From: an uncultured Planctomycetia bacterium
GTDB taxonomy: Bacteria; Omnitrophota; Gorgyraeia; 2-02-FULL-51-18
Length of the DNA: 64,000 bases
Assembly: GCA_964402785.1 (NCBI GenBank)
Contig: CAYODQ010000002.1
Coordinates: forward strand, 5,763 to 69,762
Reading direction: 5' to 3'
Part shown: piece after piece, positions 1 through 64,000 of the stretch
Numbering within the stretch: the first letter of the stretch is position 1
Layout: each line of letters starts with the position of its first letter
Notes under the pieces: generated by a model
Told to the model about the DNA's origin: nothing
Seen by the model: only the letters and a program-made list of their open reading frames with translations
Databases searched by the model: none
Position numbers and translations under genes: made by a program

Positions 1-1074
1 GACCTTTTGACCATCGATACTAACGGCACCTTGTTCAATTAGCCGCTTCGCTTCCGATGTCGAAGTAACAGCACCAGCACGTTTTAGGAGTTCGGCTATC
101 CATATCTCTTTCTCAGTAATCTTCAACTCCTCCGGCTTCTCCGGCGCCTCTTTATTACTGAAGACGCGCGTAAACTCCCCCGCCTGCTCCTCCGCCGCCT
201 TTTGCCCATGAAGCTCTGCCGTCAAGATCTTAGCCAGCTTCACCTTCGCATCCCGCGGATGCATGGACGCATCAAATTTTTCATGGGTTAAAAGGTCGTA
301 ATAGGATTTCATAAGCGTGTCGGGAATAGACATCGCCTTTCCGAATACATCCTTGGGGGTGTCGTGGACACCGATATAGTTACCGTAGGACTTGGACATC
401 TTCTGCGTGCCATCGAGGCCTACGAGAAGCGGCATGGTCATGACGACTTGTGGGCGCTGTGCGAAATCTTTTTGGAGATTGCGGCCCATGAGGAGATTGA
501 ATTTCTGGTCGGTGCCGCCTAGCTCGATGTCGGCCTTCACGATGACCGAGTCATAGCCCTGGATCAGCGGATACAGCATCTCTTTGATGGAGATGGGATG
601 ATTGCCGGCCATGCGCTTCTCGAAATCATCGCGCTCCAGGATACGTGCGACGGTGGCGAGTGGTGCTATCTTTGACAAAAACTCGGTGAACATCATCTTG
701 CCGAACCAGTCGCTGTTACGGACGATCTCTATCTTCTTGGGATCGCGATCCAGGATCTTAAAAGCCTGCTCGGTGTAGGTTTTGGCATTGGACTCGACTT
801 CTTTCTCGGAGAGTGCGGGCCTGGTCTGGCTGCGGCCGGTGGGGTCGCCTATCATGGCGGTGAAATCACCCACGATGAACACGACCTTATGTCCCATATC
901 CTGGAACTCACGGAGCTTTCTTAAGAGCACAGTGTGGCCCAGATGGATGTCGGGTGCTGAGGGGTCAAAACCAGCTTTGACACGCAGAGGTTTACCCTCT
1001 TTGAGGCGGGCTTCCAGATCAGCTCGGTCTATGACATCAACGGCGTTACGACAAAGAATTTCAATGGGATTCAT
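1..1074 (-). CDS. tyrS: tyrosyl-tRNA synthetase, partial (C-terminal end lies beyond window start)
   Basis: Manual minus-strand translation from the ATG at 1072-1074: MNPIEILCRNAVDVIDRADLEARLKEGKPLRVKAGFDPSAPDIHLGHTV (HIGH motif), a KMSKS motif, and an S4-like end AKRLIEQGAVSIDGQKV. The ORF runs off the window edge, so it is missing from the ORF track. Confidence 0.85.
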   Translation of the reverse strand, partial: MNPIEILCRNAVDVIDRADLEARLKEGKPLRVKAGFDPSAPDIHLGHTVLLRKLREFQDMGHKVVFIVGDFTAMIGDPTGRSQTRPALSEKEVESNAKTYTEQAFKILDRDPKKIEIVRNSDWFGKMMFTEFLSKIAPLATVARILERDDFEKRMAGNHPISIKEMLYPLIQGYDSVIVKADIELGGTDQKFNLLMGRNLQKDFAQRPQVVMTMPLLVGLDGTQKMSKSYGNYIGVHDTPKDVFGKAMSIPDTLMKSYYDLLTHEKFDASMHPRDAKVKLAKILTAELHGQKAAEEQAGEFTRVFSNKEAPEKPEELKITEKEIWIAELLKRAGAVTSTSEAKRLIEQGAVSIDGQKV

Positions 1075-1107
1075 GGGGAATACTATAACACGGGAGGTAT
1101 AAATAAC

Positions 1108-1135
1108 GTAGGGGCAGCCCGAAGGCTACCCCTAC
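1108..1135. repeat. short GTAGGGG...CCCCTAC palindromic hairpin (short member of the repeat family also seen at 4010 and 20582), between tyrS start and rpsA stop
   Basis: gtaggggcagcc-cgaa-ggctacccctac forms a 12-bp stem with one mismatch and a CGAA tetraloop. It shares GTAGGGGC/CCCCTAC termini with the two longer elements. Confidence 0.5.
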
Positions 1136-1142
1136 GCTGGAA

Positions 1143-2750
1143 TTACTTCTGCGCGATGCCTTTTGTGGACAAAGCGATCTTCCTCTGAGGAAGATCGATC
1201 TTCACAATGCGCGCTTCAACTTTCTTGCCAACCGGGAAGGTTGTCTCGAGAAGCTGAGGGCTGGAAAGATCGGTTTCAGAAATATGCAAAAGACCTTCGA
1301 CGTCTTTTTCAATTTCCACGAACACACCGAAGCTAGCCACCTTGGTCACTTGTCCGAGGACGAGTGAGCCTTGTGACAACTTGGATGCGATCTCTTCCCA
1401 AGGATCGGTGATAAGCTGTTTCAAGCCAAGAGACAGCTTGTGGTTGACTTCGTCAACGACGAGAACCAACGCTTCCACTTCCTGGCCTTTTTTCAGCACA
1501 TCTTTAGGATGATTCACTTTGCGCGTCCATGACATATCGGACACGTGGATCAAACCATCGATGCCTTCTTCGAGCTCCACAAAAGCGCCGAACTCGGTCA
1601 GGTTGCGAACGGTACCCTTGACCTTGTTGCCCACTTTGTAGCGGTTCTCGACACCGGTCCACGGATTTTCACCCGTTTGCTTGATGCCCAGCGATATTTT
1701 TTCATGTTCTTTGTCAATATTGAGGACCATCACATCCACCGAATCGCCCGCTTTGAAAACTTCAGCAGGGTTGGTGATGCGCTTGGACCACGATATCTCA
1801 GAGACGTGCACAAGACCTTCAATGCCGCGCTCAAGCTCCACAAATACGCCGTAAGGCACCACATTCACGATGCGGCCTTTGGCCTTGGAGCCGATGGGAT
1901 ATCGCGTATCCACATGCGCCCAAGGATTGGCTTCGATTTGTTTTAAGCCCAGCGAAACACGCATGGTTTCCTTGTCAAAGGACAGGATCTTCACATCGAT
2001 CTTATCGCCCACTTTCACCAACTCAGACGGGTGATTCACACGTCCCCAGCTCATGTCGGTGATATGCAGAAGTCCATCGATGCCGCCAAGATTGATGAAC
2101 ACACCGAAGTCGGTGATGTTCTTGACGGTGCCTTTGCGGATGGAGCCGACTTCCAGCTCTTCCATGGTCTTGGCTTTGGATTCTTGTTTTTCTTTTTCGA
2201 GGAGATCCTTGCGTGAAACAATGATGTTTTTGCGGCTTGGATTGATCTTCACGATCTTAACTTGGATGGTTTGTCCGAGTAAGGAGTTGAGTGAACCAAA
2301 TCCTTTCAAGAACGCAAGAGACGCGGGCAAAAATGCTTCGACGCCGATGTCCATCATGAGTCCGCCCTTGACCTTGCGGGTCACGCGGCCTTCGATCGTA
2401 TCGCCTTCTTTGCAATTCTCAACCACACGATCCCAGCCCTGGCTTTTCTCCGCTTTCTTTTTGGAGAGCACCACACGGCCATGCTCGTTCTCGGTCTCTT
2501 CCAGAAGCACTTCGACTTCATCGCCCACTTTGAGTGACGACAATCCGTCGAATTCATACGAAGGCACCATGCCCTCAGACTTGAATCCGATATCGACAAT
2601 GACTTCTTTTTGACCTATGGACACAATGCGACCCTTGACCACGCGGCCTTGGGACAAATTGTGAAAGGTTTGTTCGTAGTTTATTTCGCTCCCGGATACA
2701 GCCAATTCATCAGCTTCATCCAAGAACGTTCTTTGTAGACCACTCGCCAT
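1143..2750 (-). CDS. rpsA: 30S ribosomal protein S1
   Basis: 535 aa with repeated S1 RNA-binding domains (recurring GxV.G.V..I..FGAFV motifs). RBS GGAGGAAGT precedes the ATG at 2750. Confidence 0.9.
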   Translation of the reverse strand: MASGLQRTFLDEADELAVSGSEINYEQTFHNLSQGRVVKGRIVSIGQKEVIVDIGFKSEGMVPSYEFDGLSSLKVGDEVEVLLEETENEHGRVVLSKKKAEKSQGWDRVVENCKEGDTIEGRVTRKVKGGLMMDIGVEAFLPASLAFLKGFGSLNSLLGQTIQVKIVKINPSRKNIIVSRKDLLEKEKQESKAKTMEELEVGSIRKGTVKNITDFGVFINLGGIDGLLHITDMSWGRVNHPSELVKVGDKIDVKILSFDKETMRVSLGLKQIEANPWAHVDTRYPIGSKAKGRIVNVVPYGVFVELERGIEGLVHVSEISWSKRITNPAEVFKAGDSVDVMVLNIDKEHEKISLGIKQTGENPWTGVENRYKVGNKVKGTVRNLTEFGAFVELEEGIDGLIHVSDMSWTRKVNHPKDVLKKGQEVEALVLVVDEVNHKLSLGLKQLITDPWEEIASKLSQGSLVLGQVTKVASFGVFVEIEKDVEGLLHISETDLSSPQLLETTFPVGKKVEARIVKIDLPQRKIALSTKGIAQK

Positions 2751-2825
2751 ACTTCCTCCATTACACGGATACGACGACCACTGGCCTAGGCCGCAGACTG
2801 TCGATTTACACCGAAACTTTTAAAA

Positions 2826-2906
2826 GTGCACCAGAGCACCGGCGCACCTGAGCACCAGCATCTCTAGGCTTTTTGGTGCCCTGGTGCCCTGGTGCCCTGG
2901 TGCTCC
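2826..2906. repeat. long imperfect hairpin made of 8-nt tandem repeats (GCACCNGN x4 / TGGTGCCC x4) around a 13-nt loop, with a T-run on the plus side
   Basis: Left arm gtgcaccagagcaccggcgcacctgagcaccagca. Right arm tggtgccctggtgccctggtgccctggtgctcc, approximately the reverse complement of the left arm. Followed by aaattttttttt. The plsC stop codon lies in the loop. Confidence 0.6.
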
Positions 2907-3601
2907 AAATTTTTTTTAAGCTGCTGGATATCTGTCATAATCTTCTGACTCACGGCCATGTATCCAGCTTCGCCTTCGCCCCATCCGCTCATCTCAGCCG
3001 GTATGAAAGGCTTTCCGTAACAAACTTTTATTTTCTTACACTTAAAACGTTTAGCACCTTTGGGGAAGGCTTCGTAACTGCCATCAATATAAACCGGCAC
3101 CACCCAAGCACCACTTTTCATGGCCAAAAATCCGACGCCGCCTTCTGGGTTTCGAAACTGCCCATCTTCCGAGCGCGTACCCTCAGGAAACACCGTGACA
3201 CAAGCGCCTTGTTTCAAAATACGTATCAAATCACGGATACTTTTAAAATCGGAAGCACTTTCGGACTTGATCGGATAAGCGCCGATCGAACGAAGCACCC
3301 AGCCCACAAAGCCATGCTTGAACAAATAATCTTTGGCCAAATACGTAACGCGCCGTTTGAGAGAAATACCCATCAGAGGCGGGTCGAGATAACTGGCGTG
3401 ATTGGGCGCCAATATCACCCCTCGTCCATCTCCGGGCAATGGCACCTGGCCAGCATCCAAATACGAGAATCTGAATAATACCTTATAGGTGATAAAAAGA
3501 ACAGCTTGGATCACACGGTAGACAAACTCACTGCCGCCGAAGGGGTTTTTGCTTTCTTTAGGCCCCACGAGCCTCTCCAAGAATGGCGAGGATTTTATCA
3601 A
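2864..3601 (-). CDS. plsC: 1-acyl-sn-glycerol-3-phosphate acyltransferase
   Basis: NHASYLDPP (HX4D acyltransferase motif) and FPEGTRS motif. The C-terminal residues ...TRAPGHQKA are encoded by the repeat hairpin. The start overlaps the cmk stop by ~44 nt, so the true start may be an internal alternative codon. Confidence 0.8.
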   Translation of the reverse strand: MIKSSPFLERLVGPKESKNPFGGSEFVYRVIQAVLFITYKVLFRFSYLDAGQVPLPGDGRGVILAPNHASYLDPPLMGISLKRRVTYLAKDYLFKHGFVGWVLRSIGAYPIKSESASDFKSIRDLIRILKQGACVTVFPEGTRSEDGQFRNPEGGVGFLAMKSGAWVVPVYIDGSYEAFPKGAKRFKCKKIKVCYGKPFIPAEMSGWGEGEAGYMAVSQKIMTDIQQLKKNLEHQGTRAPGHQKA

Positions 3602-4283
3602 CCGTCTGGGGTATTGTCAATGGCGTGGTGTCTAGGACAAGCGCTCCTTTGGCCACTTTGAGGGCGCCTGTTTTGCGCTTAGTATCTGTGGCATCACGGG
3701 TTAGGATCTCCCGGTAAACTTGGTTAAAAGTGGCCTTTTTGCCCTCCGCCAAGAGCTCTTTAAGCCTTCTGCGGGCGCGAAGCTTGGGATCGGCATCAAA
3801 ATAGAATTTGTAGTCCGCCTTGGGAAATACCACGCTTCCGATATCCCGGCCTTCCATGACAGCGCCGCTTTTGGCGCCCAGGATACGCTGCTTTCTGACC
3901 ATCTCCACTCTTATCTTGGGTTCGCGGGCTATGTAAAAAACATTTCGTGTTAATTCGGGCGTACGTATTGCCTTTGTTACGTCCTTACCATCCAAAAAAA
4001 CACGTTGCCCTGTAGGGGCAGGGCTTGTCCCTGCCCGCTTTCGGGCACCCACAAGGGGCGCCCCTACAAAACGAATTTTAATTTTTTTGGCGATTTGGAC
4101 TAAGGTTTTAACATCTTCCAGAGATACACCTTTTTGCATGGCCTTAAGCGTGACAGCGCGGTACATAGCACCCGTGTCGATGTACGGAAGTTTGAGCTTA
4201 ACGGCTAATGCTTTGGCGGTGGATGATTTGCCGCTTCCAGCCGGGCCATCGATGGCGATGATGAGTTTTTTCTTAACAGGCAT
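3558..4283 (-). CDS. cmk: cytidylate kinase carrying a ~20-aa in-frame insertion encoded by a palindromic repeat element
   Basis: IAIDGPAGSGKSSTAKALA P-loop matches Cmk. The likely start is M at 4283 (MPVKKKLIIAIDG); the longer ORF begins at 4319. The segment RFVGAPLVGARKRAGTSPAPTGQRVFLDGKDV has ~20 extra residues compared with E. coli Cmk (RFVSTNGNLEVILEGEDVS). Confidence 0.85.
   Translation of the reverse strand: MPVKKKLIIAIDGPAGSGKSSTAKALAVKLKLPYIDTGAMYRAVTLKAMQKGVSLEDVKTLVQIAKKIKIRFVGAPLVGARKRAGTSPAPTGQRVFLDGKDVTKAIRTPELTRNVFYIAREPKIRVEMVRKQRILGAKSGAVMEGRDIGSVVFPKADYKFYFDADPKLRARRRLKELLAEGKKATFNQVYREILTRDATDTKRKTGALKVAKGALVLDTTPLTIPQTVDKILAILGEARGA
4010..4068. repeat. ~59-nt palindromic repeat element (GTAGGGGC...GCCCCTAC family) inserted in frame within cmk
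   Basis: ccctgtaggggcagggcttgtccctgcccgctttcgggcacccacaaggggcgcccctaca contains nested stems GTAGGGGC/GCCCCTAC and GGCAGGG/CCCTGCC. It is clearly homologous to 20582-20644. Confidence 0.55.
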
Positions 4284-5130
4284 GCGGAGCGAGACGAAGT
4301 GAAACGGAATTGGCGGCACTAATGTATTTTTCTAACAAACGACCATTTTTTGAGACAAGCGCTTTTTTGAGAAGACGGATACTGGCCTCGTGCTCGACCA
4401 GTGATCTTAAGATCTCGGTTTTGTTGGACTGTAAAATATCCGCCCACAGCTTGGGGTCAGATTTAGAAAGCCTTGCGAGATCGCGTATGCTCGGATTACA
4501 AGCCTCCATGCCGAGCCGCGTCAAACGCTGAGCGCCGCCCGACTGAAAGAGTGAAAATGCCAGCACATGCGGAAGATGGCTCACGCGCGCCACCCACTCA
4601 TCGTGTTTCTCGGGTGTCAGAATATGTGTGTGAGCGCCGAGTGCGCGCCAAAATTTCTCGACCACAGGCTCATGGCGTGAGATAAAACATCCTGCCTTTT
4701 CAAATAGATCCGCATCCGCGTGCAATATCCCTGACTTTGCGCCGCCCGCCATGGGATGACAGCCAGTGAAATTAACGCCTTTGAGATATTTTTTGGCGGC
4801 TAGCTCGACCAACACTTTGGAGCTGGCGACATCGATGACATGTACGTCGGGCGAAAGATATTTTTTTAAGATCTTGATCTGCTGAATGATGGTCGAAACA
4901 GGAGCGCACAAGATCACAAGATCCGCATCTTTGACCCCTTCAGCCAAATTCATCGTAGCGCCCTGCAAGGCTCGGCGGCGAAATGCTTTGGCCACCGTGC
5001 TGCGCTGCCGCACCACACCCATCACAAGCTTGGCTAACTTTCGTTTGCGGATGGCAAGGCCTATGGATCCGCCGATAAGCCCAACACCCACGATAGCAAC
5101 TTTCTCGAACATCGGTTTATTAGCGGGCAT
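4273..5130 (-). CDS. tyrA: prephenate/arogenate dehydrogenase
   Basis: N-terminal Rossmann motif VAIVGVGLIGGSIGLA. Followed directly by hisC and pheA in an aromatic amino-acid cluster. Confidence 0.8.
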   Translation of the reverse strand: MPANKPMFEKVAIVGVGLIGGSIGLAIRKRKLAKLVMGVVRQRSTVAKAFRRRALQGATMNLAEGVKDADLVILCAPVSTIIQQIKILKKYLSPDVHVIDVASSKVLVELAAKKYLKGVNFTGCHPMAGGAKSGILHADADLFEKAGCFISRHEPVVEKFWRALGAHTHILTPEKHDEWVARVSHLPHVLAFSLFQSGGAQRLTRLGMEACNPSIRDLARLSKSDPKLWADILQSNKTEILRSLVEHEASIRLLKKALVSKNGRLLEKYISAANSVSLRLAPHAC

Positions 5131-6226
5131 GTGAGAGCACCTTTTTTAATTTGTAAAGAAATCGACGGTTGTCGGCCATCTTTCCGATCGTGACGCGTAA
5201 ATACGTATCCAGCCCCCAGCTGCCCATAGGCCGGACAATGATCCCCTCTTTGAGAAGCGACTCATACACAACTTTGGAGTCCCGCTTCAGATCGAATAAA
5301 ATAAAATTGGTGTACGTATCGACAAAACTCAGCCCCAGCTTGGTCAATTCGTTTTGAATGTATTTCCTGCCCTGCTCGACCGTCCGAATACTTTTTTTGA
5401 GAAAAACTTTGTCATCAAGCGCCGCGCAGGCTGCTTCTTGAGCCAGCAAATTCACATTGAATGGCTCACGCACTTTATTCAGCGTAAAAGCCAGGCTCTC
5501 GCTTGTCATCGCATAACCCACTCGAAGCCCGGCCAAACCATAAGCCTTTGAAAAAGTACGAGTCACAATGAGATTGGAAAAATGTTTGAGTAAATTGAGT
5601 GCGTTGGGATAGTCCTTGCGCGACTGGGCAAATTCACAATAAGCCTCATCCAACACCACCACCACATGTGAAGGCACCCTGTCCAAAAATGCGGACAGCC
5701 TCTTTGTCTCAATATAAGTCCCCACGGGATTGTCAGGGTTGGCGATAAATATAAGCTTGGTGCGCTCATTGATCTGTGAAGCCATGCCCTCGAGATCGTA
5801 CCGAAAAGTTTTCATGGGCACTTTGACAACACGGCCATTTTCAGCGGAGGATGCGATCTCATAGATCAGGAAAGTAGGGTCCGCAATGATCACCTCATCG
5901 CCCATCCCCACAAAAGCTCGCACGGCCATCACCAAAAGCTCATCAGAACCATTGCCAAATACCAGCTGCTCAGGCTTGAGATGCAAGGCGCGGCAAAGTT
6001 TCTGTCTCAGATAATAGCAGCCACCCTCGGGATAGCGGTGCACACGGCCCAATGCCTTACGCATCGCAGCGATGGCCTTAGGAGAAGCGCCCATGGCGTT
6101 TTCGTTGGATGCCATTTTGATGGCATTGCGGATCCCATAATCCCGCTCCAGCTCCTCAAGAGGCTTGCCGGGAACATAACTTTTGACCTGGCGGAGATTT
6201 TGCTTCGCCGATGGAAAAAGAGACAT
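5120..6226 (-). CDS. hisC: histidinol-phosphate / aromatic aminotransferase (class II PLP)
   Basis: 368 aa with the LASNENAMGASPKA motif typical of HisC-family aminotransferases. Confidence 0.8.
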   Translation of the reverse strand: MSLFPSAKQNLRQVKSYVPGKPLEELERDYGIRNAIKMASNENAMGASPKAIAAMRKALGRVHRYPEGGCYYLRQKLCRALHLKPEQLVFGNGSDELLVMAVRAFVGMGDEVIIADPTFLIYEIASSAENGRVVKVPMKTFRYDLEGMASQINERTKLIFIANPDNPVGTYIETKRLSAFLDRVPSHVVVVLDEAYCEFAQSRKDYPNALNLLKHFSNLIVTRTFSKAYGLAGLRVGYAMTSESLAFTLNKVREPFNVNLLAQEAACAALDDKVFLKKSIRTVEQGRKYIQNELTKLGLSFVDTYTNFILFDLKRDSKVVYESLLKEGIIVRPMGSWGLDTYLRVTIGKMADNRRFLYKLKKVLSHAR

Positions 6227-6227
6227 A

Positions 6228-7304
6228 TTACTCCGCTTTGGGGTAAGAACCCAAGATCTTAAGAAACACGCAGTGGCGGCTCAGCACCGATAGAGCCTTT
6301 CGAACCTTGGCATCATCATGATGACCTTCCAGATCCACAAAGAAATAATAACTCCATACTTTCTTTTTGGACGGACGTGATTCGATCTTGGTCAAATTGA
6401 TCTTGGCTTTTTTGAACGGTGACAAAATATCATGCAAAGCGCCGGACTTGTCTTTGATCTCAAATAAAATAGAGGTCTTATCTTGCCGGGTAGGCCTCGC
6501 CTCACTGCGCGACACCACCAAGAAACGAGTGGTGTTGTTGGGGTTATCCTCGATGGATGAACCCAAGATCTTAAGGCCGTATTCATTGGCAGCTATCTGG
6601 GACGCGATACAAGCAATGCCTTTACGCTTGGGATCTTTGGCCACGATCTGCGCCGCTTCGGCCGTACTCGCCGTCTCCACGAGCTCTGCATTGCGAAGAT
6701 GAGACTCCAGCCACAAACGACACTGGCCAAACACCTGATCCTTTGAAAAAACCTGCTTGATATCCGGCACGACGGCCCCGGCGGACATGAGATAATGATG
6801 CACCGGCAAATAGATCTCGCCGAATATTTTAAGATCCGAAGCAATGAACATGTCCAGCGTATGATTGACGGCGCCTTCGGTCGAGTTTTCAACGGGCACC
6901 ACGCCATAGTCGCAGCGCTCCGCCTCAACATCCAAAAACACATCGGTGATACTGGCACAAGGAGCGTATTCGACGGATGATCCAAATTTTTTCTGCGCGG
7001 CCTGATGCGTGTACGTAACGGGCGGCCCGAGGTATGCGATCTTTACTTTTTTCTCAAGGCTGATCGAGAAAGACATGATCTCGCGATAGATAGCATCTAT
7101 GGCGCCGGGCGTCAAAAGGCCTTTGTTGAGCGCTTTGAGGCGCGTCAAAACTTCCTTCTCACGATGAGGCGCGTAAATGCTCTGGCGATCTTTGGCTTTT
7201 TCTTTGCCGATCTCAAGAGACGCGGCGGCTCGCTCGTTCAAAAGCTCGATGATCTTGGTGTCGATGCCGTCTATTTTTTTACGCAGATTCTGCAGGCTCA
7301 TCAC
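6228..7304 (-). CDS. pheA: bifunctional chorismate mutase / prephenate dehydratase (P-protein) with C-terminal ACT domain
   Basis: N-terminal chorismate-mutase-like LRKKIDGIDTKIIELLNERAAASLEIGKEK. A prephenate dehydratase core and ACT-like end (ILFEIKDKSGALHDIL) follow. Confidence 0.85.
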   Translation of the reverse strand: MMSLQNLRKKIDGIDTKIIELLNERAAASLEIGKEKAKDRQSIYAPHREKEVLTRLKALNKGLLTPGAIDAIYREIMSFSISLEKKVKIAYLGPPVTYTHQAAQKKFGSSVEYAPCASITDVFLDVEAERCDYGVVPVENSTEGAVNHTLDMFIASDLKIFGEIYLPVHHYLMSAGAVVPDIKQVFSKDQVFGQCRLWLESHLRNAELVETASTAEAAQIVAKDPKRKGIACIASQIAANEYGLKILGSSIEDNPNNTTRFLVVSRSEARPTRQDKTSILFEIKDKSGALHDILSPFKKAKINLTKIESRPSKKKVWSYYFFVDLEGHHDDAKVRKALSVLSRHCVFLKILGSYPKAE

Positions 7305-7926
7305 TCACGCTCGTTGGGTCTTGCTCGACTTCTCCCGAAGCTGCTTCTGCGATCTGAGCTCCTTCCTGCTTCATCTCGGCAGGCAAAAGACTAGGATCCA
7401 GATCTTTTAAAGTGTATTCGGATAAGGCCGGCAGCTCATTGATCGACTTGAGGCCAAATCGCTCCAAAAACTCCTGGGTTGTACCATACAGGATAGGACG
7501 GCCCGGCACGTCTTTTCGGCCGGTGATCTTGACCAGATTGCGCTCCAAAAGTGTTTTGACCGCACCATCCACGGCCACTCCGCGTATCGCTTCAATATCC
7601 GCGCGCGTGACAGGCTGTCTATAAGCAATAACGGACAAAGTCTCCAAAGCCGCCTGGGAAAATTTCTTCTTCTCGCGGGATTCATAAAAACGCTTCAGCG
7701 TATCAGCATACCGAATGTCGGACGCCACCTGATAACCGCCCGCGATCTCGTACAATTTGAATCCGCGGTTCAAAGTCTCGTATTCGTTTTGCAACGCCTC
7801 GATAGCCTCTTTGATCTCAGCCGTTGAGACGTCTCCCGAAAAACCAACTTTCATCTCTTCGGCAGAAAGTGGCCTCTCGCTTGCAAAAAGCAGCGCTTCG
7901 ATCGCATTTTTGAAATCATTATCCAT
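7279..7926 (-). CDS. scpB: segregation and condensation protein B
   Basis: AIEALLFASERPLS winged-helix motif. Adjacent to scpA. Confidence 0.85.
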   Translation of the reverse strand: MDNDFKNAIEALLFASERPLSAEEMKVGFSGDVSTAEIKEAIEALQNEYETLNRGFKLYEIAGGYQVASDIRYADTLKRFYESREKKKFSQAALETLSVIAYRQPVTRADIEAIRGVAVDGAVKTLLERNLVKITGRKDVPGRPILYGTTQEFLERFGLKSINELPALSEYTLKDLDPSLLPAEMKQEGAQIAEAASGEVEQDPTSVSDEPAESA

Positions 7927-8665
7927 GATCTTGGGATCCCTCCACCGGTTGAATCATCTTTTCGTTGCGTGAAATTTCAATTTCTCCAAATTGTTTATCT
8001 TGCATGGCCAGCACTTCTTTTAAACGGATCAGCTCCAGGATAGCCAAAAAAATAGTGATCGCCTCTACTTTGGTGCGTGCCCGTTCGAAGATCTGGCTAA
8101 AATAGATCTTGGGGGTGCGAGCGAGTTCATGAAAGATCTCATGCACTTTTTCGGCCACGGTGTACTCATCCCGCACCACCTCGTGATACACTTCCTTGGG
8201 GATACTTTTCAGGACTTTGTTAAAAGCCTCCAAAAGCTCGAACAGCGTGACATCTGCGATCGGAATATCCGCTGGTGAGATCTCGGGCTCTACGCCAAAA
8301 CGCCCAAAGATACCGCTTTGGATCTCTTCTTGGGCCTTGAGACGCTCAGCGGCCTCTTTGAAAGCTTTGTATTGCAGAAGACGGCGCACAAGCTCCGCAC
8401 GAGGATCCTCTTCGTCAGTTTCAATGCCCTCCGGATCCGGCGGAAGCAGCATCTTGGATTTGATATGCATCAGTGTGGCCGCCATCACCAAAAACTCTCC
8501 GGCAATATCCAGATCCAACATCTCCATCAAATTCAAATACTCGAGATATTGCTCGGTGATACGCGTCATGGGGATATCTGAGATGCTGAGCTCTTCCTTG
8601 CGGATCAAATGCAAAAGAAGATCCAGAGGCCCTTCGAACATCTCTAACTTAACTTTATAACTCAC
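7919..8665 (-). CDS. scpA: segregation and condensation protein A (kleisin)
   Basis: LEMFEGPLDLLLHLIRKEEL N-terminus is typical of ScpA. Confidence 0.85.
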   Translation of the reverse strand: MSYKVKLEMFEGPLDLLLHLIRKEELSISDIPMTRITEQYLEYLNLMEMLDLDIAGEFLVMAATLMHIKSKMLLPPDPEGIETDEEDPRAELVRRLLQYKAFKEAAERLKAQEEIQSGIFGRFGVEPEISPADIPIADVTLFELLEAFNKVLKSIPKEVYHEVVRDEYTVAEKVHEIFHELARTPKIYFSQIFERARTKVEAITIFLAILELIRLKEVLAMQDKQFGEIEISRNEKMIQPVEGSQDHG

Positions 8666-9657
8666 GCGGCACCTTTATACATGTGTAGAAGTGATTTTAC
8701 TTCTTTAAGGGTCTCTTGTGCAACAGAAGATGCTTTGGCTTTGCCTCTTTTAAGGATATCGTCCACCAACCCTTTTTCTTTTTCAAGCTTTTGTCTCAGC
8801 TCATAGATCGGCTTCATGTGATCGGCTAAGATCGCACCAAAATTCTTTTTGCAATCCGTGCAGCCTTTTTGAGCGCTCGTGCACCAATCATATACTTCTT
8901 TGACGACGGACTCCCCCGAAAATATCTTATAATACGAATACACATTGCAAATATCCGGATGTCCGGGGTCGCTGAGTTTGGCACGGCTAGGATCCGTGAT
9001 CATCGATTGGACTTTTTTCTGGACGTCGGTGCCCGGATCCGAAAGATAAATAGCGTTGCCGTAGCTTTTGGACATCTTTCTTTTATCGATGCCCAAAATA
9101 CGCGCCTCTTTTGTCAAAATGGCTTCGGGCTCAGGAAAAATATCTTTTTTATAAAAATGTTTAAAACGCCGCACGATCTCTCGCGTCAGCTCCAGATGAG
9201 CCAGTTGATCCTCGCCCACCGGCACATGACTGGCTTTATACAAAATAATATCTGCTGCCTGCAGAACGGGATATCCCAAAAATCCATACGTGGTCAGGTC
9301 GCGACCCGTGATCTCGCGAAGCTGTTCTTTATAAGTCGGGTTTCTTTCAAGCCAGCCCAGCGGAGTGAGCATACCCAAGATCAAGGCTAACTCAGCATGT
9401 TCGGGTATCTCGGATTGAACAAAAACAGCGCTTTTATCAGGATCGACGCCGCAAGCAAGCCAATCCAAGACCATGTTGTAGGAATATTCGCGAAGCTTGG
9501 CGGGATTTTCGTATTCCCCCATGAGCGCATGGAGGTCAGCGACCATAAAAAAACACTCGTGGGTTTCTTGCAGCTTGCGCCAGTTCTCCAAAGCTCCCAA
9601 CAGGTGACCTAAATGCAAAGGCCCTGTTGGCCGCATACCAGAAAGGATGCGGCCCAT
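8662..9657 (-). CDS. trpS: tryptophanyl-tRNA synthetase
   Basis: SGMRPTGPLHLGHLLGA (HIGH motif) and KMSKS motif. 331 aa. Confidence 0.9.
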   Translation of the reverse strand: MGRILSGMRPTGPLHLGHLLGALENWRKLQETHECFFMVADLHALMGEYENPAKLREYSYNMVLDWLACGVDPDKSAVFVQSEIPEHAELALILGMLTPLGWLERNPTYKEQLREITGRDLTTYGFLGYPVLQAADIILYKASHVPVGEDQLAHLELTREIVRRFKHFYKKDIFPEPEAILTKEARILGIDKRKMSKSYGNAIYLSDPGTDVQKKVQSMITDPSRAKLSDPGHPDICNVYSYYKIFSGESVVKEVYDWCTSAQKGCTDCKKNFGAILADHMKPIYELRQKLEKEKGLVDDILKRGKAKASSVAQETLKEVKSLLHMYKGAA

Positions 9658-12000
9658 TTATTCGAGCTTCCTGGCCTTCTTTTGAATTTCGAATACTTCG
9701 ATACGATCCATGGCGATCAGATCGTCAAAATTGGAAACGCCGATACCGCATTCAAACCCCTCAAGTACTTCGCGGGCATCGTCTTTGAAACGCTTCAAAC
9801 TCTCGACCTTGCCTTCATGGATGCGCTGTCCATTGCGGATGACGCGGCATGAAAAATTACGAACGATCTTGCCTTTTTGGACACTGCAGCCCGCGATAGC
9901 GCCTACTTTGGAAACTTTGAACACTTGACGAACCTCGGCCACGCCCACGAACACTTCTTTTTCTTCGGGCATGAGCAAGCCTTCCATGGCCTTCTCGATC
10001 GCGGTCTTCACCTCATAAATGATCTGGTAGAAACGCACATCCACTTCTTCTTTTTCGGAGATCTCGCGCGCACTGCCTGTGATGCCGACATGAAACCCGA
10101 TCACTACAGCATTGGAAGCGGCGGCCAAAAGCACGTCGGACTCTGTGATATCACCGATACCGGTGTGAATGATATTCAAGCGGACATTTTTAGATTTGAT
10201 GGTGCCCAACGTATTTCTGAGTGCTTCCACCGAGCCCTGCACGTCTGATTTTACGATCAACTTCAGCTCTTCAACTTTACCGGCTTTGATATCCTCAAAT
10301 AAATGCTCGAGCGTGATATGTGAAACGCGTGCCATGCGATTTTCACGCAGAGCCACCTGTTTCTCTTCGATGATCTGACGTGCTTCGCGCTCGTCTTTCA
10401 CCACATAAAAACGATCTCCCGCCACAGGAACGGTTTCCAAACCCAAGATCTCAACGGGCATCGACGGCAACGCTTCTTTGATACGAGCGCCACGGTCATT
10501 GATCATGGCGCGCACTTTTCCATACTGAGATCCCACGATCGCAAAGTCTCCAACGCGAAGCGTGCCTTCTTGGACAAGAACCGTCGCCAAAACACCGCTA
10601 CCCTTCGACAGCTCTGCTTCAACGACCACACCGGTGGCCGGAATATTAGGATCCGCTTTTAATTCCAATAGATCAGACTCGAGGATCAAAAGTTCAAGAA
10701 GCTCATCAATGCCCTTGCCGGTTTTGGCTGACACACCCACCATCACGGTTTTGCCGCCCCATTCTTCAGGCATAAGCCCATGTTCCATCAAGCCTTTTTT
10801 GACACGCTCTGGCTGAGCGCCGGGAAGATCCATTTTGTTGATAGCCACGATAATAGGCACATTGGCGGCTTTGGCGTGATCAATAGCTTCTATGGTCTGC
10901 GGCATCACACCGTCATCAGCGGCCACAACCAATACCACCACATCGGTAGCTTGTGCGCCGCGTGCGCGCATTTGTGTAAAAGCTTCATGGCCCGGTGTAT
11001 CTAAAAATGTAACAGCTCCCTTGGGAAGAAAAACTTCATAAGCTCCAATGTGCTGAGTAATACCGCCCGCTTCGGAGGCCGCAACTTTTGTTTTCCGAAT
11101 AGCATCCAAAAGCGAGGTCTTGCCATGATCCACATGTCCCATAAATGTCACCACGGGAGCGCGTGTTACCATTTTGGATGTGTCTTTAAGCTCGGGACGT
11201 GAGGTTGCCTTTTCGGCAGCAACATCGGCAGCCTTTTCTATTTCATAACCGAACTCGATACCCACCTTCTGAGCCACATCAAAATTCACACTTTGATTGA
11301 TAGAAGCAAAGATCCCAAGCTTGATGAGCCTTGCGATCAGATCACTAGGCTTTGCATAAACTTTTTCGGACAATTCTTTAACGGTGATCGGTGTTTGGAT
11401 CTGAAGCTTCTTTGCCTTGGGCGGCTCCGCCGGTTGCACGGGAGCAGCGGCTATCGGAGCATCGCTTCCCATGGGCCTGAAAGGCTTGCGGACTTCTTGC
11501 ACCGGCTTTGCCTTGGGAGGCGGCGGAGGAACCATGGGCTTCCGGATCACGGGAGCGGAGTAACTGGTCGTATTCACAGGCTTCTTTTCAAAAGATGATG
11601 CTTGTTTCGGAGGAGCTGTCATCCGCTTCATAAGAAGCTCGCGCTTCGCACTTTCGATAGATGATAATGCCGAAGAACTCGAATTGGGCGACTTAAATGA
11701 CGTGTCTTGTTTTGCCGCTGGCTTGACTTCTTCTTTCTTCGCAGGCGCTTTCTCCGTTTTATCCGACTTTACGGTCTTCTCAGCCTTATCAGCAGGCTTC
11801 TCAATTTTTTCCGTTTTCTTAGCGGCGGGAGCAGGGGCGCTTTTCCCGGCAAGCGAGGCTTTGAGGCTTTTGACATCTTCGGCCGTCAAAACACTCATAT
11901 GGCTTGAAGCTGTGATCTTGAGCGCTTTTAGTTTGGCAACAACCTCTTTGGAGGTCAGCTTTAATTCTTTGGCGATCTCATGGACTCGAATACTCATCAA
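9658..12000 (-). CDS. infB: translation initiation factor IF-2
   Basis: 780 aa with a Lys/Ala-rich N-terminus. GTPase motifs [12 protein letters not shown] and DTPGHEAF. Conserved infB-nusA-rimP order. Confidence 0.95.
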
Positions 12001-12003
12001 TTC

Positions 12004-13224
12004 TTACTCTTTCTCGGTTTCTGCGCCGGATGCTGAAGCGTCACTGCGTCCCAACGCTGATAGAATTTTTTCCAATGTTTTGGCTCCCACACCCTTGACC
12101 GCTTTTAGATCTTCGAGAGGGGCGTTTTGCAGATCTTCGACGGTCTGATATCCGGCCGCGCGCAATGCTTCGGCGGTTTTGGGGCCCACACCTTCGAGAG
12201 ACTCCAAGGTTTGTCCTCCGGATACCCCGGTCTCAGCGTCACCTTCAGCAGAGCCCTCAGTGATATCATCCAACTTTTCTTTTGCGATGTCTTTTTTGGA
12301 ACGAATATCGATCGACCAGCCGGTGAGCTTTGAGGCCAGGCGCACATTCTGTCCATTCTTTCCAATGGCTAATGAAAGCTGATCATCCGCCACGACCACG
12401 CTAACTCTTTTTTCATCCTCACTCACAACGGTCACAGTGGCTACTTCGGCTGGGCTCAGAGCCGCTCGGATATACTCATCCACAGCATCGCTGTAGCGCA
12501 CGATATCGATCTTCTCACCCTGAAGCTCTTTAACCACACCTTTCACACGAGAGCCGCGAATACCCACACAAGCGCCCACGCAATCCACTTTGTCGTTTTT
12601 GGACCACACGGCGATCTTGGTACGATCCCCCGCCTCACGCGCCACAGAGCAGATCTCAACGGTGCCCTCGGCAACTTCCGGAACTTCCAACTCAAATAAA
12701 GCTTTCACAAAACCCGGATGACTGCGGGACAGAATGACCTGAGGCCCTTTGGCGGTTTTATTGACTTCAAGAATAAACGCATGGATAGAGTCGCCCTGGC
12801 GATAATTATCACGCGGCGACATCTCGCGCTTCGGAAGAACGCCTTCTGTTTTACCGAGATCAACCAAAAGTGAGCCTTTTTCAAAACGATACACGGTGCC
12901 GCTGGCGATCGAATCGGCCTTGGCATGAAATTCGTGAAACACCACATCCCGCTCCGCTTCACGGATCTTTTGAAAGATCACTTGCTTGGCTGTTTGCGCG
13001 GCAATGCGGCCAAATTCATGAGAGATGATCTCTTTTCCATCCGAAAAAATACCGATCTTGCCGGACATGGGATCGATACGAACCTGCACATCCTTATCCT
13101 TGTCATGTAATACTTTCTTGGCCGCAGACACAAGCGCTGCCTCCACCGATTCAAGGAGTACTTGTCGGCTGATGCCTTTTTCACGTTCAATATTTTCGAG
13201 TACGGCTAAAAATTCAGCGTTCAT
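12004..13224 (-). CDS. nusA: transcription termination/antitermination factor NusA
   Basis: S1 and KH domains, with C-terminal HhH repeats (GVGPKTAEAL..., GVGAKTLEKI). Confidence 0.95.
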   Translation of the reverse strand: MNAEFLAVLENIEREKGISRQVLLESVEAALVSAAKKVLHDKDKDVQVRIDPMSGKIGIFSDGKEIISHEFGRIAAQTAKQVIFQKIREAERDVVFHEFHAKADSIASGTVYRFEKGSLLVDLGKTEGVLPKREMSPRDNYRQGDSIHAFILEVNKTAKGPQVILSRSHPGFVKALFELEVPEVAEGTVEICSVAREAGDRTKIAVWSKNDKVDCVGACVGIRGSRVKGVVKELQGEKIDIVRYSDAVDEYIRAALSPAEVATVTVVSEDEKRVSVVVADDQLSLAIGKNGQNVRLASKLTGWSIDIRSKKDIAKEKLDDITEGSAEGDAETGVSGGQTLESLEGVGPKTAEALRAAGYQTVEDLQNAPLEDLKAVKGVGAKTLEKILSALGRSDASASGAETEKE

Positions 13225-13227
13225 ACG

Positions 13228-13707
13228 TCACAGATCCCTTATTGCTTTAACGATCTCATTCCAACGGAAAGATAATTTCTTTCCTTTTTTTTCCACCAAC
13301 TCCACGCCTTCCGGGCTCACTGACTCAAGGCGTGCCTCCCAAAACTGGCTGCGGCCCTCTGCGTCCGTCGTCCAAAGACGGACTTTCTCGCCCTTGGCGC
13401 GGTTAAATTCTTTTTCCGTTTTCATCGGCCTATCCAGGCCCGGGCTATTTACTTCTAAAGAATAAGGCGACCCAAAAAAACTTTGGGGCTGAGCTGCCTC
13501 ATATCTATCAAAAAGCTCACTCAATTTGCGGTTAACTTGGACGCATTGATCCAAAGTAATACCCCCCGCCTTATCCACCAAAAATGTCAAAAAACTTCTC
13601 GACCCTGACCGCCGATACTGGAGCTCGACAAGCTCAGCGCCCAACGACGCGATCTCGGCTTCAATCTCCGGCATTTGCCGTTCTAATTCAATGGGCAGCG
13701 GCGTCAT
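13228..13707 (-). CDS. rimP: ribosome maturation factor RimP
   Basis: 159 aa immediately upstream of nusA, in the conserved rimP-nusA-infB arrangement. Confidence 0.85.
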   Translation of the reverse strand: MTPLPIELERQMPEIEAEIASLGAELVELQYRRSGSRSFLTFLVDKAGGITLDQCVQVNRKLSELFDRYEAAQPQSFFGSPYSLEVNSPGLDRPMKTEKEFNRAKGEKVRLWTTDAEGRSQFWEARLESVSPEGVELVEKKGKKLSFRWNEIVKAIRDL

Positions 13708-13774
13708 ATTTCAATAGTCTATAAATGAGAATTCCGCCAAAAAGCTCGGCGGATTCGTCCTCGTTTCATTCGGC

Positions 13775-13800
13775 GAAAAAAAAAGTGGGCATTCACCCAC
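13775..13800 (-). terminator. rho-independent terminator downstream of proS
   Basis: Minus strand reads gtgggtgaatgcccac (5-6 bp stem, GAAT loop) followed by TTTTTTTTT. Confidence 0.5.
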
Positions 13801-13842
13801 TTCGTGTTAAACCTTCAATTAAGTAGCTTAAGAGTACCAAAA

Positions 13843-15567
13843 TTAGGCTAAATTGTCAATAATCCTGAGTATTTCTGACGGAGCTTTATCCACATCTACC
13901 AACAGCGCTTCGCCTGTTTTTCTGATCTTGATCTCAACCTTACCATTCTTCAGGTTTTTGGGGCCCAGTATCACACGAACCGGCAAACCCAGGAGATCCG
14001 CATCATTGAATTTCACACCGGCAGACTCTGCTCGATCGTCCACCAACATATCCACGCCCGCTTTTTCCAGTGCCGGATCCTGGGCAATATTCTTACAGAT
14101 CTCCAGGCTTTGGGGATCCTTAACATCGATCAATACAACATGTACTTGATAAGGGCTGATATTTTTTGGCCAAACGATACCCTTATCGTCACCATATTGC
14201 TCGATGGCAGCCGCCAATATACGATTGACCCCGATGCCGTAACAACCCATGATCACCGGGTTTTCTTTCCCGGCTGCGTCCAAATAATGCGCTTTCATGG
14301 GTTTTGAATAACGAAGATTGAGCTTAAAAATATGCCCCAGCTCGATCGCCGTTTTAAAATGAAGCGCTTCGCCTTGAGGCGACAGATCACCTTCGGCCAC
14401 TTGTCTGAAATCGCCCACCGTGATCGACTCACCTTTAATGTCACCCAAATTTACGTCGATCATGTGAGTATCATGCTTGTTGGCACCCGTAATAAAATTC
14501 GTCATAGTCAGAACATCTTCGTCGATGTAAATTTTGAGCTTCGCGCCAAATGGGCCGCAAAAACCAAAAGAAAAACCTAATTTTTCGATCGCATCTCGCG
14601 AAGCCATAAAACAACCCGGCTCCGATTTTTTGAGTTTGTATTCGCTCACTTCATGATCTCCGCGAACCAACACCTCAAAAAAAGTACCGTCTGGCCGTTG
14701 ATAGATCATGGTCTTCACCAGATCTTTGGGTTGTTTTTTAAGAAAACGCGCTACGCTCTCAACGCTGCTTTGACCCGGAGTGCTGACCGAAGTTGCTTTG
14801 CCAGATGCGGCGGATGAAGGAAACGTAAGCCCTTTTAATTGACGAGACGCCATCTCAACGCTCATCACCGTATCCGAATCACCGAGCTGAACCATCCTGT
14901 CTTCCCCGGCATCCGAAAATAGCACAAACTCTTGAGAACCCGAGCCGCCCATCGCACCGGGATCCGCCTGCACAATAAAAAACTGAAGCCCGCAACGTGT
15001 AAATATTTGCTTGTACGCTTCTTTCATAGCTTGATAGGTTTCATCCAGGCTTTGATCGGAGGTGTGAAAACTGTAAGCATCTTTCATAATAAATTCGCGG
15101 CTACGGATGACGCCCGATCGAGGACGCATCTCATCGCGGAACTTAGTTTGGATCTGATACCAGGTGGCCGGCAGCTGCTTGTAAGAATGGATCTCTCTTC
15201 TGGCAAGATCCGTGATGATCTCTTCATGTGTGGGACCCAAGACATTTTCTTTGCCGTGGCGGTCTTTGAAATGGATCATGTCTTCACCCATGATGTCAAA
15301 GCGCCCCGTCTCTTTCCAAAGCTCCGCCGGATGAAGTGCCGGCAACAATAACTCCAAAGCACCCGCCTTATCCATTTCATCGCGGACAATGCCCTCGGCT
15401 TTTTTAAGCGCCCTCAAACCCAGAGGTAAATACGAATAGGTTCCGCTTGCCAGCTTACGCGTAAGCCCAGCGCGCAGCATGAGGCGATGACTTTTGATCT
15501 GCGCCTCTTGCGGATTTTCTTTAAGTGTGGGGATCAGCGACTGCGACCAAAAAGCGATACGTTTCAT
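13843..15567 (-). CDS. proS: prolyl-tRNA synthetase
   Basis: 574 aa class II aaRS. N-terminus MKRIAFWSQSLIPTLKENPQEAQIKSHRLMLRAGL is typical of ProRS. Confidence 0.9.
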   Translation of the reverse strand: MKRIAFWSQSLIPTLKENPQEAQIKSHRLMLRAGLTRKLASGTYSYLPLGLRALKKAEGIVRDEMDKAGALELLLPALHPAELWKETGRFDIMGEDMIHFKDRHGKENVLGPTHEEIITDLARREIHSYKQLPATWYQIQTKFRDEMRPRSGVIRSREFIMKDAYSFHTSDQSLDETYQAMKEAYKQIFTRCGLQFFIVQADPGAMGGSGSQEFVLFSDAGEDRMVQLGDSDTVMSVEMASRQLKGLTFPSSAASGKATSVSTPGQSSVESVARFLKKQPKDLVKTMIYQRPDGTFFEVLVRGDHEVSEYKLKKSEPGCFMASRDAIEKLGFSFGFCGPFGAKLKIYIDEDVLTMTNFITGANKHDTHMIDVNLGDIKGESITVGDFRQVAEGDLSPQGEALHFKTAIELGHIFKLNLRYSKPMKAHYLDAAGKENPVIMGCYGIGVNRILAAAIEQYGDDKGIVWPKNISPYQVHVVLIDVKDPQSLEICKNIAQDPALEKAGVDMLVDDRAESAGVKFNDADLLGLPVRVILGPKNLKNGKVEIKIRKTGEALLVDVDKAPSEILRIIDNLA

Positions 15568-16643
15568 TTTTTGAATAATCCTATGATGTTTTCAATGATA
15601 GAGAAGCGTTGAACATCCTGCAGGATCACAAATGCCATCAGCCCCAAAAGTGCGATCATACCACCCTGCGTCATACGCTCTTTGACCGAGTCTTTGAGCG
15701 GAGAGCCTTTTAATTTCTCGATCAAGATAAAAAGCACATGGCCGCCATCCAGAACCGGTATCGGCAGCAAATTGAGCACAAACAAACTCACGCTCAAAGA
15801 ACCCATAAAATACAAAAGATAAGCGATCCCCATTTGAGCCGCTTGCTGCGTCATAAAAAATATGCCGATGGGCCCTGTCATAGAATCTTTGAACGGCATG
15901 GCCCCGGTGATCATGAGCCCAAGCGACATGAACACAAGCGCCGTCATTGACCAGAGCCGATCAAAAGCCAAGATCAACGCCTGTCCAAATGAGCTTTTGA
16001 CAGCGACCATCTCGCTCGAAGGCGCTATGCCCACGAATGATATTTTATGTTTCTTTCCAAAAAAACCGGGCGACTCTTTGATCCTGGGAGCGACGACGAG
16101 AGTTTGCTCGGCGCCAGCGCGATCGATCACAAACTCGATCTTCTCCTCACCTTTATGCACTTGCTTCAGGACATCTTCCCAATAAGTGACCGGCTCATTA
16201 TTTACACGCAGGATCTTATCGCCTTCCACAAAACCAGCTTGAGCGGCGGGCGCATCGGCAAGCACTTTTCCCACTTTGGCTAGAAGCGTCGGCTGGCCTG
16301 TTAAGAAAATAATGAAAAAAAGGACGAATGCCAAAAACGCATTCATGATAGGCCCTGCCATCACAACCGCTAATTTTTGTCCGAGGCTTTTGGATTGAAA
16401 CTCCCAGGACTCACCTTTGGCTTCTTCGGGGCTCTCGCCTGCCATTTTGACAAAACCGCCCAGCGGGAGCAAAGACACACAAAAATCGGTCTCGCCGAAT
16501 TTATGGCCAAATATCTTAGGTCCAAACCCGATCGAAAACTTTTCAACACGAATACCCACCATGCGCGCCACTATAAAATGACCGTATTCGTGCACGATGA
16601 CCAGAACACCCAGCACCAAAATGAACATCAAAGCACTTTGCAT
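15564..16643 (-). CDS. rseP: RIP zinc metalloprotease RseP (site-2 protease)
   Basis: HEYGHFIVAR (HExxH) in the first transmembrane segment, an internal PDZ-like region, and a LDGG motif. Likely start at MQSALMF (16643). Confidence 0.85.
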   Translation of the reverse strand: MQSALMFILVLGVLVIVHEYGHFIVARMVGIRVEKFSIGFGPKIFGHKFGETDFCVSLLPLGGFVKMAGESPEEAKGESWEFQSKSLGQKLAVVMAGPIMNAFLAFVLFFIIFLTGQPTLLAKVGKVLADAPAAQAGFVEGDKILRVNNEPVTYWEDVLKQVHKGEEKIEFVIDRAGAEQTLVVAPRIKESPGFFGKKHKISFVGIAPSSEMVAVKSSFGQALILAFDRLWSMTALVFMSLGLMITGAMPFKDSMTGPIGIFFMTQQAAQMGIAYLLYFMGSLSVSLFVLNLLPIPVLDGGHVLFILIEKLKGSPLKDSVKERMTQGGMIALLGLMAFVILQDVQRFSIIENIIGLFKK

Positions 16644-17788
16644 AGTTTCCTCGTCTCCTCCAACGCCCAAGCGTGCACTTCTTGTATATCCCTAAGATCG
16701 GGGTCGGCGATATGCCGATGATGCGCCATTACATTTTCAATGATTCTTGGGATTTGTACAAATGTAATTTTATCGTCCAAATAGGCCGATACCGCCACCT
16801 CATCTGCTGCCGATAAAACACAAGGCGCGCTGCCGGATTGCCTCGCGGCCTCGTAAGCTAGCCCGAGACAAGGAAATTTGGCCTTGTCCGGCGAGCTAAA
16901 ATGCAGCGAGCCGATCTGCGCCAGATCAAGCTTAAGCTCGGAAGGAACTTCGAGCCGCTTCGGGTATGAAAGCGCATATTGAATGGGCAGCTTCATATCA
17001 GTGACACCTAGCTGGGCAATGGTCGAGCCATCTTTGAACGACACCATTGAATGCACGATCGCTTCCGGATGCACCAAAACTTCGATACGATTGATAGGAA
17101 CATCGAACAACGAAGCTGCTTCGATGATCTCAAGGCCTTTATTCATCATGGTCGCCGAATCCACGGATATCTTCTTGCCCATACGCCAACGAGGATGATT
17201 GATCACGAATTCCTTGGTGAGAGTTTTGAATTGGCTAGCTGCGATATCCTTCAGCGGCCCACCTGAACTTGTAAGGATCAGTTTATCCACCGACGGAAGA
17301 TCTTGCCCTTGCAAACACTGAAAGATCGCCGAATGCTCGCTGTCGACCGGAACCAGGCATGCTTTTTTGTGGCAGCGAAGTGTATTGATCAATAACACCC
17401 CGGCCATGACCAAGATCTCTTTATTCGCCACCGCGATCTTCTTGCCTGCGCGGATGGCAGACAAAACCGCGGGCAAAGACGAAGTCCCTGTGGCGGCAGC
17501 CATAAGAATATCGGCGTCTAAATAACGAACGAATGCTTCCACGCCTTCTTTGTGTGTAAATAGTTTGATATTTTTGGGCAAACGTTTAGCGATCGACGAT
17601 GATGCTTGCGGGTCATCGAGATAAATAGCTTTGGGTTTAAACTCGAGTGCCTGCTGCAATATTTCATCGGCTTTGGATCCAGCTGCCAAGCCCGCGATCT
17701 TAAAAAATTTATCCTGCTGACGCACCACAGCCAGCGTATTACGCCCAACGGAGCCAGTGGATCCTAAAACGGTGACGGTTTGTTTCAC
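16628..17788 (-). CDS. dxr: 1-deoxy-D-xylulose 5-phosphate reductoisomerase
   Basis: TVLGSTGSVGRNTLAVV NADPH-binding N-terminus. 386 aa. Sits in the dxr-cdsA-uppS neighbourhood. Confidence 0.9.
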   Translation of the reverse strand: MKQTVTVLGSTGSVGRNTLAVVRQQDKFFKIAGLAAGSKADEILQQALEFKPKAIYLDDPQASSSIAKRLPKNIKLFTHKEGVEAFVRYLDADILMAAATGTSSLPAVLSAIRAGKKIAVANKEILVMAGVLLINTLRCHKKACLVPVDSEHSAIFQCLQGQDLPSVDKLILTSSGGPLKDIAASQFKTLTKEFVINHPRWRMGKKISVDSATMMNKGLEIIEAASLFDVPINRIEVLVHPEAIVHSMVSFKDGSTIAQLGVTDMKLPIQYALSYPKRLEVPSELKLDLAQIGSLHFSSPDKAKFPCLGLAYEAARQSGSAPCVLSAADEVAVSAYLDDKITFVQIPRIIENVMAHHRHIADPDLRDIQEVHAWALEETRKLCKVL

Positions 17789-18609
17789 GACAAATTCATC
17801 CCCACTAAATGAAAATAAAAAATGGGCACCGTGAACAAAACGCTATCCACCGCATCCAATACGCCACCCATGCCCGGCAGCGACTTACCAGAATCCTTTG
17901 TCTGACAAAAACGCTTCATCAGCGACTCCGACAGATCACCGATCTGGCCTACGATACCGATCAAGACACCCAAGATGATCAAGTGCGGCAAACTCCAGTG
18001 TTTGGGCAAATACGGCTGCATCAAACAAGAAACAACTACGCTTAAAAACAATCCACCAAACAAACCTTCGACCGACTTTTTGGGAGACACATGCGGGATC
18101 AGAGTGTGCTTTCCAAAAAGAGACCCGATGCAATAGGCGCCCACATCCCCCGCTTTCGTCACCGCTAAGATATAAGCAACCCAATAGACGCCCTCGTATA
18201 AAAATCGAAGCTTGATCAAAAAACTCAAGAACCAGCTGACATACAAGATCCCAAATAATGTCAAAGCAATACCCACGAGCGCTTCGGAATTATTCTTGCG
18301 GGTGAATTGTAGAACGAAAAGAAAAAGACACCCAAGGATTAGAAAAAGAACTTCCCCCGAGCGAGTCGATCCTTGCTCTAAATAAACAACAGCCGGTATG
18401 ATGGCTGCCATCGCCACACCAAACAGACGATAACAAGGCACCTTCGCCTCACGCAACAGCGTAAAAAATTCGAACTGCGCCAGTGCCACAAAAATGGCGG
18501 TCAGCACCGCGAACCAAAAATAATTGGACCAAAAAAGCACGAACGCGATCAGCGAGATCAAAAATGTGCTGGTCATCAATCGTTTAGCTAGCGGCATGGA
18601 TATCCCCAA
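17785..18609 (-). CDS. cdsA: phosphatidate cytidylyltransferase
   Basis: Polytopic membrane protein with a C-terminal CTP-transferase signature (SLMKRFCQTKDSGKSLPGMGGVLD). Confidence 0.8.
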   Translation of the reverse strand: MGISMPLAKRLMTSTFLISLIAFVLFWSNYFWFAVLTAIFVALAQFEFFTLLREAKVPCYRLFGVAMAAIIPAVVYLEQGSTRSGEVLFLILGCLFLFVLQFTRKNNSEALVGIALTLFGILYVSWFLSFLIKLRFLYEGVYWVAYILAVTKAGDVGAYCIGSLFGKHTLIPHVSPKKSVEGLFGGLFLSVVVSCLMQPYLPKHWSLPHLIILGVLIGIVGQIGDLSESLMKRFCQTKDSGKSLPGMGGVLDAVDSVLFTVPIFYFHLVGMNLS

Positions 18610-19297
18610 AACGCCTCTCTCGTTTTTGATACTCCCTCAAAGCTTTCAGATAATCATCGCGTGAAAAATCAGGCCAGTATTTTCTGGTGATATAAAACTC
18701 GGCATAAGAAAGCTGCCATAGCAGGAAATTGGACAAACGCATCTCGCCGCTGGTGCGGATCAAAAGATCCGGATCTGGAAGGCCGCGTGTATAAAGGTGG
18801 TCTGAAAAATAGGCTTCATTGAGGAGGCCATCGGCTGGAGCCTCCTCCAAGATCTCTCGAACAGCATCCAATATCTCCGTGCGCGCGCCATAGTTGAGCG
18901 CGATATTAAGGATAAGCGTACGATTTTTCTTGGTCTTCTCGACGGTTTCTTTTAATTTTTTTTGAACAGATGAGGGAAGCATCTCGGTGCGCCCTATCGT
19001 TCGGAATTGAACACCTTGCTTGACGAGATTTTTAAGTTCTTTATCCAAGAAAAAGTCCAGCAGCCTCATGAGCACCGTCACCTCTTCTTGGGGTCGCTTC
19101 CAATTTTCTTGGCTAAAGGCATAAAGAGTGAGCACCGGGATGCCGAAATCAATGGAAGCTTTGACGATCTCCCGAACGCTTTTAACTCCCGCGCGATGAC
19201 CTGCCACACGCGGCAAACCACGCTCTTTGGCCCATCGGCCATTGCCGTCCATGATCACGGCGACATGCTTGGGAAAATTAGCGTACTCTTCGGGCAC
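18584..19297 (-). CDS. uppS: undecaprenyl diphosphate synthase
   Basis: HVAVIMDGNGRWA motif at the N-terminus. Confidence 0.9.
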   Translation of the reverse strand: MPEEYANFPKHVAVIMDGNGRWAKERGLPRVAGHRAGVKSVREIVKASIDFGIPVLTLYAFSQENWKRPQEEVTVLMRLLDFFLDKELKNLVKQGVQFRTIGRTEMLPSSVQKKLKETVEKTKKNRTLILNIALNYGARTEILDAVREILEEAPADGLLNEAYFSDHLYTRGLPDPDLLIRTSGEMRLSNFLLWQLSYAEFYITRKYWPDFSRDDYLKALREYQKRERRFGDIHAAS

Positions 19298-20573
19298 TCT
19301 GGCTGAGCCTCAAGGTCTGCTTTTCGTGAGAACCCACGGACAAAAGAGAAATGGGCACATCGAGCAATTCTGTAAGGCGCTTAAGGTATTTCTTAGCATT
19401 GACGGGAAGCTGCGCGTACTGTTTGACCCCGGACGTATCTTGTCTCCACCCGGCATGTGTTTCATAAACAGGCACGGCCTTTTGCTGCACGGTCAAAGAC
19501 GCAGGAAAATCGCGGTAAAGCTTGCCGCCAAAACGATACCCAACGCAGATCTTGATCTGAGATAGATCATCCAACACATCCAGCTTGGTCACTGCGATCT
19601 CGTTGAGTCCGTTGATCATGCAAGCGTATTTGACCAGCACGGCATCAAACCATCCACAGCGCCGGGGCCGGCCCGTGGTTGCGCCAAATTCTTTTCCTTT
19701 TTTACGGATCTCTTCCATGAGCTTTGTATCAAACTCCGTAGGAAATGGTCCCTCACCCACACGCGTGGTGTATGCTTTCACAACACCCACCACCTTATCG
19801 ATCGCGTTGGGCGGCACACCTGTGCCCACCGAAGCGCCGCCCGCCGTGACATAGCTGGAGGTCACGTACGGATAGGTGCCATGATCCACATCCAAATGTG
19901 TGCCCTGGGCACCTTCGAACATGATCTTCTTCTTGGCTTTGACAGCTTGATTCAAAAGAACGGCTGTGTCTTGCACATACGGCTTCATGAGACGCCCGTA
20001 TTCAAGATACTGATCATAGATTTCTTTGAATGAAAAAGACTTTCGGCCAAATATCTTCTGGAGCACTTCGTTCTTTTCACGCAATGTACGCGTCAACTTC
20101 TCTCGAAAAGCAGGCTCATCGTAAAGATCCGCCACGCGTATCCCGCAGCGCATCACCTTGTCACCATAACTGGGGCCGATCCCGCGCCCGGTCGTACCGA
20201 TCTTGGTAAAACCTTCTTTGTCCTCACGCAGGCGATCATAAGCGCGATGGTACGGGAAAATAAGGTGAGCACGATCACTCACAAATAGCCGGCCCTTCAC
20301 AGAGATCTTTTTAGACTCGAGCTCTTTGATCTCTGAGATCAGGGCTTCGGGATCTACCACGACACCATTGCCGATCACGCATTTAACTTTGGGATGAAAG
20401 ATCCCGGATGGAATAAGGTGCAGGACAAATTCGCCGCATTCTTTGATAACGGTGTGCCCCGCATTGTTGCCGCCTTGGTATCGCACCACCACATCGACAT
20501 CCTTGGAAAGAATATCGATGATCTTTCCTTTGCCTTCATCGCCCCATTGGGCACCCACCACAACAATATTCAT
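19278..20573 (-). CDS. purA: adenylosuccinate synthetase
   Basis: MNIVVVGAQWGDEGKGKIID P-loop at the N-terminus. 431 aa. Confidence 0.95.
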   Translation of the reverse strand: MNIVVVGAQWGDEGKGKIIDILSKDVDVVVRYQGGNNAGHTVIKECGEFVLHLIPSGIFHPKVKCVIGNGVVVDPEALISEIKELESKKISVKGRLFVSDRAHLIFPYHRAYDRLREDKEGFTKIGTTGRGIGPSYGDKVMRCGIRVADLYDEPAFREKLTRTLREKNEVLQKIFGRKSFSFKEIYDQYLEYGRLMKPYVQDTAVLLNQAVKAKKKIMFEGAQGTHLDVDHGTYPYVTSSYVTAGGASVGTGVPPNAIDKVVGVVKAYTTRVGEGPFPTEFDTKLMEEIRKKGKEFGATTGRPRRCGWFDAVLVKYACMINGLNEIAVTKLDVLDDLSQIKICVGYRFGGKLYRDFPASLTVQQKAVPVYETHAGWRQDTSGVKQYAQLPVNAKKYLKRLTELLDVPISLLSVGSHEKQTLRLSQSARRVR

Positions 20574-20581
20574 TTTTATCC

Positions 20582-20644
20582 TTTAAACATAGTAGGGGCG
20601 GGCCTCGTGCCCGCCCACAAAAACGAGGGCACCCGTAAAGGGCG
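20582..20644. repeat. ~60-nt palindromic repeat element (second copy of the GTAGGGGC...GCCCCTAC family), between purA and serA
   Basis: gtaggggcgggcctcgtgcccgcccacaaaaacgagggcacccgtaaagggcgcccctac. Outer 8-9 bp stem and inner perfect stem GGGCGGGC/GCCCGCCC. Aligns along its whole length with 4012-4067. Confidence 0.55.
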
Positions 20645-20661
20645 CCCCTACGATAAACGCA

Positions 20662-22278
20662 TTACAGTTTAATTAACTTCGCATCCAATATATTCTTTGA
20701 CTGCCGGATCTGCTTCATCAGGTCGTCGGATATAGCGCTATCGATCTTGAGAAGAGTCTTAGCATGCCCCCCGGGAAGATCCCTTCCGAGTGTCATGCCG
20801 GCAATGTTCACGTGATTGGAACCCAAAAGTGTACCGATCTGCCCAACAATGCCTGGTACGTCATTGTTCGAGATTAGAAGCAAATACCCCTCCGGAACCG
20901 CTTCGACATTGTAGTTATCGATCGTAACGATACGAATATCTTCTCGGGAGATCACGGAGCCCGCGATACGCGTCTGTTTTTTATCTGTACGAATATCCAC
21001 TTGTAGCAAATTGGCATAATGTGCCGCCGTCGATGATTTGGACTCGGTCACCTTGACGCCTCGTTCTTTTGCCAAAACTGCCGCGTTCACATAATTCACA
21101 TTTTCGGCTAACATCGGCGTCAGCAGACCCTTCAAGAAAGCGACTGTGATCGGAGTTGTTTCACAGTCCGCTGCTTGGCCGGAATAGTGGATATCAGCCT
21201 GAAGAAGCTGCCCATCGATCAGCTGAGCCGCAAAAAGCCCCAGCTTTTCACTGAGAGAAATATAAGGCCTGATCTGATCCAATACCTCTGGATCCACAAA
21301 AGGAATATTGACCGCATTTTTGGAGCCCTTGCCATTCAAATAGTCGATGATGCTCTGCGCCACATCCACGGCCACCGCGATCTGAGCCTCTTCTGTGGAG
21401 GCGCCCTGATGAGGAGTGGCTACGATCTGCGGCAATTTAAAAAGTTCATGATCCTTTGGAGGGGGCTCAGACTCGAACACATCGAGCGCGGCACCCGCCA
21501 CCTGACCCGACCGGATGGCTTCCGCCAAAGCCTTCTCATCAATCAAACCACCACGCGCGCAATTGACGATACGAACGCCTTTTTTCATTTTCTTGAATTG
21601 TGCTTCTCCCAGCATATTTTTATTTTCAGCTGTTAGCGGCAAGTGCAGTGTAATAAAATCAGATTTTTTCAACACTTCTTCGATGGATACGGCTTCAACG
21701 CCCATTTGAAGTGCCTTCTCCGCCCTCAAGAACGGATCATAAGCGATCACGCGCATCCCAAAAGCCTGTGCACGTTTGGCAACCTCTGAGCCGATGCGGC
21801 CCAACCCCAACACACCCAAAGTTTTTTCATAAAGCTCTACACCGGTGAATTTTTTACGCTCCCATTCCCCACGCTTGACGGAATTAGAAGCTTCGGGGAT
21901 ATTGCGCGCCATGGCCATGAGCAAACAAAATGCCAGCTCTGCAGCGGATATGGTGTTGCCGCCAGGAGTATTTACGACAACAATACCCCTTTTGGAAGCC
22001 GCTTCTACATCGACGTTGTCCAATCCGACACCTGCACGACCCACAACCTTGAGCTGCTTGGCAGCAGCGATCACTTCGGCTGTTATTTGAGTGCCAGAGC
22101 GTACGACACAGGCATCGGCATCGGCAATATTCTTCTTGAGCTCATCTAAAGGCTGCTTGAGTTTGATCACAAGCTCTACGTTCTTCTGATCCCGGAATAC
22201 CTTGAGACCCTCTTCCGAGAGATCGTCGCAAACCAAGATCTTAAAAGTAGATTTTTTTGTCGATACCATAGTCGTCAT
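20662..22278 (-). CDS. serA: D-3-phosphoglycerate dehydrogenase with C-terminal ACT domain
   Basis: 2-hydroxyacid dehydrogenase motifs (GVLGLGRIGSEVAKRA). Likely start at MTTMVSTKK (22278), which avoids overlap with the upstream aminotransferase gene; the longer ORF reaches 22398. Confidence 0.9.
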   Translation of the reverse strand: MTTMVSTKKSTFKILVCDDLSEEGLKVFRDQKNVELVIKLKQPLDELKKNIADADACVVRSGTQITAEVIAAAKQLKVVGRAGVGLDNVDVEAASKRGIVVVNTPGGNTISAAELAFCLLMAMARNIPEASNSVKRGEWERKKFTGVELYEKTLGVLGLGRIGSEVAKRAQAFGMRVIAYDPFLRAEKALQMGVEAVSIEEVLKKSDFITLHLPLTAENKNMLGEAQFKKMKKGVRIVNCARGGLIDEKALAEAIRSGQVAGAALDVFESEPPPKDHELFKLPQIVATPHQGASTEEAQIAVAVDVAQSIIDYLNGKGSKNAVNIPFVDPEVLDQIRPYISLSEKLGLFAAQLIDGQLLQADIHYSGQAADCETTPITVAFLKGLLTPMLAENVNYVNAAVLAKERGVKVTESKSSTAAHYANLLQVDIRTDKKQTRIAGSVISREDIRIVTIDNYNVEAVPEGYLLLISNNDVPGIVGQIGTLLGSNHVNIAGMTLGRDLPGGHAKTLLKIDSAISDDLMKQIRQSKNILDAKLIKL

Positions 22279-22298
22279 GTCTTCACCATTCCTGATTT

Positions 22299-23414
22299 TC
22301 AGACGCTGGATGCAGCCAGTGCTTGGATTTTGTAGCCCTTCTTGGTCATAGCGTCTGCAAACGCATTCCACCCACGCTGAGCATCTTGACGTGTGCAAGC
22401 AAAACCCATGTGTGCAAAACGCACCAGCTTGCCCTGCAACTCACCTTGTCCATCCGCCATCACAACATAATGTTCATCGCGCATGATCTTGATCACGTCG
22501 CCCGATGCCACACCCTCCGGCATCACGATCGCAGTGAGGCCGCTGGATGGGGCCTTGGCAAACAGCTTGAGGCCTGAAGCTTCGACCTGTTTGCGAACCC
22601 AAGCCGCCACATCCGCATGACGCTTCCAAACATTTTCCATGCCTTCATCCAGAAGCATTTGCATTGCCACTTCCATGCCTCGGATCAAACTCACGGCTGG
22701 CGTATAAGGCGTATCATTTTTCTTAAGCGTCTTGAGCGCATCGGCAAACGTAAAATAGTACTTGGGTAGATCGGACTTGGAAATAGCTGCCTGTGCACGC
22801 TCGCCTAGAGCAACATACGCCAGACCCGGAGGCAACATCAACCCCTTTTGGCTCCCGCACACGACCACATCCACTCCCCACTCATCCATCCGAAGCGGAT
22901 CACAAGCTAGACCGCTGATGGCATCCACAAACAACATGGTGCCTGATTTACGCGTAAGCTCCGCGATTTGTTGTACGGGATGCATCACAGCCGTGGAGGT
23001 TTCGCACAAAGCGATCAAAACAGCTTTGGCATTGGGGTGCTTCTTTAATGTCTCCTCGACTTTATGAATATCAAACGTCTCGCCATATGGCAGTGAGATC
23101 TCAACCAAATTCATGCCATAAATTTTTGCGATATCACGATAGCGCTCGCCCCATTTACCGGCATTGAGCGAGATCACCGTATCCCCCTTGGAAAGAAGGT
23201 TGGTGATGGTTCCCTCCATCGCTCCCGTACCAGAGGCAGCAAAATAAAGAACAGGGTGCTTTGTCGCAAACACCTTAGGCAACATGCCATTCACCCGCTC
23301 CAAAACAGCCTGAAACTCTTTGGTGCGATGGTGGATGATAGGGATCGCGGTCGCGTCTAAAATCTTCTTGGGCACATTGGTGGGCCCCGGAGTTAATAAC
23401 AAATAATCTTTCAT
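22299..23414 (-). CDS. class V (AGXT/SGAT-type) aminotransferase, probable phosphoserine aminotransferase
   Basis: LLTPGPTNVP N-terminus and SQKGLMLPPGLA PLP-lysine motif. Directly upstream of serA. Confidence 0.7.
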   Translation of the reverse strand: MKDYLLLTPGPTNVPKKILDATAIPIIHHRTKEFQAVLERVNGMLPKVFATKHPVLYFAASGTGAMEGTITNLLSKGDTVISLNAGKWGERYRDIAKIYGMNLVEISLPYGETFDIHKVEETLKKHPNAKAVLIALCETSTAVMHPVQQIAELTRKSGTMLFVDAISGLACDPLRMDEWGVDVVVCGSQKGLMLPPGLAYVALGERAQAAISKSDLPKYYFTFADALKTLKKNDTPYTPAVSLIRGMEVAMQMLLDEGMENVWKRHADVAAWVRKQVEASGLKLFAKAPSSGLTAIVMPEGVASGDVIKIMRDEHYVVMADGQGELQGKLVRFAHMGFACTRQDAQRGWNAFADAMTKKGYKIQALAASSV

Positions 23415-23423
23415 ATACCTATC

Positions 23424-24023
23424 CTATTTTTTAATGGTTGGTATCTTGGAAACGACATCGTCCACGATGCCATAAGCTTTGGACTCTTCGGCCGACATAA
23501 AATAATCCCGGTCCGTGTCCTTTTCGATACGCGAAACATCCTGACCCGTGTGTTTGGCCAAGATCTTGTTCAGCTTCTCTTTCATGCCCTGTATCTCGCG
23601 CGCTTGGATCTGAATATCCGACGCCACGCCCTGCGCCCCGCCCCAAGGTTGATGGATCATGACACGAGAATTCGGAAGTGAAAATCGCTTGCCCTTGGCA
23701 CCAGCCGCCAAGATCACAGCGCCCATGCTAGCCGCCTGGCCAATACAGTACGTGGCAACATCGCATTTTAAAAATTGGATCGTGTCATAAATTCCGAGGC
23801 CCGCCGTCACCGAACCTCCGGGTGAATTGATATAGAGATGGATGTCTTTTTCAGGATCCTCCATCTGAAGAAAAAGTAGCTGTGCCACGATCAAATTGGC
23901 CACATTGTCGTCAACCGGAGTTCCCAAAAAAAGAACGCGGTCTTTTAAAAGACGAGAATAGATATCGTAAGCTCTTTCGGAGCGGCCGGTCTGTTCGATC
24001 ACCATTGGAACGAGTATGCTCAT
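23424..24023 (-). CDS. clpP: ATP-dependent Clp protease proteolytic subunit
   Basis: 199 aa. [14 protein letters not shown] catalytic-Ser region and RVMIHQP. Confidence 0.95.
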
Positions 24024-24038
24024 GGATAAAGCTCCTTG

Positions 24039-25262
24039 TTATTTTTCTTCGTCAAATTTAGCGTTGGCGATCAAAAAATCGATCGTTTGTTTTTCCTGAA
24101 TACTTTCACGTAGATCATCTTCAAAAACGCGTCTCACTTCATCGATCGGACGCTGTGACTGCTCGGCGATGGCTTTGAGGCGCGCTTCCAAGGCCAGCTC
24201 ATCCAACTCGATCTTCTCTTCATCCGCGATCGTCTGCAGGATGAAATAGAGCTTCACCTGCTCTTTTGCTTTTTTGTCATAGTCTGCGTCATGCGCTTTC
24301 ATTTCAGAGACCCACTCAGTCTCTGGGTAGCCCGCTTGCAAGAAACGCCGCCGAGCCTGCTCAAACAATCGTTCTTTCTGCTTTTCTACAAGGCTCTCCG
24401 GTAAAGGAAATTGAGACATACCCAAAAGCTTTTCAAATAACTCCTGCTTCATTTTTTCAACGGATGCGCTGTGTTTTTGGGCTGCGATATCTTTACGAAC
24501 AGCCGCCTTGAGATCATCTACGCTTTCCATGCCGTACAGCTTGGCAAATTCGATATCAAGCGCCGGAGACTTGCGCTCATGTATCTCGCGCAACGTCACG
24601 CGCGTAAAAGGCTTACCATCCCGTGAGATCTCTTTGATCTCCCCCAAAGATGCGCCCACAACCTTGGCGTGGAAATCATCCTCGTCGCTTGGTTTTACAG
24701 ACAAAAGAACTCCGGTGCGCCCCTGAATATATTCATCGCCCTGTTTCAGCTCAATATCCACCAAAACAAAATCACCATCTGCGATCACACGCTTTTCGGT
24801 GATCGGTGTAAATGTGGCACGCTGATCCAAAAGTGACTGCATCCCATTTTCCATATCCTGATCGGTGACATCCGCTGACTCGCGCTTAAGCTTGATACCT
24901 TTATAGTTCTTGATCGAAACCTTGGGAGACTCTTCAAATTCGGCACTAAAAGAGAGGTTTTTGCCCCTCTCGTACTGAATATCCGAGATCTTCGGCAAAG
25001 ATACGGGCTCTACTTTTTGAGTTTGTACGGATTTGTAATAAACTTCAGGGATGTAGGCCTTTAGCAGCTCTTCGCGGGCTTCAGCATTGTAACGCTTTTC
25101 AACCATATCGATAGGCGCCTTACCCTCGCGAAAACCCGGTAGGCGTGCTTGTTTCTGAAAATCCCTCAGCACTTCTTGAAAACGACTCTCCACATCACGG
25201 GCTTCTACTTCTACCTTCATATGGATCGTACAATCCTTGACCTTCTTCAAATTAACTTTCAC
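24039..25262 (-). CDS. tig: trigger factor
   Basis: 407 aa immediately upstream of clpP, in the conserved tig-clpP order. Central PPIase-like region. Confidence 0.9.
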   Translation of the reverse strand: MKVNLKKVKDCTIHMKVEVEARDVESRFQEVLRDFQKQARLPGFREGKAPIDMVEKRYNAEAREELLKAYIPEVYYKSVQTQKVEPVSLPKISDIQYERGKNLSFSAEFEESPKVSIKNYKGIKLKRESADVTDQDMENGMQSLLDQRATFTPITEKRVIADGDFVLVDIELKQGDEYIQGRTGVLLSVKPSDEDDFHAKVVGASLGEIKEISRDGKPFTRVTLREIHERKSPALDIEFAKLYGMESVDDLKAAVRKDIAAQKHSASVEKMKQELFEKLLGMSQFPLPESLVEKQKERLFEQARRRFLQAGYPETEWVSEMKAHDADYDKKAKEQVKLYFILQTIADEEKIELDELALEARLKAIAEQSQRPIDEVRRVFEDDLRESIQEKQTIDFLIANAKFDEEK

Positions 25263-25323
25263 GTGCGTAACCTTTCTTAAAATCGCCGATCTATCAGATC
25301 ATCCAAGGACGATACAAGATCAA

Positions 25324-25668
25324 CTAATCTGTGTCTGACTCTTTGGGCTCTTTGGTAGTTTTAACTGCGTAACGACGAGCCTTGTGATCTTTAACGCGGT
25401 CATGTTTGCGTCCCAGCTGAAGCTGCACCACGCCAAAGCACTTGTCAAAAGCAGCGTACATATCTTCGCTTTGCTCGGTCGCCGAAAAACGCATATTCTT
25501 GCCAAGCAATGAAATCTCGGCCATATGCCGGATCTTTTGCACTTCCAAAACAACGTGCACCGACTCGATTTTAAGCGAGTATTTATCGAGCTTAAGGATC
25601 TTCTCTGTGATGTATTCCTTCAAGGGTTCTGTCACTTTAAAATGACGTCCGCTGATATCAATTTTCAT
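25324..25668 (-). CDS. hpf: ribosome hibernation promoting factor
   Basis: MKIDISGRHFKVTEPLKEYI N-terminus; the longer ORF to 25707 is probably an upstream extension. Directly downstream of lptB. Confidence 0.85.
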   Translation of the reverse strand: MKIDISGRHFKVTEPLKEYITEKILKLDKYSLKIESVHVVLEVQKIRHMAEISLLGKNMRFSATEQSEDMYAAFDKCFGVVQLQLGRKHDRVKDHKARRYAVKTTKEPKESDTD

Positions 25669-25713
25669 GTCGTTTTTCCCTTTCAAAAGACCACCATGAT
25701 ACCACAAGCCAAC

Positions 25714-26436
25714 TTACATTGAAAACTTCTCACCCAGGTATATTTTACGCGCTTCTTTGTTGCTCAGAAGCTCATTTTTGGTACCTGAGATGAGGATCTT
25801 GCCCTCGTACATGATATAAGCGCGATCGGTGATCGAAAGCGTCTCGCGCACATTGTGATCGGTCAAGAGAATGCCCAGACCTTTATTCTTGAGCTCCTTG
25901 ATCAAGTGCTGACAGTCCGATACGGCGATCGGGTCTATTCCAGAAAAAGGTTCATCCAGTAAAATGCAAAGCGGATGCGTCACCAAAGCCCTCGTGATCT
26001 CAAGACGACGTCTCTCACCGCCTGATAACGTGTAGGCTTTAGACTTTCTGAGATGCGCAATACCCAGCTCATTCAAAAGCTCCTCCAAACGCCTCTTGCG
26101 TTCCGGTCTTGGCAGATCCAGTGTCTCCAAAACAGCCATAATATTCTCTTCAACCGTCAGCTTACGGAAAATGGATGGCTCTTGGGAGAGGTACCCAATC
26201 CCCAGCTGAGCACGCTTATGCATCGCGTATGCACTGACATCGCGATGATCAAATAAGATCTGTCCGCTGTCAGGCTTGATAACGCCTGTGACCATATAAA
26301 ACGTGGTGGTCTTACCGGCGCCATTCGGCCCCAAAAGCCCTACGATCTCGCCAGGGTTGATCGAGATATCAACGCCATTCACGACCGCGCGGCCACCGTA
26401 CGACTTTCGTAATTGCCTAGTTTCTAAGAGCGCCAT
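25714..26436 (-). CDS. lptB: LPS export ABC transporter ATP-binding protein
   Basis: 240 aa ABC ATPase. [11 protein letters not shown] Walker [12 protein letters not shown] signature, ILLDEP Walker B. Confidence 0.9.
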
Positions 26437-27196
26437 CGATGAGCCCCCTTCCGCCTTGATTCAACGTTATCTCCGGGTTACCTTCCAATCGAATGGAGCC
26501 CGTGTCCACGGAATAGATCGCCCGCTTTGAATGTGTCGTATCCTGATCACGCTCAATGATCACGTTTCCGGTCGCGATGATCTCCTTGATCTTTTTCTCG
26601 GTCGGCTCAAAATGCACGTCCATGCGATTGGCGGTCAAAGTGCCTTTGTCGTCCCGCACCCGAACGCGCCGATAGAACGTCATGATGTTCTGATTGTAAA
26701 ATATTTTAAGCGGTCCCGCACAGGTCAAGCGCGTATTCGGCAAAATGATCATTTCAATATCTCGGTTCAGCTGAAGAAATCCCTCATTGGGCCTGCCATA
26801 GGCACCATGGCCGGTGACTTTGGCATTTTGATGATCGACGTAAACGATAGAGTCGGTTTCAAGTGTACCGCCATCCTGCGACCATTGCACCCGATCCGTC
26901 CGCACGATCGTGTTGTCTCTGAGCTTAAGGGTCACATTTTGATCCAAATAAACCGTTTGGCCGGGATCGACTTTAGCGGTATCCCCCTGCAGATTCCAAG
27001 CAGATTTGCCGCGCTCATCAAAACCCGTTAAGTTGAATTTCTGAAATTGCTGATCCTGGCTGGATTGAACCATCTCTGTCCGGGCGCGCTCTTTTCGCTT
27101 GGCGATCTTCTGAGCTTTATTTTCTGTATAAAAATAAAACAAAGCTGCGAAAATAGTGATCGGCAAAAGAAGAAGCGGAAAATTCTTAAATCTCAT
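26417..27196 (-). CDS. membrane-anchored LptC/LptA (OstA)-family LPS transport protein
   Basis: N-terminal TM helix [18 protein letters not shown] followed by two OstA-like beta-jellyroll regions. It is the only gene in the kdsC to lptB position where E. coli has lptC plus lptA. Confidence 0.55.
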
Positions 27197-27726
27197 CAGC
27201 GAAAATACCTCTCCGTGACCTGCGCCCACTTGCCCTGACTCTTTAAGATCAAATCGATAGCCTCCCGGACGGCTCCGTGCCCACCAGCCCGCTCCGTTAC
27301 GATATGCGCGATACTTTTGATATCCGAAACTGCGTTTCTAACCGCTATAGCAAGGCCGGCTCGTTTCATGGGCGGCAAGTCGATGAGATCATCGCCGATA
27401 TAACACACTTCCTCCGGCCGCAGTTTATATTTTTTAAGAAGCTTCTCGAACACCTTCAGCTTGTCAAAAGCATTCTGAAAGATCTCATCGAATTGCAGCT
27501 CTTTGGATCGGCGTTTGTTGATACGCGATTTTTTCCCGCTCACCATTGCGATCTTGATACCGGCGCGCTTAAGCAAGGTCAGCCCAAAACCATCCTGCAC
27601 GTCAAAAAATTTGAGCTCATCTCCATAGTCACCATAAACGATACGCCCATCCGTCAGAACAGCGTCATTGTCCACGATCACAAGCTTGATATTGGCAATA
27701 CGATCGTTGAGAGCTTGGTCACTCAT
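27196..27726 (-). CDS. kdsC: 3-deoxy-D-manno-octulosonate 8-phosphate phosphatase (HAD)
   Basis: 176 aa HAD family with IKLVIVDNDAVLTDGRI, located between kdsD and lptC. Confidence 0.8.
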   Translation of the reverse strand: MSDQALNDRIANIKLVIVDNDAVLTDGRIVYGDYGDELKFFDVQDGFGLTLLKRAGIKIAMVSGKKSRINKRRSKELQFDEIFQNAFDKLKVFEKLLKKYKLRPEEVCYIGDDLIDLPPMKRAGLAIAVRNAVSDIKSIAHIVTERAGGHGAVREAIDLILKSQGKWAQVTERYFR

Positions 27727-27730
27727 CTTT

Positions 27731-28690
27731 TTATACGATCCCGGCTCTTAAAATATCCTGTACGTCCAGAAGTCCGATCGGCCGCCTTTTTTTATCCACC
27801 ACAGGAACCTCATCGATCTTTTTGCTGCGCAGAAGATCCAGCGCTTCGGCAGCCAAATGGTCACCCGCAATAGCGATCGGATCGGCGGTCATCACACGCT
27901 TGACCGGCTCATCCAGAATACGCTGACCTTCTTTGAGGCGACGCCTTAGATCACCATCCGTGAAGATGCCGACCAATTTACCCTTGCTATCTATCACCGT
28001 AGCCGAGCCGGCACGGGCATCTGTGATCTTGTACAGAACATGCTTCAACTTCATATCGTCTCGAACGATCGGATTGGCTTTGCCTGTGCGCATGATGTCA
28101 GAAACCTTGAGAAGAAGTTTTTTTCCTAAACTCCCTCCGGGATGATAAAACGCAAAATCTTCTGCACGAAAACCTTTTTTCTTAAGAAGTGAGACGGCTA
28201 GCGCATCCCCCAAAACAAGCATCGCGGTCGTAGAGGCTGTCGGCGCCAAATTGTGCGGACACGCCTCTTTTTTGACGCTGACATCCAGCACAGCGTCGCT
28301 ATATTTAGCCAAAAGAGATTTGGTGTTGCCGGTAAAAGCGATCAGCTTGCATCCAATTTTTTTTATGAGAGGAAGCATCTTGATGATCTCTTCGGTTTGA
28401 CCGCTGTTAGAGATTGCAACGACCACATCATCTTTTGTGACGCGGCCCAGATCGCCATGCAGAGCTTCGGCGGGATGCATAAAAAGAGAGGGCGTGCCTG
28501 TTGAAGAAAGTGTAGCGGATATTTTTTGGGCGATGAAACCAGGCTTTCCGATGCCTGTCATCACTACGCGGCCTCTGGACTTTAAAATAATTTCACAGGC
28601 ATTTTCAAAATCACGGCCAACGCGAGACAAAAGAGCCGTGATGGCGTCACGCTCGATCCTGATCACTTGTTTGGCTGTTTCAGCGATCAT
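27731..28690 (-). CDS. kdsD: arabinose-5-phosphate isomerase (SIS + tandem CBS domains)
   Basis: SIS domain (GRVVMTGIGKPGFIAQK) followed by CBS pairs. kds gene neighbourhood. Confidence 0.85.
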   Translation of the reverse strand: MIAETAKQVIRIERDAITALLSRVGRDFENACEIILKSRGRVVMTGIGKPGFIAQKISATLSSTGTPSLFMHPAEALHGDLGRVTKDDVVVAISNSGQTEEIIKMLPLIKKIGCKLIAFTGNTKSLLAKYSDAVLDVSVKKEACPHNLAPTASTTAMLVLGDALAVSLLKKKGFRAEDFAFYHPGGSLGKKLLLKVSDIMRTGKANPIVRDDMKLKHVLYKITDARAGSATVIDSKGKLVGIFTDGDLRRRLKEGQRILDEPVKRVMTADPIAIAGDHLAAEALDLLRSKKIDEVPVVDKKRRPIGLLDVQDILRAGIV

Positions 28691-29558
28691 GTCGGACGAT
28701 CTCGCTCAGTTTAAGCAGCCTCGTCAGGAGCTTTTCGAGCTCGGAAAGCTTGACCATATTAGGCCCGTCGCTTGGCGCATGATCTGGATCTTCGTGAACC
28801 TCCATAAAAACACCGTCCACACCGGCCACCACTCCCGCTTGGGCCAATGTCGGCACAAAGCGCCTATCTCCACCTGAGCTGGTGCCGCGACCGCCCGGCT
28901 GCTGAACCGAATGCGTGGCATCAAAAATAACCGGATAGCCGTATTCACGCATGATCGGGATCGACCTAAAATCATTCACCAAAGTGTTGTAACCAAAAAA
29001 TGTGCCTCGCTCCGTAAGCATCACCCTAGAATTTCCGGTCGACGCCACCTTATCGGCGACATTTCCCATCTCCCAGGGCGCTAAAAATTGGCCCTTTTTG
29101 ACATTGACCACTTTTCCTGTGTGGCCGGCGGCTAAAAGAAGATCTGTTTGGCGGCATAAAAATGCAGGGATCTGAAGCACGTCGGCAACTTTTGCTGCAG
29201 CCCGCGCTTCCTCGGGACTATGGACGTCAGTAAGAATCGGCAGCCCTGTCTCTTTTTTGACCGTAGCCAAAATAGACATGCCATCTTGTAAGCCTAGGCC
29301 CCTAAACGAAGACATGGAGCTGCGATTGGCTTTATCGTAACTGGATTTATAGATCAAGGGCATCTTGAGGCGTTTTGTGATCTTCTGGATGGCTTTGGCA
29401 TGGCGGATGGCACTTTTTTCATTTTCGACCACACACGGACCGGCAATCAAAACCAAAGGATGTTGTCCGCCAATCAAAATATTGGCCAATTTGACGATTT
29501 TTTGTTCGGAGTTTGGAGTTCGGAGTTCGGAGGTTTTATTTTTTTTAATACTTTTCAT
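28680..29558 (-). CDS. kdsA: 2-dehydro-3-deoxyphosphooctonate aldolase (Kdo8P synthase)
   Basis: QKIVKLANILIGGQHPLVLIAGPCVVEN aligns to the E. coli KdsA N-terminus. The first ~18 codons (MKSIKKNKTSELRTPNSE) are encoded by the repeat hairpin, and the ATG sits in the hairpin loop. Confidence 0.85.
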   Translation of the reverse strand: MKSIKKNKTSELRTPNSEQKIVKLANILIGGQHPLVLIAGPCVVENEKSAIRHAKAIQKITKRLKMPLIYKSSYDKANRSSMSSFRGLGLQDGMSILATVKKETGLPILTDVHSPEEARAAAKVADVLQIPAFLCRQTDLLLAAGHTGKVVNVKKGQFLAPWEMGNVADKVASTGNSRVMLTERGTFFGYNTLVNDFRSIPIMREYGYPVIFDATHSVQQPGGRGTSSGGDRRFVPTLAQAGVVAGVDGVFMEVHEDPDHAPSDGPNMVKLSELEKLLTRLLKLSEIVRHDR

Positions 29559-29596
29559 CTAACACGTCTCCCAACTCCGAACTCCCTACTCCGAAC
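29504..29596. repeat. long imperfect hairpin built from GTTCGGA heptamer tandem repeats, spanning the pyrG/kdsA junction
   Basis: Left arm gttcggagtttggagttcggagttcggagg. 37-nt T-rich loop holding the kdsA ATG. Right arm ccaactccgaactccctactccgaac. Confidence 0.6.
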
Positions 29597-29602
29597 TTCA
29601 TT

Positions 29603-31958
<2,356 letters not shown>

Positions 31959-31965
31959 CGCTCCT

Positions 31966-33015
31966 TCATTTATGTTGGCCAGGCTGAGTCTTGATCAGAT
32001 CCGATTTACGCCGGCGAGGCTGCTGAGTCTCATTGGCAATGCGCTGCGAAAGCTCTTCTTGATTAGTGACGGCGACACCGATCTTACCGACCACGATACC
32101 GGCAGCACAATTTGAAATATGAGCTGCATCAATAATATTCGCTCCTCCGGCTAGCGCCAACGTCAAAGCGCTGATCACCGTATCCCCGGCACCAGACACG
32201 TCAAAAACTTCCTGAGCCACGGTTGGAATTTTCACAGTTTCCTTGCGCGGACGAAAGATTGCCATACCATTTTCTCCGCGTGTAATGATCAAGCTTTGGG
32301 AGCGAAGCTTTTTGAGCATAAGCTGCCCTGCTTTTTCAAGCGTGGCATCATCTTTGATCTTAAACCCAACAGCCGCACCCGCTTCATGGTGATTGGGTGT
32401 CAGAGTGGTAACGCCATTGTAGTAAGAAAAATGAGTCTCTTTTGGATCCACCGTGATCACCTTTTTGTGCTTCTTGGCGATACGCACTGCCTCACTCACG
32501 AGTTTTGGTACGATCACACCTTTGCCATAATCTTCGATGATGAGCGCATCCACTTCCGGCAATTTTTTGCGGATAAATTCTTGGATCTGATCCTGTATAG
32601 AATCCGCGATCGGCTTCACAAGCTCGCGGTCGATACGAACCACTTGCTGATGATGTGCGATCACGCGTGTTTTTTGAGTCGTGGGACGTGATTTATCGGC
32701 CACGATGCCATCACAATGCACACCTCTTTTTTGAAGCACGCTCCTTAAAACTTCGCCGCGCGAATCGTCACCAACCACACCCGCCAAATAAACTTGTCCA
32801 CCCAAAGTGCTGATGTTGTACGCCACATTGGATGCTCCTCCCGGCATAAAATTTTCAGAATTGACCCACACAACCGGCACGGGAGCTTCGGGCGAAATGC
32901 GAGAAACATTGCCCCAAATAAATTCATCCAAGATCAGATCGCCGACGACCAAAACCTTGGATTTGTTAAAATTGGAAATGATATGCTTCCAACGTGCTAA
33001 GTCATTATGTTCCAT
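31966..33015 (-). CDS. hldE: D-glycero-beta-D-manno-heptose-7-phosphate kinase (RfaE/HldE domain I only)
   Basis: [31 protein letters not shown] aligns closely with the E. coli HldE N-terminus ([31 protein letters not shown]). At 349 aa it covers the kinase domain only, with no adenylyltransferase domain. Confidence 0.8.
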   Translation of the reverse strand: [349 protein letters not shown]

Positions 33016-33073
33016 GCGGTAGCATTCCTAATATTCGGTTAAACTTGCAGGTTTAGTCCAGCAAAGATGATGA

Positions 33074-33102
33074 TTTTAGCATTGCGTAGGGAACACGTCA
33101 AC
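33074..33102 (-). promoter_or_regulatory. sigma70-type promoter upstream of hldE
   Basis: Minus strand reads TTGACG, a 17-nt spacer, then TAAAAT. The predicted TSS is ~50 nt upstream of the hldE start at 33015. Confidence 0.5.
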
Positions 33103-33140
33103 AAACCCCTCTCCCCAAGAATCCAAGCCTTAGATGAGAT

Positions 33141-33325
33141 AAGCGTGCAAGCCGACAAGGGACACTATCCTACAGACACGCCTGCCTGCCGGCAGGCAGG
33201 CTCCGGTGCCCCTGCGAGGCACCTCGCTCTTCTTGCCCCCTCGCCCATGTTTAAAATAGAGCTATGTTCCGTGCGGCTCGGGGGTCGCGGAGGTCTTACG
33301 GATAGTATCCCTTGTCGGCTTGAGA
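33141..33325. repeat. ~180-bp element with ~22-bp terminal inverted repeats and an internal perfect 20-nt palindrome (MITE-like or structured RNA)
   Basis: Left TIR caagccgacaagggacactatcc matches right TIR ggatagtatcccttgtcggcttg (one mismatch). Inside is cctgcctgccggcaggcagg (33181-33200) and a ggtgcc...ggcacc stem. A partial copy gcctgcctgcctgccggc sits at 33596-33612. Confidence 0.4.
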
Positions 33326-33638
33326 AGCCATTCTCACACGAAGGCTGTATCCATGACTCGTTTCTGCAGTATATGAAAGTAATTCATCCAGAAGAGCGAG
33401 CGGTGTCTTAGGGTTAAGCCGGCAGCGCATTTCGATTTTATTCGTTCCCGGCCGTTTGGATGCGCTTATGGTTTTGTTGTAAGTCGTTTGGAGACGGCAC
33501 GAGCCCTGGTTTATACATTATGCGAGCTGGAAATCCACCCGACGCGGTGCCTCTAATATAGGCAGTCCGCCACCGCGTCTTGGATTTTGTCCGAGCCTGC
33601 CTGCCTGCCGGCTTTACATCTGAGAGGAAGAAATGGGT

Positions 33639-34463
33639 TTATTTTTTGGATTGAGATTTAATAACGCCATTAATAGGGTCGAAGGGCGTTTTGAGCATGC
33701 TCCACTCGCGGATACGCTTTTCGTCGGCGGATAAATAGATCCAAACTCTTCCCCGGCTATACAAAACACCCTTCAAACTTGTCCTGGGCTCAACGAGAAT
33801 GGTGTCCACACTCCCCCGACCTTTCAACTCTTTCGATTCTCTCTTTAGCACCTGTATCTCCAAGTCATGGTCTTTTTCTTCACTGGAAACAACGGTGTGC
33901 ACCGCTTTGCCTACTTGAAGATCTTGCCTGCGCACCCAGAAAAAAGCCGATATGACATCGTGCACAAATCCGCCGATCTCAAACTCTTTTTTTTCGCCGT
34001 TCTTAAGCGATTCGTAATAGCCCTTTTTATTAGATGGATCAAAAACCGTCTTTTCGTCCGCTCGGTACCGCCCCTCACTTAGTTTTTTTTGGAATTCCAG
34101 CGGATACAGATCGTCAACCGCAATAAAGCTATGCAGCTCATCTTGGACCGGGTATATCGTCGACAACACTTCGTTGGTCCTTGCGATCGCGACCACATGG
34201 TAAGCTTCTCGCCCAAGATGTTGGATCTTTTCCTTCACCCACAACTCTCCGTAACCCACGGGGACGCCCATCCAAGAAACTTCGTACAACAAATGCTCGC
34301 CCAACTCCATACGAGCATTCGGCTTTGACAGGGGGGGTAATTTCTTCGGTGTTTTTGCTGCAAAATTATTCTGCGCGATCGCTGGCATTGAACCGCACAG
34401 GATCGTCATCAATAAAACCAAAATCAAATATTTAACGTTGGTAAGTTGCAGATTTTTTTTCAT
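33639..34463 (-). CDS. secreted DUF3108-family protein (unknown function) at the start of the LPS-core cluster
   Basis: Signal peptide MKKNLQLTNVKYLILVLLMTILCGSMPAIA. YEVSWMGVPVGYGELW is a DUF3108-like motif. No homolog of known function recognised. Confidence 0.5.
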   Translation of the reverse strand: MKKNLQLTNVKYLILVLLMTILCGSMPAIAQNNFAAKTPKKLPPLSKPNARMELGEHLLYEVSWMGVPVGYGELWVKEKIQHLGREAYHVVAIARTNEVLSTIYPVQDELHSFIAVDDLYPLEFQKKLSEGRYRADEKTVFDPSNKKGYYESLKNGEKKEFEIGGFVHDVISAFFWVRRQDLQVGKAVHTVVSSEEKDHDLEIQVLKRESKELKGRGSVDTILVEPRTSLKGVLYSRGRVWIYLSADEKRIREWSMLKTPFDPINGVIKSQSKK

Positions 34464-36435
34464 GCTGTCTAGTCAGGATTGTCGCCAAGCTCTGGTACAC
34501 CTCTTCCACCCGGATCGCTTTTAGGCATTCAAAATCGATCGTGCATGCATGAGCCAAACAGACCACACATCCAATATCTTTATGCAAAACGCGGTGCGAC
34601 GCACCCAGCGGTTGCCAGCGGCGAGCGCCAAGCCCGGCTTGATTGCGTCCAAAAATACTGACAACCGGCGTACCAACAGCTGCGGCCACATGCACCGGGC
34701 CCGAATCATTTGAAACTAGAGCATCGCATACAGATAAGAACGCTGTCAGTTCATTTAAATTTTGACGGCCCGTCCAGTCCTGTACCCTCTCATCAAAACC
34801 CTTGGAAAGATAGGCTCCCAGCGAAACCTCATCCTCGCCACCAATAATCGCAACGCGGTGCGAATGGAACGCCAGGATACTTTCGATCAAGCGGCGGTAA
34901 TTTTCTTTGGGCCATCGCTTTGAAGGGCAGCTGGCGCCGGCGTGAATCGCGATCACCCCTTCTCGCTTAGCCAAATCCACTCGGGTCTCCGGAAAAAGCA
35001 GCTTATCCGGCATTTGAGTTGGGCGCGGCACACCAAACGCCTCGACCAAGTGCAAAGCATACTCAGATTCATGCTCCAAGCCCAGATGTCTTTTGTCAGG
35101 CATCGCGTGAGTGAGCAAAAAAGATAGGTTATTTTGATATCCGATCCGATATGGAATAGCTGATAAAAATGGGATCAAATAGGAACGTATCCCCGGATGC
35201 ATCACAAATGCTGCGTCAAACGATCGTCTTCTTATTTCTCGAATAAACCGGCTATAACCCCATGGAAACGTATGCGCTCCGCCCTTTTTGTAATCATAAA
35301 CCAGGACTTCATCGATCCAAGGATGCTCCCGCAAAAGATCCTGCGTGTAAGGCCGCGTCATGACCGTGATATGCGCATCGGGATGCTGTTGACGAAGTGC
35401 ATAGATAGATGGCAGCGTCAGCACCAGATCTCCAACACGATCCAATCGCATCACCAAAAACCTCAACCCCTGGCCTCTCAATCGATCCTCCAGGATCTGA
35501 GACGCTTTGTGATAAACAGTTTCTACGGATAAGTTGCTGAGGCACTCATGGCCATAGCGACATTGAGCTTTTTCGCATGGGGAACAAAAGATCTTGAGAG
35601 ATAAAGAAGCGCTGCCTTTTGTCCTGGGGCCGTACTTTGCCGGGTCCGTGGGCCCAAATAATGCCAGCACCGGAACTTTGAGCGCATCCGCGATATGAAG
35701 TGGCGCACTATCATTGGTGATGACGAGCTTTGCACGACGGACCAGACTTACTAATTCCAAGAAAGTCGTCTCGCCGCAAACATTTAAAGCCGCTTGCTTC
35801 ATGGATGAGCGAACACGTTCGGCGTCTTTTGCATCAGCCTTATCCCCCACCAATACGATCTGAAATCCTTTTTCATGGGCAAGCCGATCCAGAAGCTGAG
35901 CGTAATGAACTGCTGGCCATTTTTTAATATCGCTCTTGGAGCCTACGGCGGCAATGATCGTGGGCTTGTCTCTATCCAGCATTGGACGAGTAGAATCATT
36001 CGGTGATCTCCGCTCCAACCATCTTTGCTCCACCGGAAAAAGAGAAACAAGTCCTTTCAAAGAAGCCAGGTGTTTTTCACCGCGATGAGCGCCTTTGGAT
36101 CGAGTAATATAAGAATTACGATAACGTGCTCCTGAAAGCAAGCCGATCAAAGAACGCCGAAGATCGATCACAAGATCATAGCGCTCGTTGCGGATCGACT
36201 GAATAAACGCCCATTTCTGCTGAAAAGGTGCTCGTTTATTGAACACCCGAAACTGATCGATGCGCGGATCCCCTTCAAAAACGATCTTCCCGGATTCTCC
36301 CGCGATCACATCCAATTTCGCTTCAGGAAATGACAATTTCAATTGCTCAAACACCGGAAGCGTCAACACCACATCTCCTAAATTTGAAAGTGTGACGACC
36401 AAGATCTTTTGGATCGAGCTTTTGTCGGTGATCAT
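34432..36435 (-). CDS. tandem family-9 glycosyltransferase (two heptosyltransferase domains fused)
   Basis: Two complete GT9 units, each with an N-terminal LSNLGDVVLTLP / RVGDLVLTLP motif and a C-terminal NDSAPLHIA / NDSGPVHVAAA motif. 667 aa. Confidence 0.75.
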   Translation of the reverse strand: MITDKSSIQKILVVTLSNLGDVVLTLPVFEQLKLSFPEAKLDVIAGESGKIVFEGDPRIDQFRVFNKRAPFQQKWAFIQSIRNERYDLVIDLRRSLIGLLSGARYRNSYITRSKGAHRGEKHLASLKGLVSLFPVEQRWLERRSPNDSTRPMLDRDKPTIIAAVGSKSDIKKWPAVHYAQLLDRLAHEKGFQIVLVGDKADAKDAERVRSSMKQAALNVCGETTFLELVSLVRRAKLVITNDSAPLHIADALKVPVLALFGPTDPAKYGPRTKGSASLSLKIFCSPCEKAQCRYGHECLSNLSVETVYHKASQILEDRLRGQGLRFLVMRLDRVGDLVLTLPSIYALRQQHPDAHITVMTRPYTQDLLREHPWIDEVLVYDYKKGGAHTFPWGYSRFIREIRRRSFDAAFVMHPGIRSYLIPFLSAIPYRIGYQNNLSFLLTHAMPDKRHLGLEHESEYALHLVEAFGVPRPTQMPDKLLFPETRVDLAKREGVIAIHAGASCPSKRWPKENYRRLIESILAFHSHRVAIIGGEDEVSLGAYLSKGFDERVQDWTGRQNLNELTAFLSVCDALVSNDSGPVHVAAAVGTPVVSIFGRNQAGLGARRWQPLGASHRVLHKDIGCVVCLAHACTIDFECLKAIRVEEVYQSLATILTRQHEKKSATYQR

Positions 36436-37475
36436 CGGCTCAGCTCCAGTGTTTTTTCATAAACTTGCTCAGGTGAGATCGATCGCATACAAAGATGGTC
36501 GCTGCAAGATTGAAAATAACACGGCAGTTCACATCCGACTCGGGATTGAAAAGTAAATAACGCGCCGGAGGAAACAGGACCTGTCAAAGCAGCGGACGTG
36601 GGCCCAAATAGCGCCACAATGGGCGTCTTTTGAGTTGCCGCCAAATGAACCGGCCCCGAGTCATTGGACAGCATGACTTGAGCCCCCTTCAAAAGCCAGG
36701 CCAATTCATCCAAAGATGTTTGCCCGCACAACGAGATCAGCCTGGGATCCCGGACAGATTCGATGAGGAGTTTTGCCAACTCCATCTCCGAAACGGTCCC
36801 GCAGATCACGACATGCCCCGTATTTTTGCTCAGCCAAAGCTGTGTCCACTTCGCAAAAGACTGGATCGCCCACCGCTTAAGATGCCAGTTGCCACCAATA
36901 TGAATGACGGCATACGAAGAGCTTGCGGACAAACCCGCCTTGCCGCATTTACTCTGCAATCGCTCAAAAGCTCCTGCATCCGGAAAAAAATCCATTTGGC
37001 GTCCCCGAGACGGGATCCCCAGCGCTTGCGAAAGATGCAAAAAATGATCGATCTTATGCAAAGCCTGATCAGGCGGCGCTACCGCATGAGTCATAGATGT
37101 TTTTTTGTCAGGCGCCTGATATCCTGCGCGAATAGCAATGCCCGACATTTTCAAAAGGAACGATCTGGATTTTGACGGCGTCAGCAAAATAGCGGCGTCA
37201 TAGCGCTCTCCTCGCAAACGGCGAACCAAAACCAACGCCTGCCATAAAGATCCCAAATGAATGCGCTCGTTATAAACCAACGAATTGCGGACGTTGGGAT
37301 TATGCTTCAGGACACCCTCAACACGATGAGGCAATAAAACGTCCATCTCGCAATCCGGGTAGGCTTGCTTAAAAGCTCTTAAAAATGGCGTGGCAAAAAG
37401 AACATCCCCCAACCAATTTGGACAAACAACCAAAACGCGCTTTAAATCTTTCGGAAGCGCTGCAGACATGATCAA
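36432..37475 (-). CDS. family-9 glycosyltransferase (LPS heptosyltransferase, WaaC/WaaF-like)
   Basis: VLVVCPNWLGDVLFATP N-terminus and LSNDSGPVHLAA C-terminal motif. Confidence 0.75.
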   Translation of the reverse strand: MIMSAALPKDLKRVLVVCPNWLGDVLFATPFLRAFKQAYPDCEMDVLLPHRVEGVLKHNPNVRNSLVYNERIHLGSLWQALVLVRRLRGERYDAAILLTPSKSRSFLLKMSGIAIRAGYQAPDKKTSMTHAVAPPDQALHKIDHFLHLSQALGIPSRGRQMDFFPDAGAFERLQSKCGKAGLSASSSYAVIHIGGNWHLKRWAIQSFAKWTQLWLSKNTGHVVICGTVSEMELAKLLIESVRDPRLISLCGQTSLDELAWLLKGAQVMLSNDSGPVHLAATQKTPIVALFGPTSAALTGPVSSGALFTFQSRVGCELPCYFQSCSDHLCMRSISPEQVYEKTLELSR

Positions 37476-38275
37476 GAATCCATGGAAGGGCTGACACTCT
37501 GCTGGCCACCCTTATAAGACACACGCTTTTTTCCTAGGTGATAAATACCGGAGACTTTGGCCCAAAAACTAAACAGCCCGTTCGAATTATTGACCTTGAT
37601 GCGATGCAGACCATAAAAATCATGAGGCACTTTTCCGTAATTGGTCGTCACAGCACCTTCATATCCACTTGACTGAACCAAAGCCCTCACTTCAGGAGTG
37701 GTGCCTCCTGCGGGAAAACTGAAAAGCGTGACAGGATGACCCAAAATACTTTCAAGTTTCACCTTTGATGCGGTCAACTCGTTCTTTATTTGCTCTTCGG
37801 AGCATTTAGGCAAAAAAGCGTGGGATAATGTATGACTGCCAATGGTGACGCCGGATTCATCCATGATCTGAAGCTGCTTTGATGTCAGCCACCCCGCCTT
37901 GCCGATATTGTCCGTGATCATAAAGATAGTGGCTGGTAAACCTAGCTTTTTTAGGATAGGAAATGCATTGTTATAATTATCCACCGTCCCATCGTCAAAC
38001 GTAATACACACGGTCTTAGGCTTGATCTTTCTGCCTGCCTTTAATTCCTCCACCACTTTAGACAAGGGCTCGACATGATAACGGTGTGTTTTTAAGAACT
38101 GCATCTGTCGCTCGAAAGATTCGGGTGTGACCGTTGGTGACTTGATCTTGGGGTTGGCGTAATCGACAATGTGATACATGAGAATAGGGGTCTCAAAAAA
38201 ATAAGCGCGGGCAGCTTGGAAAAGGATCCAAGCGCAAATTAAAACAAGAACGAGGCCTTTGTACCGCCGGGTCAA
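37472..38275 (-). CDS. polysaccharide deacetylase (NodB homology domain), membrane-anchored
   Basis: N-terminal TM helix. ILMYHIV and CITFDDGTVDNY NodB motifs. Confidence 0.7.
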   Translation of the reverse strand: MTRRYKGLVLVLICAWILFQAARAYFFETPILMYHIVDYANPKIKSPTVTPESFERQMQFLKTHRYHVEPLSKVVEELKAGRKIKPKTVCITFDDGTVDNYNNAFPILKKLGLPATIFMITDNIGKAGWLTSKQLQIMDESGVTIGSHTLSHAFLPKCSEEQIKNELTASKVKLESILGHPVTLFSFPAGGTTPEVRALVQSSGYEGAVTTNYGKVPHDFYGLHRIKVNNSNGLFSFWAKVSGIYHLGKKRVSYKGGQQSVSPSMDS

Positions 38276-40395
38276 ACCAGGCTCTCCGATAACGATACGC
38301 CGGATGGACGCTTGTTATTGATGAGATGAAGGACGGCATCCAACACTTCCTGCACACTGATCTTCTTCATACACGGATGGCCGATCGGACAGCTTCTGAG
38401 ATAACAAGGGCTGCACTGAAGCTCTTTCCAAAACACCTGATGATGTGAGGGCGGCATCAAGTGTCTTTTAGGATCAGTGGGCCCGAAAATAGCCACAAGC
38501 GGTATATCCAAGCTGGATGCGATATGCATTGGAGCCGAATCAGAGCTGATAAACACCTGACAACGCCTGATCAGCGCCGTGAGCTCTGTGATCGTCGTTT
38601 TTCCGACAGCATTCACCGGCTTGTTGCGTGTTTGCGATAAAAGCTCGTCCGCCAGCGCCTGCTCTTCGTGAGAACCCGTGATCACCACGCGAATATTTCT
38701 CCTCGCCAACTCATCGCAAAGCTTGGCGTAATTTTCCACAGGCCAAAGCTTGGTCGGCCATCGCGGAGACGATCCCGGATTGATCCCGACCAGGATCTGG
38801 CTGGGAGAAACCCACTGGGACTCCAAAAATTTTCCGATCTTCTCATCCTCACTCTTTTCCGTCCATATCTCAAGCTGCTTTGAGGATGGCTCGACTCCGA
38901 TAAGCTTCAGGACCTGAAATTGATGATCGATAGGAGAAATTGTTGAAAAATCGCCCTCTGCGCGCCGGTTAAGAAAAAAAGACCATTTGCGATTTTTGTG
39001 CCCCGCGCGCACCCGGGCACCGCAGAAAAATGAAAAGAAATGACTCAGTCGATTGTTTTGAAGATCGATAGCAATATCAAAATCCTCGCCAGCCAACAAC
39101 CGGGCCATCCGAAGCGCCGATCGCCATTTGTGCTTCATACTCTCTTCATAGACCATCACATCATCCACATACGGACAATTACGAATGATCTTTCTCGATT
39201 TTCTTCCAACAAGGACCGTGATCCAGGCTTTGGGATATTTTTCACGCAACGCCCTAAGAGAAGGAATACTGAGTATCACATCCCCAAGCGCACTCAACTT
39301 GATGACCAATATTTTTTTTCGGGAAAGCGCTTCTTCGTATACCTTGAGCTTCTTCTCAAACATCATGGGAAGATCATACTCAGCCTCGACTTTGGCGCGC
39401 AAAGATTGGGCTAGGTTTTTGGCCAGAGATTCGTCTTTGAGTATCCTCAACACGGCGTCCGCCAATTCGCGCGGATCCTCGGGACCCACCAATAATCCGT
39501 CTTTTTCGTGCTCAATGATATCCACCAAGCCACCCATGCGCGTCGCCACCACAGGGACACCGCAAGCGCCTGCCTCGATCACGACACGCCCAAAAGCCTC
39601 TTCGCCCACCGACGGCGCCACCAAAACCGACATCTTACTCAAAAGCTCTGGAATATTATATCGGGTCCCCATGAACTGAACTGCCTGCGAAAGCCCAAGG
39701 TTACGCGTGAGCATCAAAAGCTCTTCTTTGTATTGTGGTTTGGGCGCATCTCCAATGATCTGGATCTTGATATGCGGATAAACTCGCACGACCCGTGCCA
39801 TGGCTTTCAAAAAAAGTGGGTGTCCCTTGATCGGTGTCAGCCTCCCCACCAAACCGATCACCACTTCCTTTGTTGCTGCCAGTTTTTCAGCGTCGCGCAA
39901 TTTAAACTCTTCCAAATTGACACCACGCGGGATCATGCGGATCTTTTCGTGAGGTACACCAAAGTCATCTCGCATGCGCTTCCCAATAATATGGCTAGCG
40001 ACAATCACGTATTTGCCCCAACCCATCGGACGGCTTAAAAGGTGTTTACTATAAAAACCGTGGCTCGTTGTCACGAACGGAACCTGAGTGTAGCGGCTCA
40101 CAAAATAAGCGATCAGGGCGGGAACGCGGCTGCGGGCATGGATCACATCGATACCCTCCATGCGAACGATTTTGATCAATGCTTTTACGGAGGCGATGAT
40201 AGAAAAAACTGATTTTTTATGCACCGGAAGCGCATAATGCGTGACACCCGCTGACACGAGCTCGCCAACCAGAGGGCCCCCAGCTGAAACCACCACAGCC
40301 TTATAGCCTTTACGTTTTAAATACTTCGCCAGATCGACCGACCCGCGTTCAACCCCGCCTGATTTGAGCTCTGGCAATATCTGAAGCACGACCAT
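38272..40395 (-). CDS. GT4 glycosyltransferase fused to a C-terminal GT9 heptosyltransferase domain
   Basis: N-terminal ~370 aa carries the GT4 EX7E motif (EEAFGRVVIEAGACGVPVVATRMGG). C-terminal ~330 aa is a GT9 domain (ILVIKLSALGDVILSIP ... SSDSAPMHIASS). Confidence 0.75.
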   Translation of the reverse strand: MVVLQILPELKSGGVERGSVDLAKYLKRKGYKAVVVSAGGPLVGELVSAGVTHYALPVHKKSVFSIIASVKALIKIVRMEGIDVIHARSRVPALIAYFVSRYTQVPFVTTSHGFYSKHLLSRPMGWGKYVIVASHIIGKRMRDDFGVPHEKIRMIPRGVNLEEFKLRDAEKLAATKEVVIGLVGRLTPIKGHPLFLKAMARVVRVYPHIKIQIIGDAPKPQYKEELLMLTRNLGLSQAVQFMGTRYNIPELLSKMSVLVAPSVGEEAFGRVVIEAGACGVPVVATRMGGLVDIIEHEKDGLLVGPEDPRELADAVLRILKDESLAKNLAQSLRAKVEAEYDLPMMFEKKLKVYEEALSRKKILVIKLSALGDVILSIPSLRALREKYPKAWITVLVGRKSRKIIRNCPYVDDVMVYEESMKHKWRSALRMARLLAGEDFDIAIDLQNNRLSHFFSFFCGARVRAGHKNRKWSFFLNRRAEGDFSTISPIDHQFQVLKLIGVEPSSKQLEIWTEKSEDEKIGKFLESQWVSPSQILVGINPGSSPRWPTKLWPVENYAKLCDELARRNIRVVITGSHEEQALADELLSQTRNKPVNAVGKTTITELTALIRRCQVFISSDSAPMHIASSLDIPLVAIFGPTDPKRHLMPPSHHQVFWKELQCSPCYLRSCPIGHPCMKKISVQEVLDAVLHLINNKRPSGVSLSESLV

Positions 40396-40397
40396 AT

Positions 40398-42365
40398 CTA
40401 CATGATCCTTTGCGCCACGTTATGCAATACATCTTCTTGACGCCGCCGATACTCCCAGTCTGGGGCGCCAGACCGCTGAGACAACGACATCATCTGATCT
40501 AAAAATTGCTCGGAACGACCCCGCACGATCTTCCCTTCGCGCTCCAATCGATCCAAATATTCTTCGTATTTGGGTTTCGTGGATGTCCCTGCCTGCCAAG
40601 GTTCTATCACCAACACAAGTTTTCCGGCCATCACCGCTTCCGAGATCATCGACATGGACTCACCTGTTACGATCACCCAATCCGACAATCCCAATATAGC
40701 ACTCACGCCGCCCTGACGATTGGCTTCATTGGCGATCAAAAGATATGGACACACCCGCTTATCCAGAAAAAAATGCTTCATCACCTGCTCGGCCCAGGCT
40801 GGCGTTCGGCGCGAACTGGTCGCGATCACCTCAACACCCTGCCTTAGACTGAACTGATGCAGCATTTGCATCCACTTTTCAAACAGCGCCAGCTGAAACT
40901 GGATTTTAGTGGTATCTCCGCCAACAAGCAATCCAATTTTCTTCGCGTGCCCGCCCAAAGACAGCTCCGCGCGTAGTTTTTGCGATTCCCTTGAGAGATC
41001 TTCTTGTCGCATGGCAGAAAGCGCTCCATCCGTCACGAATACACGGTCGCTGGACATGGCTTTATCGTGTTTCGGAAGAATGATAGCATCGAACAGCTCG
41101 TGCGACGTGCTGGGCTTCATGATCAAAACGGATTTTGCTTTATTTTCTTTTTTGATCCAAATATTCACATCTTGAAGCGACGAGCCGCAAGAAATAACAA
41201 TATCCGCATACGCACGCCTCATCTGGCGATAGCAATCAGGTTTCAATGCAGCCTTGAGCCACAGAGTCCTAAATGGGATGTGTCCCCGACAAAGAATGCT
41301 CAGCGCGCGCAAGCCCCCTCTAAAAAACTCGTTCCTGAATTGGATCTGAAGCTCTTCACAAAAAAGCCTGTCGGCTGTTCCTTGCGGCTCACGCATGCGT
41401 CGCATCGCATCCACAACCGCCATGGATTGATGCACATGCCCGGCTCGCCCATCACTCAACACCAGGATCTTTTTGTCGGGCGACGATTTCCAGCGCCGAT
41501 GACCCCAAAGCCACTGATGAGGAGATCTTCGGATCTTCTCTTCAAGGGTATCTGCAAATTGCTGCAAAATAAAACTCTCGGCGTCATCCGGCGCTGCATC
41601 TGCCGGAGGCATCTTAAGGGCATCGCCCACTTCGATGAAGTGCTTCTCGCCTTTTTGCCTAAAAATAAAAACGGGGAAAATGGGTGCGCCGGTTCTCATG
41701 GAAAAAGCGGCAACGCCTGGAGGGGTTGATGAGAGTCTGTCAAAAAGATGAACGAATCGCCCTTTCTTTCCGCCATCCTGGTCGCTCAAAATGGCCACGA
41801 TCTTGCCTTCGTGCAAGGATTTTAAGATCTGGCGAACCATGATCCCTTTGTAAATGACCTGGCTGCCTTTGGATTCACGCAACTTGTTCAAATAGGCATC
41901 CGATCGTGGGTGCTTTTGCAATCTCGCCAAAGCCACCAGCGGCATCCCCATCAAGCTGCCGGCAATATTCAGAAGCTCCCAACTGCCAAAATGGCCGGTC
42001 AAAAAAATGACGCCTTTTTTTTGCCTCAAAGCTTCTTCGTATTTCTCGCGGCCTTCGATCGTAAAATGTTCTTGGATATATTTAAGATCCATATCCGGGA
42101 CCCTGAGCAGATCCACGGCATTCATGGCTAAGTTCTGAAAAGATCGCTCGGCTATTCTTTTGAGTTCTTTGGGTGAATAGGCTTCACCCAGAGCCATCTT
42201 GAGATTGCGATAAGCAATGGCGCCGCGCTTGGAAAAAATAAACACAAGCGTCCCCACCCCGCGCGCAAAAGCGAGCGAAAAACTAAAAGGAAGCCAGCGG
42301 ACTAAAGCTCGCCCAGCTTGGACGACTTTAAGAATTAAGGCATCTTCTAATAAAGTCTTCTTCAT
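40398..42365 (-). CDS. lipid A late acyltransferase (LpxL/HtrB-like LPLAT) fused to an ELM1/DUF1022-like domain
   Basis: N-terminal ~300 aa has the LGHFGSWELL acyltransferase motif and a PIFPVFI region. C-terminal ~350 aa starts ILVLSDGRAGHVHQSM, matching the conserved start of bacterial ELM1/DUF1022 proteins. Confidence 0.65.
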   Translation of the reverse strand: MKKTLLEDALILKVVQAGRALVRWLPFSFSLAFARGVGTLVFIFSKRGAIAYRNLKMALGEAYSPKELKRIAERSFQNLAMNAVDLLRVPDMDLKYIQEHFTIEGREKYEEALRQKKGVIFLTGHFGSWELLNIAGSLMGMPLVALARLQKHPRSDAYLNKLRESKGSQVIYKGIMVRQILKSLHEGKIVAILSDQDGGKKGRFVHLFDRLSSTPPGVAAFSMRTGAPIFPVFIFRQKGEKHFIEVGDALKMPPADAAPDDAESFILQQFADTLEEKIRRSPHQWLWGHRRWKSSPDKKILVLSDGRAGHVHQSMAVVDAMRRMREPQGTADRLFCEELQIQFRNEFFRGGLRALSILCRGHIPFRTLWLKAALKPDCYRQMRRAYADIVISCGSSLQDVNIWIKKENKAKSVLIMKPSTSHELFDAIILPKHDKAMSSDRVFVTDGALSAMRQEDLSRESQKLRAELSLGGHAKKIGLLVGGDTTKIQFQLALFEKWMQMLHQFSLRQGVEVIATSSRRTPAWAEQVMKHFFLDKRVCPYLLIANEANRQGGVSAILGLSDWVIVTGESMSMISEAVMAGKLVLVIEPWQAGTSTKPKYEEYLDRLEREGKIVRGRSEQFLDQMMSLSQRSGAPDWEYRRRQEDVLHNVAQRIM

Positions 42366-43308
42366 CGCTCACTTCGAATTCAATTTCAAGTACCCAAAAA
42401 TTGACACTCTTAAGCTCATCCGCGCTCAATTTAGCCAACACAGGTTTAAGCCTGAAATAATCTTTTTCTGTTGTCACCACCTCTCGCAAACCCGTGAGCT
42501 GGCATTGTTTGATAAAATGCCTTATCTCCGAGATCTCATACTCGTGATGATCACCATATCTAGCCGCCAAAAGGATCTCGGCGCCCAAGAGCTCCACCAT
42601 TTTTTCAAACGAATAAGGATCGCCGATGCCGGAGATCGCTGCCAATTTACGCCCCCTAACCTCGCTGGTATTCCAGCTTCGATTTTTAAGCGGCTCAAAA
42701 AAACGCACGGGTTTGTGCATAGCCTCAAAAATGATAGCATTGGGCTTGATCGAATTTATTTTTTGCCGTATCCAATGCAAGTTCTTATGCCCGATATTGG
42801 CTTTGGTCAGCACAAAAATATCCGCGCGCCCCAGATTCTCCAGCGGTTCTCGCAGCGTCCCTCTCGGAATAAGACCGCCGGGACCAAACGGCTCTGTCGA
42901 GTTGAGCGTAATGATATCAAGGTCGCGATGCAACCTTAAATGCTGGAACCCGTCATCCAAGATCAAATAATTCACACCGTGCTTTTGGATCGCTTCCTGC
43001 GCGGTTTTGATACGGTCCCTACCCACTATGACCGGCACTCCAGGAAGCTTCTTTTCCAATTCCTTCACCTCATCCATGCTGTAACCGCGCGTTAAAACGG
43101 CGACCTTTTTACCCTCTTCTTTCAGCTCGCGCGCCAAACGCACCGTGAGCGGCGTTTTTCCATTGCCGCCCCAAGTGATATTTCCAACAGAAAGCACTCT
43201 TGCGTTCACTTTTTTGATCTTGTTTGGAAACCAGCGATAACTGGCATGCCACACCTTTATCACAAGCCGATAACCAGCGGCCAAAATCTTGGCTATTATT
43301 TTTTTCAT
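42328..43308 (-). CDS. lpxK: tetraacyldisaccharide 4'-kinase
   Basis: VLSVGNITWGGNGKTPLTVRLA P-loop characteristic of LpxK. Confidence 0.85.
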   Translation of the reverse strand: MKKIIAKILAAGYRLVIKVWHASYRWFPNKIKKVNARVLSVGNITWGGNGKTPLTVRLARELKEEGKKVAVLTRGYSMDEVKELEKKLPGVPVIVGRDRIKTAQEAIQKHGVNYLILDDGFQHLRLHRDLDIITLNSTEPFGPGGLIPRGTLREPLENLGRADIFVLTKANIGHKNLHWIRQKINSIKPNAIIFEAMHKPVRFFEPLKNRSWNTSEVRGRKLAAISGIGDPYSFEKMVELLGAEILLAARYGDHHEYEISEIRHFIKQCQLTGLREVVTTEKDYFRLKPVLAKLSADELKSVNFWVLEIEFEVSDEEDFIRRCLNS

Positions 43309-44621
43309 ACGTTTAACAGTCTCCTTCCAAGCGATTGTTCGAGAACCGATAGTACATAATCCAGGTTTTTTTGGGCAGCGCCTCGGTGGCGACCGATCAG
43401 ATCTTTTGCCGCCTCACCGATATCCATTCGTTTGCGTGCGTCACCTATCCATTCCACCAACTTTACTTCCAGCGCCTCTTTATCTTTCACACATACCGAC
43501 GCTTTTCCATTTTCAAACTCCTCGACCATAGACTTAAAATTTTGCATGTAAGGGCCGTACAAAACGGGCTTTCCAAAATAGGCCGGCTCGACCAAATTAT
43601 GCCCGCCGATGGGCACAAGGCTGCCGCCCATGAACACGGCATCGGATGCGGCGTAAAAATCGGATAAAACACCCATTTTATCGATCAAAAAAACAGCGGC
43701 CTCGCGATCATTTTCCGCCGAGGCTTCAAATCTCTTTGAATACCGCCGGACACCCAAACTCTTGTTAAGCGCTGTTTTCTCAATATCATCCGCCCGATCG
43801 ACATGCCGAGGCGCCAAAACAAGCCTGAGGTCATGCTGCTTTCGCAAGCGTGAATACACATCCAAAACGATCTCTTCTTCGCCCGGATGAGTACTAGCGC
43901 ATAGCCAGGTAAAAAGACCGTGTTCATCCGGCAGCTGCGCGCGATCCTTGTCGGAAATCTTCCATTCGTTGGGCGACCATTCAAATTTCAAATTCCCCGT
44001 CACCTGCACACGCGACTCATCAGCGCCCAACCGAACAAATCGATCTTTCATCGTATCGTCTTGGACGGCGATCCCGCTGAGCCTATTCAAGGAATGCTTT
44101 AGAAAGAATTTGGCCTTCAGATATTTTTTAAATGCGCGGTCTGAGATCCGGCCATTGACGATGAACGTTGGTATCCTTTTGGCGAATAAAACATCGATCA
44201 AGTTGGGCCAGATCTCGGTTTCAAACAAAAGCACCGTGGAGGGAGAGATTTTTTTGACAAATGCGGCAACCGCCCAACTCCAATCGATCGGAAAATAGCA
44301 AAGCGCATCGTCATCTGATTTGATCTTGGAAGCGACCTCATATCCTGTTACGGTCGTGGTCGTGAACAAAATCTTGGCTTCCGGCATGCGAAGCTTAAGC
44401 TGGGCGGCCCACCTCACAGCAAGCCCGATCTCGCCCACCGATACGGCATGCAGCCACACCACCTTGTGACCGGCGAGCTTATCCAAACAGTCTTTGGGGG
44501 GATTTCCAAAACGAGCAGAGGCACCTTTATTAGCCTTCCCCTTCAAAATAAAAATAGGTAAATAAAATAAAGAAAATATCGCGAAGCCGAAATTGTACAA
44601 AAACTTGGATAAAAAGATCAT
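43305..44621 (-). CDS. waaA: 3-deoxy-D-manno-octulosonic acid transferase (Kdo transferase)
   Basis: VWLHAVSVGEIGLAVRWAAQLK conserved N-terminal motif. 438 aa. Confidence 0.9.
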   Translation of the reverse strand: MIFLSKFLYNFGFAIFSLFYLPIFILKGKANKGASARFGNPPKDCLDKLAGHKVVWLHAVSVGEIGLAVRWAAQLKLRMPEAKILFTTTTVTGYEVASKIKSDDDALCYFPIDWSWAVAAFVKKISPSTVLLFETEIWPNLIDVLFAKRIPTFIVNGRISDRAFKKYLKAKFFLKHSLNRLSGIAVQDDTMKDRFVRLGADESRVQVTGNLKFEWSPNEWKISDKDRAQLPDEHGLFTWLCASTHPGEEEIVLDVYSRLRKQHDLRLVLAPRHVDRADDIEKTALNKSLGVRRYSKRFEASAENDREAAVFLIDKMGVLSDFYAASDAVFMGGSLVPIGGHNLVEPAYFGKPVLYGPYMQNFKSMVEEFENGKASVCVKDKEALEVKLVEWIGDARKRMDIGEAAKDLIGRHRGAAQKNLDYVLSVLEQSLGRRLLNV

Positions 44622-45499
44622 GCTCTGGGATGCGCCTTTCCGTATGCGTCTTTCAACCTCTCGATGGACACATGTGTATAGATCTGTGTAGTGGAAAGAT
44701 TCTCATGCCCCAAAAGCTCTTGGACAGATTTAAGGTCCGCGCCACGGTTCAAAAGATGCGTCGCAAAGGAATGTCGAAGTGTGTGCGGTGATATTTTTTC
44801 ACGGCGCGATGTTTGATCGATATATTTAAGTAAGGTGCGACGTACACTCCTATCCGTAAGCCGAGAGCCTCGCTGATTGGGCGAATGATTTAGAAATACG
44901 GCGCGCGATGACTTTTTGATCTGCTGATCCCTCAACTCCAGATACTGCCGAATATTTTTCAGCGCCCGATCACCGATAGGGCACAAGCGTTCTTTTGATC
45001 CTTTTCCAAACACACGGCAAACGCCGCTGATGAAATCAACTTTATCCAGATCCAAACTCACCAACTCCGACACGCGCATCCCGGTGGAATAAAGTGTCTC
45101 CAGGATAGCTTTGTCACGGCGGCCGTCCAGATCATTCGAAGGCGCATCAAGAAGACGGCTCACATCGGATTCATCCAATATGATCGGGAGTTTTTTCTCC
45201 TGCTTGGGATTGCGCACGGAGGCAAGCGGATTTTTGGAAACCAGCCCTTCCCTCACCAGAAAACGATAAAAAGTGCGCAACGCAGCCATGCGACGACTCA
45301 CCGTCCTTTTGGACAAACCATCCGCATTCAGCTTTGCCAAATATGAACGCACCTTGTCTTTGTCGATGCCCTCCACCGAAGCGTCACCGATGAAACTGAA
45401 AAATTCTTTAAGATCATGCGAATAATTCAAGATCGTATGCGGCGAATAATTTTTCTCGCCTTTCAAATAGTTGAGAAATTTTTGAAGAGAGATGTTCAT
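44618..45499 (-). CDS. tyrosine site-specific recombinase XerC/XerD family
   Basis: 293 aa with an N-terminal SAM-like domain. C-terminal HTLRHSFATHLL...LGHENLSTTQIYTHV carries the catalytic Tyr. No flanking att/tRNA, so it is probably the housekeeping Xer. Confidence 0.85.
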   Translation of the reverse strand: MNISLQKFLNYLKGEKNYSPHTILNYSHDLKEFFSFIGDASVEGIDKDKVRSYLAKLNADGLSKRTVSRRMAALRTFYRFLVREGLVSKNPLASVRNPKQEKKLPIILDESDVSRLLDAPSNDLDGRRDKAILETLYSTGMRVSELVSLDLDKVDFISGVCRVFGKGSKERLCPIGDRALKNIRQYLELRDQQIKKSSRAVFLNHSPNQRGSRLTDRSVRRTLLKYIDQTSRREKISPHTLRHSFATHLLNRGADLKSVQELLGHENLSTTQIYTHVSIERLKDAYGKAHPRA

Positions 45500-45501
45500 A
45501 T

Positions 45502-47769
45502 CTAAATATCGGAGAGATGTTTATCGTCTTCCGCGGGCCCTTGATCGTCAGCTTTGGGCGCTGCATCGGATCCCGGCTCAGCCGAATTCGCTGAGGGAAG
45601 TTTGTTGACGATATAGTTGCAATTGGGATAAGCCGTACACCCAAAAAAGGGCCGTCCGCGGCCTGACTTGGCGCGGCGCGCAACAAGCTTGCCCGTTTTG
45701 CATTGCGGGCAAACCACGTCGGTCGATATTGATTTTGCATTCTTGCACTCAGGCCACGCTGAGCAGCTCATGAAGCGGCCGCGGCGGCCCCATTTGATCA
45801 CCATGGGCTTGCCACATTTGTCACAGATCTCATCAGTGGGCTCAGCCACTTTCTTGACCGTTTGGATCTGGTCTTTGGCGGCCTCCATCTGCCCTTTAAA
45901 GACATCGTAAAAAGTGCGTACCACCTGCACCCAATTACAATGCCCTTCTTCGATCTCGTCCAACTGCTCTTCAAGTCCTGCGGTGAACTGAAAATCCATC
46001 ACCTTTTCAAAATGTTTCACCAAAATATCCACCACCAACATCCCAAGCTCCGTCGGCACCAAACTCCCGCCTTCTCTGCGGATATAATCGCGCCCCGTAA
46101 GCGTGGCGATGATCGGAGCATACGTCGAAGGGCGGCCGATCCCCTGTTCTTCCAGAGCCTTGACCAACGATGCATCCGTGAATCGCGCTGGCGGTTTTGT
46201 AAAATGCTGATGGTTTTGCAGATCCAAAAGGATCAAATTCTCCCCCACCTCAAGAGCAGGAAGCGGATTATCCTCATCTTCGCTGCGATCTGTGACGGCC
46301 AAAAAGCCAGGGAACTCCACACGGCTACCAGTGGAGCGAAAAATAAACTCGCCCGCTGCAATATCTGCCGTATCTTGCGCGATCAGCGCCGGCACCATCT
46401 GACTAGCCACCGTTTGCTCCCAGATCAGTGAATACAGCTTTTGTTGATCAGGCGTTAAGAAGGATTCGATCGACTTGGGATCTCTAGAAATAGCGCTGGG
46501 CCTAATAGCCTCATGTGCTTCCTGAGCTGCTTTTTTTGACTTATAAACATTGGGAGTACCCGGCAAATAATCCTTACCGAATTGTTTTGCAATGTAGTCA
46601 CGCGTCTCCTTGAGGGCTCCCTCCGAAATTCGCACTGAATCCGTACGCATGTAGGTGATTAAACCCACGCTGCCCTCGTCGGCAATCTCCACGCCTTCAT
46701 AAAGGGTTTGAGCCACCTTCATCGTTTTGGAGGCAGGGAAACGATATCGGTTATAAGCTGCCTGTTGTAATTTGCTGGTGGTGAACGGCGCCGACGGATT
46801 GCGCTTTTTCTTGAGATGCTTGACCTCCTTGACGATGAAGGGAGCATTTTTGGATGCCGCCAAAGCCTTATCGGCCACCCCTTTATCGGCCATCTCTATC
46901 TTTTTATCACCGATCTTTTCGAGATTGGCTTTGAAAGTACGCGTATCACCGCTCTTTTTTTTGAGATCCGCTTCGATGGACCAGTATTCTTCGGGTACAA
47001 ATGCCCGGATCTTTCTTTCCTGGTCGACGATGAGACGAAGCGCTACCGATTGCACGCGGCCGGCTGACAATCCACGGCCCACTTTCTGCCACAAAAGCGG
47101 GCTTAAACTATAACCCACGAGACGATCCAGCACGCGCCTTGCTTGCTGGGCGCCAATGAGATCCATGTTCAGATCATGCGGTTTTTTAAACGCCTCTAAA
47201 ATAGCGTCCTTCGTGATCTCATTGAACACCACTCGCCATACGGTTTTTCCTTTGCCGAGGGCTTCTTTCAAATGCCAGCTGATCGCTTCACCCTCACGGT
47301 CAGGGTCACAGGCCAGGTATATTTCTTTTTTAGATTTGGCTTTTTTCTTAAGCTCGCTGAGCGTTTTCTTCCTGTCTTTGACCACGATATACTTGGGCTC
47401 AAAATTATTCTCGATGTCGATGCCCATTTTACTTTTGGGAAGATCGATCACATGACCCATCGAAGCCGTCACTTCAAATCCGGAGCCTAGATATTTCTGG
47501 ATGGTCTTGCATTTGGCAGGAGACTCCACGATCACAAGCGCATGCGCTGGCGCTCCACCACCCACAAAATGCACAATCTCAATCTGGTCTCCCTCGCGCA
47601 CCGCCACATCCGAAAGACAGTCACGCGATACGATCTCAAGATTGTGTTCGACCACGACCTTTTCTTTCACGATCTTGAGCGCCTCTAAAAGCTGCAACAA
47701 ATTAATTCCTGAAGAAAATTCCCTCTTCTCTCCATTCAAAATAATATGAACCATAGATGCTGTGCTCAC
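45502..47769 (-). CDS. topA: DNA topoisomerase I with an in-frame N-terminal ThiS-like ubiquitin-fold extension
   Basis: TOPRIM start LVIVESPAKCKTIQKYLG and a catalytic Tyr region (SEGSVGLITYMRTDS). C-terminal Zn-ribbon repeats (CDKCGKPM..., CPQCKTGK...). The ORF starts at GTG 47769, overlapping the dprA TGA (GTGA). Confidence 0.85.
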   Translation of the reverse strand: MSTASMVHIILNGEKREFSSGINLLQLLEALKIVKEKVVVEHNLEIVSRDCLSDVAVREGDQIEIVHFVGGGAPAHALVIVESPAKCKTIQKYLGSGFEVTASMGHVIDLPKSKMGIDIENNFEPKYIVVKDRKKTLSELKKKAKSKKEIYLACDPDREGEAISWHLKEALGKGKTVWRVVFNEITKDAILEAFKKPHDLNMDLIGAQQARRVLDRLVGYSLSPLLWQKVGRGLSAGRVQSVALRLIVDQERKIRAFVPEEYWSIEADLKKKSGDTRTFKANLEKIGDKKIEMADKGVADKALAASKNAPFIVKEVKHLKKKRNPSAPFTTSKLQQAAYNRYRFPASKTMKVAQTLYEGVEIADEGSVGLITYMRTDSVRISEGALKETRDYIAKQFGKDYLPGTPNVYKSKKAAQEAHEAIRPSAISRDPKSIESFLTPDQQKLYSLIWEQTVASQMVPALIAQDTADIAAGEFIFRSTGSRVEFPGFLAVTDRSEDEDNPLPALEVGENLILLDLQNHQHFTKPPARFTDASLVKALEEQGIGRPSTYAPIIATLTGRDYIRREGGSLVPTELGMLVVDILVKHFEKVMDFQFTAGLEEQLDEIEEGHCNWVQVVRTFYDVFKGQMEAAKDQIQTVKKVAEPTDEICDKCGKPMVIKWGRRGRFMSCSAWPECKNAKSISTDVVCPQCKTGKLVARRAKSGRGRPFFGCTAYPNCNYIVNKLPSANSAEPGSDAAPKADDQGPAEDDKHLSDI
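47557..47754 (-). CDS. thiS: ThiS-like sulfur-carrier (beta-grasp) domain, no stop codon before the topA TOPRIM domain
   Basis: MVHIILNGEKREFSSGINLLQLLEALKIVKEKVVVEHNLEIVSRDCLSDVAVREGDQIEIVHFVGGG. The C-terminal IEIVHFVGGG matches the B. subtilis ThiS end exactly. Codons GGT GGT GGA are followed directly by GCG CCA GCG CAT GCG CTT GTG ATC GTG GAG. Confidence 0.6.
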
Positions 47770-48809
47770 GATTTCACCGAATAATACTTTCCGGGCAGCT
47801 CTTTAAGAGCGCCTTTGATCTGAAGCATGGTGAGAGACATCAAGACCTGTGAGGGCGCAAGCCTGGTCTTCTCGACGATCTCATCCACATGCAACGGCTC
47901 CGCATCGTCAAAGAGATCCAAAATGCCTTTTTCCTCCGGAGAGCTAGCCGATTTCTTGGCTTGCTTCAGATTGGCTTCTTTAAAAAGAACGCCGTATTCA
48001 TTCAAGATATCTTCGGCACAAGTAACGAACCGCGCACCTTGCTTGAGCAGCCAGTTGCTTCCTTTGGATTTGGAAGATTCATTGGCGGGCACCGCAAAAA
48101 CATCACGGCCCTGCTCCAGCGCCAATCCCGATGTGATCAAAGCGCCGCTTTTCTCACGTGCTTCCACAACGACCAAGCCGCGCGACAAACCGCTGATGAT
48201 GCGGTTGCGCATCGGAAAATAGGCTGGCATCGGGGTCATCCGAATCGGATACTCTGACACCACAGCTCCTTTTCTGGCGATCGCATCGATCATCTTCTTT
48301 CCGCCATGGTCGTAAACATTGCCAATGCCGCCACCCAGAACGGCCACGGTCACACCATCCGCTTTCAAAGCGCCATTGTGCGCCGCGGTGTCTATTCCTC
48401 TAGCCATACCACTTACGACCACAACTCCAGCGCCGGCCAGATCACAACCAAATGCCTCCGCTGTTTTGAGTCCATGGAGGGAAGCGTCGCGGGAACCCAC
48501 CACACCCACGGCAAGATCATTATCACTTGGAAGCTCACCCTTCACATAAAGCAGGATCGGTGGATCGAATATATTTTTAAGTGCTGCCGGATAGGCCTTA
48601 TCAAAAAAATGGATGATATGAACACCTCGAGCATACGTCATTTCGATCTCTTCATCGGCCGCTTTAAGATCGCGGGCTTTGGCCTGAAAAAACCTCTCCA
48701 AAGAACCGTGCTCCATCAATCCATTTTTAAACGTTACGGCGCCCATGCGCGGCACCAGTGATAAAGCCACCATTTGCCGCAACGTCTCGGTTATCTTAAA
48801 TGCGCCCAT
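47766..48809 (-). CDS. dprA: DNA processing protein A (Smf)
   Basis: Rossmann-like DprA core GVVVVSGMARGIDTAAHNGAL...AVLGGG. Conserved dprA-topA adjacency. Confidence 0.85.
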   Translation of the reverse strand: MGAFKITETLRQMVALSLVPRMGAVTFKNGLMEHGSLERFFQAKARDLKAADEEIEMTYARGVHIIHFFDKAYPAALKNIFDPPILLYVKGELPSDNDLAVGVVGSRDASLHGLKTAEAFGCDLAGAGVVVVSGMARGIDTAAHNGALKADGVTVAVLGGGIGNVYDHGGKKMIDAIARKGAVVSEYPIRMTPMPAYFPMRNRIISGLSRGLVVVEAREKSGALITSGLALEQGRDVFAVPANESSKSKGSNWLLKQGARFVTCAEDILNEYGVLFKEANLKQAKKSASSPEEKGILDLFDDAEPLHVDEIVEKTRLAPSQVLMSLTMLQIKGALKELPGKYYSVKS

Positions 48810-49351
48810 CAGAACCAGTCCTTTCCAAATTCAAACGTATCCCCTTCCAACCAAAGCGCTATCTCTTCGGCTACCTGCTGAGCTGTTTTGCCATCCGTCA
48901 CAAAACTCTTATCAGCCTTCTCATAATATTTCTGCCGCTCGCCCATCAGCCGCGCAATACTCGTCTTCATGTCCTCGCCCTTTAAAAGCGGACGATGGCG
49001 TGATTCTTTGACCCGCTGATACACGGTCTCTGGCGTCGCAAAAAGCGCTATCACCAACCCATTTTTTTTTAAATTTTCCATATTGGTAGCGTCCAACACA
49101 GCGCCCCCGCCTGTCGTGATCACCAAATGCTGTCCTCTCGAAACCTGCTCGATCGCAGATCTTTCGAGACCTCTAAAATAAGGCTCACCTTTTTTCTCGA
49201 ACAGATCCGAGATCTTGGCTTTGGCATCCTCTTCGATCTTATGATCCACATCCACCCACAAGCGGTTCATGCGCTTGGCCAATTGCTTACCTACGGATGA
49301 TTTGCCGGTGCCCATAAAACCAATGAGGACGATATTTTTTTCCGTCATCAA
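48809..49351 (-). CDS. aroK: shikimate kinase
   Basis: IVLIGFMGTGKSSVGKQLA P-loop. 180 aa. Confidence 0.85.
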   Translation of the reverse strand: MMTEKNIVLIGFMGTGKSSVGKQLAKRMNRLWVDVDHKIEEDAKAKISDLFEKKGEPYFRGLERSAIEQVSRGQHLVITTGGGAVLDATNMENLKKNGLVIALFATPETVYQRVKESRHRPLLKGEDMKTSIARLMGERQKYYEKADKSFVTDGKTAQQVAEEIALWLEGDTFEFGKDWF

Positions 49352-50472
49352 CTCTCTTTTATTTGTTTTTGGTACGATTTATAATTCCGCATCGTTTCCT
49401 GCAGACTATCGCCGCCAAATTTTTCAAGAAAAGCATTGGCCAATTCAAACGCCACCATCGCTTCGCCCACGACACCGCATGCCGGCACGGCCGTGACATC
49501 CGAGCGCTCAATGGTCGCCACTTCTTTTTTCTTGGATTCGATATTCACCGATTGAAGCGGGCTCATCAGAGTGGCATAAGGCTTGGTACCTGCGCGCAGC
49601 ACAAGATCTTCTCCATTGGTCATCCCACCCTCAAAGCCGCCCGCGCGGTTGGTTTTGCGGTAATATCCTTTTTTCTTATCGTAGAAGATCTCATCATGCA
49701 CAAACTTACCCAGATCCTTGGAAACACCAAAGCCCATCCCGATCTCGACACCTTTGATCGCCTGGATCGACATAAGCGCGGCGCACAACTTAGCCGTGAG
49801 CCTTCGGTCATAATGCACATAACTACCCAATCCCATCGGAACGCCCGTCACCACGACTTCAAAGATACCGCCGATCGTGTCTTTGGATGTTTTGGCTTCG
49901 TCTACGCGCGCCATCATCTTTTTTTCAGCTGCCTTATCCGCGCAATGCATGGGTGAGTGCAGCGCATGCTTCTTGATCTCAGAAAAACTCATCCCCTCTG
50001 TATTCGCGTTGACGCCACCGATAGAGACGACGTGGCTTACGATCTCAACACCAAATTCCGCCAAAAAAGCGCGGCACACAGCTCCCACAGCCACGCGCGC
50101 CGTGGTTTCACGCGCACTCGCGCGCTCGAGAATATCCCGCACATCCTGACGGCCATATTTAAGAGCACCGACAAGATCCGCATGCCCCGGACGCGGACGC
50201 TTCACGATCGGAAGCTCATTGATCTTAAAATCCCGGTTGGGAACAAATAACGCGATGGGGCCGCCGATAGACCTCTTGCTCCGCACGCCGGACATGATCT
50301 CAACATGATCCTTTTCGATCGTCATACGCCCGCCGCGGCCATAGCCTTCTTGACGTCGCGACAGATCAGCGTTGATGTCAGCCTCGTCCACTTTAAGTCC
50401 AGCGACCATCCCTTCAAGGATGGCGATCAAACATTTGCCGTGTGACTCCCCGCTTGTCAAAAATCGAAGCAT
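49348..50472 (-). CDS. aroC: chorismate synthase
   Basis: MLRFLTSGESHGKCLIAILEGMVAGL N-terminus is typical of AroC. 374 aa. Confidence 0.9.
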   Translation of the reverse strand: MLRFLTSGESHGKCLIAILEGMVAGLKVDEADINADLSRRQEGYGRGGRMTIEKDHVEIMSGVRSKRSIGGPIALFVPNRDFKINELPIVKRPRPGHADLVGALKYGRQDVRDILERASARETTARVAVGAVCRAFLAEFGVEIVSHVVSIGGVNANTEGMSFSEIKKHALHSPMHCADKAAEKKMMARVDEAKTSKDTIGGIFEVVVTGVPMGLGSYVHYDRRLTAKLCAALMSIQAIKGVEIGMGFGVSKDLGKFVHDEIFYDKKKGYYRKTNRAGGFEGGMTNGEDLVLRAGTKPYATLMSPLQSVNIESKKKEVATIERSDVTAVPACGVVGEAMVAFELANAFLEKFGGDSLQETMRNYKSYQKQIKES

Positions 50473-50484
50473 CGTCTCCCCCTC

Positions 50485-51267
50485 TTAAATTCCCTGTAAA
50501 TAATGGATATACCAAGTTGCAATTTGTTGTCCAAAAAAAATAAAGATCACAGCGCCCGCCGCCAAATAAGGCCCAAAAGGGATCAGCTCATCTCCCTTTT
50601 TTATACGCAAATAAACCCCGATCACGGAACCGATCAGCGATGACAAAAAGATCGTCCACAAAACACCCTGCCACCCGATGACCGCACCGATCCCTGCCAA
50701 AAGCTTCACATCCCCGCCGCCCATGGCTTCTTTTTTAAGAACCCATTCGGCAATCGTGCCCGCCGCGTATAAAAAACCGCCGCCCAACAACATCCCAGCA
50801 AAAGACAACAAAAATCCCATCCAATGGCTATCAACCCCGTGTATACCTGGAAATACGGCGGACGCGACGAGTCCGATCACGATCGTCGATAACGTGATCT
50901 CATCGGGAATGATCCGATAACGAAAATCAATGATGCTTTGTGCCAAAAGCCCCAGCGTCAGATACAAATACAGAAAACCTTTGGGCGTGGGCCCAAAAAC
51001 AACATAAAATATGACAAAAATAACGCCCGTGATCGCTTCTATAAAAGGATATTGCCAAGAGATCTTGGCTTTGCAATGCCGGCACTTGGCACCCAAGATC
51101 AAAAAACTCAGGATTGGTAAATTATCGTACCAAGCGATCGCTTTTTGGCAGCCAAAACAATGAGAGCCCGGAAAAACAATAGACTCTTCTTTGGGCATCC
51201 GAAGAATACAAACATTCAAAAAGCTTCCGATCATGCTCCCAAAAATAAATGCTATGACGTGAGGCAA
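50485..51267 (-). CDS. pilD: prepilin peptidase (A24 family) with N-terminal Cys-rich Zn domain
   Basis: Polytopic membrane protein. CFGCQKAIAWYDNLPI...CRHCKAKI tetra-Cys motif, plus conserved Asp-containing regions. Confidence 0.8.
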   Translation of the reverse strand: MPHVIAFIFGSMIGSFLNVCILRMPKEESIVFPGSHCFGCQKAIAWYDNLPILSFLILGAKCRHCKAKISWQYPFIEAITGVIFVIFYVVFGPTPKGFLYLYLTLGLLAQSIIDFRYRIIPDEITLSTIVIGLVASAVFPGIHGVDSHWMGFLLSFAGMLLGGGFLYAAGTIAEWVLKKEAMGGGDVKLLAGIGAVIGWQGVLWTIFLSSLIGSVIGVYLRIKKGDELIPFGPYLAAGAVIFIFFGQQIATWYIHYLQGI

Positions 51268-52151
51268 TTTAATAGCTCCTTATGCATGATCTCTCTGACA
51301 GCATCATTTCGGCCCGTCCATAATTCAAATGAAAGAGCGGCCTGATTCGCAAGCATGCCCAACCCATTTGCGCATGGAATACCCAGCTTTTTGGCTTCTT
51401 TAAGCCAAACAGTCTCTCTGGGAGTATACACAAGATCATACGCAGCTTTCGGCTGATGAAGATTTTTTAATTCCATTGGAGAGTGTTGGGATTTCATGCC
51501 CACGGACGTGGCATTCAAGACCAGATCAAAACGCTCGCGAGACACATCCTCCGCAGATGCTGCGCTGATCTCGGTTTCTGGAAAATAGGTTTGCGCATAT
51601 TCGGCCAGGCCTTCCGCTCGCTCCGCAGTGCGGTTGTGAATACGAACAATATCCGCATTGGCACGTGCGAGCGCAAATAAAGCGCCGCGCGCCGCGCCCC
51701 CCGCTCCCAAGATCAAAATGGATTTGCCATCGGGATTAAAATTAAGCTCTTCTTTGAGTGCGCGAAGAAGTCCAGGCCCATCCGTGTTGAATCCCAAAAG
51801 CTGGCCGTCTTTATTCACGACTGTGTTGATGGCACCCGTCGCTCTATCCAGATCCTCTGGTATCTCATCAATAAAATCGAGAGCAAGCTCTTTAAAAGGA
51901 ATAGTCAAATTGACGCCGCGAATACCCAGCGATCGGATCCCTTCAAATGCCAACGCAAGCGCATTGGGATCCACTTCAAACGCCATGTAAGCGCAATTCA
52001 TACCCAGTTGTTTGAAAGCGGCATTGTGTAGCTGCGGTGACAGAGATTGTCGGATGGGATTTCCCAACACTCCGTAGAGCTGCGTTTGACTGTCTATCGT
52101 CCTATCTTCATGTTTCAAAGAGACACCCTCCCCTTTTTCAAGCAAACCCAA
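51252..52151 (-). CDS. aroE: shikimate dehydrogenase
   Basis: LYGVLGNPIRQSLSP substrate motif and ILGAGGAARG NADP motif. The ORF track start (TTG) is probably an upstream over-extension. Confidence 0.8.
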   Translation of the reverse strand: MGLLEKGEGVSLKHEDRTIDSQTQLYGVLGNPIRQSLSPQLHNAAFKQLGMNCAYMAFEVDPNALALAFEGIRSLGIRGVNLTIPFKELALDFIDEIPEDLDRATGAINTVVNKDGQLLGFNTDGPGLLRALKEELNFNPDGKSILILGAGGAARGALFALARANADIVRIHNRTAERAEGLAEYAQTYFPETEISAASAEDVSRERFDLVLNATSVGMKSQHSPMELKNLHQPKAAYDLVYTPRETVWLKEAKKLGIPCANGLGMLANQAALSFELWTGRNDAVREIMHKELLNCLTS

Positions 52152-52193
52152 ACCACTTTTCCAGGGATCATGGGATCCCTGGAAAACGCCAAC

Positions 52194-53750
52194 TTAGACG
52201 CCGTGATCTGACTTGCTGTTCTTTGAAACTTGCGAGCGATAGACCAGTTTATTGAGTGCATCAAGGTAGGCCCTGACACTGGCTTCAATAACGTCCGTGC
52301 TCAATCCTTGTCCCAAGATGACTTGTCCGCTCGGGCCTTTGATCTTGACCGTGACTTCGCCTTGCGCGTCTTTGCCCACGGTTACCGAGCGAATTTGATA
52401 ATCGAGAAGCTTGGTTTTACACGAGACCATCTTATCGATCACCTTGTACGCGGCATCCACCGGGCCAGAGCCCGTGCCGGACGCAGACACTGCTTTGTGT
52501 TTGTCTTTTAAGCGGATTGAAACTTTTGGAGCTTTGCCGCTCTCGCTTAAAACAGACAAATGAAGCAGTTGGTACACCTTCGGTGTCGATGAGATCTCGC
52601 TGTCTACCAGCGCTATCAAGTCATCATCAAAAACTTCTTTTTTCTTATCAGCCAATGCTTTGAAATTGCCGAACACTCTATCGAGCTCTTTAGCATTGAG
52701 CGTAAAATTGAGTTTGGCTAAACGTGTCTCCAGCGCGTGACGCCCAGAGTGTTTGCCCAATACGATCTGCGTTTCACCAAAGCCCACATCTTCAGGCTTC
52801 ATGATCTCATATGTTTTTCGGTGCTTGAGCAGGCCGTCCTGATGGATGCCTGATTCGTGAGAAAATGCATTTTTGCCAACCACGGCTTTATTGGGCTGCA
52901 CCACCATGCCTGTGAGAGCACTCACCAGCCGGCTTGTCTTACAGATCTGATCTTTTTGGATGTCCGTATAAAGATCGCCAAATGCGTCCCGGCGCGTATC
53001 GAGTGCCATCACGATCTCTTCCATCGCAGCATTGCCGGCTCGCTCGCCGATCCCGTTCACCGTGCACTCGATCTGACGTGCGCCATTTTTGATCGCTGAC
53101 AATGAATTGGCCACTGCCAACCCAAGATCATTGTGACAATGCACACTGATGATCGCGCGATCCATGTTGGGCACATTGCGAAAAATACCTTCAATGAGCT
53201 TTCCAAACTCAAAGGGCGTGGTGTATCCCACGGTATCCGGGATATTCACAACCGTCGCACCCGCATCGATCACAGCTTCGACGACCTCGTATAAAAAGTC
53301 AGGCTCGGTGCGCGAAGCATCTTCCGGCGAAAACTCCACCTGAGCCACACGGTTCCGGGCATATTTGACCGACTCCGCTGCCAAGCGCACGATCTCTTCT
53401 TTGGCTTTGTTCAATTTATATTTGCGATGAATAGCGGAGGTTGCCAAAAAAACATGCAACCTTGCGTTCTTGGCGGGCTTGAGGCAATCCAAAGCCACAT
53501 CCATATCTTTTTGGACAGCACGAGCCAGCGCGCAAATAGTGGGTCCCTTGACGTCCTTGGCGATTTGTTTCACCGCCGCAGCATCACCGGGAGATGTGAT
53601 CGGAAAACCGGCTTCGATGATATCCACCTTGAGTGCGGCCAACTGACGGGCGATCTCCAACTTGGCCTTGGCATCCAAACTGGCGCCCGGCGATTGTTCG
53701 CCATCTCTCAATGTGGTGTCAAAAATAAATATCTTATTTGATTCGTTCAT
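52194..53750 (-). CDS. leuA: 2-isopropylmalate synthase
   Basis: IFIFDTTLRDGEQSPGASL aligns strongly with E. coli LeuA (VIIFDTTLRDGEQALQASL). 518 aa with the C-terminal LeuA regulatory domain. Downstream of ilvC. Confidence 0.85.
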   Translation of the reverse strand: MNESNKIFIFDTTLRDGEQSPGASLDAKAKLEIARQLAALKVDIIEAGFPITSPGDAAAVKQIAKDVKGPTICALARAVQKDMDVALDCLKPAKNARLHVFLATSAIHRKYKLNKAKEEIVRLAAESVKYARNRVAQVEFSPEDASRTEPDFLYEVVEAVIDAGATVVNIPDTVGYTTPFEFGKLIEGIFRNVPNMDRAIISVHCHNDLGLAVANSLSAIKNGARQIECTVNGIGERAGNAAMEEIVMALDTRRDAFGDLYTDIQKDQICKTSRLVSALTGMVVQPNKAVVGKNAFSHESGIHQDGLLKHRKTYEIMKPEDVGFGETQIVLGKHSGRHALETRLAKLNFTLNAKELDRVFGNFKALADKKKEVFDDDLIALVDSEISSTPKVYQLLHLSVLSESGKAPKVSIRLKDKHKAVSASGTGSGPVDAAYKVIDKMVSCKTKLLDYQIRSVTVGKDAQGEVTVKIKGPSGQVILGQGLSTDVIEASVRAYLDALNKLVYRSQVSKNSKSDHGV

Positions 53751-53796
53751 GGCTGTATCCTTCTAAATGTTTGCAAACGTGTTGGTTTAAAATCCA

Positions 53797-53895
53797 TCAT
53801 TCCATGGACCCAAGCTGGGTCAAAGCTCCGCTGCATCGCCTTTCGGCGAGTAGCTGCTTCATTTCTAGGATGAGGATCAACACGTGCTTTGTCAT
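53797..53895 (-). CDS. putative BCAA-rich leader peptide ORF between ilvC and leuA
   Basis: ATG 8 nt after the ilvC stop encodes MTKHVLILILEMKQLLAERRCSGALTQLGSME (33 aa), with six consecutive Val/Leu/Ile codons. Overlapped and followed by hairpins cgccgaaaggcg and gacccagcttgggtc. Confidence 0.3.
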   Translation of the reverse strand: MTKHVLILILEMKQLLAERRCSGALTQLGSME

Positions 53896-53905
53896 TTGAG
53901 CTTTT

Positions 53906-54892
53906 TTACAGCCACTTCATCATGCCGCGCAATTTTGCACCCACCACTTCGATGGAATGCTTGTCGTCTGCATGGCGTAATTTTTCGAATTTTTTCTTGC
54001 CGGCTTTATAGTCACCCAAAAATTCTTTGACGAATTTACCGGATTGGATCTCTTTTAATATTTTCTTCATTTCTTTACGTGTCTTGTCGTTTACAACACG
54101 AGGACCGCGAGTCAGATCACCGAACTCAGCCGTATCGGAGACGCGCTTTCTCATACCCTGAATACCCGTGGCATAGATCATGTCGGTGATGAGCTTGAGC
54201 TCATGCAAACACTCAAAATAAGCGATCTCTGGCTGATACCCGGCCTTGACCAGCGTATCAAACCCCGCCTTGACCAATGCTGCGGTGCCGCCGCAAAGAA
54301 CACTTTGCTCACCAAAAAGATCGGTCTCGGTCTCTTCTTTGAAGGTTGTCTCCAACACGCCCGCACGTGTGCCGCCTAAACCTTTGGCGTAAGACAGAGC
54401 CAATTTCTTAGCCTGTCCGGTACCATCCTGATAAACCGCGAACAAACATGGCACACCTTTACCTTCTTCATACAAACGGCGAACCAGGCTTCCGGGGCCC
54501 TTGGGAGCCACCATGAACACGTCCACGCCTTTGGGTGGGACGATCTGTTTAAAGTGAATATTAAATCCATGTGAGAAAGCCAACGCCTTGCCTTTGGTCA
54601 AATACGGCGCAACGGATGTTTTGTAGATCTCGGCCTGAAGAGGATCTTGAGCTAAAATAATGATCACATCCGCACGACGCGCAGCTTCGGCTGCATCCAC
54701 AGGATCGAATCCGTCTTTTTTCGCCATGTCATAATTGGCTCCACCGGGCCTCTGAGATACGATCACTTTGACACCGCTGTCACGCAAATTGAGCGCCTGC
54801 CCGCGGCCCTGGATACCGTACCCGATCACGGCTACAGTTTTATTCTTGATGATATTCAGATCTGCGTCTTTGTCGTAATAAATTTTTGCCAT
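53906..54892 (-). CDS. ilvC: ketol-acid reductoisomerase (class I)
   Basis: 328 aa. [21 protein letters not shown] Rossmann motif. Confidence 0.95.
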
Positions 54893-54903
54893 TTTAGACT
54901 CCT

Positions 54904-55407
54904 TTATTCTTTTTTAGAAAGTGCCACTGCGCCCGTTTGCGCGATCTCGTGAATACCCATCTGCGTCAAGATCCCGAAAAGCTTCTTGGTATTTTCCCGG
55001 GACTCCACACATTCCAAAGTGATAAATTTTGTCGTCTCTTCGATGATGCGGATACGAAACTGCTTCATCAATTCTTCGATCTTGTGTTTGGCTGGCGTTT
55101 GATTAACGATCTTAACCAGCATCAACTCGCGATCCACATACCCTTCTTCGCTCAGATCCTGAACCTTGATCACATCGATCAGCTTATTGAGCTGCTTTTT
55201 GACCTGCTCAAGCGTACGTTGATCACCCGCTGCCACCAACGTGATGCGCGACATAGTGGGATCTTCCGTCTCACCCACTGCCAACGAATCGATATTGAAA
55301 CCACGCGCCGAAAAAAGCCCCACGACATGCGACAAGACGCCGGCGCGATTCTCAACCAGCACAGAAATAATCCTGTGTTCTATAGGTGTTGCATCATGTA
55401 CCGCCAT
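54904..55407 (-). CDS. ilvN: acetolactate synthase small (regulatory) subunit
   Basis: 167 aa ACT-domain protein ([29 protein letters not shown]) directly downstream of ilvB. Confidence 0.9.
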
Positions 55408-55416
55408 AAATCTCCT

Positions 55417-57093
55417 TTAAGCCATATCCATGATTTCTTCGAAGGACTTGCCCGAAGGAATCATGGGATACACATTTTCTTCCTCACGCACAACAATATC
55501 CAGGATCACCGGACGGTCCGTTATAGTGAGAGACCATTTGATCGCTTCATCCAATTCAGCTTTTTTGGATACGCGCCGCCCTGCCCCACCGTACGCCTCG
55601 CTGAGCTTGACGAAATCGGGATTGCCGTTCATCACGGAGCTGGAATAGCGGTGATTGTAAAATGCCTCTTGCCACTGGCGCACCATACCCAAATGATTAT
55701 TATTGATGATCGCGATGATCACCGGGAGCTTGTTGACCACAGCGGTCGCAAGTTCCTGGATATTCATCTGAATAGAACCGTCACCCGTGATACAAAGAAC
55801 ACGCTTTTTGGGGAACGCGAACTTTGCGCCAATCGCGGCCGGAAAACCATAGCCCATGGTTCCCAGCCCGCCGCTGGTCAAAAATTGATTGGGCCCGCTA
55901 AAACGATAATACTGCGCTGCCCACATCTGGTGCTGACCCACGTCCGTCGATACGATCGCATCAGGACCCACGACCTCAGCCAAGCGCTGCACAGCATACT
56001 GAGGACGGATCTCAAGGCTGTCATCTTTGTACCGAAGAGGGCTCTCTTTTTTCCAGGCTTCGATATCGGCGAGCCATGCTTTGGTATCGGCAGGCTTGGC
56101 GATCTTATTGAGCTCTTGTAATACCTGCTTCACATCGCCCACGATCGGAACATCCACTTTCACATTCTTGGAAATAGCGGATGGATCCACATCGATGTGT
56201 ATGATCTTCGCTGTCGGAGCAAATTTTTTGAGGTCACCCGTGACGCGATCATCAAAACGCGCACCCACTGCGATCAAAAGATCGCTTTCATGCACCGCGC
56301 GATTGGCATACACCGTGCCATGCATACCCAACATCCCCATAAAAAGCGGATGAGTACCCGGCACACCGCCCAACCCCATCAAGGTGTTGGTGCAAGGCGC
56401 TTTGGTCTTCTCTACAAATTCGATAAGCTCTTTTGCGGCTCCGGCGATGATGACACCGCCGCCCGTATAAATAACCGGCTTTTTGGATTCTTGTATCAAA
56501 GTAGCCGCTTTTTTGATCTGCCCCGAGTGTGCCGGAAGCGGCGCTTTGAAGCCACGCACACTCACAGTTTCAGGATAATTAAACTCACCCTTCATCAAAC
56601 TCACGTCCGATGGAAAATCGATAAGCACGGGACCTGGACGGCCATGAGTCGCAATGTAAAAAGCTTCTTTTAAAATGCGCGGCACATCTTTGATATCTTT
56701 CACCAAATAATTATGCTTGGTGATAGGGCGAGTGATGCCTGTGACATCCGCCTCTTGAAATGCATCGTTTCCGATCAAAAATGATTTCACTTGGCCCGTC
56801 AAAACCACCAGCGGGATCGAATCCATGTAAGCATCTGCAATACCGGTAACGGTATTGGTGGCGCCCGGACCTGACGTCACCACCACCACGCCGCAACGGC
56901 CGGTTGAGCGAGCGTAACCCTCGGCCATGTGAACCGCGCCTTGTTCATGGCGCACAAGAACAACTTTAAATTTGGCATCATACAACGCATCAAAGATCGG
57001 CAAACAAGCGCCGCCCGGAAGCCCGAATACAAAATCCACGCCTTCTTTAGAGAAAGCTTCCACCACCATTTGTGCGCCGGTCATAACAGACAT
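55417..57093 (-). CDS. ilvB: acetolactate synthase large subunit
   Basis: 558 aa ThDP enzyme. GITGDGSIQMNIQEL ThDP-binding motif. Confidence 0.9.
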   Translation of the reverse strand: MSVMTGAQMVVEAFSKEGVDFVFGLPGGACLPIFDALYDAKFKVVLVRHEQGAVHMAEGYARSTGRCGVVVVTSGPGATNTVTGIADAYMDSIPLVVLTGQVKSFLIGNDAFQEADVTGITRPITKHNYLVKDIKDVPRILKEAFYIATHGRPGPVLIDFPSDVSLMKGEFNYPETVSVRGFKAPLPAHSGQIKKAATLIQESKKPVIYTGGGVIIAGAAKELIEFVEKTKAPCTNTLMGLGGVPGTHPLFMGMLGMHGTVYANRAVHESDLLIAVGARFDDRVTGDLKKFAPTAKIIHIDVDPSAISKNVKVDVPIVGDVKQVLQELNKIAKPADTKAWLADIEAWKKESPLRYKDDSLEIRPQYAVQRLAEVVGPDAIVSTDVGQHQMWAAQYYRFSGPNQFLTSGGLGTMGYGFPAAIGAKFAFPKKRVLCITGDGSIQMNIQELATAVVNKLPVIIAIINNNHLGMVRQWQEAFYNHRYSSSVMNGNPDFVKLSEAYGGAGRRVSKKAELDEAIKWSLTITDRPVILDIVVREEENVYPMIPSGKSFEEIMDMA

Positions 57094-57145
57094 AGTTCCC
57101 CCTCAAAAGTTGCTTATTTACGGTCAATCGCTGTCCAAATTAGTA

Positions 57146-57181
57146 AATTTCGTATTATATCACGAAACAAAGCGGTGGCAA
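57146..57181 (-). promoter_or_regulatory. sigma70-type promoter (with extended -10) for the ilvB-ilvN-ilvC-leuA operon
   Basis: Minus strand reads TTGCCA, a 16-nt spacer, then TGaTATAAT, about 50 nt upstream of the ilvB ATG, with a GAGGG RBS. Confidence 0.45.
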
Positions 57182-57206
57182 GAAACAAGATTTTGAGGCA
57201 AGAAAT

Positions 57207-58448
57207 CTATTTTAACCCTATACAAACCCTTGGGATGCGACTGTGCAAAGCGCAGACGATCTCATAAGGTATTGTTTGGGACAAAGAAGCAAGGTCTTCG
57301 GCTGAAACAGACCTTCCTTTCTGCGATCCAATAAGCGTCACAGCATCCCAACGTCTGATTTTTTTGTCCAACCCTATATCCACCAAGGTTTGATCCATGG
57401 TCACCCGGCCCGCAACCGGATATTTTTTTTCGCGTATCAGCACCTGCGCCTTATTTGAGAATGCAACTCTATAACCATGGCTATAGCCGATCGGGAGGAT
57501 GGCAATGCGCGTTTTCTTTTTGGCTTTGTACGTCGATCCGTAGCTCACAGCGCGCCCCGCAGGCACTTCCTTGAGAAAAGAAATGCGAGCATACAAGCTT
57601 AAAACCGGCTTGAGGGATATTGGTAATTTTTTATTTTTCCACGGATTGAGGCCATACAACGCAATCCCCGGCCTCACGCAATTTTCATGTGCATCTGGAA
57701 ACCTGATCAAACCCAGGCTATTGGAAGTGTGGATATATCTTGGGCTGAACCCCGTATCTCTGACCTTTTCAAGGCACTTGCGAAATAATTTAAGCTGGTC
57801 ACGTGTGGCTCTGCCAACAATCTCGTCTGTATTGGCAAAATGAGTGTACAGCCCGTCCACCCGGATCTTTCCCCCTTTTCGGATGCGCGCTAAAAGCGGA
57901 TCCAATTCTTCATGCCACACACCCAAGCGGCCCATTCCTGTGTCCACTTTTAAATGAATGGGAAATGATGCATTTTCCGGCAAAAATCTTTCAAGCGCCT
58001 CCACATCTTCCTCGCAAGAAACCGTGGGCCTTATTTCCCACTCAACATATGAAGGCACCTGATTCGGATGAAAGCTCCCCAAAACAAGGATCTGCGCTCG
58101 CGGACAAATACGACGAAGCTCGGAGGCCTCCACCCAGTTGGCCACGCCAAAAAAACGCACACCCTCTTGATACAAAGTCCCGGCCACAGCTTTCATGCCA
58201 TGACCATACGCATCCGCTTTCACTATGGCTAAAATCTCAGAGTTAGCGACACGCACATGCTTCCGGATCTGTTTCAAATTATGCCGCAATGCATTGAGAT
58301 CGATCTCGATCCACACAAGCGGCCCCAAATTGCTCTTGGTTCGGAGTTCAGAGTTCGGAGTTCGGAGGTCGTTTCTGGTGACTGGTGCCTGGCGCTCTGG
58401 TGCTCTAGTTTGTGGTCTCTTCATCATTTCTTGATCGTCACATTGCAA
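57207..58448 (-). CDS. alr: alanine racemase (true start probably ~58320; the longer ORF reads through the repeat region)
   Basis: AIVKADAYGHG PLP-lysine motif. LVWIEIDLNALRHNL aligns with the E. coli Alr N-terminus. The upstream 45 codons include RTPNSELRTKSN, which is encoded by tandem repeats. Confidence 0.85.
   Translation of the reverse strand: MQCDDQEMMKRPQTRAPERQAPVTRNDLRTPNSELRTKSNLGPLVWIEIDLNALRHNLKQIRKHVRVANSEILAIVKADAYGHGMKAVAGTLYQEGVRFFGVANWVEASELRRICPRAQILVLGSFHPNQVPSYVEWEIRPTVSCEEDVEALERFLPENASFPIHLKVDTGMGRLGVWHEELDPLLARIRKGGKIRVDGLYTHFANTDEIVGRATRDQLKLFRKCLEKVRDTGFSPRYIHTSNSLGLIRFPDAHENCVRPGIALYGLNPWKNKKLPISLKPVLSLYARISFLKEVPAGRAVSYGSTYKAKKKTRIAILPIGYSHGYRVAFSNKAQVLIREKKYPVAGRVTMDQTLVDIGLDKKIRRWDAVTLIGSQKGRSVSAEDLASLSQTIPYEIVCALHSRIPRVCIGLK
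58338..58408. repeat. composite tandem-repeat module: GTTCGGA heptamers (x4) followed by TGGTGC-type repeats, between tsaB and alr
   Basis: ggttcggagttcagagttcggagttcggagg, tcgtttc, tggtgactggtgcctggcgctctggtgctctag. The same two repeat families form the hairpins at 2826-2906 and 29504-29596. Confidence 0.55.
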
Positions 58449-59038
58449 TCGCGCGGATGCAGATACTCAGGGTCTAATTTTGCCGGCGAGATAAATTTCC
58501 TGTTCCTCGCCAGCTCGCTGCCCGCCTCTGCGATCCATCGGGCCATAGGCTCGGCGCTTGTGATCACCCTGTATCCTCTTTTTTCAAATTTCTCGATGTC
58601 TGTCTGAGCGCGCAATGCGGGCTTGTCCGTTTCATGCACTCGCCCATGAACCAGTTCGTAAGCAGCGCCATAAACTTTTGCTTTGCGCGCATCCAGCAGA
58701 ACAGCCACTTTAGGATGCTCTTTTGACAACGACGATCTTGCGATCGCTTCCAAGCTCGATACACCCACAATCTTTTTGTTGAGAGCAAATGCCAACATTT
58801 TTGCAGTGACCACGGCCACTCGTATTCCTGTGAACGAGCCGGGCCCTAACCCTACAGCGATCACGTCTATATCCGCAATGCCTAGCTTTATCGATTTCAA
58901 CATTTTTTCAATAGCGGGTATCAGTGTGCTGGAATGTCTCTCCTGCGAGCTGTGATGGATCTCTTTGAGAATGGATCCGTTTACCCACACGGCCAAGCTG
59001 AGCACCTCGCTGGAAGTGTCAAAAGCCAATAGTTTCAC
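58424..59038 (-). CDS. tsaB: tRNA t6A37 biosynthesis protein TsaB (YeaZ)
   Basis: MKLLAFDTSSEVLSLAVW N-terminus. Adjacent to tsaE. Confidence 0.8.
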   Translation of the reverse strand: MKLLAFDTSSEVLSLAVWVNGSILKEIHHSSQERHSSTLIPAIEKMLKSIKLGIADIDVIAVGLGPGSFTGIRVAVVTAKMLAFALNKKIVGVSSLEAIARSSLSKEHPKVAVLLDARKAKVYGAAYELVHGRVHETDKPALRAQTDIEKFEKRGYRVITSAEPMARWIAEAGSELARNRKFISPAKLDPEYLHPRDCNVTIKK

Positions 59039-59514
59039 AGAGATCTCCTGATAGCCTCCACCAATTCAAGCCTTGTTTTGCGACCCGGGCTTATTTTTAG
59101 TTTCCGGGTATTTGGCGATACATGCCCGAACGAAAACCAGATCGTCTGCAAAGGCAGGCATCCTCTGCCCCGCTCTGGCCACTCCACGAATGTCACGGCC
59201 TTCGACGAAAAACACTCTTGCGCAAAATCTCGGTCAGCCCCTTCTACTTTTTTTAGGCGATACCAGTCCAAATGGAAAACCTTTTCTCGACCTTGATACT
59301 CATGGATCACTACAAATGTGGGGCTAGCTACCTCCGTCGACACCGGGACTTTGAGCCCCTGGCACACACCTTTCACCCAGGTCGTTTTTCCGGCTCCCAG
59401 CGCACCTTGAAGCGCAACAACATCGCCTGCCTTCAAAAAATTTCCTACTTTTTTCCCAAAAGCCATTGTTTCTTTGGCTGACGAAAGCGTGATCTCTAAT
59501 TTATTTTTTTTCAT
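59035..59514 (-). CDS. tsaE: tRNA t6A37 biosynthesis ATPase TsaE (YjeE)
   Basis: LQGALGAGKTTWVKGV P-loop. Probable start at MKKNKLEI (59514); the longer ORF overlaps thiL. Confidence 0.8.
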   Translation of the reverse strand: MKKNKLEITLSSAKETMAFGKKVGNFLKAGDVVALQGALGAGKTTWVKGVCQGLKVPVSTEVASPTFVVIHEYQGREKVFHLDWYRLKKVEGADRDFAQECFSSKAVTFVEWPERGRGCLPLQTIWFSFGHVSPNTRKLKISPGRKTRLELVEAIRRSL

Positions 59515-60433
59515 TTTTAAAATGATCAAATCCTTGCAACTTGAGCGGCATACGCTTACCCTGAGCATCCAACAGGCGGATCGCACCCGCAACGTCGGTC
59601 ACTCTACCCACAGGATACACCCTCGAAGCAAATTTGGGAGAGGCCAAAATTTTGCGCGCATCTTTATCTGACACGGTGAAAAGCAGCTCAAAATCTTCTC
59701 CATCCGTCAACGCGCTCTCCAGCGACAAGGATCTCGAAGACCGGGGTATTTGAGGCGCAAATAGATCTGCCCCCACTCGGCTTTCCTCACAAATGTGTTT
59801 TAGGTCTGAGATAAGCCCGTCGGAGATATCCATCATCGAATGCAGCCGCACGAGCTTTGAAAGTTTTTGAGCGAGCTCGACCTGTGGCATAAAACGAAGA
59901 TGCTTCTTAGAAGCATAAGACCCGCCCAAAGCGCCTGTCACGAAGATATAATCACCACATTTGGCGCCGCTCCGAAGCACAGCTTTGCCTTTTGCGACTT
60001 CGCCCATCAAAGTCACCGCGATCGTGATCTTATCGCTTTGATTGGTATCGCCGCCCACGATCTCGACCGCAAAGCTGCGCGCTAAATCAGACAGTCCTCG
60101 CATCAGAGCATCCGCATACGTGATCTTAAGATTTGACGGCAACCCAACAGCCACCACCGCGTATTTGGGGATACCTGCCATAGCCGCGATATCGCTTAAA
60201 TTGACCGCCATTGCTTTTCTTCCGATCTCATACGGACTCGCATCACCTCTCTTGAAATGATGCCCTTCGATGAGCATGTCCGTCGTCAACAAAATATCTT
60301 TGTTGGTTCCCGGCAAAACAGCCGTATCATCTCCGATGCCTTTGATCCCGGCACGCCCGGGACGAAGTTTTTTTTGAAGTGATGCGATCCATCCGAATTC
60401 GCCCGCTTGCGAAAGCGTCTTTTTCATTTTCAT
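59501..60433 (-). CDS. thiL: thiamine-monophosphate kinase
   Basis: AIR-synthase-related fold (GIGDDTAVLP, LMGEVAKGKAVLRSGAKCGDYIFVTGALG). 310 aa. Confidence 0.85.
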   Translation of the reverse strand: MKMKKTLSQAGEFGWIASLQKKLRPGRAGIKGIGDDTAVLPGTNKDILLTTDMLIEGHHFKRGDASPYEIGRKAMAVNLSDIAAMAGIPKYAVVAVGLPSNLKITYADALMRGLSDLARSFAVEIVGGDTNQSDKITIAVTLMGEVAKGKAVLRSGAKCGDYIFVTGALGGSYASKKHLRFMPQVELAQKLSKLVRLHSMMDISDGLISDLKHICEESRVGADLFAPQIPRSSRSLSLESALTDGEDFELLFTVSDKDARKILASPKFASRVYPVGRVTDVAGAIRLLDAQGKRMPLKLQGFDHFKNEKK

Positions 60434-61476
60434 GAGGTCATATTCTTAAACATCAATGTGATAGCGACCATCACAGTATTGTGCAGCATATGCGCTGCGA
60501 TGGGCGTCACAAGAGAACCCGTGGATTCATAAAGATAGGTCAAAAAAAGTCCTAGAAAAAGGATGGGCAGAAAAGCCACGGCATTAAAATGAAACGCTGC
60601 AAAGATGGCGGATGACAAGATCGCTGCCGGCCAAATACCCCACTTTTTTTTGAGCGCCCCAAATGCAAACCCCCTAAAAAACATCTCCTCCAAAATAGGG
60701 CCGAGTAGAGCAACGAACAATGTAAAAGCGACAAGATAGGACTCGGTTGATTCTTTAAGAAAGATCTGTACCACGTTCTGAGGCTCCGGCTCATACGTAA
60801 AAAATTTGAGGATCAGCGAAAGCCAGGCAAAAATAAAAATTAGAGGCGGGATCACCGCCAAATATCCCCACAACGCTTCACGGATGCGTGCGAAAAACTT
60901 CTGAGATGTAAAACCCAGCTCCCGCAACCCCTGGCCGAATTTGAGCCGCACCAGAAGCAAAACAAATAAAGCCACTGCAAAATTCCTAAGCAGGCTGTGC
61001 ACCAGCAAATAATAATCTTTTGGCATATGCATCCAATCCATGGCCAACGATAAAACATAAAAAATATATAGCAGGATCTCCACGAAGAACAGGAAGACAA
61101 ATGCCTGAAAAACGGCACGCCCACCCCACCGCGGCTCGGGCAAATGTGTGCGCATCGATACGATCGGCTGATTGCGAGATCTTTTTTGGATAAGAATAAT
61201 ATCTGCGATCACCCCGCCCACCAGGAGAGCCAAAAAAGCAAATGAAAAGCCGGCAGAGACAGCGGGCGCCTCAGAAAATTTCTCTTTTAGCCGCCTCTCT
61301 TTAGATTTGAATTCTTGGATCGTTTCGGATCTCTCCGCGGCTTGCTGCGCAATATGCGCTGTATCTTTTTTATCGGCATGATCGGCGACGAGGGTGAGAG
61401 AGTAAAAAATGGCAATGAACACCAGCATTAAAAAAGTCCAAATATTGGACTTTATCCAGGAAGCTATAAATTTCAC
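60430..61476 (-). CDS. CPBP-family intramembrane metalloprotease (CAAX protease / Abi-like) with N-terminal extension
   Basis: EEMFFRGF, FAAFHF and HMLHNTV motifs (EExxxR, FxxxH, HxxxN) across multiple TM helices. Confidence 0.7.
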   Translation of the reverse strand: MKFIASWIKSNIWTFLMLVFIAIFYSLTLVADHADKKDTAHIAQQAAERSETIQEFKSKERRLKEKFSEAPAVSAGFSFAFLALLVGGVIADIILIQKRSRNQPIVSMRTHLPEPRWGGRAVFQAFVFLFFVEILLYIFYVLSLAMDWMHMPKDYYLLVHSLLRNFAVALFVLLLVRLKFGQGLRELGFTSQKFFARIREALWGYLAVIPPLIFIFAWLSLILKFFTYEPEPQNVVQIFLKESTESYLVAFTLFVALLGPILEEMFFRGFAFGALKKKWGIWPAAILSSAIFAAFHFNAVAFLPILFLGLFLTYLYESTGSLVTPIAAHMLHNTVMVAITLMFKNMTS

Positions 61477-62249
61477 GTAAGACTGAGCCCAAAAAAACGG
61501 GACGCATTTTGAGTGGTTTGAAAAGCCAGGTCTTCAACTGACACATTTCGCTTCTGTGCCAAAAAAGAAGCTACTTCAGCGACGAACGCCGGTTCATTGC
61601 GCTTTCCTCTAAAGATCTGTGGCGCAAGATAAGGAGAATCGGTCTCCAACAGCATCCTGTCTGCCGGCACGAAACTCGCAGCATCCAAAACCGGCACGGC
61701 ATTCTTATAGGTCACGGTCGCGGTGAAAGACACCAAAAAGCCGATATCCAGAAGCTTGGTCAACGCGTCGCGATCGTAGGAATAACAATGCATGACCCCG
61801 CGAAGCTTGCCTTCGTTTTCTTTGATCAACATCTCATAGGTGTCCTCAAACGCATTTCGCGAGTGGATGACCACAGGAAGATCGTATTTTTGCGCTACAT
61901 GAAGCATATGGCGAAATATCTTTTTCTGGATCGCGGCGTCACCCTCGCTCTTATAATAATCCAGCCCTATCTCACCGATCGCCACAGGCTTTGTTTTTTG
62001 AATAAAATCTTCCAGGGTCAACAAACCAGTCTCATCGATCTCATGCGCATGATGCGGATGAAGACCGGCTGTGTGCCGCATCGATGGCTCTTGTGAGGCC
62101 AATCGCCAGGCAGCCTCATTCGTTGCGTTGTCCGTGCCAACATTGATCATACATTCAACGCCTGCTTTTTTGGCGCGCGACAACATGTCAGCCCGATCCG
62201 CGTCAAAATCGGGAAAATGCAAGTGACAATGTGTATCCACCAGCCTCAT
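61473..62249 (-). CDS. tatD: TatD-family metal-dependent hydrolase
   Basis: MRLVDTHCHLHFPDFD N-terminus. 258 aa. Confidence 0.85.
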   Translation of the reverse strand: MRLVDTHCHLHFPDFDADRADMLSRAKKAGVECMINVGTDNATNEAAWRLASQEPSMRHTAGLHPHHAHEIDETGLLTLEDFIQKTKPVAIGEIGLDYYKSEGDAAIQKKIFRHMLHVAQKYDLPVVIHSRNAFEDTYEMLIKENEGKLRGVMHCYSYDRDALTKLLDIGFLVSFTATVTYKNAVPVLDAASFVPADRMLLETDSPYLAPQIFRGKRNEPAFVAEVASFLAQKRNVSVEDLAFQTTQNASRFFGLSLT

Positions 62250-63403
62250 GAGGATCCTGTGCTCGACCTTCTAAGGCGGGCAACAATCTTCGGAATAGCT
62301 TCCGACACACGATCGATCTCGGCATCGGTCGTATAACGTCCCAAAGAAAAGCGGATAGCGGATCGCGCCCTTTTCTCTCCCAAGCCCATTGCCAAAAGAA
62401 CATGAGATGGCTCGACAGATCCAGCCGTACAAGCAGATCCCGTAGAAACATAAATTTTATCCAGATCCAAATTGACCAAAAGCGTCTCTCCGTCAATGCC
62501 GTCAAATGACAGATTGAGGGTGTTGTATATGCGACTCTCTGCATGTCCGTTCAGGTGAGTATCGGATATCTTTTTGGTCAAAGCCGTTTGCAACCTGTCC
62601 CTAAGTATTTTCACGCGCTTTGTTTCGTCCGAACGATTTATCTCGCAAAGCTGCACAGCCTTTCCCATCCCAACAATACCCGCAACATTTTCGGTGCCAG
62701 GTCGGATATTTTTCTCCTGATGTCCGCCGTGAAACAACGATTTAATTTTCACGCCCTTTCGGATATAGAGAGCGCCAACTCCTTTGGGAGCGCATATTTT
62801 GTGAGCCGACAATGACAGGAGATCCGCGCCCCATTCTGACGGTTTGACCTCCATTTTGCCAAACGACTGGACTGCATCCACATGAAAGATCGCGCCAGAT
62901 CTTTGGCAAAGCGAAGCCAGCTCTTTGATAGGCTGGATGGTCCCAACCTCATTGTTCACGTGCATGACACTGACAAGCGCTGTCTTGTCCGAAATTTTTT
63001 GGCGCACAAAATCAACATCAACAAAACCATCACGGCTGACGGGTATGAATTCCACCGAATACCCAGATCGAGCCAGCACCTGAGCAGGGCTAAGCACGGC
63101 CTGATGCTCGAAGGCTGACACCAATAAATGTTTGCGGCCTTTTTCTTCCTGTGCCAACAGCGCGCCTTTTATCGATAAATTATCAGACTCTGTCCCACCG
63201 GAGGTAAAAAATACATCTCCCGCCTCCACCGACAAACTTTCAGCAACAAGCTCCCTCGCCTCTTCGATCGCATGACGAGCTGTCTGTCCTTTTTGATGAA
63301 AGCTAGAGGCGTTGGCAAAATGCTGAGTCAAATAAGGACGCATTGCCTCGAATACCTCAGGATCCACAGGAGTTGTGGCATTGTAATCAAGATAGGCTTC
63401 CAT
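62246..63403 (-). CDS. cysteine desulfurase (NifS/IscS class)
   Basis: 385 aa class V PLP enzyme. LDYNATTPVDPEV N-terminus, SAHKICAPKGVGALYI PLP-Lys region, SGSACTAGS catalytic Cys loop. Confidence 0.85.
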   Translation of the reverse strand: MEAYLDYNATTPVDPEVFEAMRPYLTQHFANASSFHQKGQTARHAIEEARELVAESLSVEAGDVFFTSGGTESDNLSIKGALLAQEEKGRKHLLVSAFEHQAVLSPAQVLARSGYSVEFIPVSRDGFVDVDFVRQKISDKTALVSVMHVNNEVGTIQPIKELASLCQRSGAIFHVDAVQSFGKMEVKPSEWGADLLSLSAHKICAPKGVGALYIRKGVKIKSLFHGGHQEKNIRPGTENVAGIVGMGKAVQLCEINRSDETKRVKILRDRLQTALTKKISDTHLNGHAESRIYNTLNLSFDGIDGETLLVNLDLDKIYVSTGSACTAGSVEPSHVLLAMGLGEKRARSAIRFSLGRYTTDAEIDRVSEAIPKIVARLRRSSTGSS

Positions 63404-63434
63404 AAGTTACGATCCCATATGGAGGTGGGTCCAG

Positions 63435-64000
63435 CTATTCATTTTTGGGAAGTTCGATGCGAGGAAACAGCGAAGAACCTTTTGAAATAACGCCGCCCTT
63501 TTCAAAGAAACCCCATGAGTCATCTTTGAAAGGTGATGACGCAGGGCTTCCCGACAATCCTAGTTGAGCCCAGATCTCTTGTGACTTGGTTGGCATGAAC
63601 GGATAAACGGCCTGCGATATGACCTTGAGATGCTCGCACAAAGTGCGCATGACGATATCCACCTCTTCCTTTTTTCCCTCTTTGGCCAACTTCCATGGCG
63701 CTTTTTGTTCGATGTATTCATTCATACACATCACGACACCCCAGATATTTTCCAGAGCTTGAGAGAAGGCAAGATTACTCATGTGCAGCCCAACGATGCC
63801 GGGTAATTTATCCATATCATTTGTGTATTGACCCTTGGCTTCGCCAACATTTTTAACCATCTTGCCGGCGGGGATATGACCTTGGCAATATTTCTCGCAC
63901 ATTGTCAGCGTTCGGCTTAAAAGATTTCCCAATCCATTAGCCAAATCTGCATTGGCCCGAGTTATCAGGGCTTCTTCACTAAAAGTGCCATCCTGCCCGA
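63435..64000 (-). CDS. metG: methionyl-tRNA synthetase, partial (C-terminal anticodon-binding portion; N-terminus beyond window end)
   Basis: GNLLSRTLTMCEKYCQGHIP and KAPWKLAK motifs mark the MetRS anticodon-binding domain. The reading frame stays open to the window edge. Confidence 0.8.
   Translation of the reverse strand, partial: GQDGTFSEEALITRANADLANGLGNLLSRTLTMCEKYCQGHIPAGKMVKNVGEAKGQYTNDMDKLPGIVGLHMSNLAFSQALENIWGVVMCMNEYIEQKAPWKLAKEGKKEEVDIVMRTLCEHLKVISQAVYPFMPTKSQEIWAQLGLSGSPASSPFKDDSWGFFEKGGVISKGSSLFPRIELPKNE

Follow-up and report, generated by a model that had tools for sequence, protein, structure and literature searches.

In-frame fusion of a ThiS sulfur-carrier domain to DNA topoisomerase I in Omnitrophota and its possible processing at the Gly-Gly junction

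Fused sulfur carriers and ubiquitin-like precursors

The C-terminal Gly-Gly of ThiS is the usual bearer of the thiocarboxylate, and to our knowledge the only sulfur-carrier fusions described so far are those with partners from the carrier's own pathway (ThiG, MoaE, sulfite reductase). In eukaryotes, ubiquitin is encoded as fusions with the ribosomal proteins eL40 and eS31 and as polyubiquitin, from which it is released by Gly-Gly-specific peptidases. For the carrier QbsE of the QbsE/QbsD system (Pseudomonas thioquinolobactin), the residues past the Gly-Gly are reportedly removed by a JAMM peptidase. Among fusions with carriers of the ThiS/MoaD family, MoaX of M. tuberculosis requires cleavage at Gly82|Ser83 for activity (PMC4326299), and MoaD-MoaE is cut by DRJAMM (PMC8832034). 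In both types (the latter including D. radiodurans DR2607 and the archaeal SAMP1-MoaE) the carrier is N-terminal, its Gly-Gly lies directly before the second protein, and activity needs endoproteolysis after the second Gly, carried out in Deinococcus and Haloferax by a JAMM peptidase (PMC4326299, PMC8832034). Iyer, Burroughs and Aravind (2006) described ThiS-ThiG, ThiS-ThiF and ThiS-sulfite reductase fusions and proposed release of the ThiS C-terminus by a JAB peptidase (PMC1779556).

Here we describe a gene in which ThiS is joined head-to-tail to bacterial DNA topoisomerase I (TopA). Its layout is that of MoaX and MoaD-MoaE; in those proteins, however, the carrier is joined to MoaE, the enzyme it works with, whereas in ThiS-TopA it is joined to an essential DNA enzyme unrelated to it, and cleavage is only predicted. 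The partners in the fusions of Iyer et al. (2006) likewise all belong to sulfur or thiamine metabolism, unlike TopA. A topoisomerase is absent as a ThiS partner from their survey as well as from the 2007 beta-grasp survey, and we found no prior report of a ThiS-TopA fusion in the searchable literature. With the ubiquitin precursors, the fusion shares an N-terminal beta-grasp protein that is linked through its Gly-Gly to an unrelated housekeeping protein within one polypeptide, and, judged from the sequence and an AlphaFold2 model, this second protein is complete, as in cleavable ubiquitin-like precursors. But ubiquitin is a protein modifier with known eukaryotic processing enzymes and ThiS is a sulfur carrier; the logic is shared, not the descent of the fusion.

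The fusion gene and its two domains

Within the window (the whole stretch of 64,000 nucleotides that was analysed) the fusion reads ...GDQIEIVHFVGGG-APAHA-LVIVESPAKCKTI... and passes from ThiS to TopA without an intervening stop codon. The gene, its parts and its direct neighbours are as follows.

45502..47769, minus strand: ThiS-linker-TopA fusion, single ORF of 755 aa that starts at GTG 47769 and has its stop at 45502 (NCBI: 750 aa from ATG 47754)
47766..47769, minus strand: GTGA overlap of the fusion start codon (GTG 47769-47767) and the dprA stop codon (TGA 47768-47766)
47554..47754, minus strand: ThiS beta-grasp domain, residues 6-72 (HMM match 9-72), from PF02597, TIGR01683, tblastn and AlphaFold2
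47554..47562, minus strand: Gly70-Gly71-Gly72, the ThiS C-terminal Gly-Gly, with cleavage predicted after G72 (conservation, pLDDT)
47539..47553, minus strand: linker APAHA, residues 73-77, hypervariable in length and sequence among homologues
45502..47538, minus strand: bacterial DNA topoisomerase I, complete (TIGR01051, PF01751, PF01131, PF01396)
47766..48809, minus strand: dprA, upstream neighbour (PF02481, PF17782; synteny in 30 loci)
44618..45499, minus strand: xerC-type tyrosine recombinase, downstream neighbour (PF00589, PF02899; synteny)

The first-pass annotation had placed the start of the gene at GTG 47769, overlapping the dprA stop codon as GTGA, and the sequence agrees with this. 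The NCBI gene call (P0313) begins at ATG 47754; the nearest homologue, P0314 (87% identity), has the N-terminus MSGASLVHIV and no Met at the position of the NCBI start, which favours the upstream GTG. An identical 4-nt overlap of fusion start and dprA stop is present in a relative (locus L119, contig JAJVIE010000003.1 of GCA_022072175.1), and the GTGA overlap is read as a translational coupling of the fusion to dprA.

The initial proposal that a ThiS domain and TopA share one translated reading frame is borne out by HMM scores above the curated cutoffs, with a significant match for the N-terminal ~70 aa, and ~100 diverged homologues are built alike. Pfam ThiS (PF02597) matches residues 9-72 with an E-value of 1.4e-11 (3.2e-13 for the domain alone; 45.2-50.4 bits, cutoff 22.5). 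The NCBIfam equivalog TIGR01683 'thiS' reaches 61.8 bits (domain alone, 67.6; curated cutoff 37.45), and this match spans profile positions 1-64 of 64 and has exactly G72 as its last residue. By tblastn, E. coli ThiS finds its match in the window at 47751-47554. The closest solved structure is B. subtilis ThiS (1TYG_B, profile search, E 9e-18), with 2K5P and 1F0Z also found; the ending ...VIEIVHFVGGG that had been cited for the B. subtilis protein is indeed present in PDB 1TYG_B. The AlphaFold2 model of the ThiS part has strands at residues 6-11, 14-19, 38-42, 45-47 and 62-67 and a helix at 24-30 (pLDDT ~88-95), i.e. a ubiquitin-like beta-grasp fold is predicted.

Stand-alone ThiS (B. subtilis 1TYG_B, E. 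coli 1F0Z) and the fused domain belong to the same family and share their length and the C-terminal ...EIVHFVGGG. Canonical ThiS, however, has Gly-Gly as its very end, and its gene usually lies together with thiF, thiG and thiH/O, whereas the fused domain runs on into TopA and has no thi-gene linkage at any locus examined. In its primary translation product the Gly-Gly is internal (G71-G72 of 755 residues), not C-terminal with a free carboxylate; the latter could be attained only after proteolysis of the fusion.

For the second half of the protein, TIGR01051 topA_bact gives 783.6 bits (cutoff 456.4). It consists of Toprim (residues 78-185), Topoisom_bac (200-617), two C4 zinc ribbons (~647-720, PF01396 x2) and a disordered tail, and TopA structures in the PDB align from residue 70-78 on. 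The active-site Tyr373 lies within GLITYMRTD; T372-Y373-M374-R375-T376-D377 is invariant in an alignment of 120 sequences, and the Toprim Glu (E82) and DxD motif (D155-P-D157) show at least 90% conservation there. By its domains and motifs, the TopA half is shown to be intact. Both modules are modelled confidently by AlphaFold2, with VGGGA as a low-confidence segment between them (pLDDT <50 for residues 69-73), and the model predicts that this junction is a flexible hinge. The linker has a length of 4-40 aa among fused homologues and starts with Ala or Ser in 81 of 86 fused sequences (Ala in 64).

Distribution, conservation and origin of the fusion

The question whether TopA orthologues carry the same N-terminal domain, raised at first pass, is answered by 97 of the 120 best TopA homologues, which have the ThiS-TopA architecture (PF02597 plus TopA domains; 52-87% identity). 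These 97 are named Candidatus Omnitrophica or Omnitrophota. A junction-pattern search of metagenome loci returned 29 loci, 22 of them fused; in the 7 unfused ones a stop codon follows right after GGG (with 0 or 1 further residue) and topA starts another 1-10 nt downstream. In two additional unfused loci, thiS and topA overlap by 4 nt or are separated by a 2-nt gap. Given these ~100 relatives, the fusion is genuine and lineage-wide in the phylum Omnitrophota.

The gene lies in a conserved one-directional housekeeping array (ilvBNC-leuA-aroE-pilD-aroC-aroK-dprA-thiS-topA-xerC-waaA-lpxK), and synteny around thiS-topA is identical across all loci compared. Unfused relatives show the same order dprA-thiS-topA-xerC, and in their genomes the ThiS Gly codons (GGAGG-like) serve as the Shine-Dalgarno sequence of topA. 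Since these relatives keep the gene order with nearly abutting thiS and topA, the fusion originated by evolutionary loss of the thiS stop codon. A lost stop codon had been among the explanations first offered: it holds up as an evolutionary origin, with unfused relatives and a thiS-topA gap of 0-10 nt, but fails as a sequencing artefact in view of the many assemblies. In a neighbour-joining tree of TopA (without support values) fused and unfused clades are interleaved, with a Fitch minimum of 6 changes. Stop-codon loss has apparently been repeated several independent times, and the interleaving suggests that the two states are functionally interchangeable.

The ThiS domain has retained its family hallmarks throughout. 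GG was found in all fused homologues inspected, and GGG does not vary among the 86 ThiS domains aligned or among the unique fused loci, its Gly codons showing synonymous variation with all four in use; two homologues outside this alignment have VCGG and VSGG in place of VGGG. All 86 fused domains match the TIGR01683 equivalog, and the motifs NG, E.N and GD.xEIV are invariant among them. The median dN/dS of the fused domain is 0.26 (0.09-0.12 for close pairs), dS being saturated for the majority of sequence pairs. Thus, purifying selection is acting on the fused ThiS domain.

Half of the stand-alone ThiS proteins of Omnitrophota possess one residue beyond GGG (V, N, C or A), so that C-terminal trimming would be needed for them too. 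This resembles the extension of QbsE; the latter, however, has two residues and a peptidase in the same cluster, whereas in Omnitrophota the extensions can be as short as 1 residue or as long as an enzyme of 680 aa, and the loci scanned contain no linked peptidase. A homology search with ThiS only gave 23 candidates; the three whose loci were looked up, P0269, P0271 and P0285, adjoin nuo (complex I) genes. P0269 and two other ThiS-only matches bear Acidobacteriota/Terriglobia names. These candidates were uninformative for the fusion.

Possible processing of the fusion and alternative explanations

By analogy with MoaX, MoaD-MoaE and the ubiquitin-ribosomal fusions, we give about even odds (a probability of roughly 0.5) to the reading that the fusion is a polyprotein, cut after the Gly-Gly to release functional ThiS and TopA. 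Among the explanations first offered, this cleavable ubiquitin-like pro-domain is the mechanism with the best support. Cleavage would most likely occur after Gly72, because the ThiS hallmarks and the Gly-Gly are under purifying selection and ThiS can act as a sulfur carrier only if its Gly carboxylate is free. Loss of the thiS stop codon created one ORF comprising ThiS, a short flexible linker and complete TopA, and a Gly-Gly-directed peptidase (JAMM/MPN+-type or other) would cut this polyprotein after Gly72. The released ThiS-GG could then be adenylated and thiocarboxylated by ThiF and take part in thiazole synthesis via Thi4 or ThiG, while TopA would be left with the near-native N-terminus A-P-A-H-A-LVIVESPAK. 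The cleavage, the protease and the thiamine role of the fused ThiS are all steps that we infer. Somewhat more tentatively, we suggest that the peptidase is constitutive and frees ThiS of any C-terminal attachment, from one residue to the 680-residue TopA, in the manner of ubiquitin precursors; this would account for the repeated flips between fused and unfused states at the thiS/topA junction.

The one thiamine gene of the window other than thiS is the following.

59501..60433, minus strand: thiL, thiamine-monophosphate kinase with AIRS domains (Pfam)

The first-pass annotation had seen no ThiF, ThiG or ThiH nearby, only thiL, and tblastn and Pfam scans of the window agree. E. coli queries for ThiC, ThiE, ThiF, ThiG and ThiH found nothing in the window or the 29 loci, where ThiS alone gave matches, and a Pfam scan of essentially all 60 window ORFs detected no ThiF/MoeB, ThiG, ThiH, Thi4 or JAMM. 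In total, the 64-kb window and ~250 kb of 30 related loci contained no JAMM/MPN+, ThiF, ThiG, ThiH or Thi4; a search of all window and locus ORFs for the JAMM motif H-x-H-x7-S-x2-D gave one chance match only (in TatD), and the window holds no TPP riboswitch or any other Rfam family. As none was found in the window or the related loci, the parts of the genomes that were scanned, the peptidase and the ThiS partners are hypothetical here. The presence of thiL suggests that the organism makes its own TMP, and together with the thiamine capacity reported for Omnitrophota (PMC10066038) it is compatible with a working pathway. The supplementary tables of Seymour et al. (2023) are silent on ThiS partners, because their 'thiamine' module consists of thiC and thiD only. 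At least one Omnitrophica genome is reported to have a thi4-thiS-thiF cluster elsewhere and no ThiG (PMC13325395), so the topA-linked ThiS might be a second copy that is dispensable for thiamine synthesis.

This separate thiS beside thi4 and thiF would also suit a different reading, in which the fused ThiS is never cleaved but was co-opted as a permanent N-terminal beta-grasp accessory of TopA (e.g. for docking or regulation), another thiS copy making thiamine. The lack of a linked thiamine, E1 or peptidase gene in the window and related loci, the purifying selection on the domain and the tolerance of many TopA proteins for N-terminal extensions would fit as well. Phylum-wide thiS-topA adjacency with recurrent fusion may be taken as a 'Rosetta stone' signal of a functional link; however, such fusions can stem from mere translational coupling of adjacent genes, and since the array mixes unrelated housekeeping genes, adjacency by itself is weak evidence. 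An accessory domain would hardly have to remain a ThiS equivalog in 86 of 86 cases with a strictly retained flexible ...VGGG tail, which contributes nothing to the structure of the fold and is required for carrier chemistry only, although Gly-rich hinges can be conserved for other reasons, too. Moreover, the linker is hypervariable, AlphaFold2 gives no ordered interface at the junction, and the alternation of lineages between free and fused ThiS is hard to square with an obligatory function in cis. We therefore consider permanent co-option unlikely, though to be taken seriously.

Less probable still is a neutral accident, in which the ThiS moiety is dead or redundant and merely tolerated, its conservation reflecting selection against misfolding of an essential protein. 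One point mutation or small indel at a junction of 0-10 nt would suffice, the fusion has apparently emerged repeatedly, and P0398, a member of a fused clade, has a low-complexity N-terminus in place of ThiS. But dN/dS values of 0.09-0.26 across a deep radiation in which TopA identity falls as low as 52%, and the invariance of GG and the other ThiS motifs in the 86 sequences are not expected of a dead domain, and a useless stretch of 72 residues could easily be shed via a new start codon, yet its loss is very rare, with 97 of the 120 best homologues keeping it. Finally, the thiS stop codon might be missing from the source assembly through a sequencing or assembly error or a frameshift. For such an artefact one could cite that fusions known from a single genome often turn out to be errors, and an apparent frameshift inside topA on a related contig (L001/L110). 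It is refuted by the recurrence of the in-frame junction, with differing linker sequences and lengths, in ~100 separate protein clusters and in 22 metagenome contigs that stem from independent projects.

Other routes to separate products were considered and rejected. A programmed frameshift or alternative-frame stop after GGG has no conserved stop codon in the other frames. A separate TopA translated from an internal Shine-Dalgarno sequence and start would require SD-like Gly codons, but these are mostly GGC in fused genes, which also contain no conserved, properly spaced in-frame start codon. Autoproteolysis via an N-O/N-S acyl shift would have no nucleophile, as GGG is followed by Ala in 64 of 86 sequences.

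In much of a phylum, a bona fide ThiS that has retained its Gly-Gly is joined to an essential DNA enzyme with which it is not related. If the polyprotein is cleaved, its uncultured hosts must possess a Gly-Gly peptidase for linear fusions, and the gene would be the closest prokaryotic analogue of the eukaryotic ubiquitin-fusion genes, with a bearing on the evolution of ubiquitin precursor processing out of sulfur-carrier systems. If the fusion stays uncleaved, TopA has acquired a ubiquitin-like module. In either case, ThiS is easily missed in pathway reconstructions of Omnitrophota, because the proteins are annotated solely as 'type I DNA topoisomerase'. The uncleaved fusion has a size of 83 kDa, and the two forms are expected to yield different peptides at the junction.

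Uncleaved fusion: tryptic peptide across the junction, EGDQIEIVHFVGGGAPAHALVIVESPAK
Cleaved form: C-terminal ThiS peptide, EGDQIEIVHFVGGG (C-terminus ...VHFVGGG)
Cleaved form: neo-N-terminal TopA peptide, APAHALVIVESPAK

The ThiS-TopA reading frame and its relatives

A single ORF of 755 aa extends on the minus strand from GTG 47769 to the stop codon at 45502, its start overlapping the stop of dprA (sequence GTGA). The junction DNA (...CAT TTT GTG GGT GGT GGA GCG CCA GCG CAT GCG CTT GTG ATC GTG GAG TCT CCT...) encodes HFVGGG-APAHA-LVIVESP without a stop codon between ThiS and TopA. Pfam domains follow in the order ThiS (PF02597, residues 9-72), Toprim, Topoisom_bac and two zinc ribbons. The NCBIfam thiS equivalog TIGR01683 is matched over its full profile (1-64/64), ending exactly at G72, and its 61.8 bits exceed the cutoff of 37.45; the rest of the protein scores 783.6 bits with topA_bact (cutoff 456.4), with TopA catalytic residues intact and conserved. 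The in-frame fusion described in the first-pass annotation is correct in every particular. The NCBI gene call (P0313) begins at an ATG five codons downstream of GTG 47769; the closest homologue (P0314, 87% identity, N-terminus MSGASLVHIV) lacks a Met at this position, which supports the upstream GTG.

The same N-terminal domain recurs in TopA orthologues: a full-protein search found ThiS with all TopA domains in 97 of the 120 best matches (90%-identity clusters, 52-87% identity), and those bearing names are 'type I DNA topoisomerase [Candidatus Omnitrophica/Omnitrophota bacterium]'. Searching with the N-terminal 171 residues gave nine fragmentary fusions. A sequencing or assembly artefact is excluded as the source of the fusion. 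When 1.84 billion representatives clustered at 50% identity were searched, 4122 hits reached E <= 1e-30, and only ~3-4 TopA representatives among them match the ThiS part, which confines the architecture to the Omnitrophota lineage.

The linker from GGG to LVIVESP varies from 4 to ~40 residues and is almost unconserved in sequence. GG is present in every fused homologue inspected, and two homologues have VCGG and VSGG. Of 86 sequences, 81 begin the linker with a small residue, Ala in 64 and Ser in 17. The fused homologue P0423 carries within its linker a partial copy of the N-terminal motif of TopA (GGG-APKPKS-LGIVKSPAKSKTIHRKS-LVIVESPA). In P0398, a TopA within the main fused clade, ~90 low-complexity residues stand in the place of ThiS, which could reflect secondary loss, replacement or a different gene start. 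At one locus (L001/L110, OBEQ011933681.1, 283-2542) the fused gene is broken into overlapping calls of 241 and 512 aa by an apparent frameshift inside topA, probably an assembly error of that contig.

Unfused neighbours and the origin of the fusion

The junction was written as a degenerate DNA pattern (E-x-V-x-x-[VMI]-GGG, 5-7 codons, LVIVESP, 30 codons, M-G), which has a single match in the window, at the site expected, and retrieved 29 metagenome loci. The fusion is in frame in 22 of them; in the other seven a thiS stop follows GGG directly or after one residue, and topA starts at ATG, GTG or TTG 1-10 nt past that stop. The start codon of an unfused topA is often TTG or GTG, and its position ranges from overlap with the thiS stop to 10 nt beyond. 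At unfused loci (L082, L084, L088, L104; L115 at 5990-6010) topA takes its Shine-Dalgarno sequence from the Gly codons of ThiS (GGAGGAGG and similar), and translational coupling is very tight. Two more unfused Omnitrophota topA genes are preceded by a 68-aa thiS that overlaps them by 4 nt or ends 2 nt upstream. At locus L095 both genes are already in frame, and one stop-codon substitution would yield a 5-residue linker.

Neighbour joining of the TopA core intersperses fused with unfused clades. Parsimony requires at least six changes of state, which is only suggestive because the tree carries no support values. The linker types of fused proteins (AGAKA, KGGPKN and long Lys/Ala/Pro-rich ones) agree with several independent fusion events. 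The origin of the fusion, loss of a stop codon between coupled neighbour genes, is mundane.

In a set of TopA proteins (P0413, P0414, P0416, P0422 [L115, L116]; P0371, P0386, P0430, P0432), unfused members from Omnitrophota carry N-terminal tails of 20-60 residues, Lys/Ala/Pro-rich and histone-H1-like, that end in GNGKA-LVIVESP. A long linker of this type separates ThiS from TopA in some fused proteins. A deeper-branching group has a conserved small-gene pair between dprA and thiS, absent from the window's clade. One gene encodes a ~139-aa membrane protein of the RDD family (PF06271), the other a coiled-coil protein of 124 aa without a Pfam match.

Small-gene pair in the dprA-thiS interval
L090, 3285-4162
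L096, 5124-5987
L087, 1072-1963
L095, 291-1151

Conservation and possible release of ThiS

TIGR01683 is matched by all 86 fused ThiS domains (best E 1.3e-24), and a profile of these domains retrieves solved ThiS from B. subtilis, Geobacter and E. coli. E39, N41, D59, E62 and GGG, the hallmarks of the family, do not vary, and conservation reaches 90% or more at NG, helix LL and IV.FV. Across unique fused loci all four synonymous codons are used for the three tail glycines while the residue is always Gly, which indicates a constraint on the protein and not an RNA signal. For the fused ThiS domain, pairwise NG86 dN/dS is 0.26 at the median and 0.09 and 0.12 in the two closest pairs, compared with 0.07 for the first 90 TopA codons and ~0.4 for a few free ThiS genes, all rough values since dS is saturated for most pairs. 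Purifying selection on the fused domain is nevertheless clear. The AlphaFold2 model from the 120-sequence alignment is confident (mean pLDDT 89.3): residues 6-67 fold as a beta-grasp, and canonical TopA begins at residue 77; its only low-confidence internal stretch, 69-73 (VGGGA), is predicted to be a flexible exposed hinge exactly at the putative cleavage site.

Canonical ThiS ends at Gly-Gly. Of eight distinct stand-alone ThiS proteins from Omnitrophota, four have one more residue between GGG and the stop (GGGV, GGGN, GGGC, GGGA):

Stand-alone ThiS with one residue after GGG
L087, ~641-838
L095, 1280-1525
L115, 5798-6004
L116, 5792-5998

Such proteins would need C-terminal trimming, a hint that the phylum has a processing peptidase.

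For adenylation and thiocarboxylation a sulfur carrier must have its C-terminal Gly free, and the ThiS tail threads into the ThiF and ThiG active sites (1TYG complex); ThiS in fused form cannot work in this way. The best explanation, to which we assign a probability of about one half, would be endoproteolysis after Gly72, releasing ThiS from TopA. This reading is favoured because the carrier-specific tail is strictly kept under selection, a flexible hinge is followed by a small residue, lineages seem to pass freely from one state, fused or free, to the other, and the extended stand-alone ThiS would need trimming too. An uncleaved accessory domain of TopA is less likely, and a tolerated, functionally redundant passenger on TopA slightly less likely again.

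A ThiS/MoaD-family carrier joined at Gly-Gly to a downstream protein is a known kind of fusion; to our knowledge, the partners are pathway partners (ThiG, ThiF, MoaE, sulfite reductase, AOR). In logic the nearest analogy to ThiS-TopA is the eukaryotic ubiquitin-ribosomal protein fusion. Cleavage would have direct precedents: MoaX gains activity only once a protease has cut it between Gly82 and Ser83 (PMC4326299), a JAMM peptidase cleaves Deinococcus MoaD-MoaE (PMC8832034), and JAB-mediated release of fused ThiS/MoaD was proposed by Iyer et al. (PMC1779556). Neither that 2006 beta-grasp survey nor the 2007 one mentions a topoisomerase, and full-text literature searches returned no paper describing ThiS-TopA, although automated domain annotation already shows the architecture. 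Two aspects deserve experimental work: the Gly-Gly processing that the fusion implies, and its recurrence with an unrelated enzyme that is essential.

Thiamine genes and the surrounding array

The order ilvBNC-leuA-aroE-pilD-aroC-aroK-(aroB)-dprA-thiS/topA-xerC-waaA-lpxK-lpxL is common to all loci and, continuing into GT genes, is kept in ~30 Omnitrophota loci with TopA identity down to ~50%. In the window 58 of ~60 ORFs lie on the minus strand (1143-63944), with many stop/start overlaps, and Pfam scans of essentially all 60 found only housekeeping genes, among them thiL, an IscS/NifS-like class-V aminotransferase, dxr and acetolactate synthase, a TPP enzyme. These scans of the 64-kb window bear out the earlier remark that thiL is present and ThiF, ThiG and ThiH are not nearby; MoeB, Thi4 and JAMM were likewise missing. 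E. coli ThiC/E/F/G/H queries matched nothing in the window or the 29 related loci, the JAMM motif was not found in their ORFs, and the window contains no TPP riboswitch; within these loci, topA-linked thiS is thus never linked to its presumed partners.

Omnitrophota have been scored as thiamine producers on thiC and thiD only (PMC10066038). In one Candidatus Omnitrophica genome a Thi4-type thiazole synthase clusters with thiS and thiF, without ThiG, and complements E. coli better with host ThiF and ThiS present (PMC13325395), so that a ThiS-dependent thiazole route plausibly exists in the phylum. From this genome it also follows that some genomes may hold a second thiS copy.

Two class-V aminotransferase genes occur in the window, at 22299-23414 and 62246-63403. 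The latter, full-length and IscS/NifS-like (PF00266, E 4e-85), lies at a distance of ~2 kb from thiL, and its product might supply sulfur to ThiS; the window showed neither ThiI nor a rhodanese. The array holds three further fused genes, the first two of which are also conserved in related loci:

Further fused genes in the window
40398-42365, lipid A acyltransferase with ELM1-like domain (PF03279+PF06258)
38272-40395, GT4 with GT9 heptosyltransferase
34432-36435, double GT9
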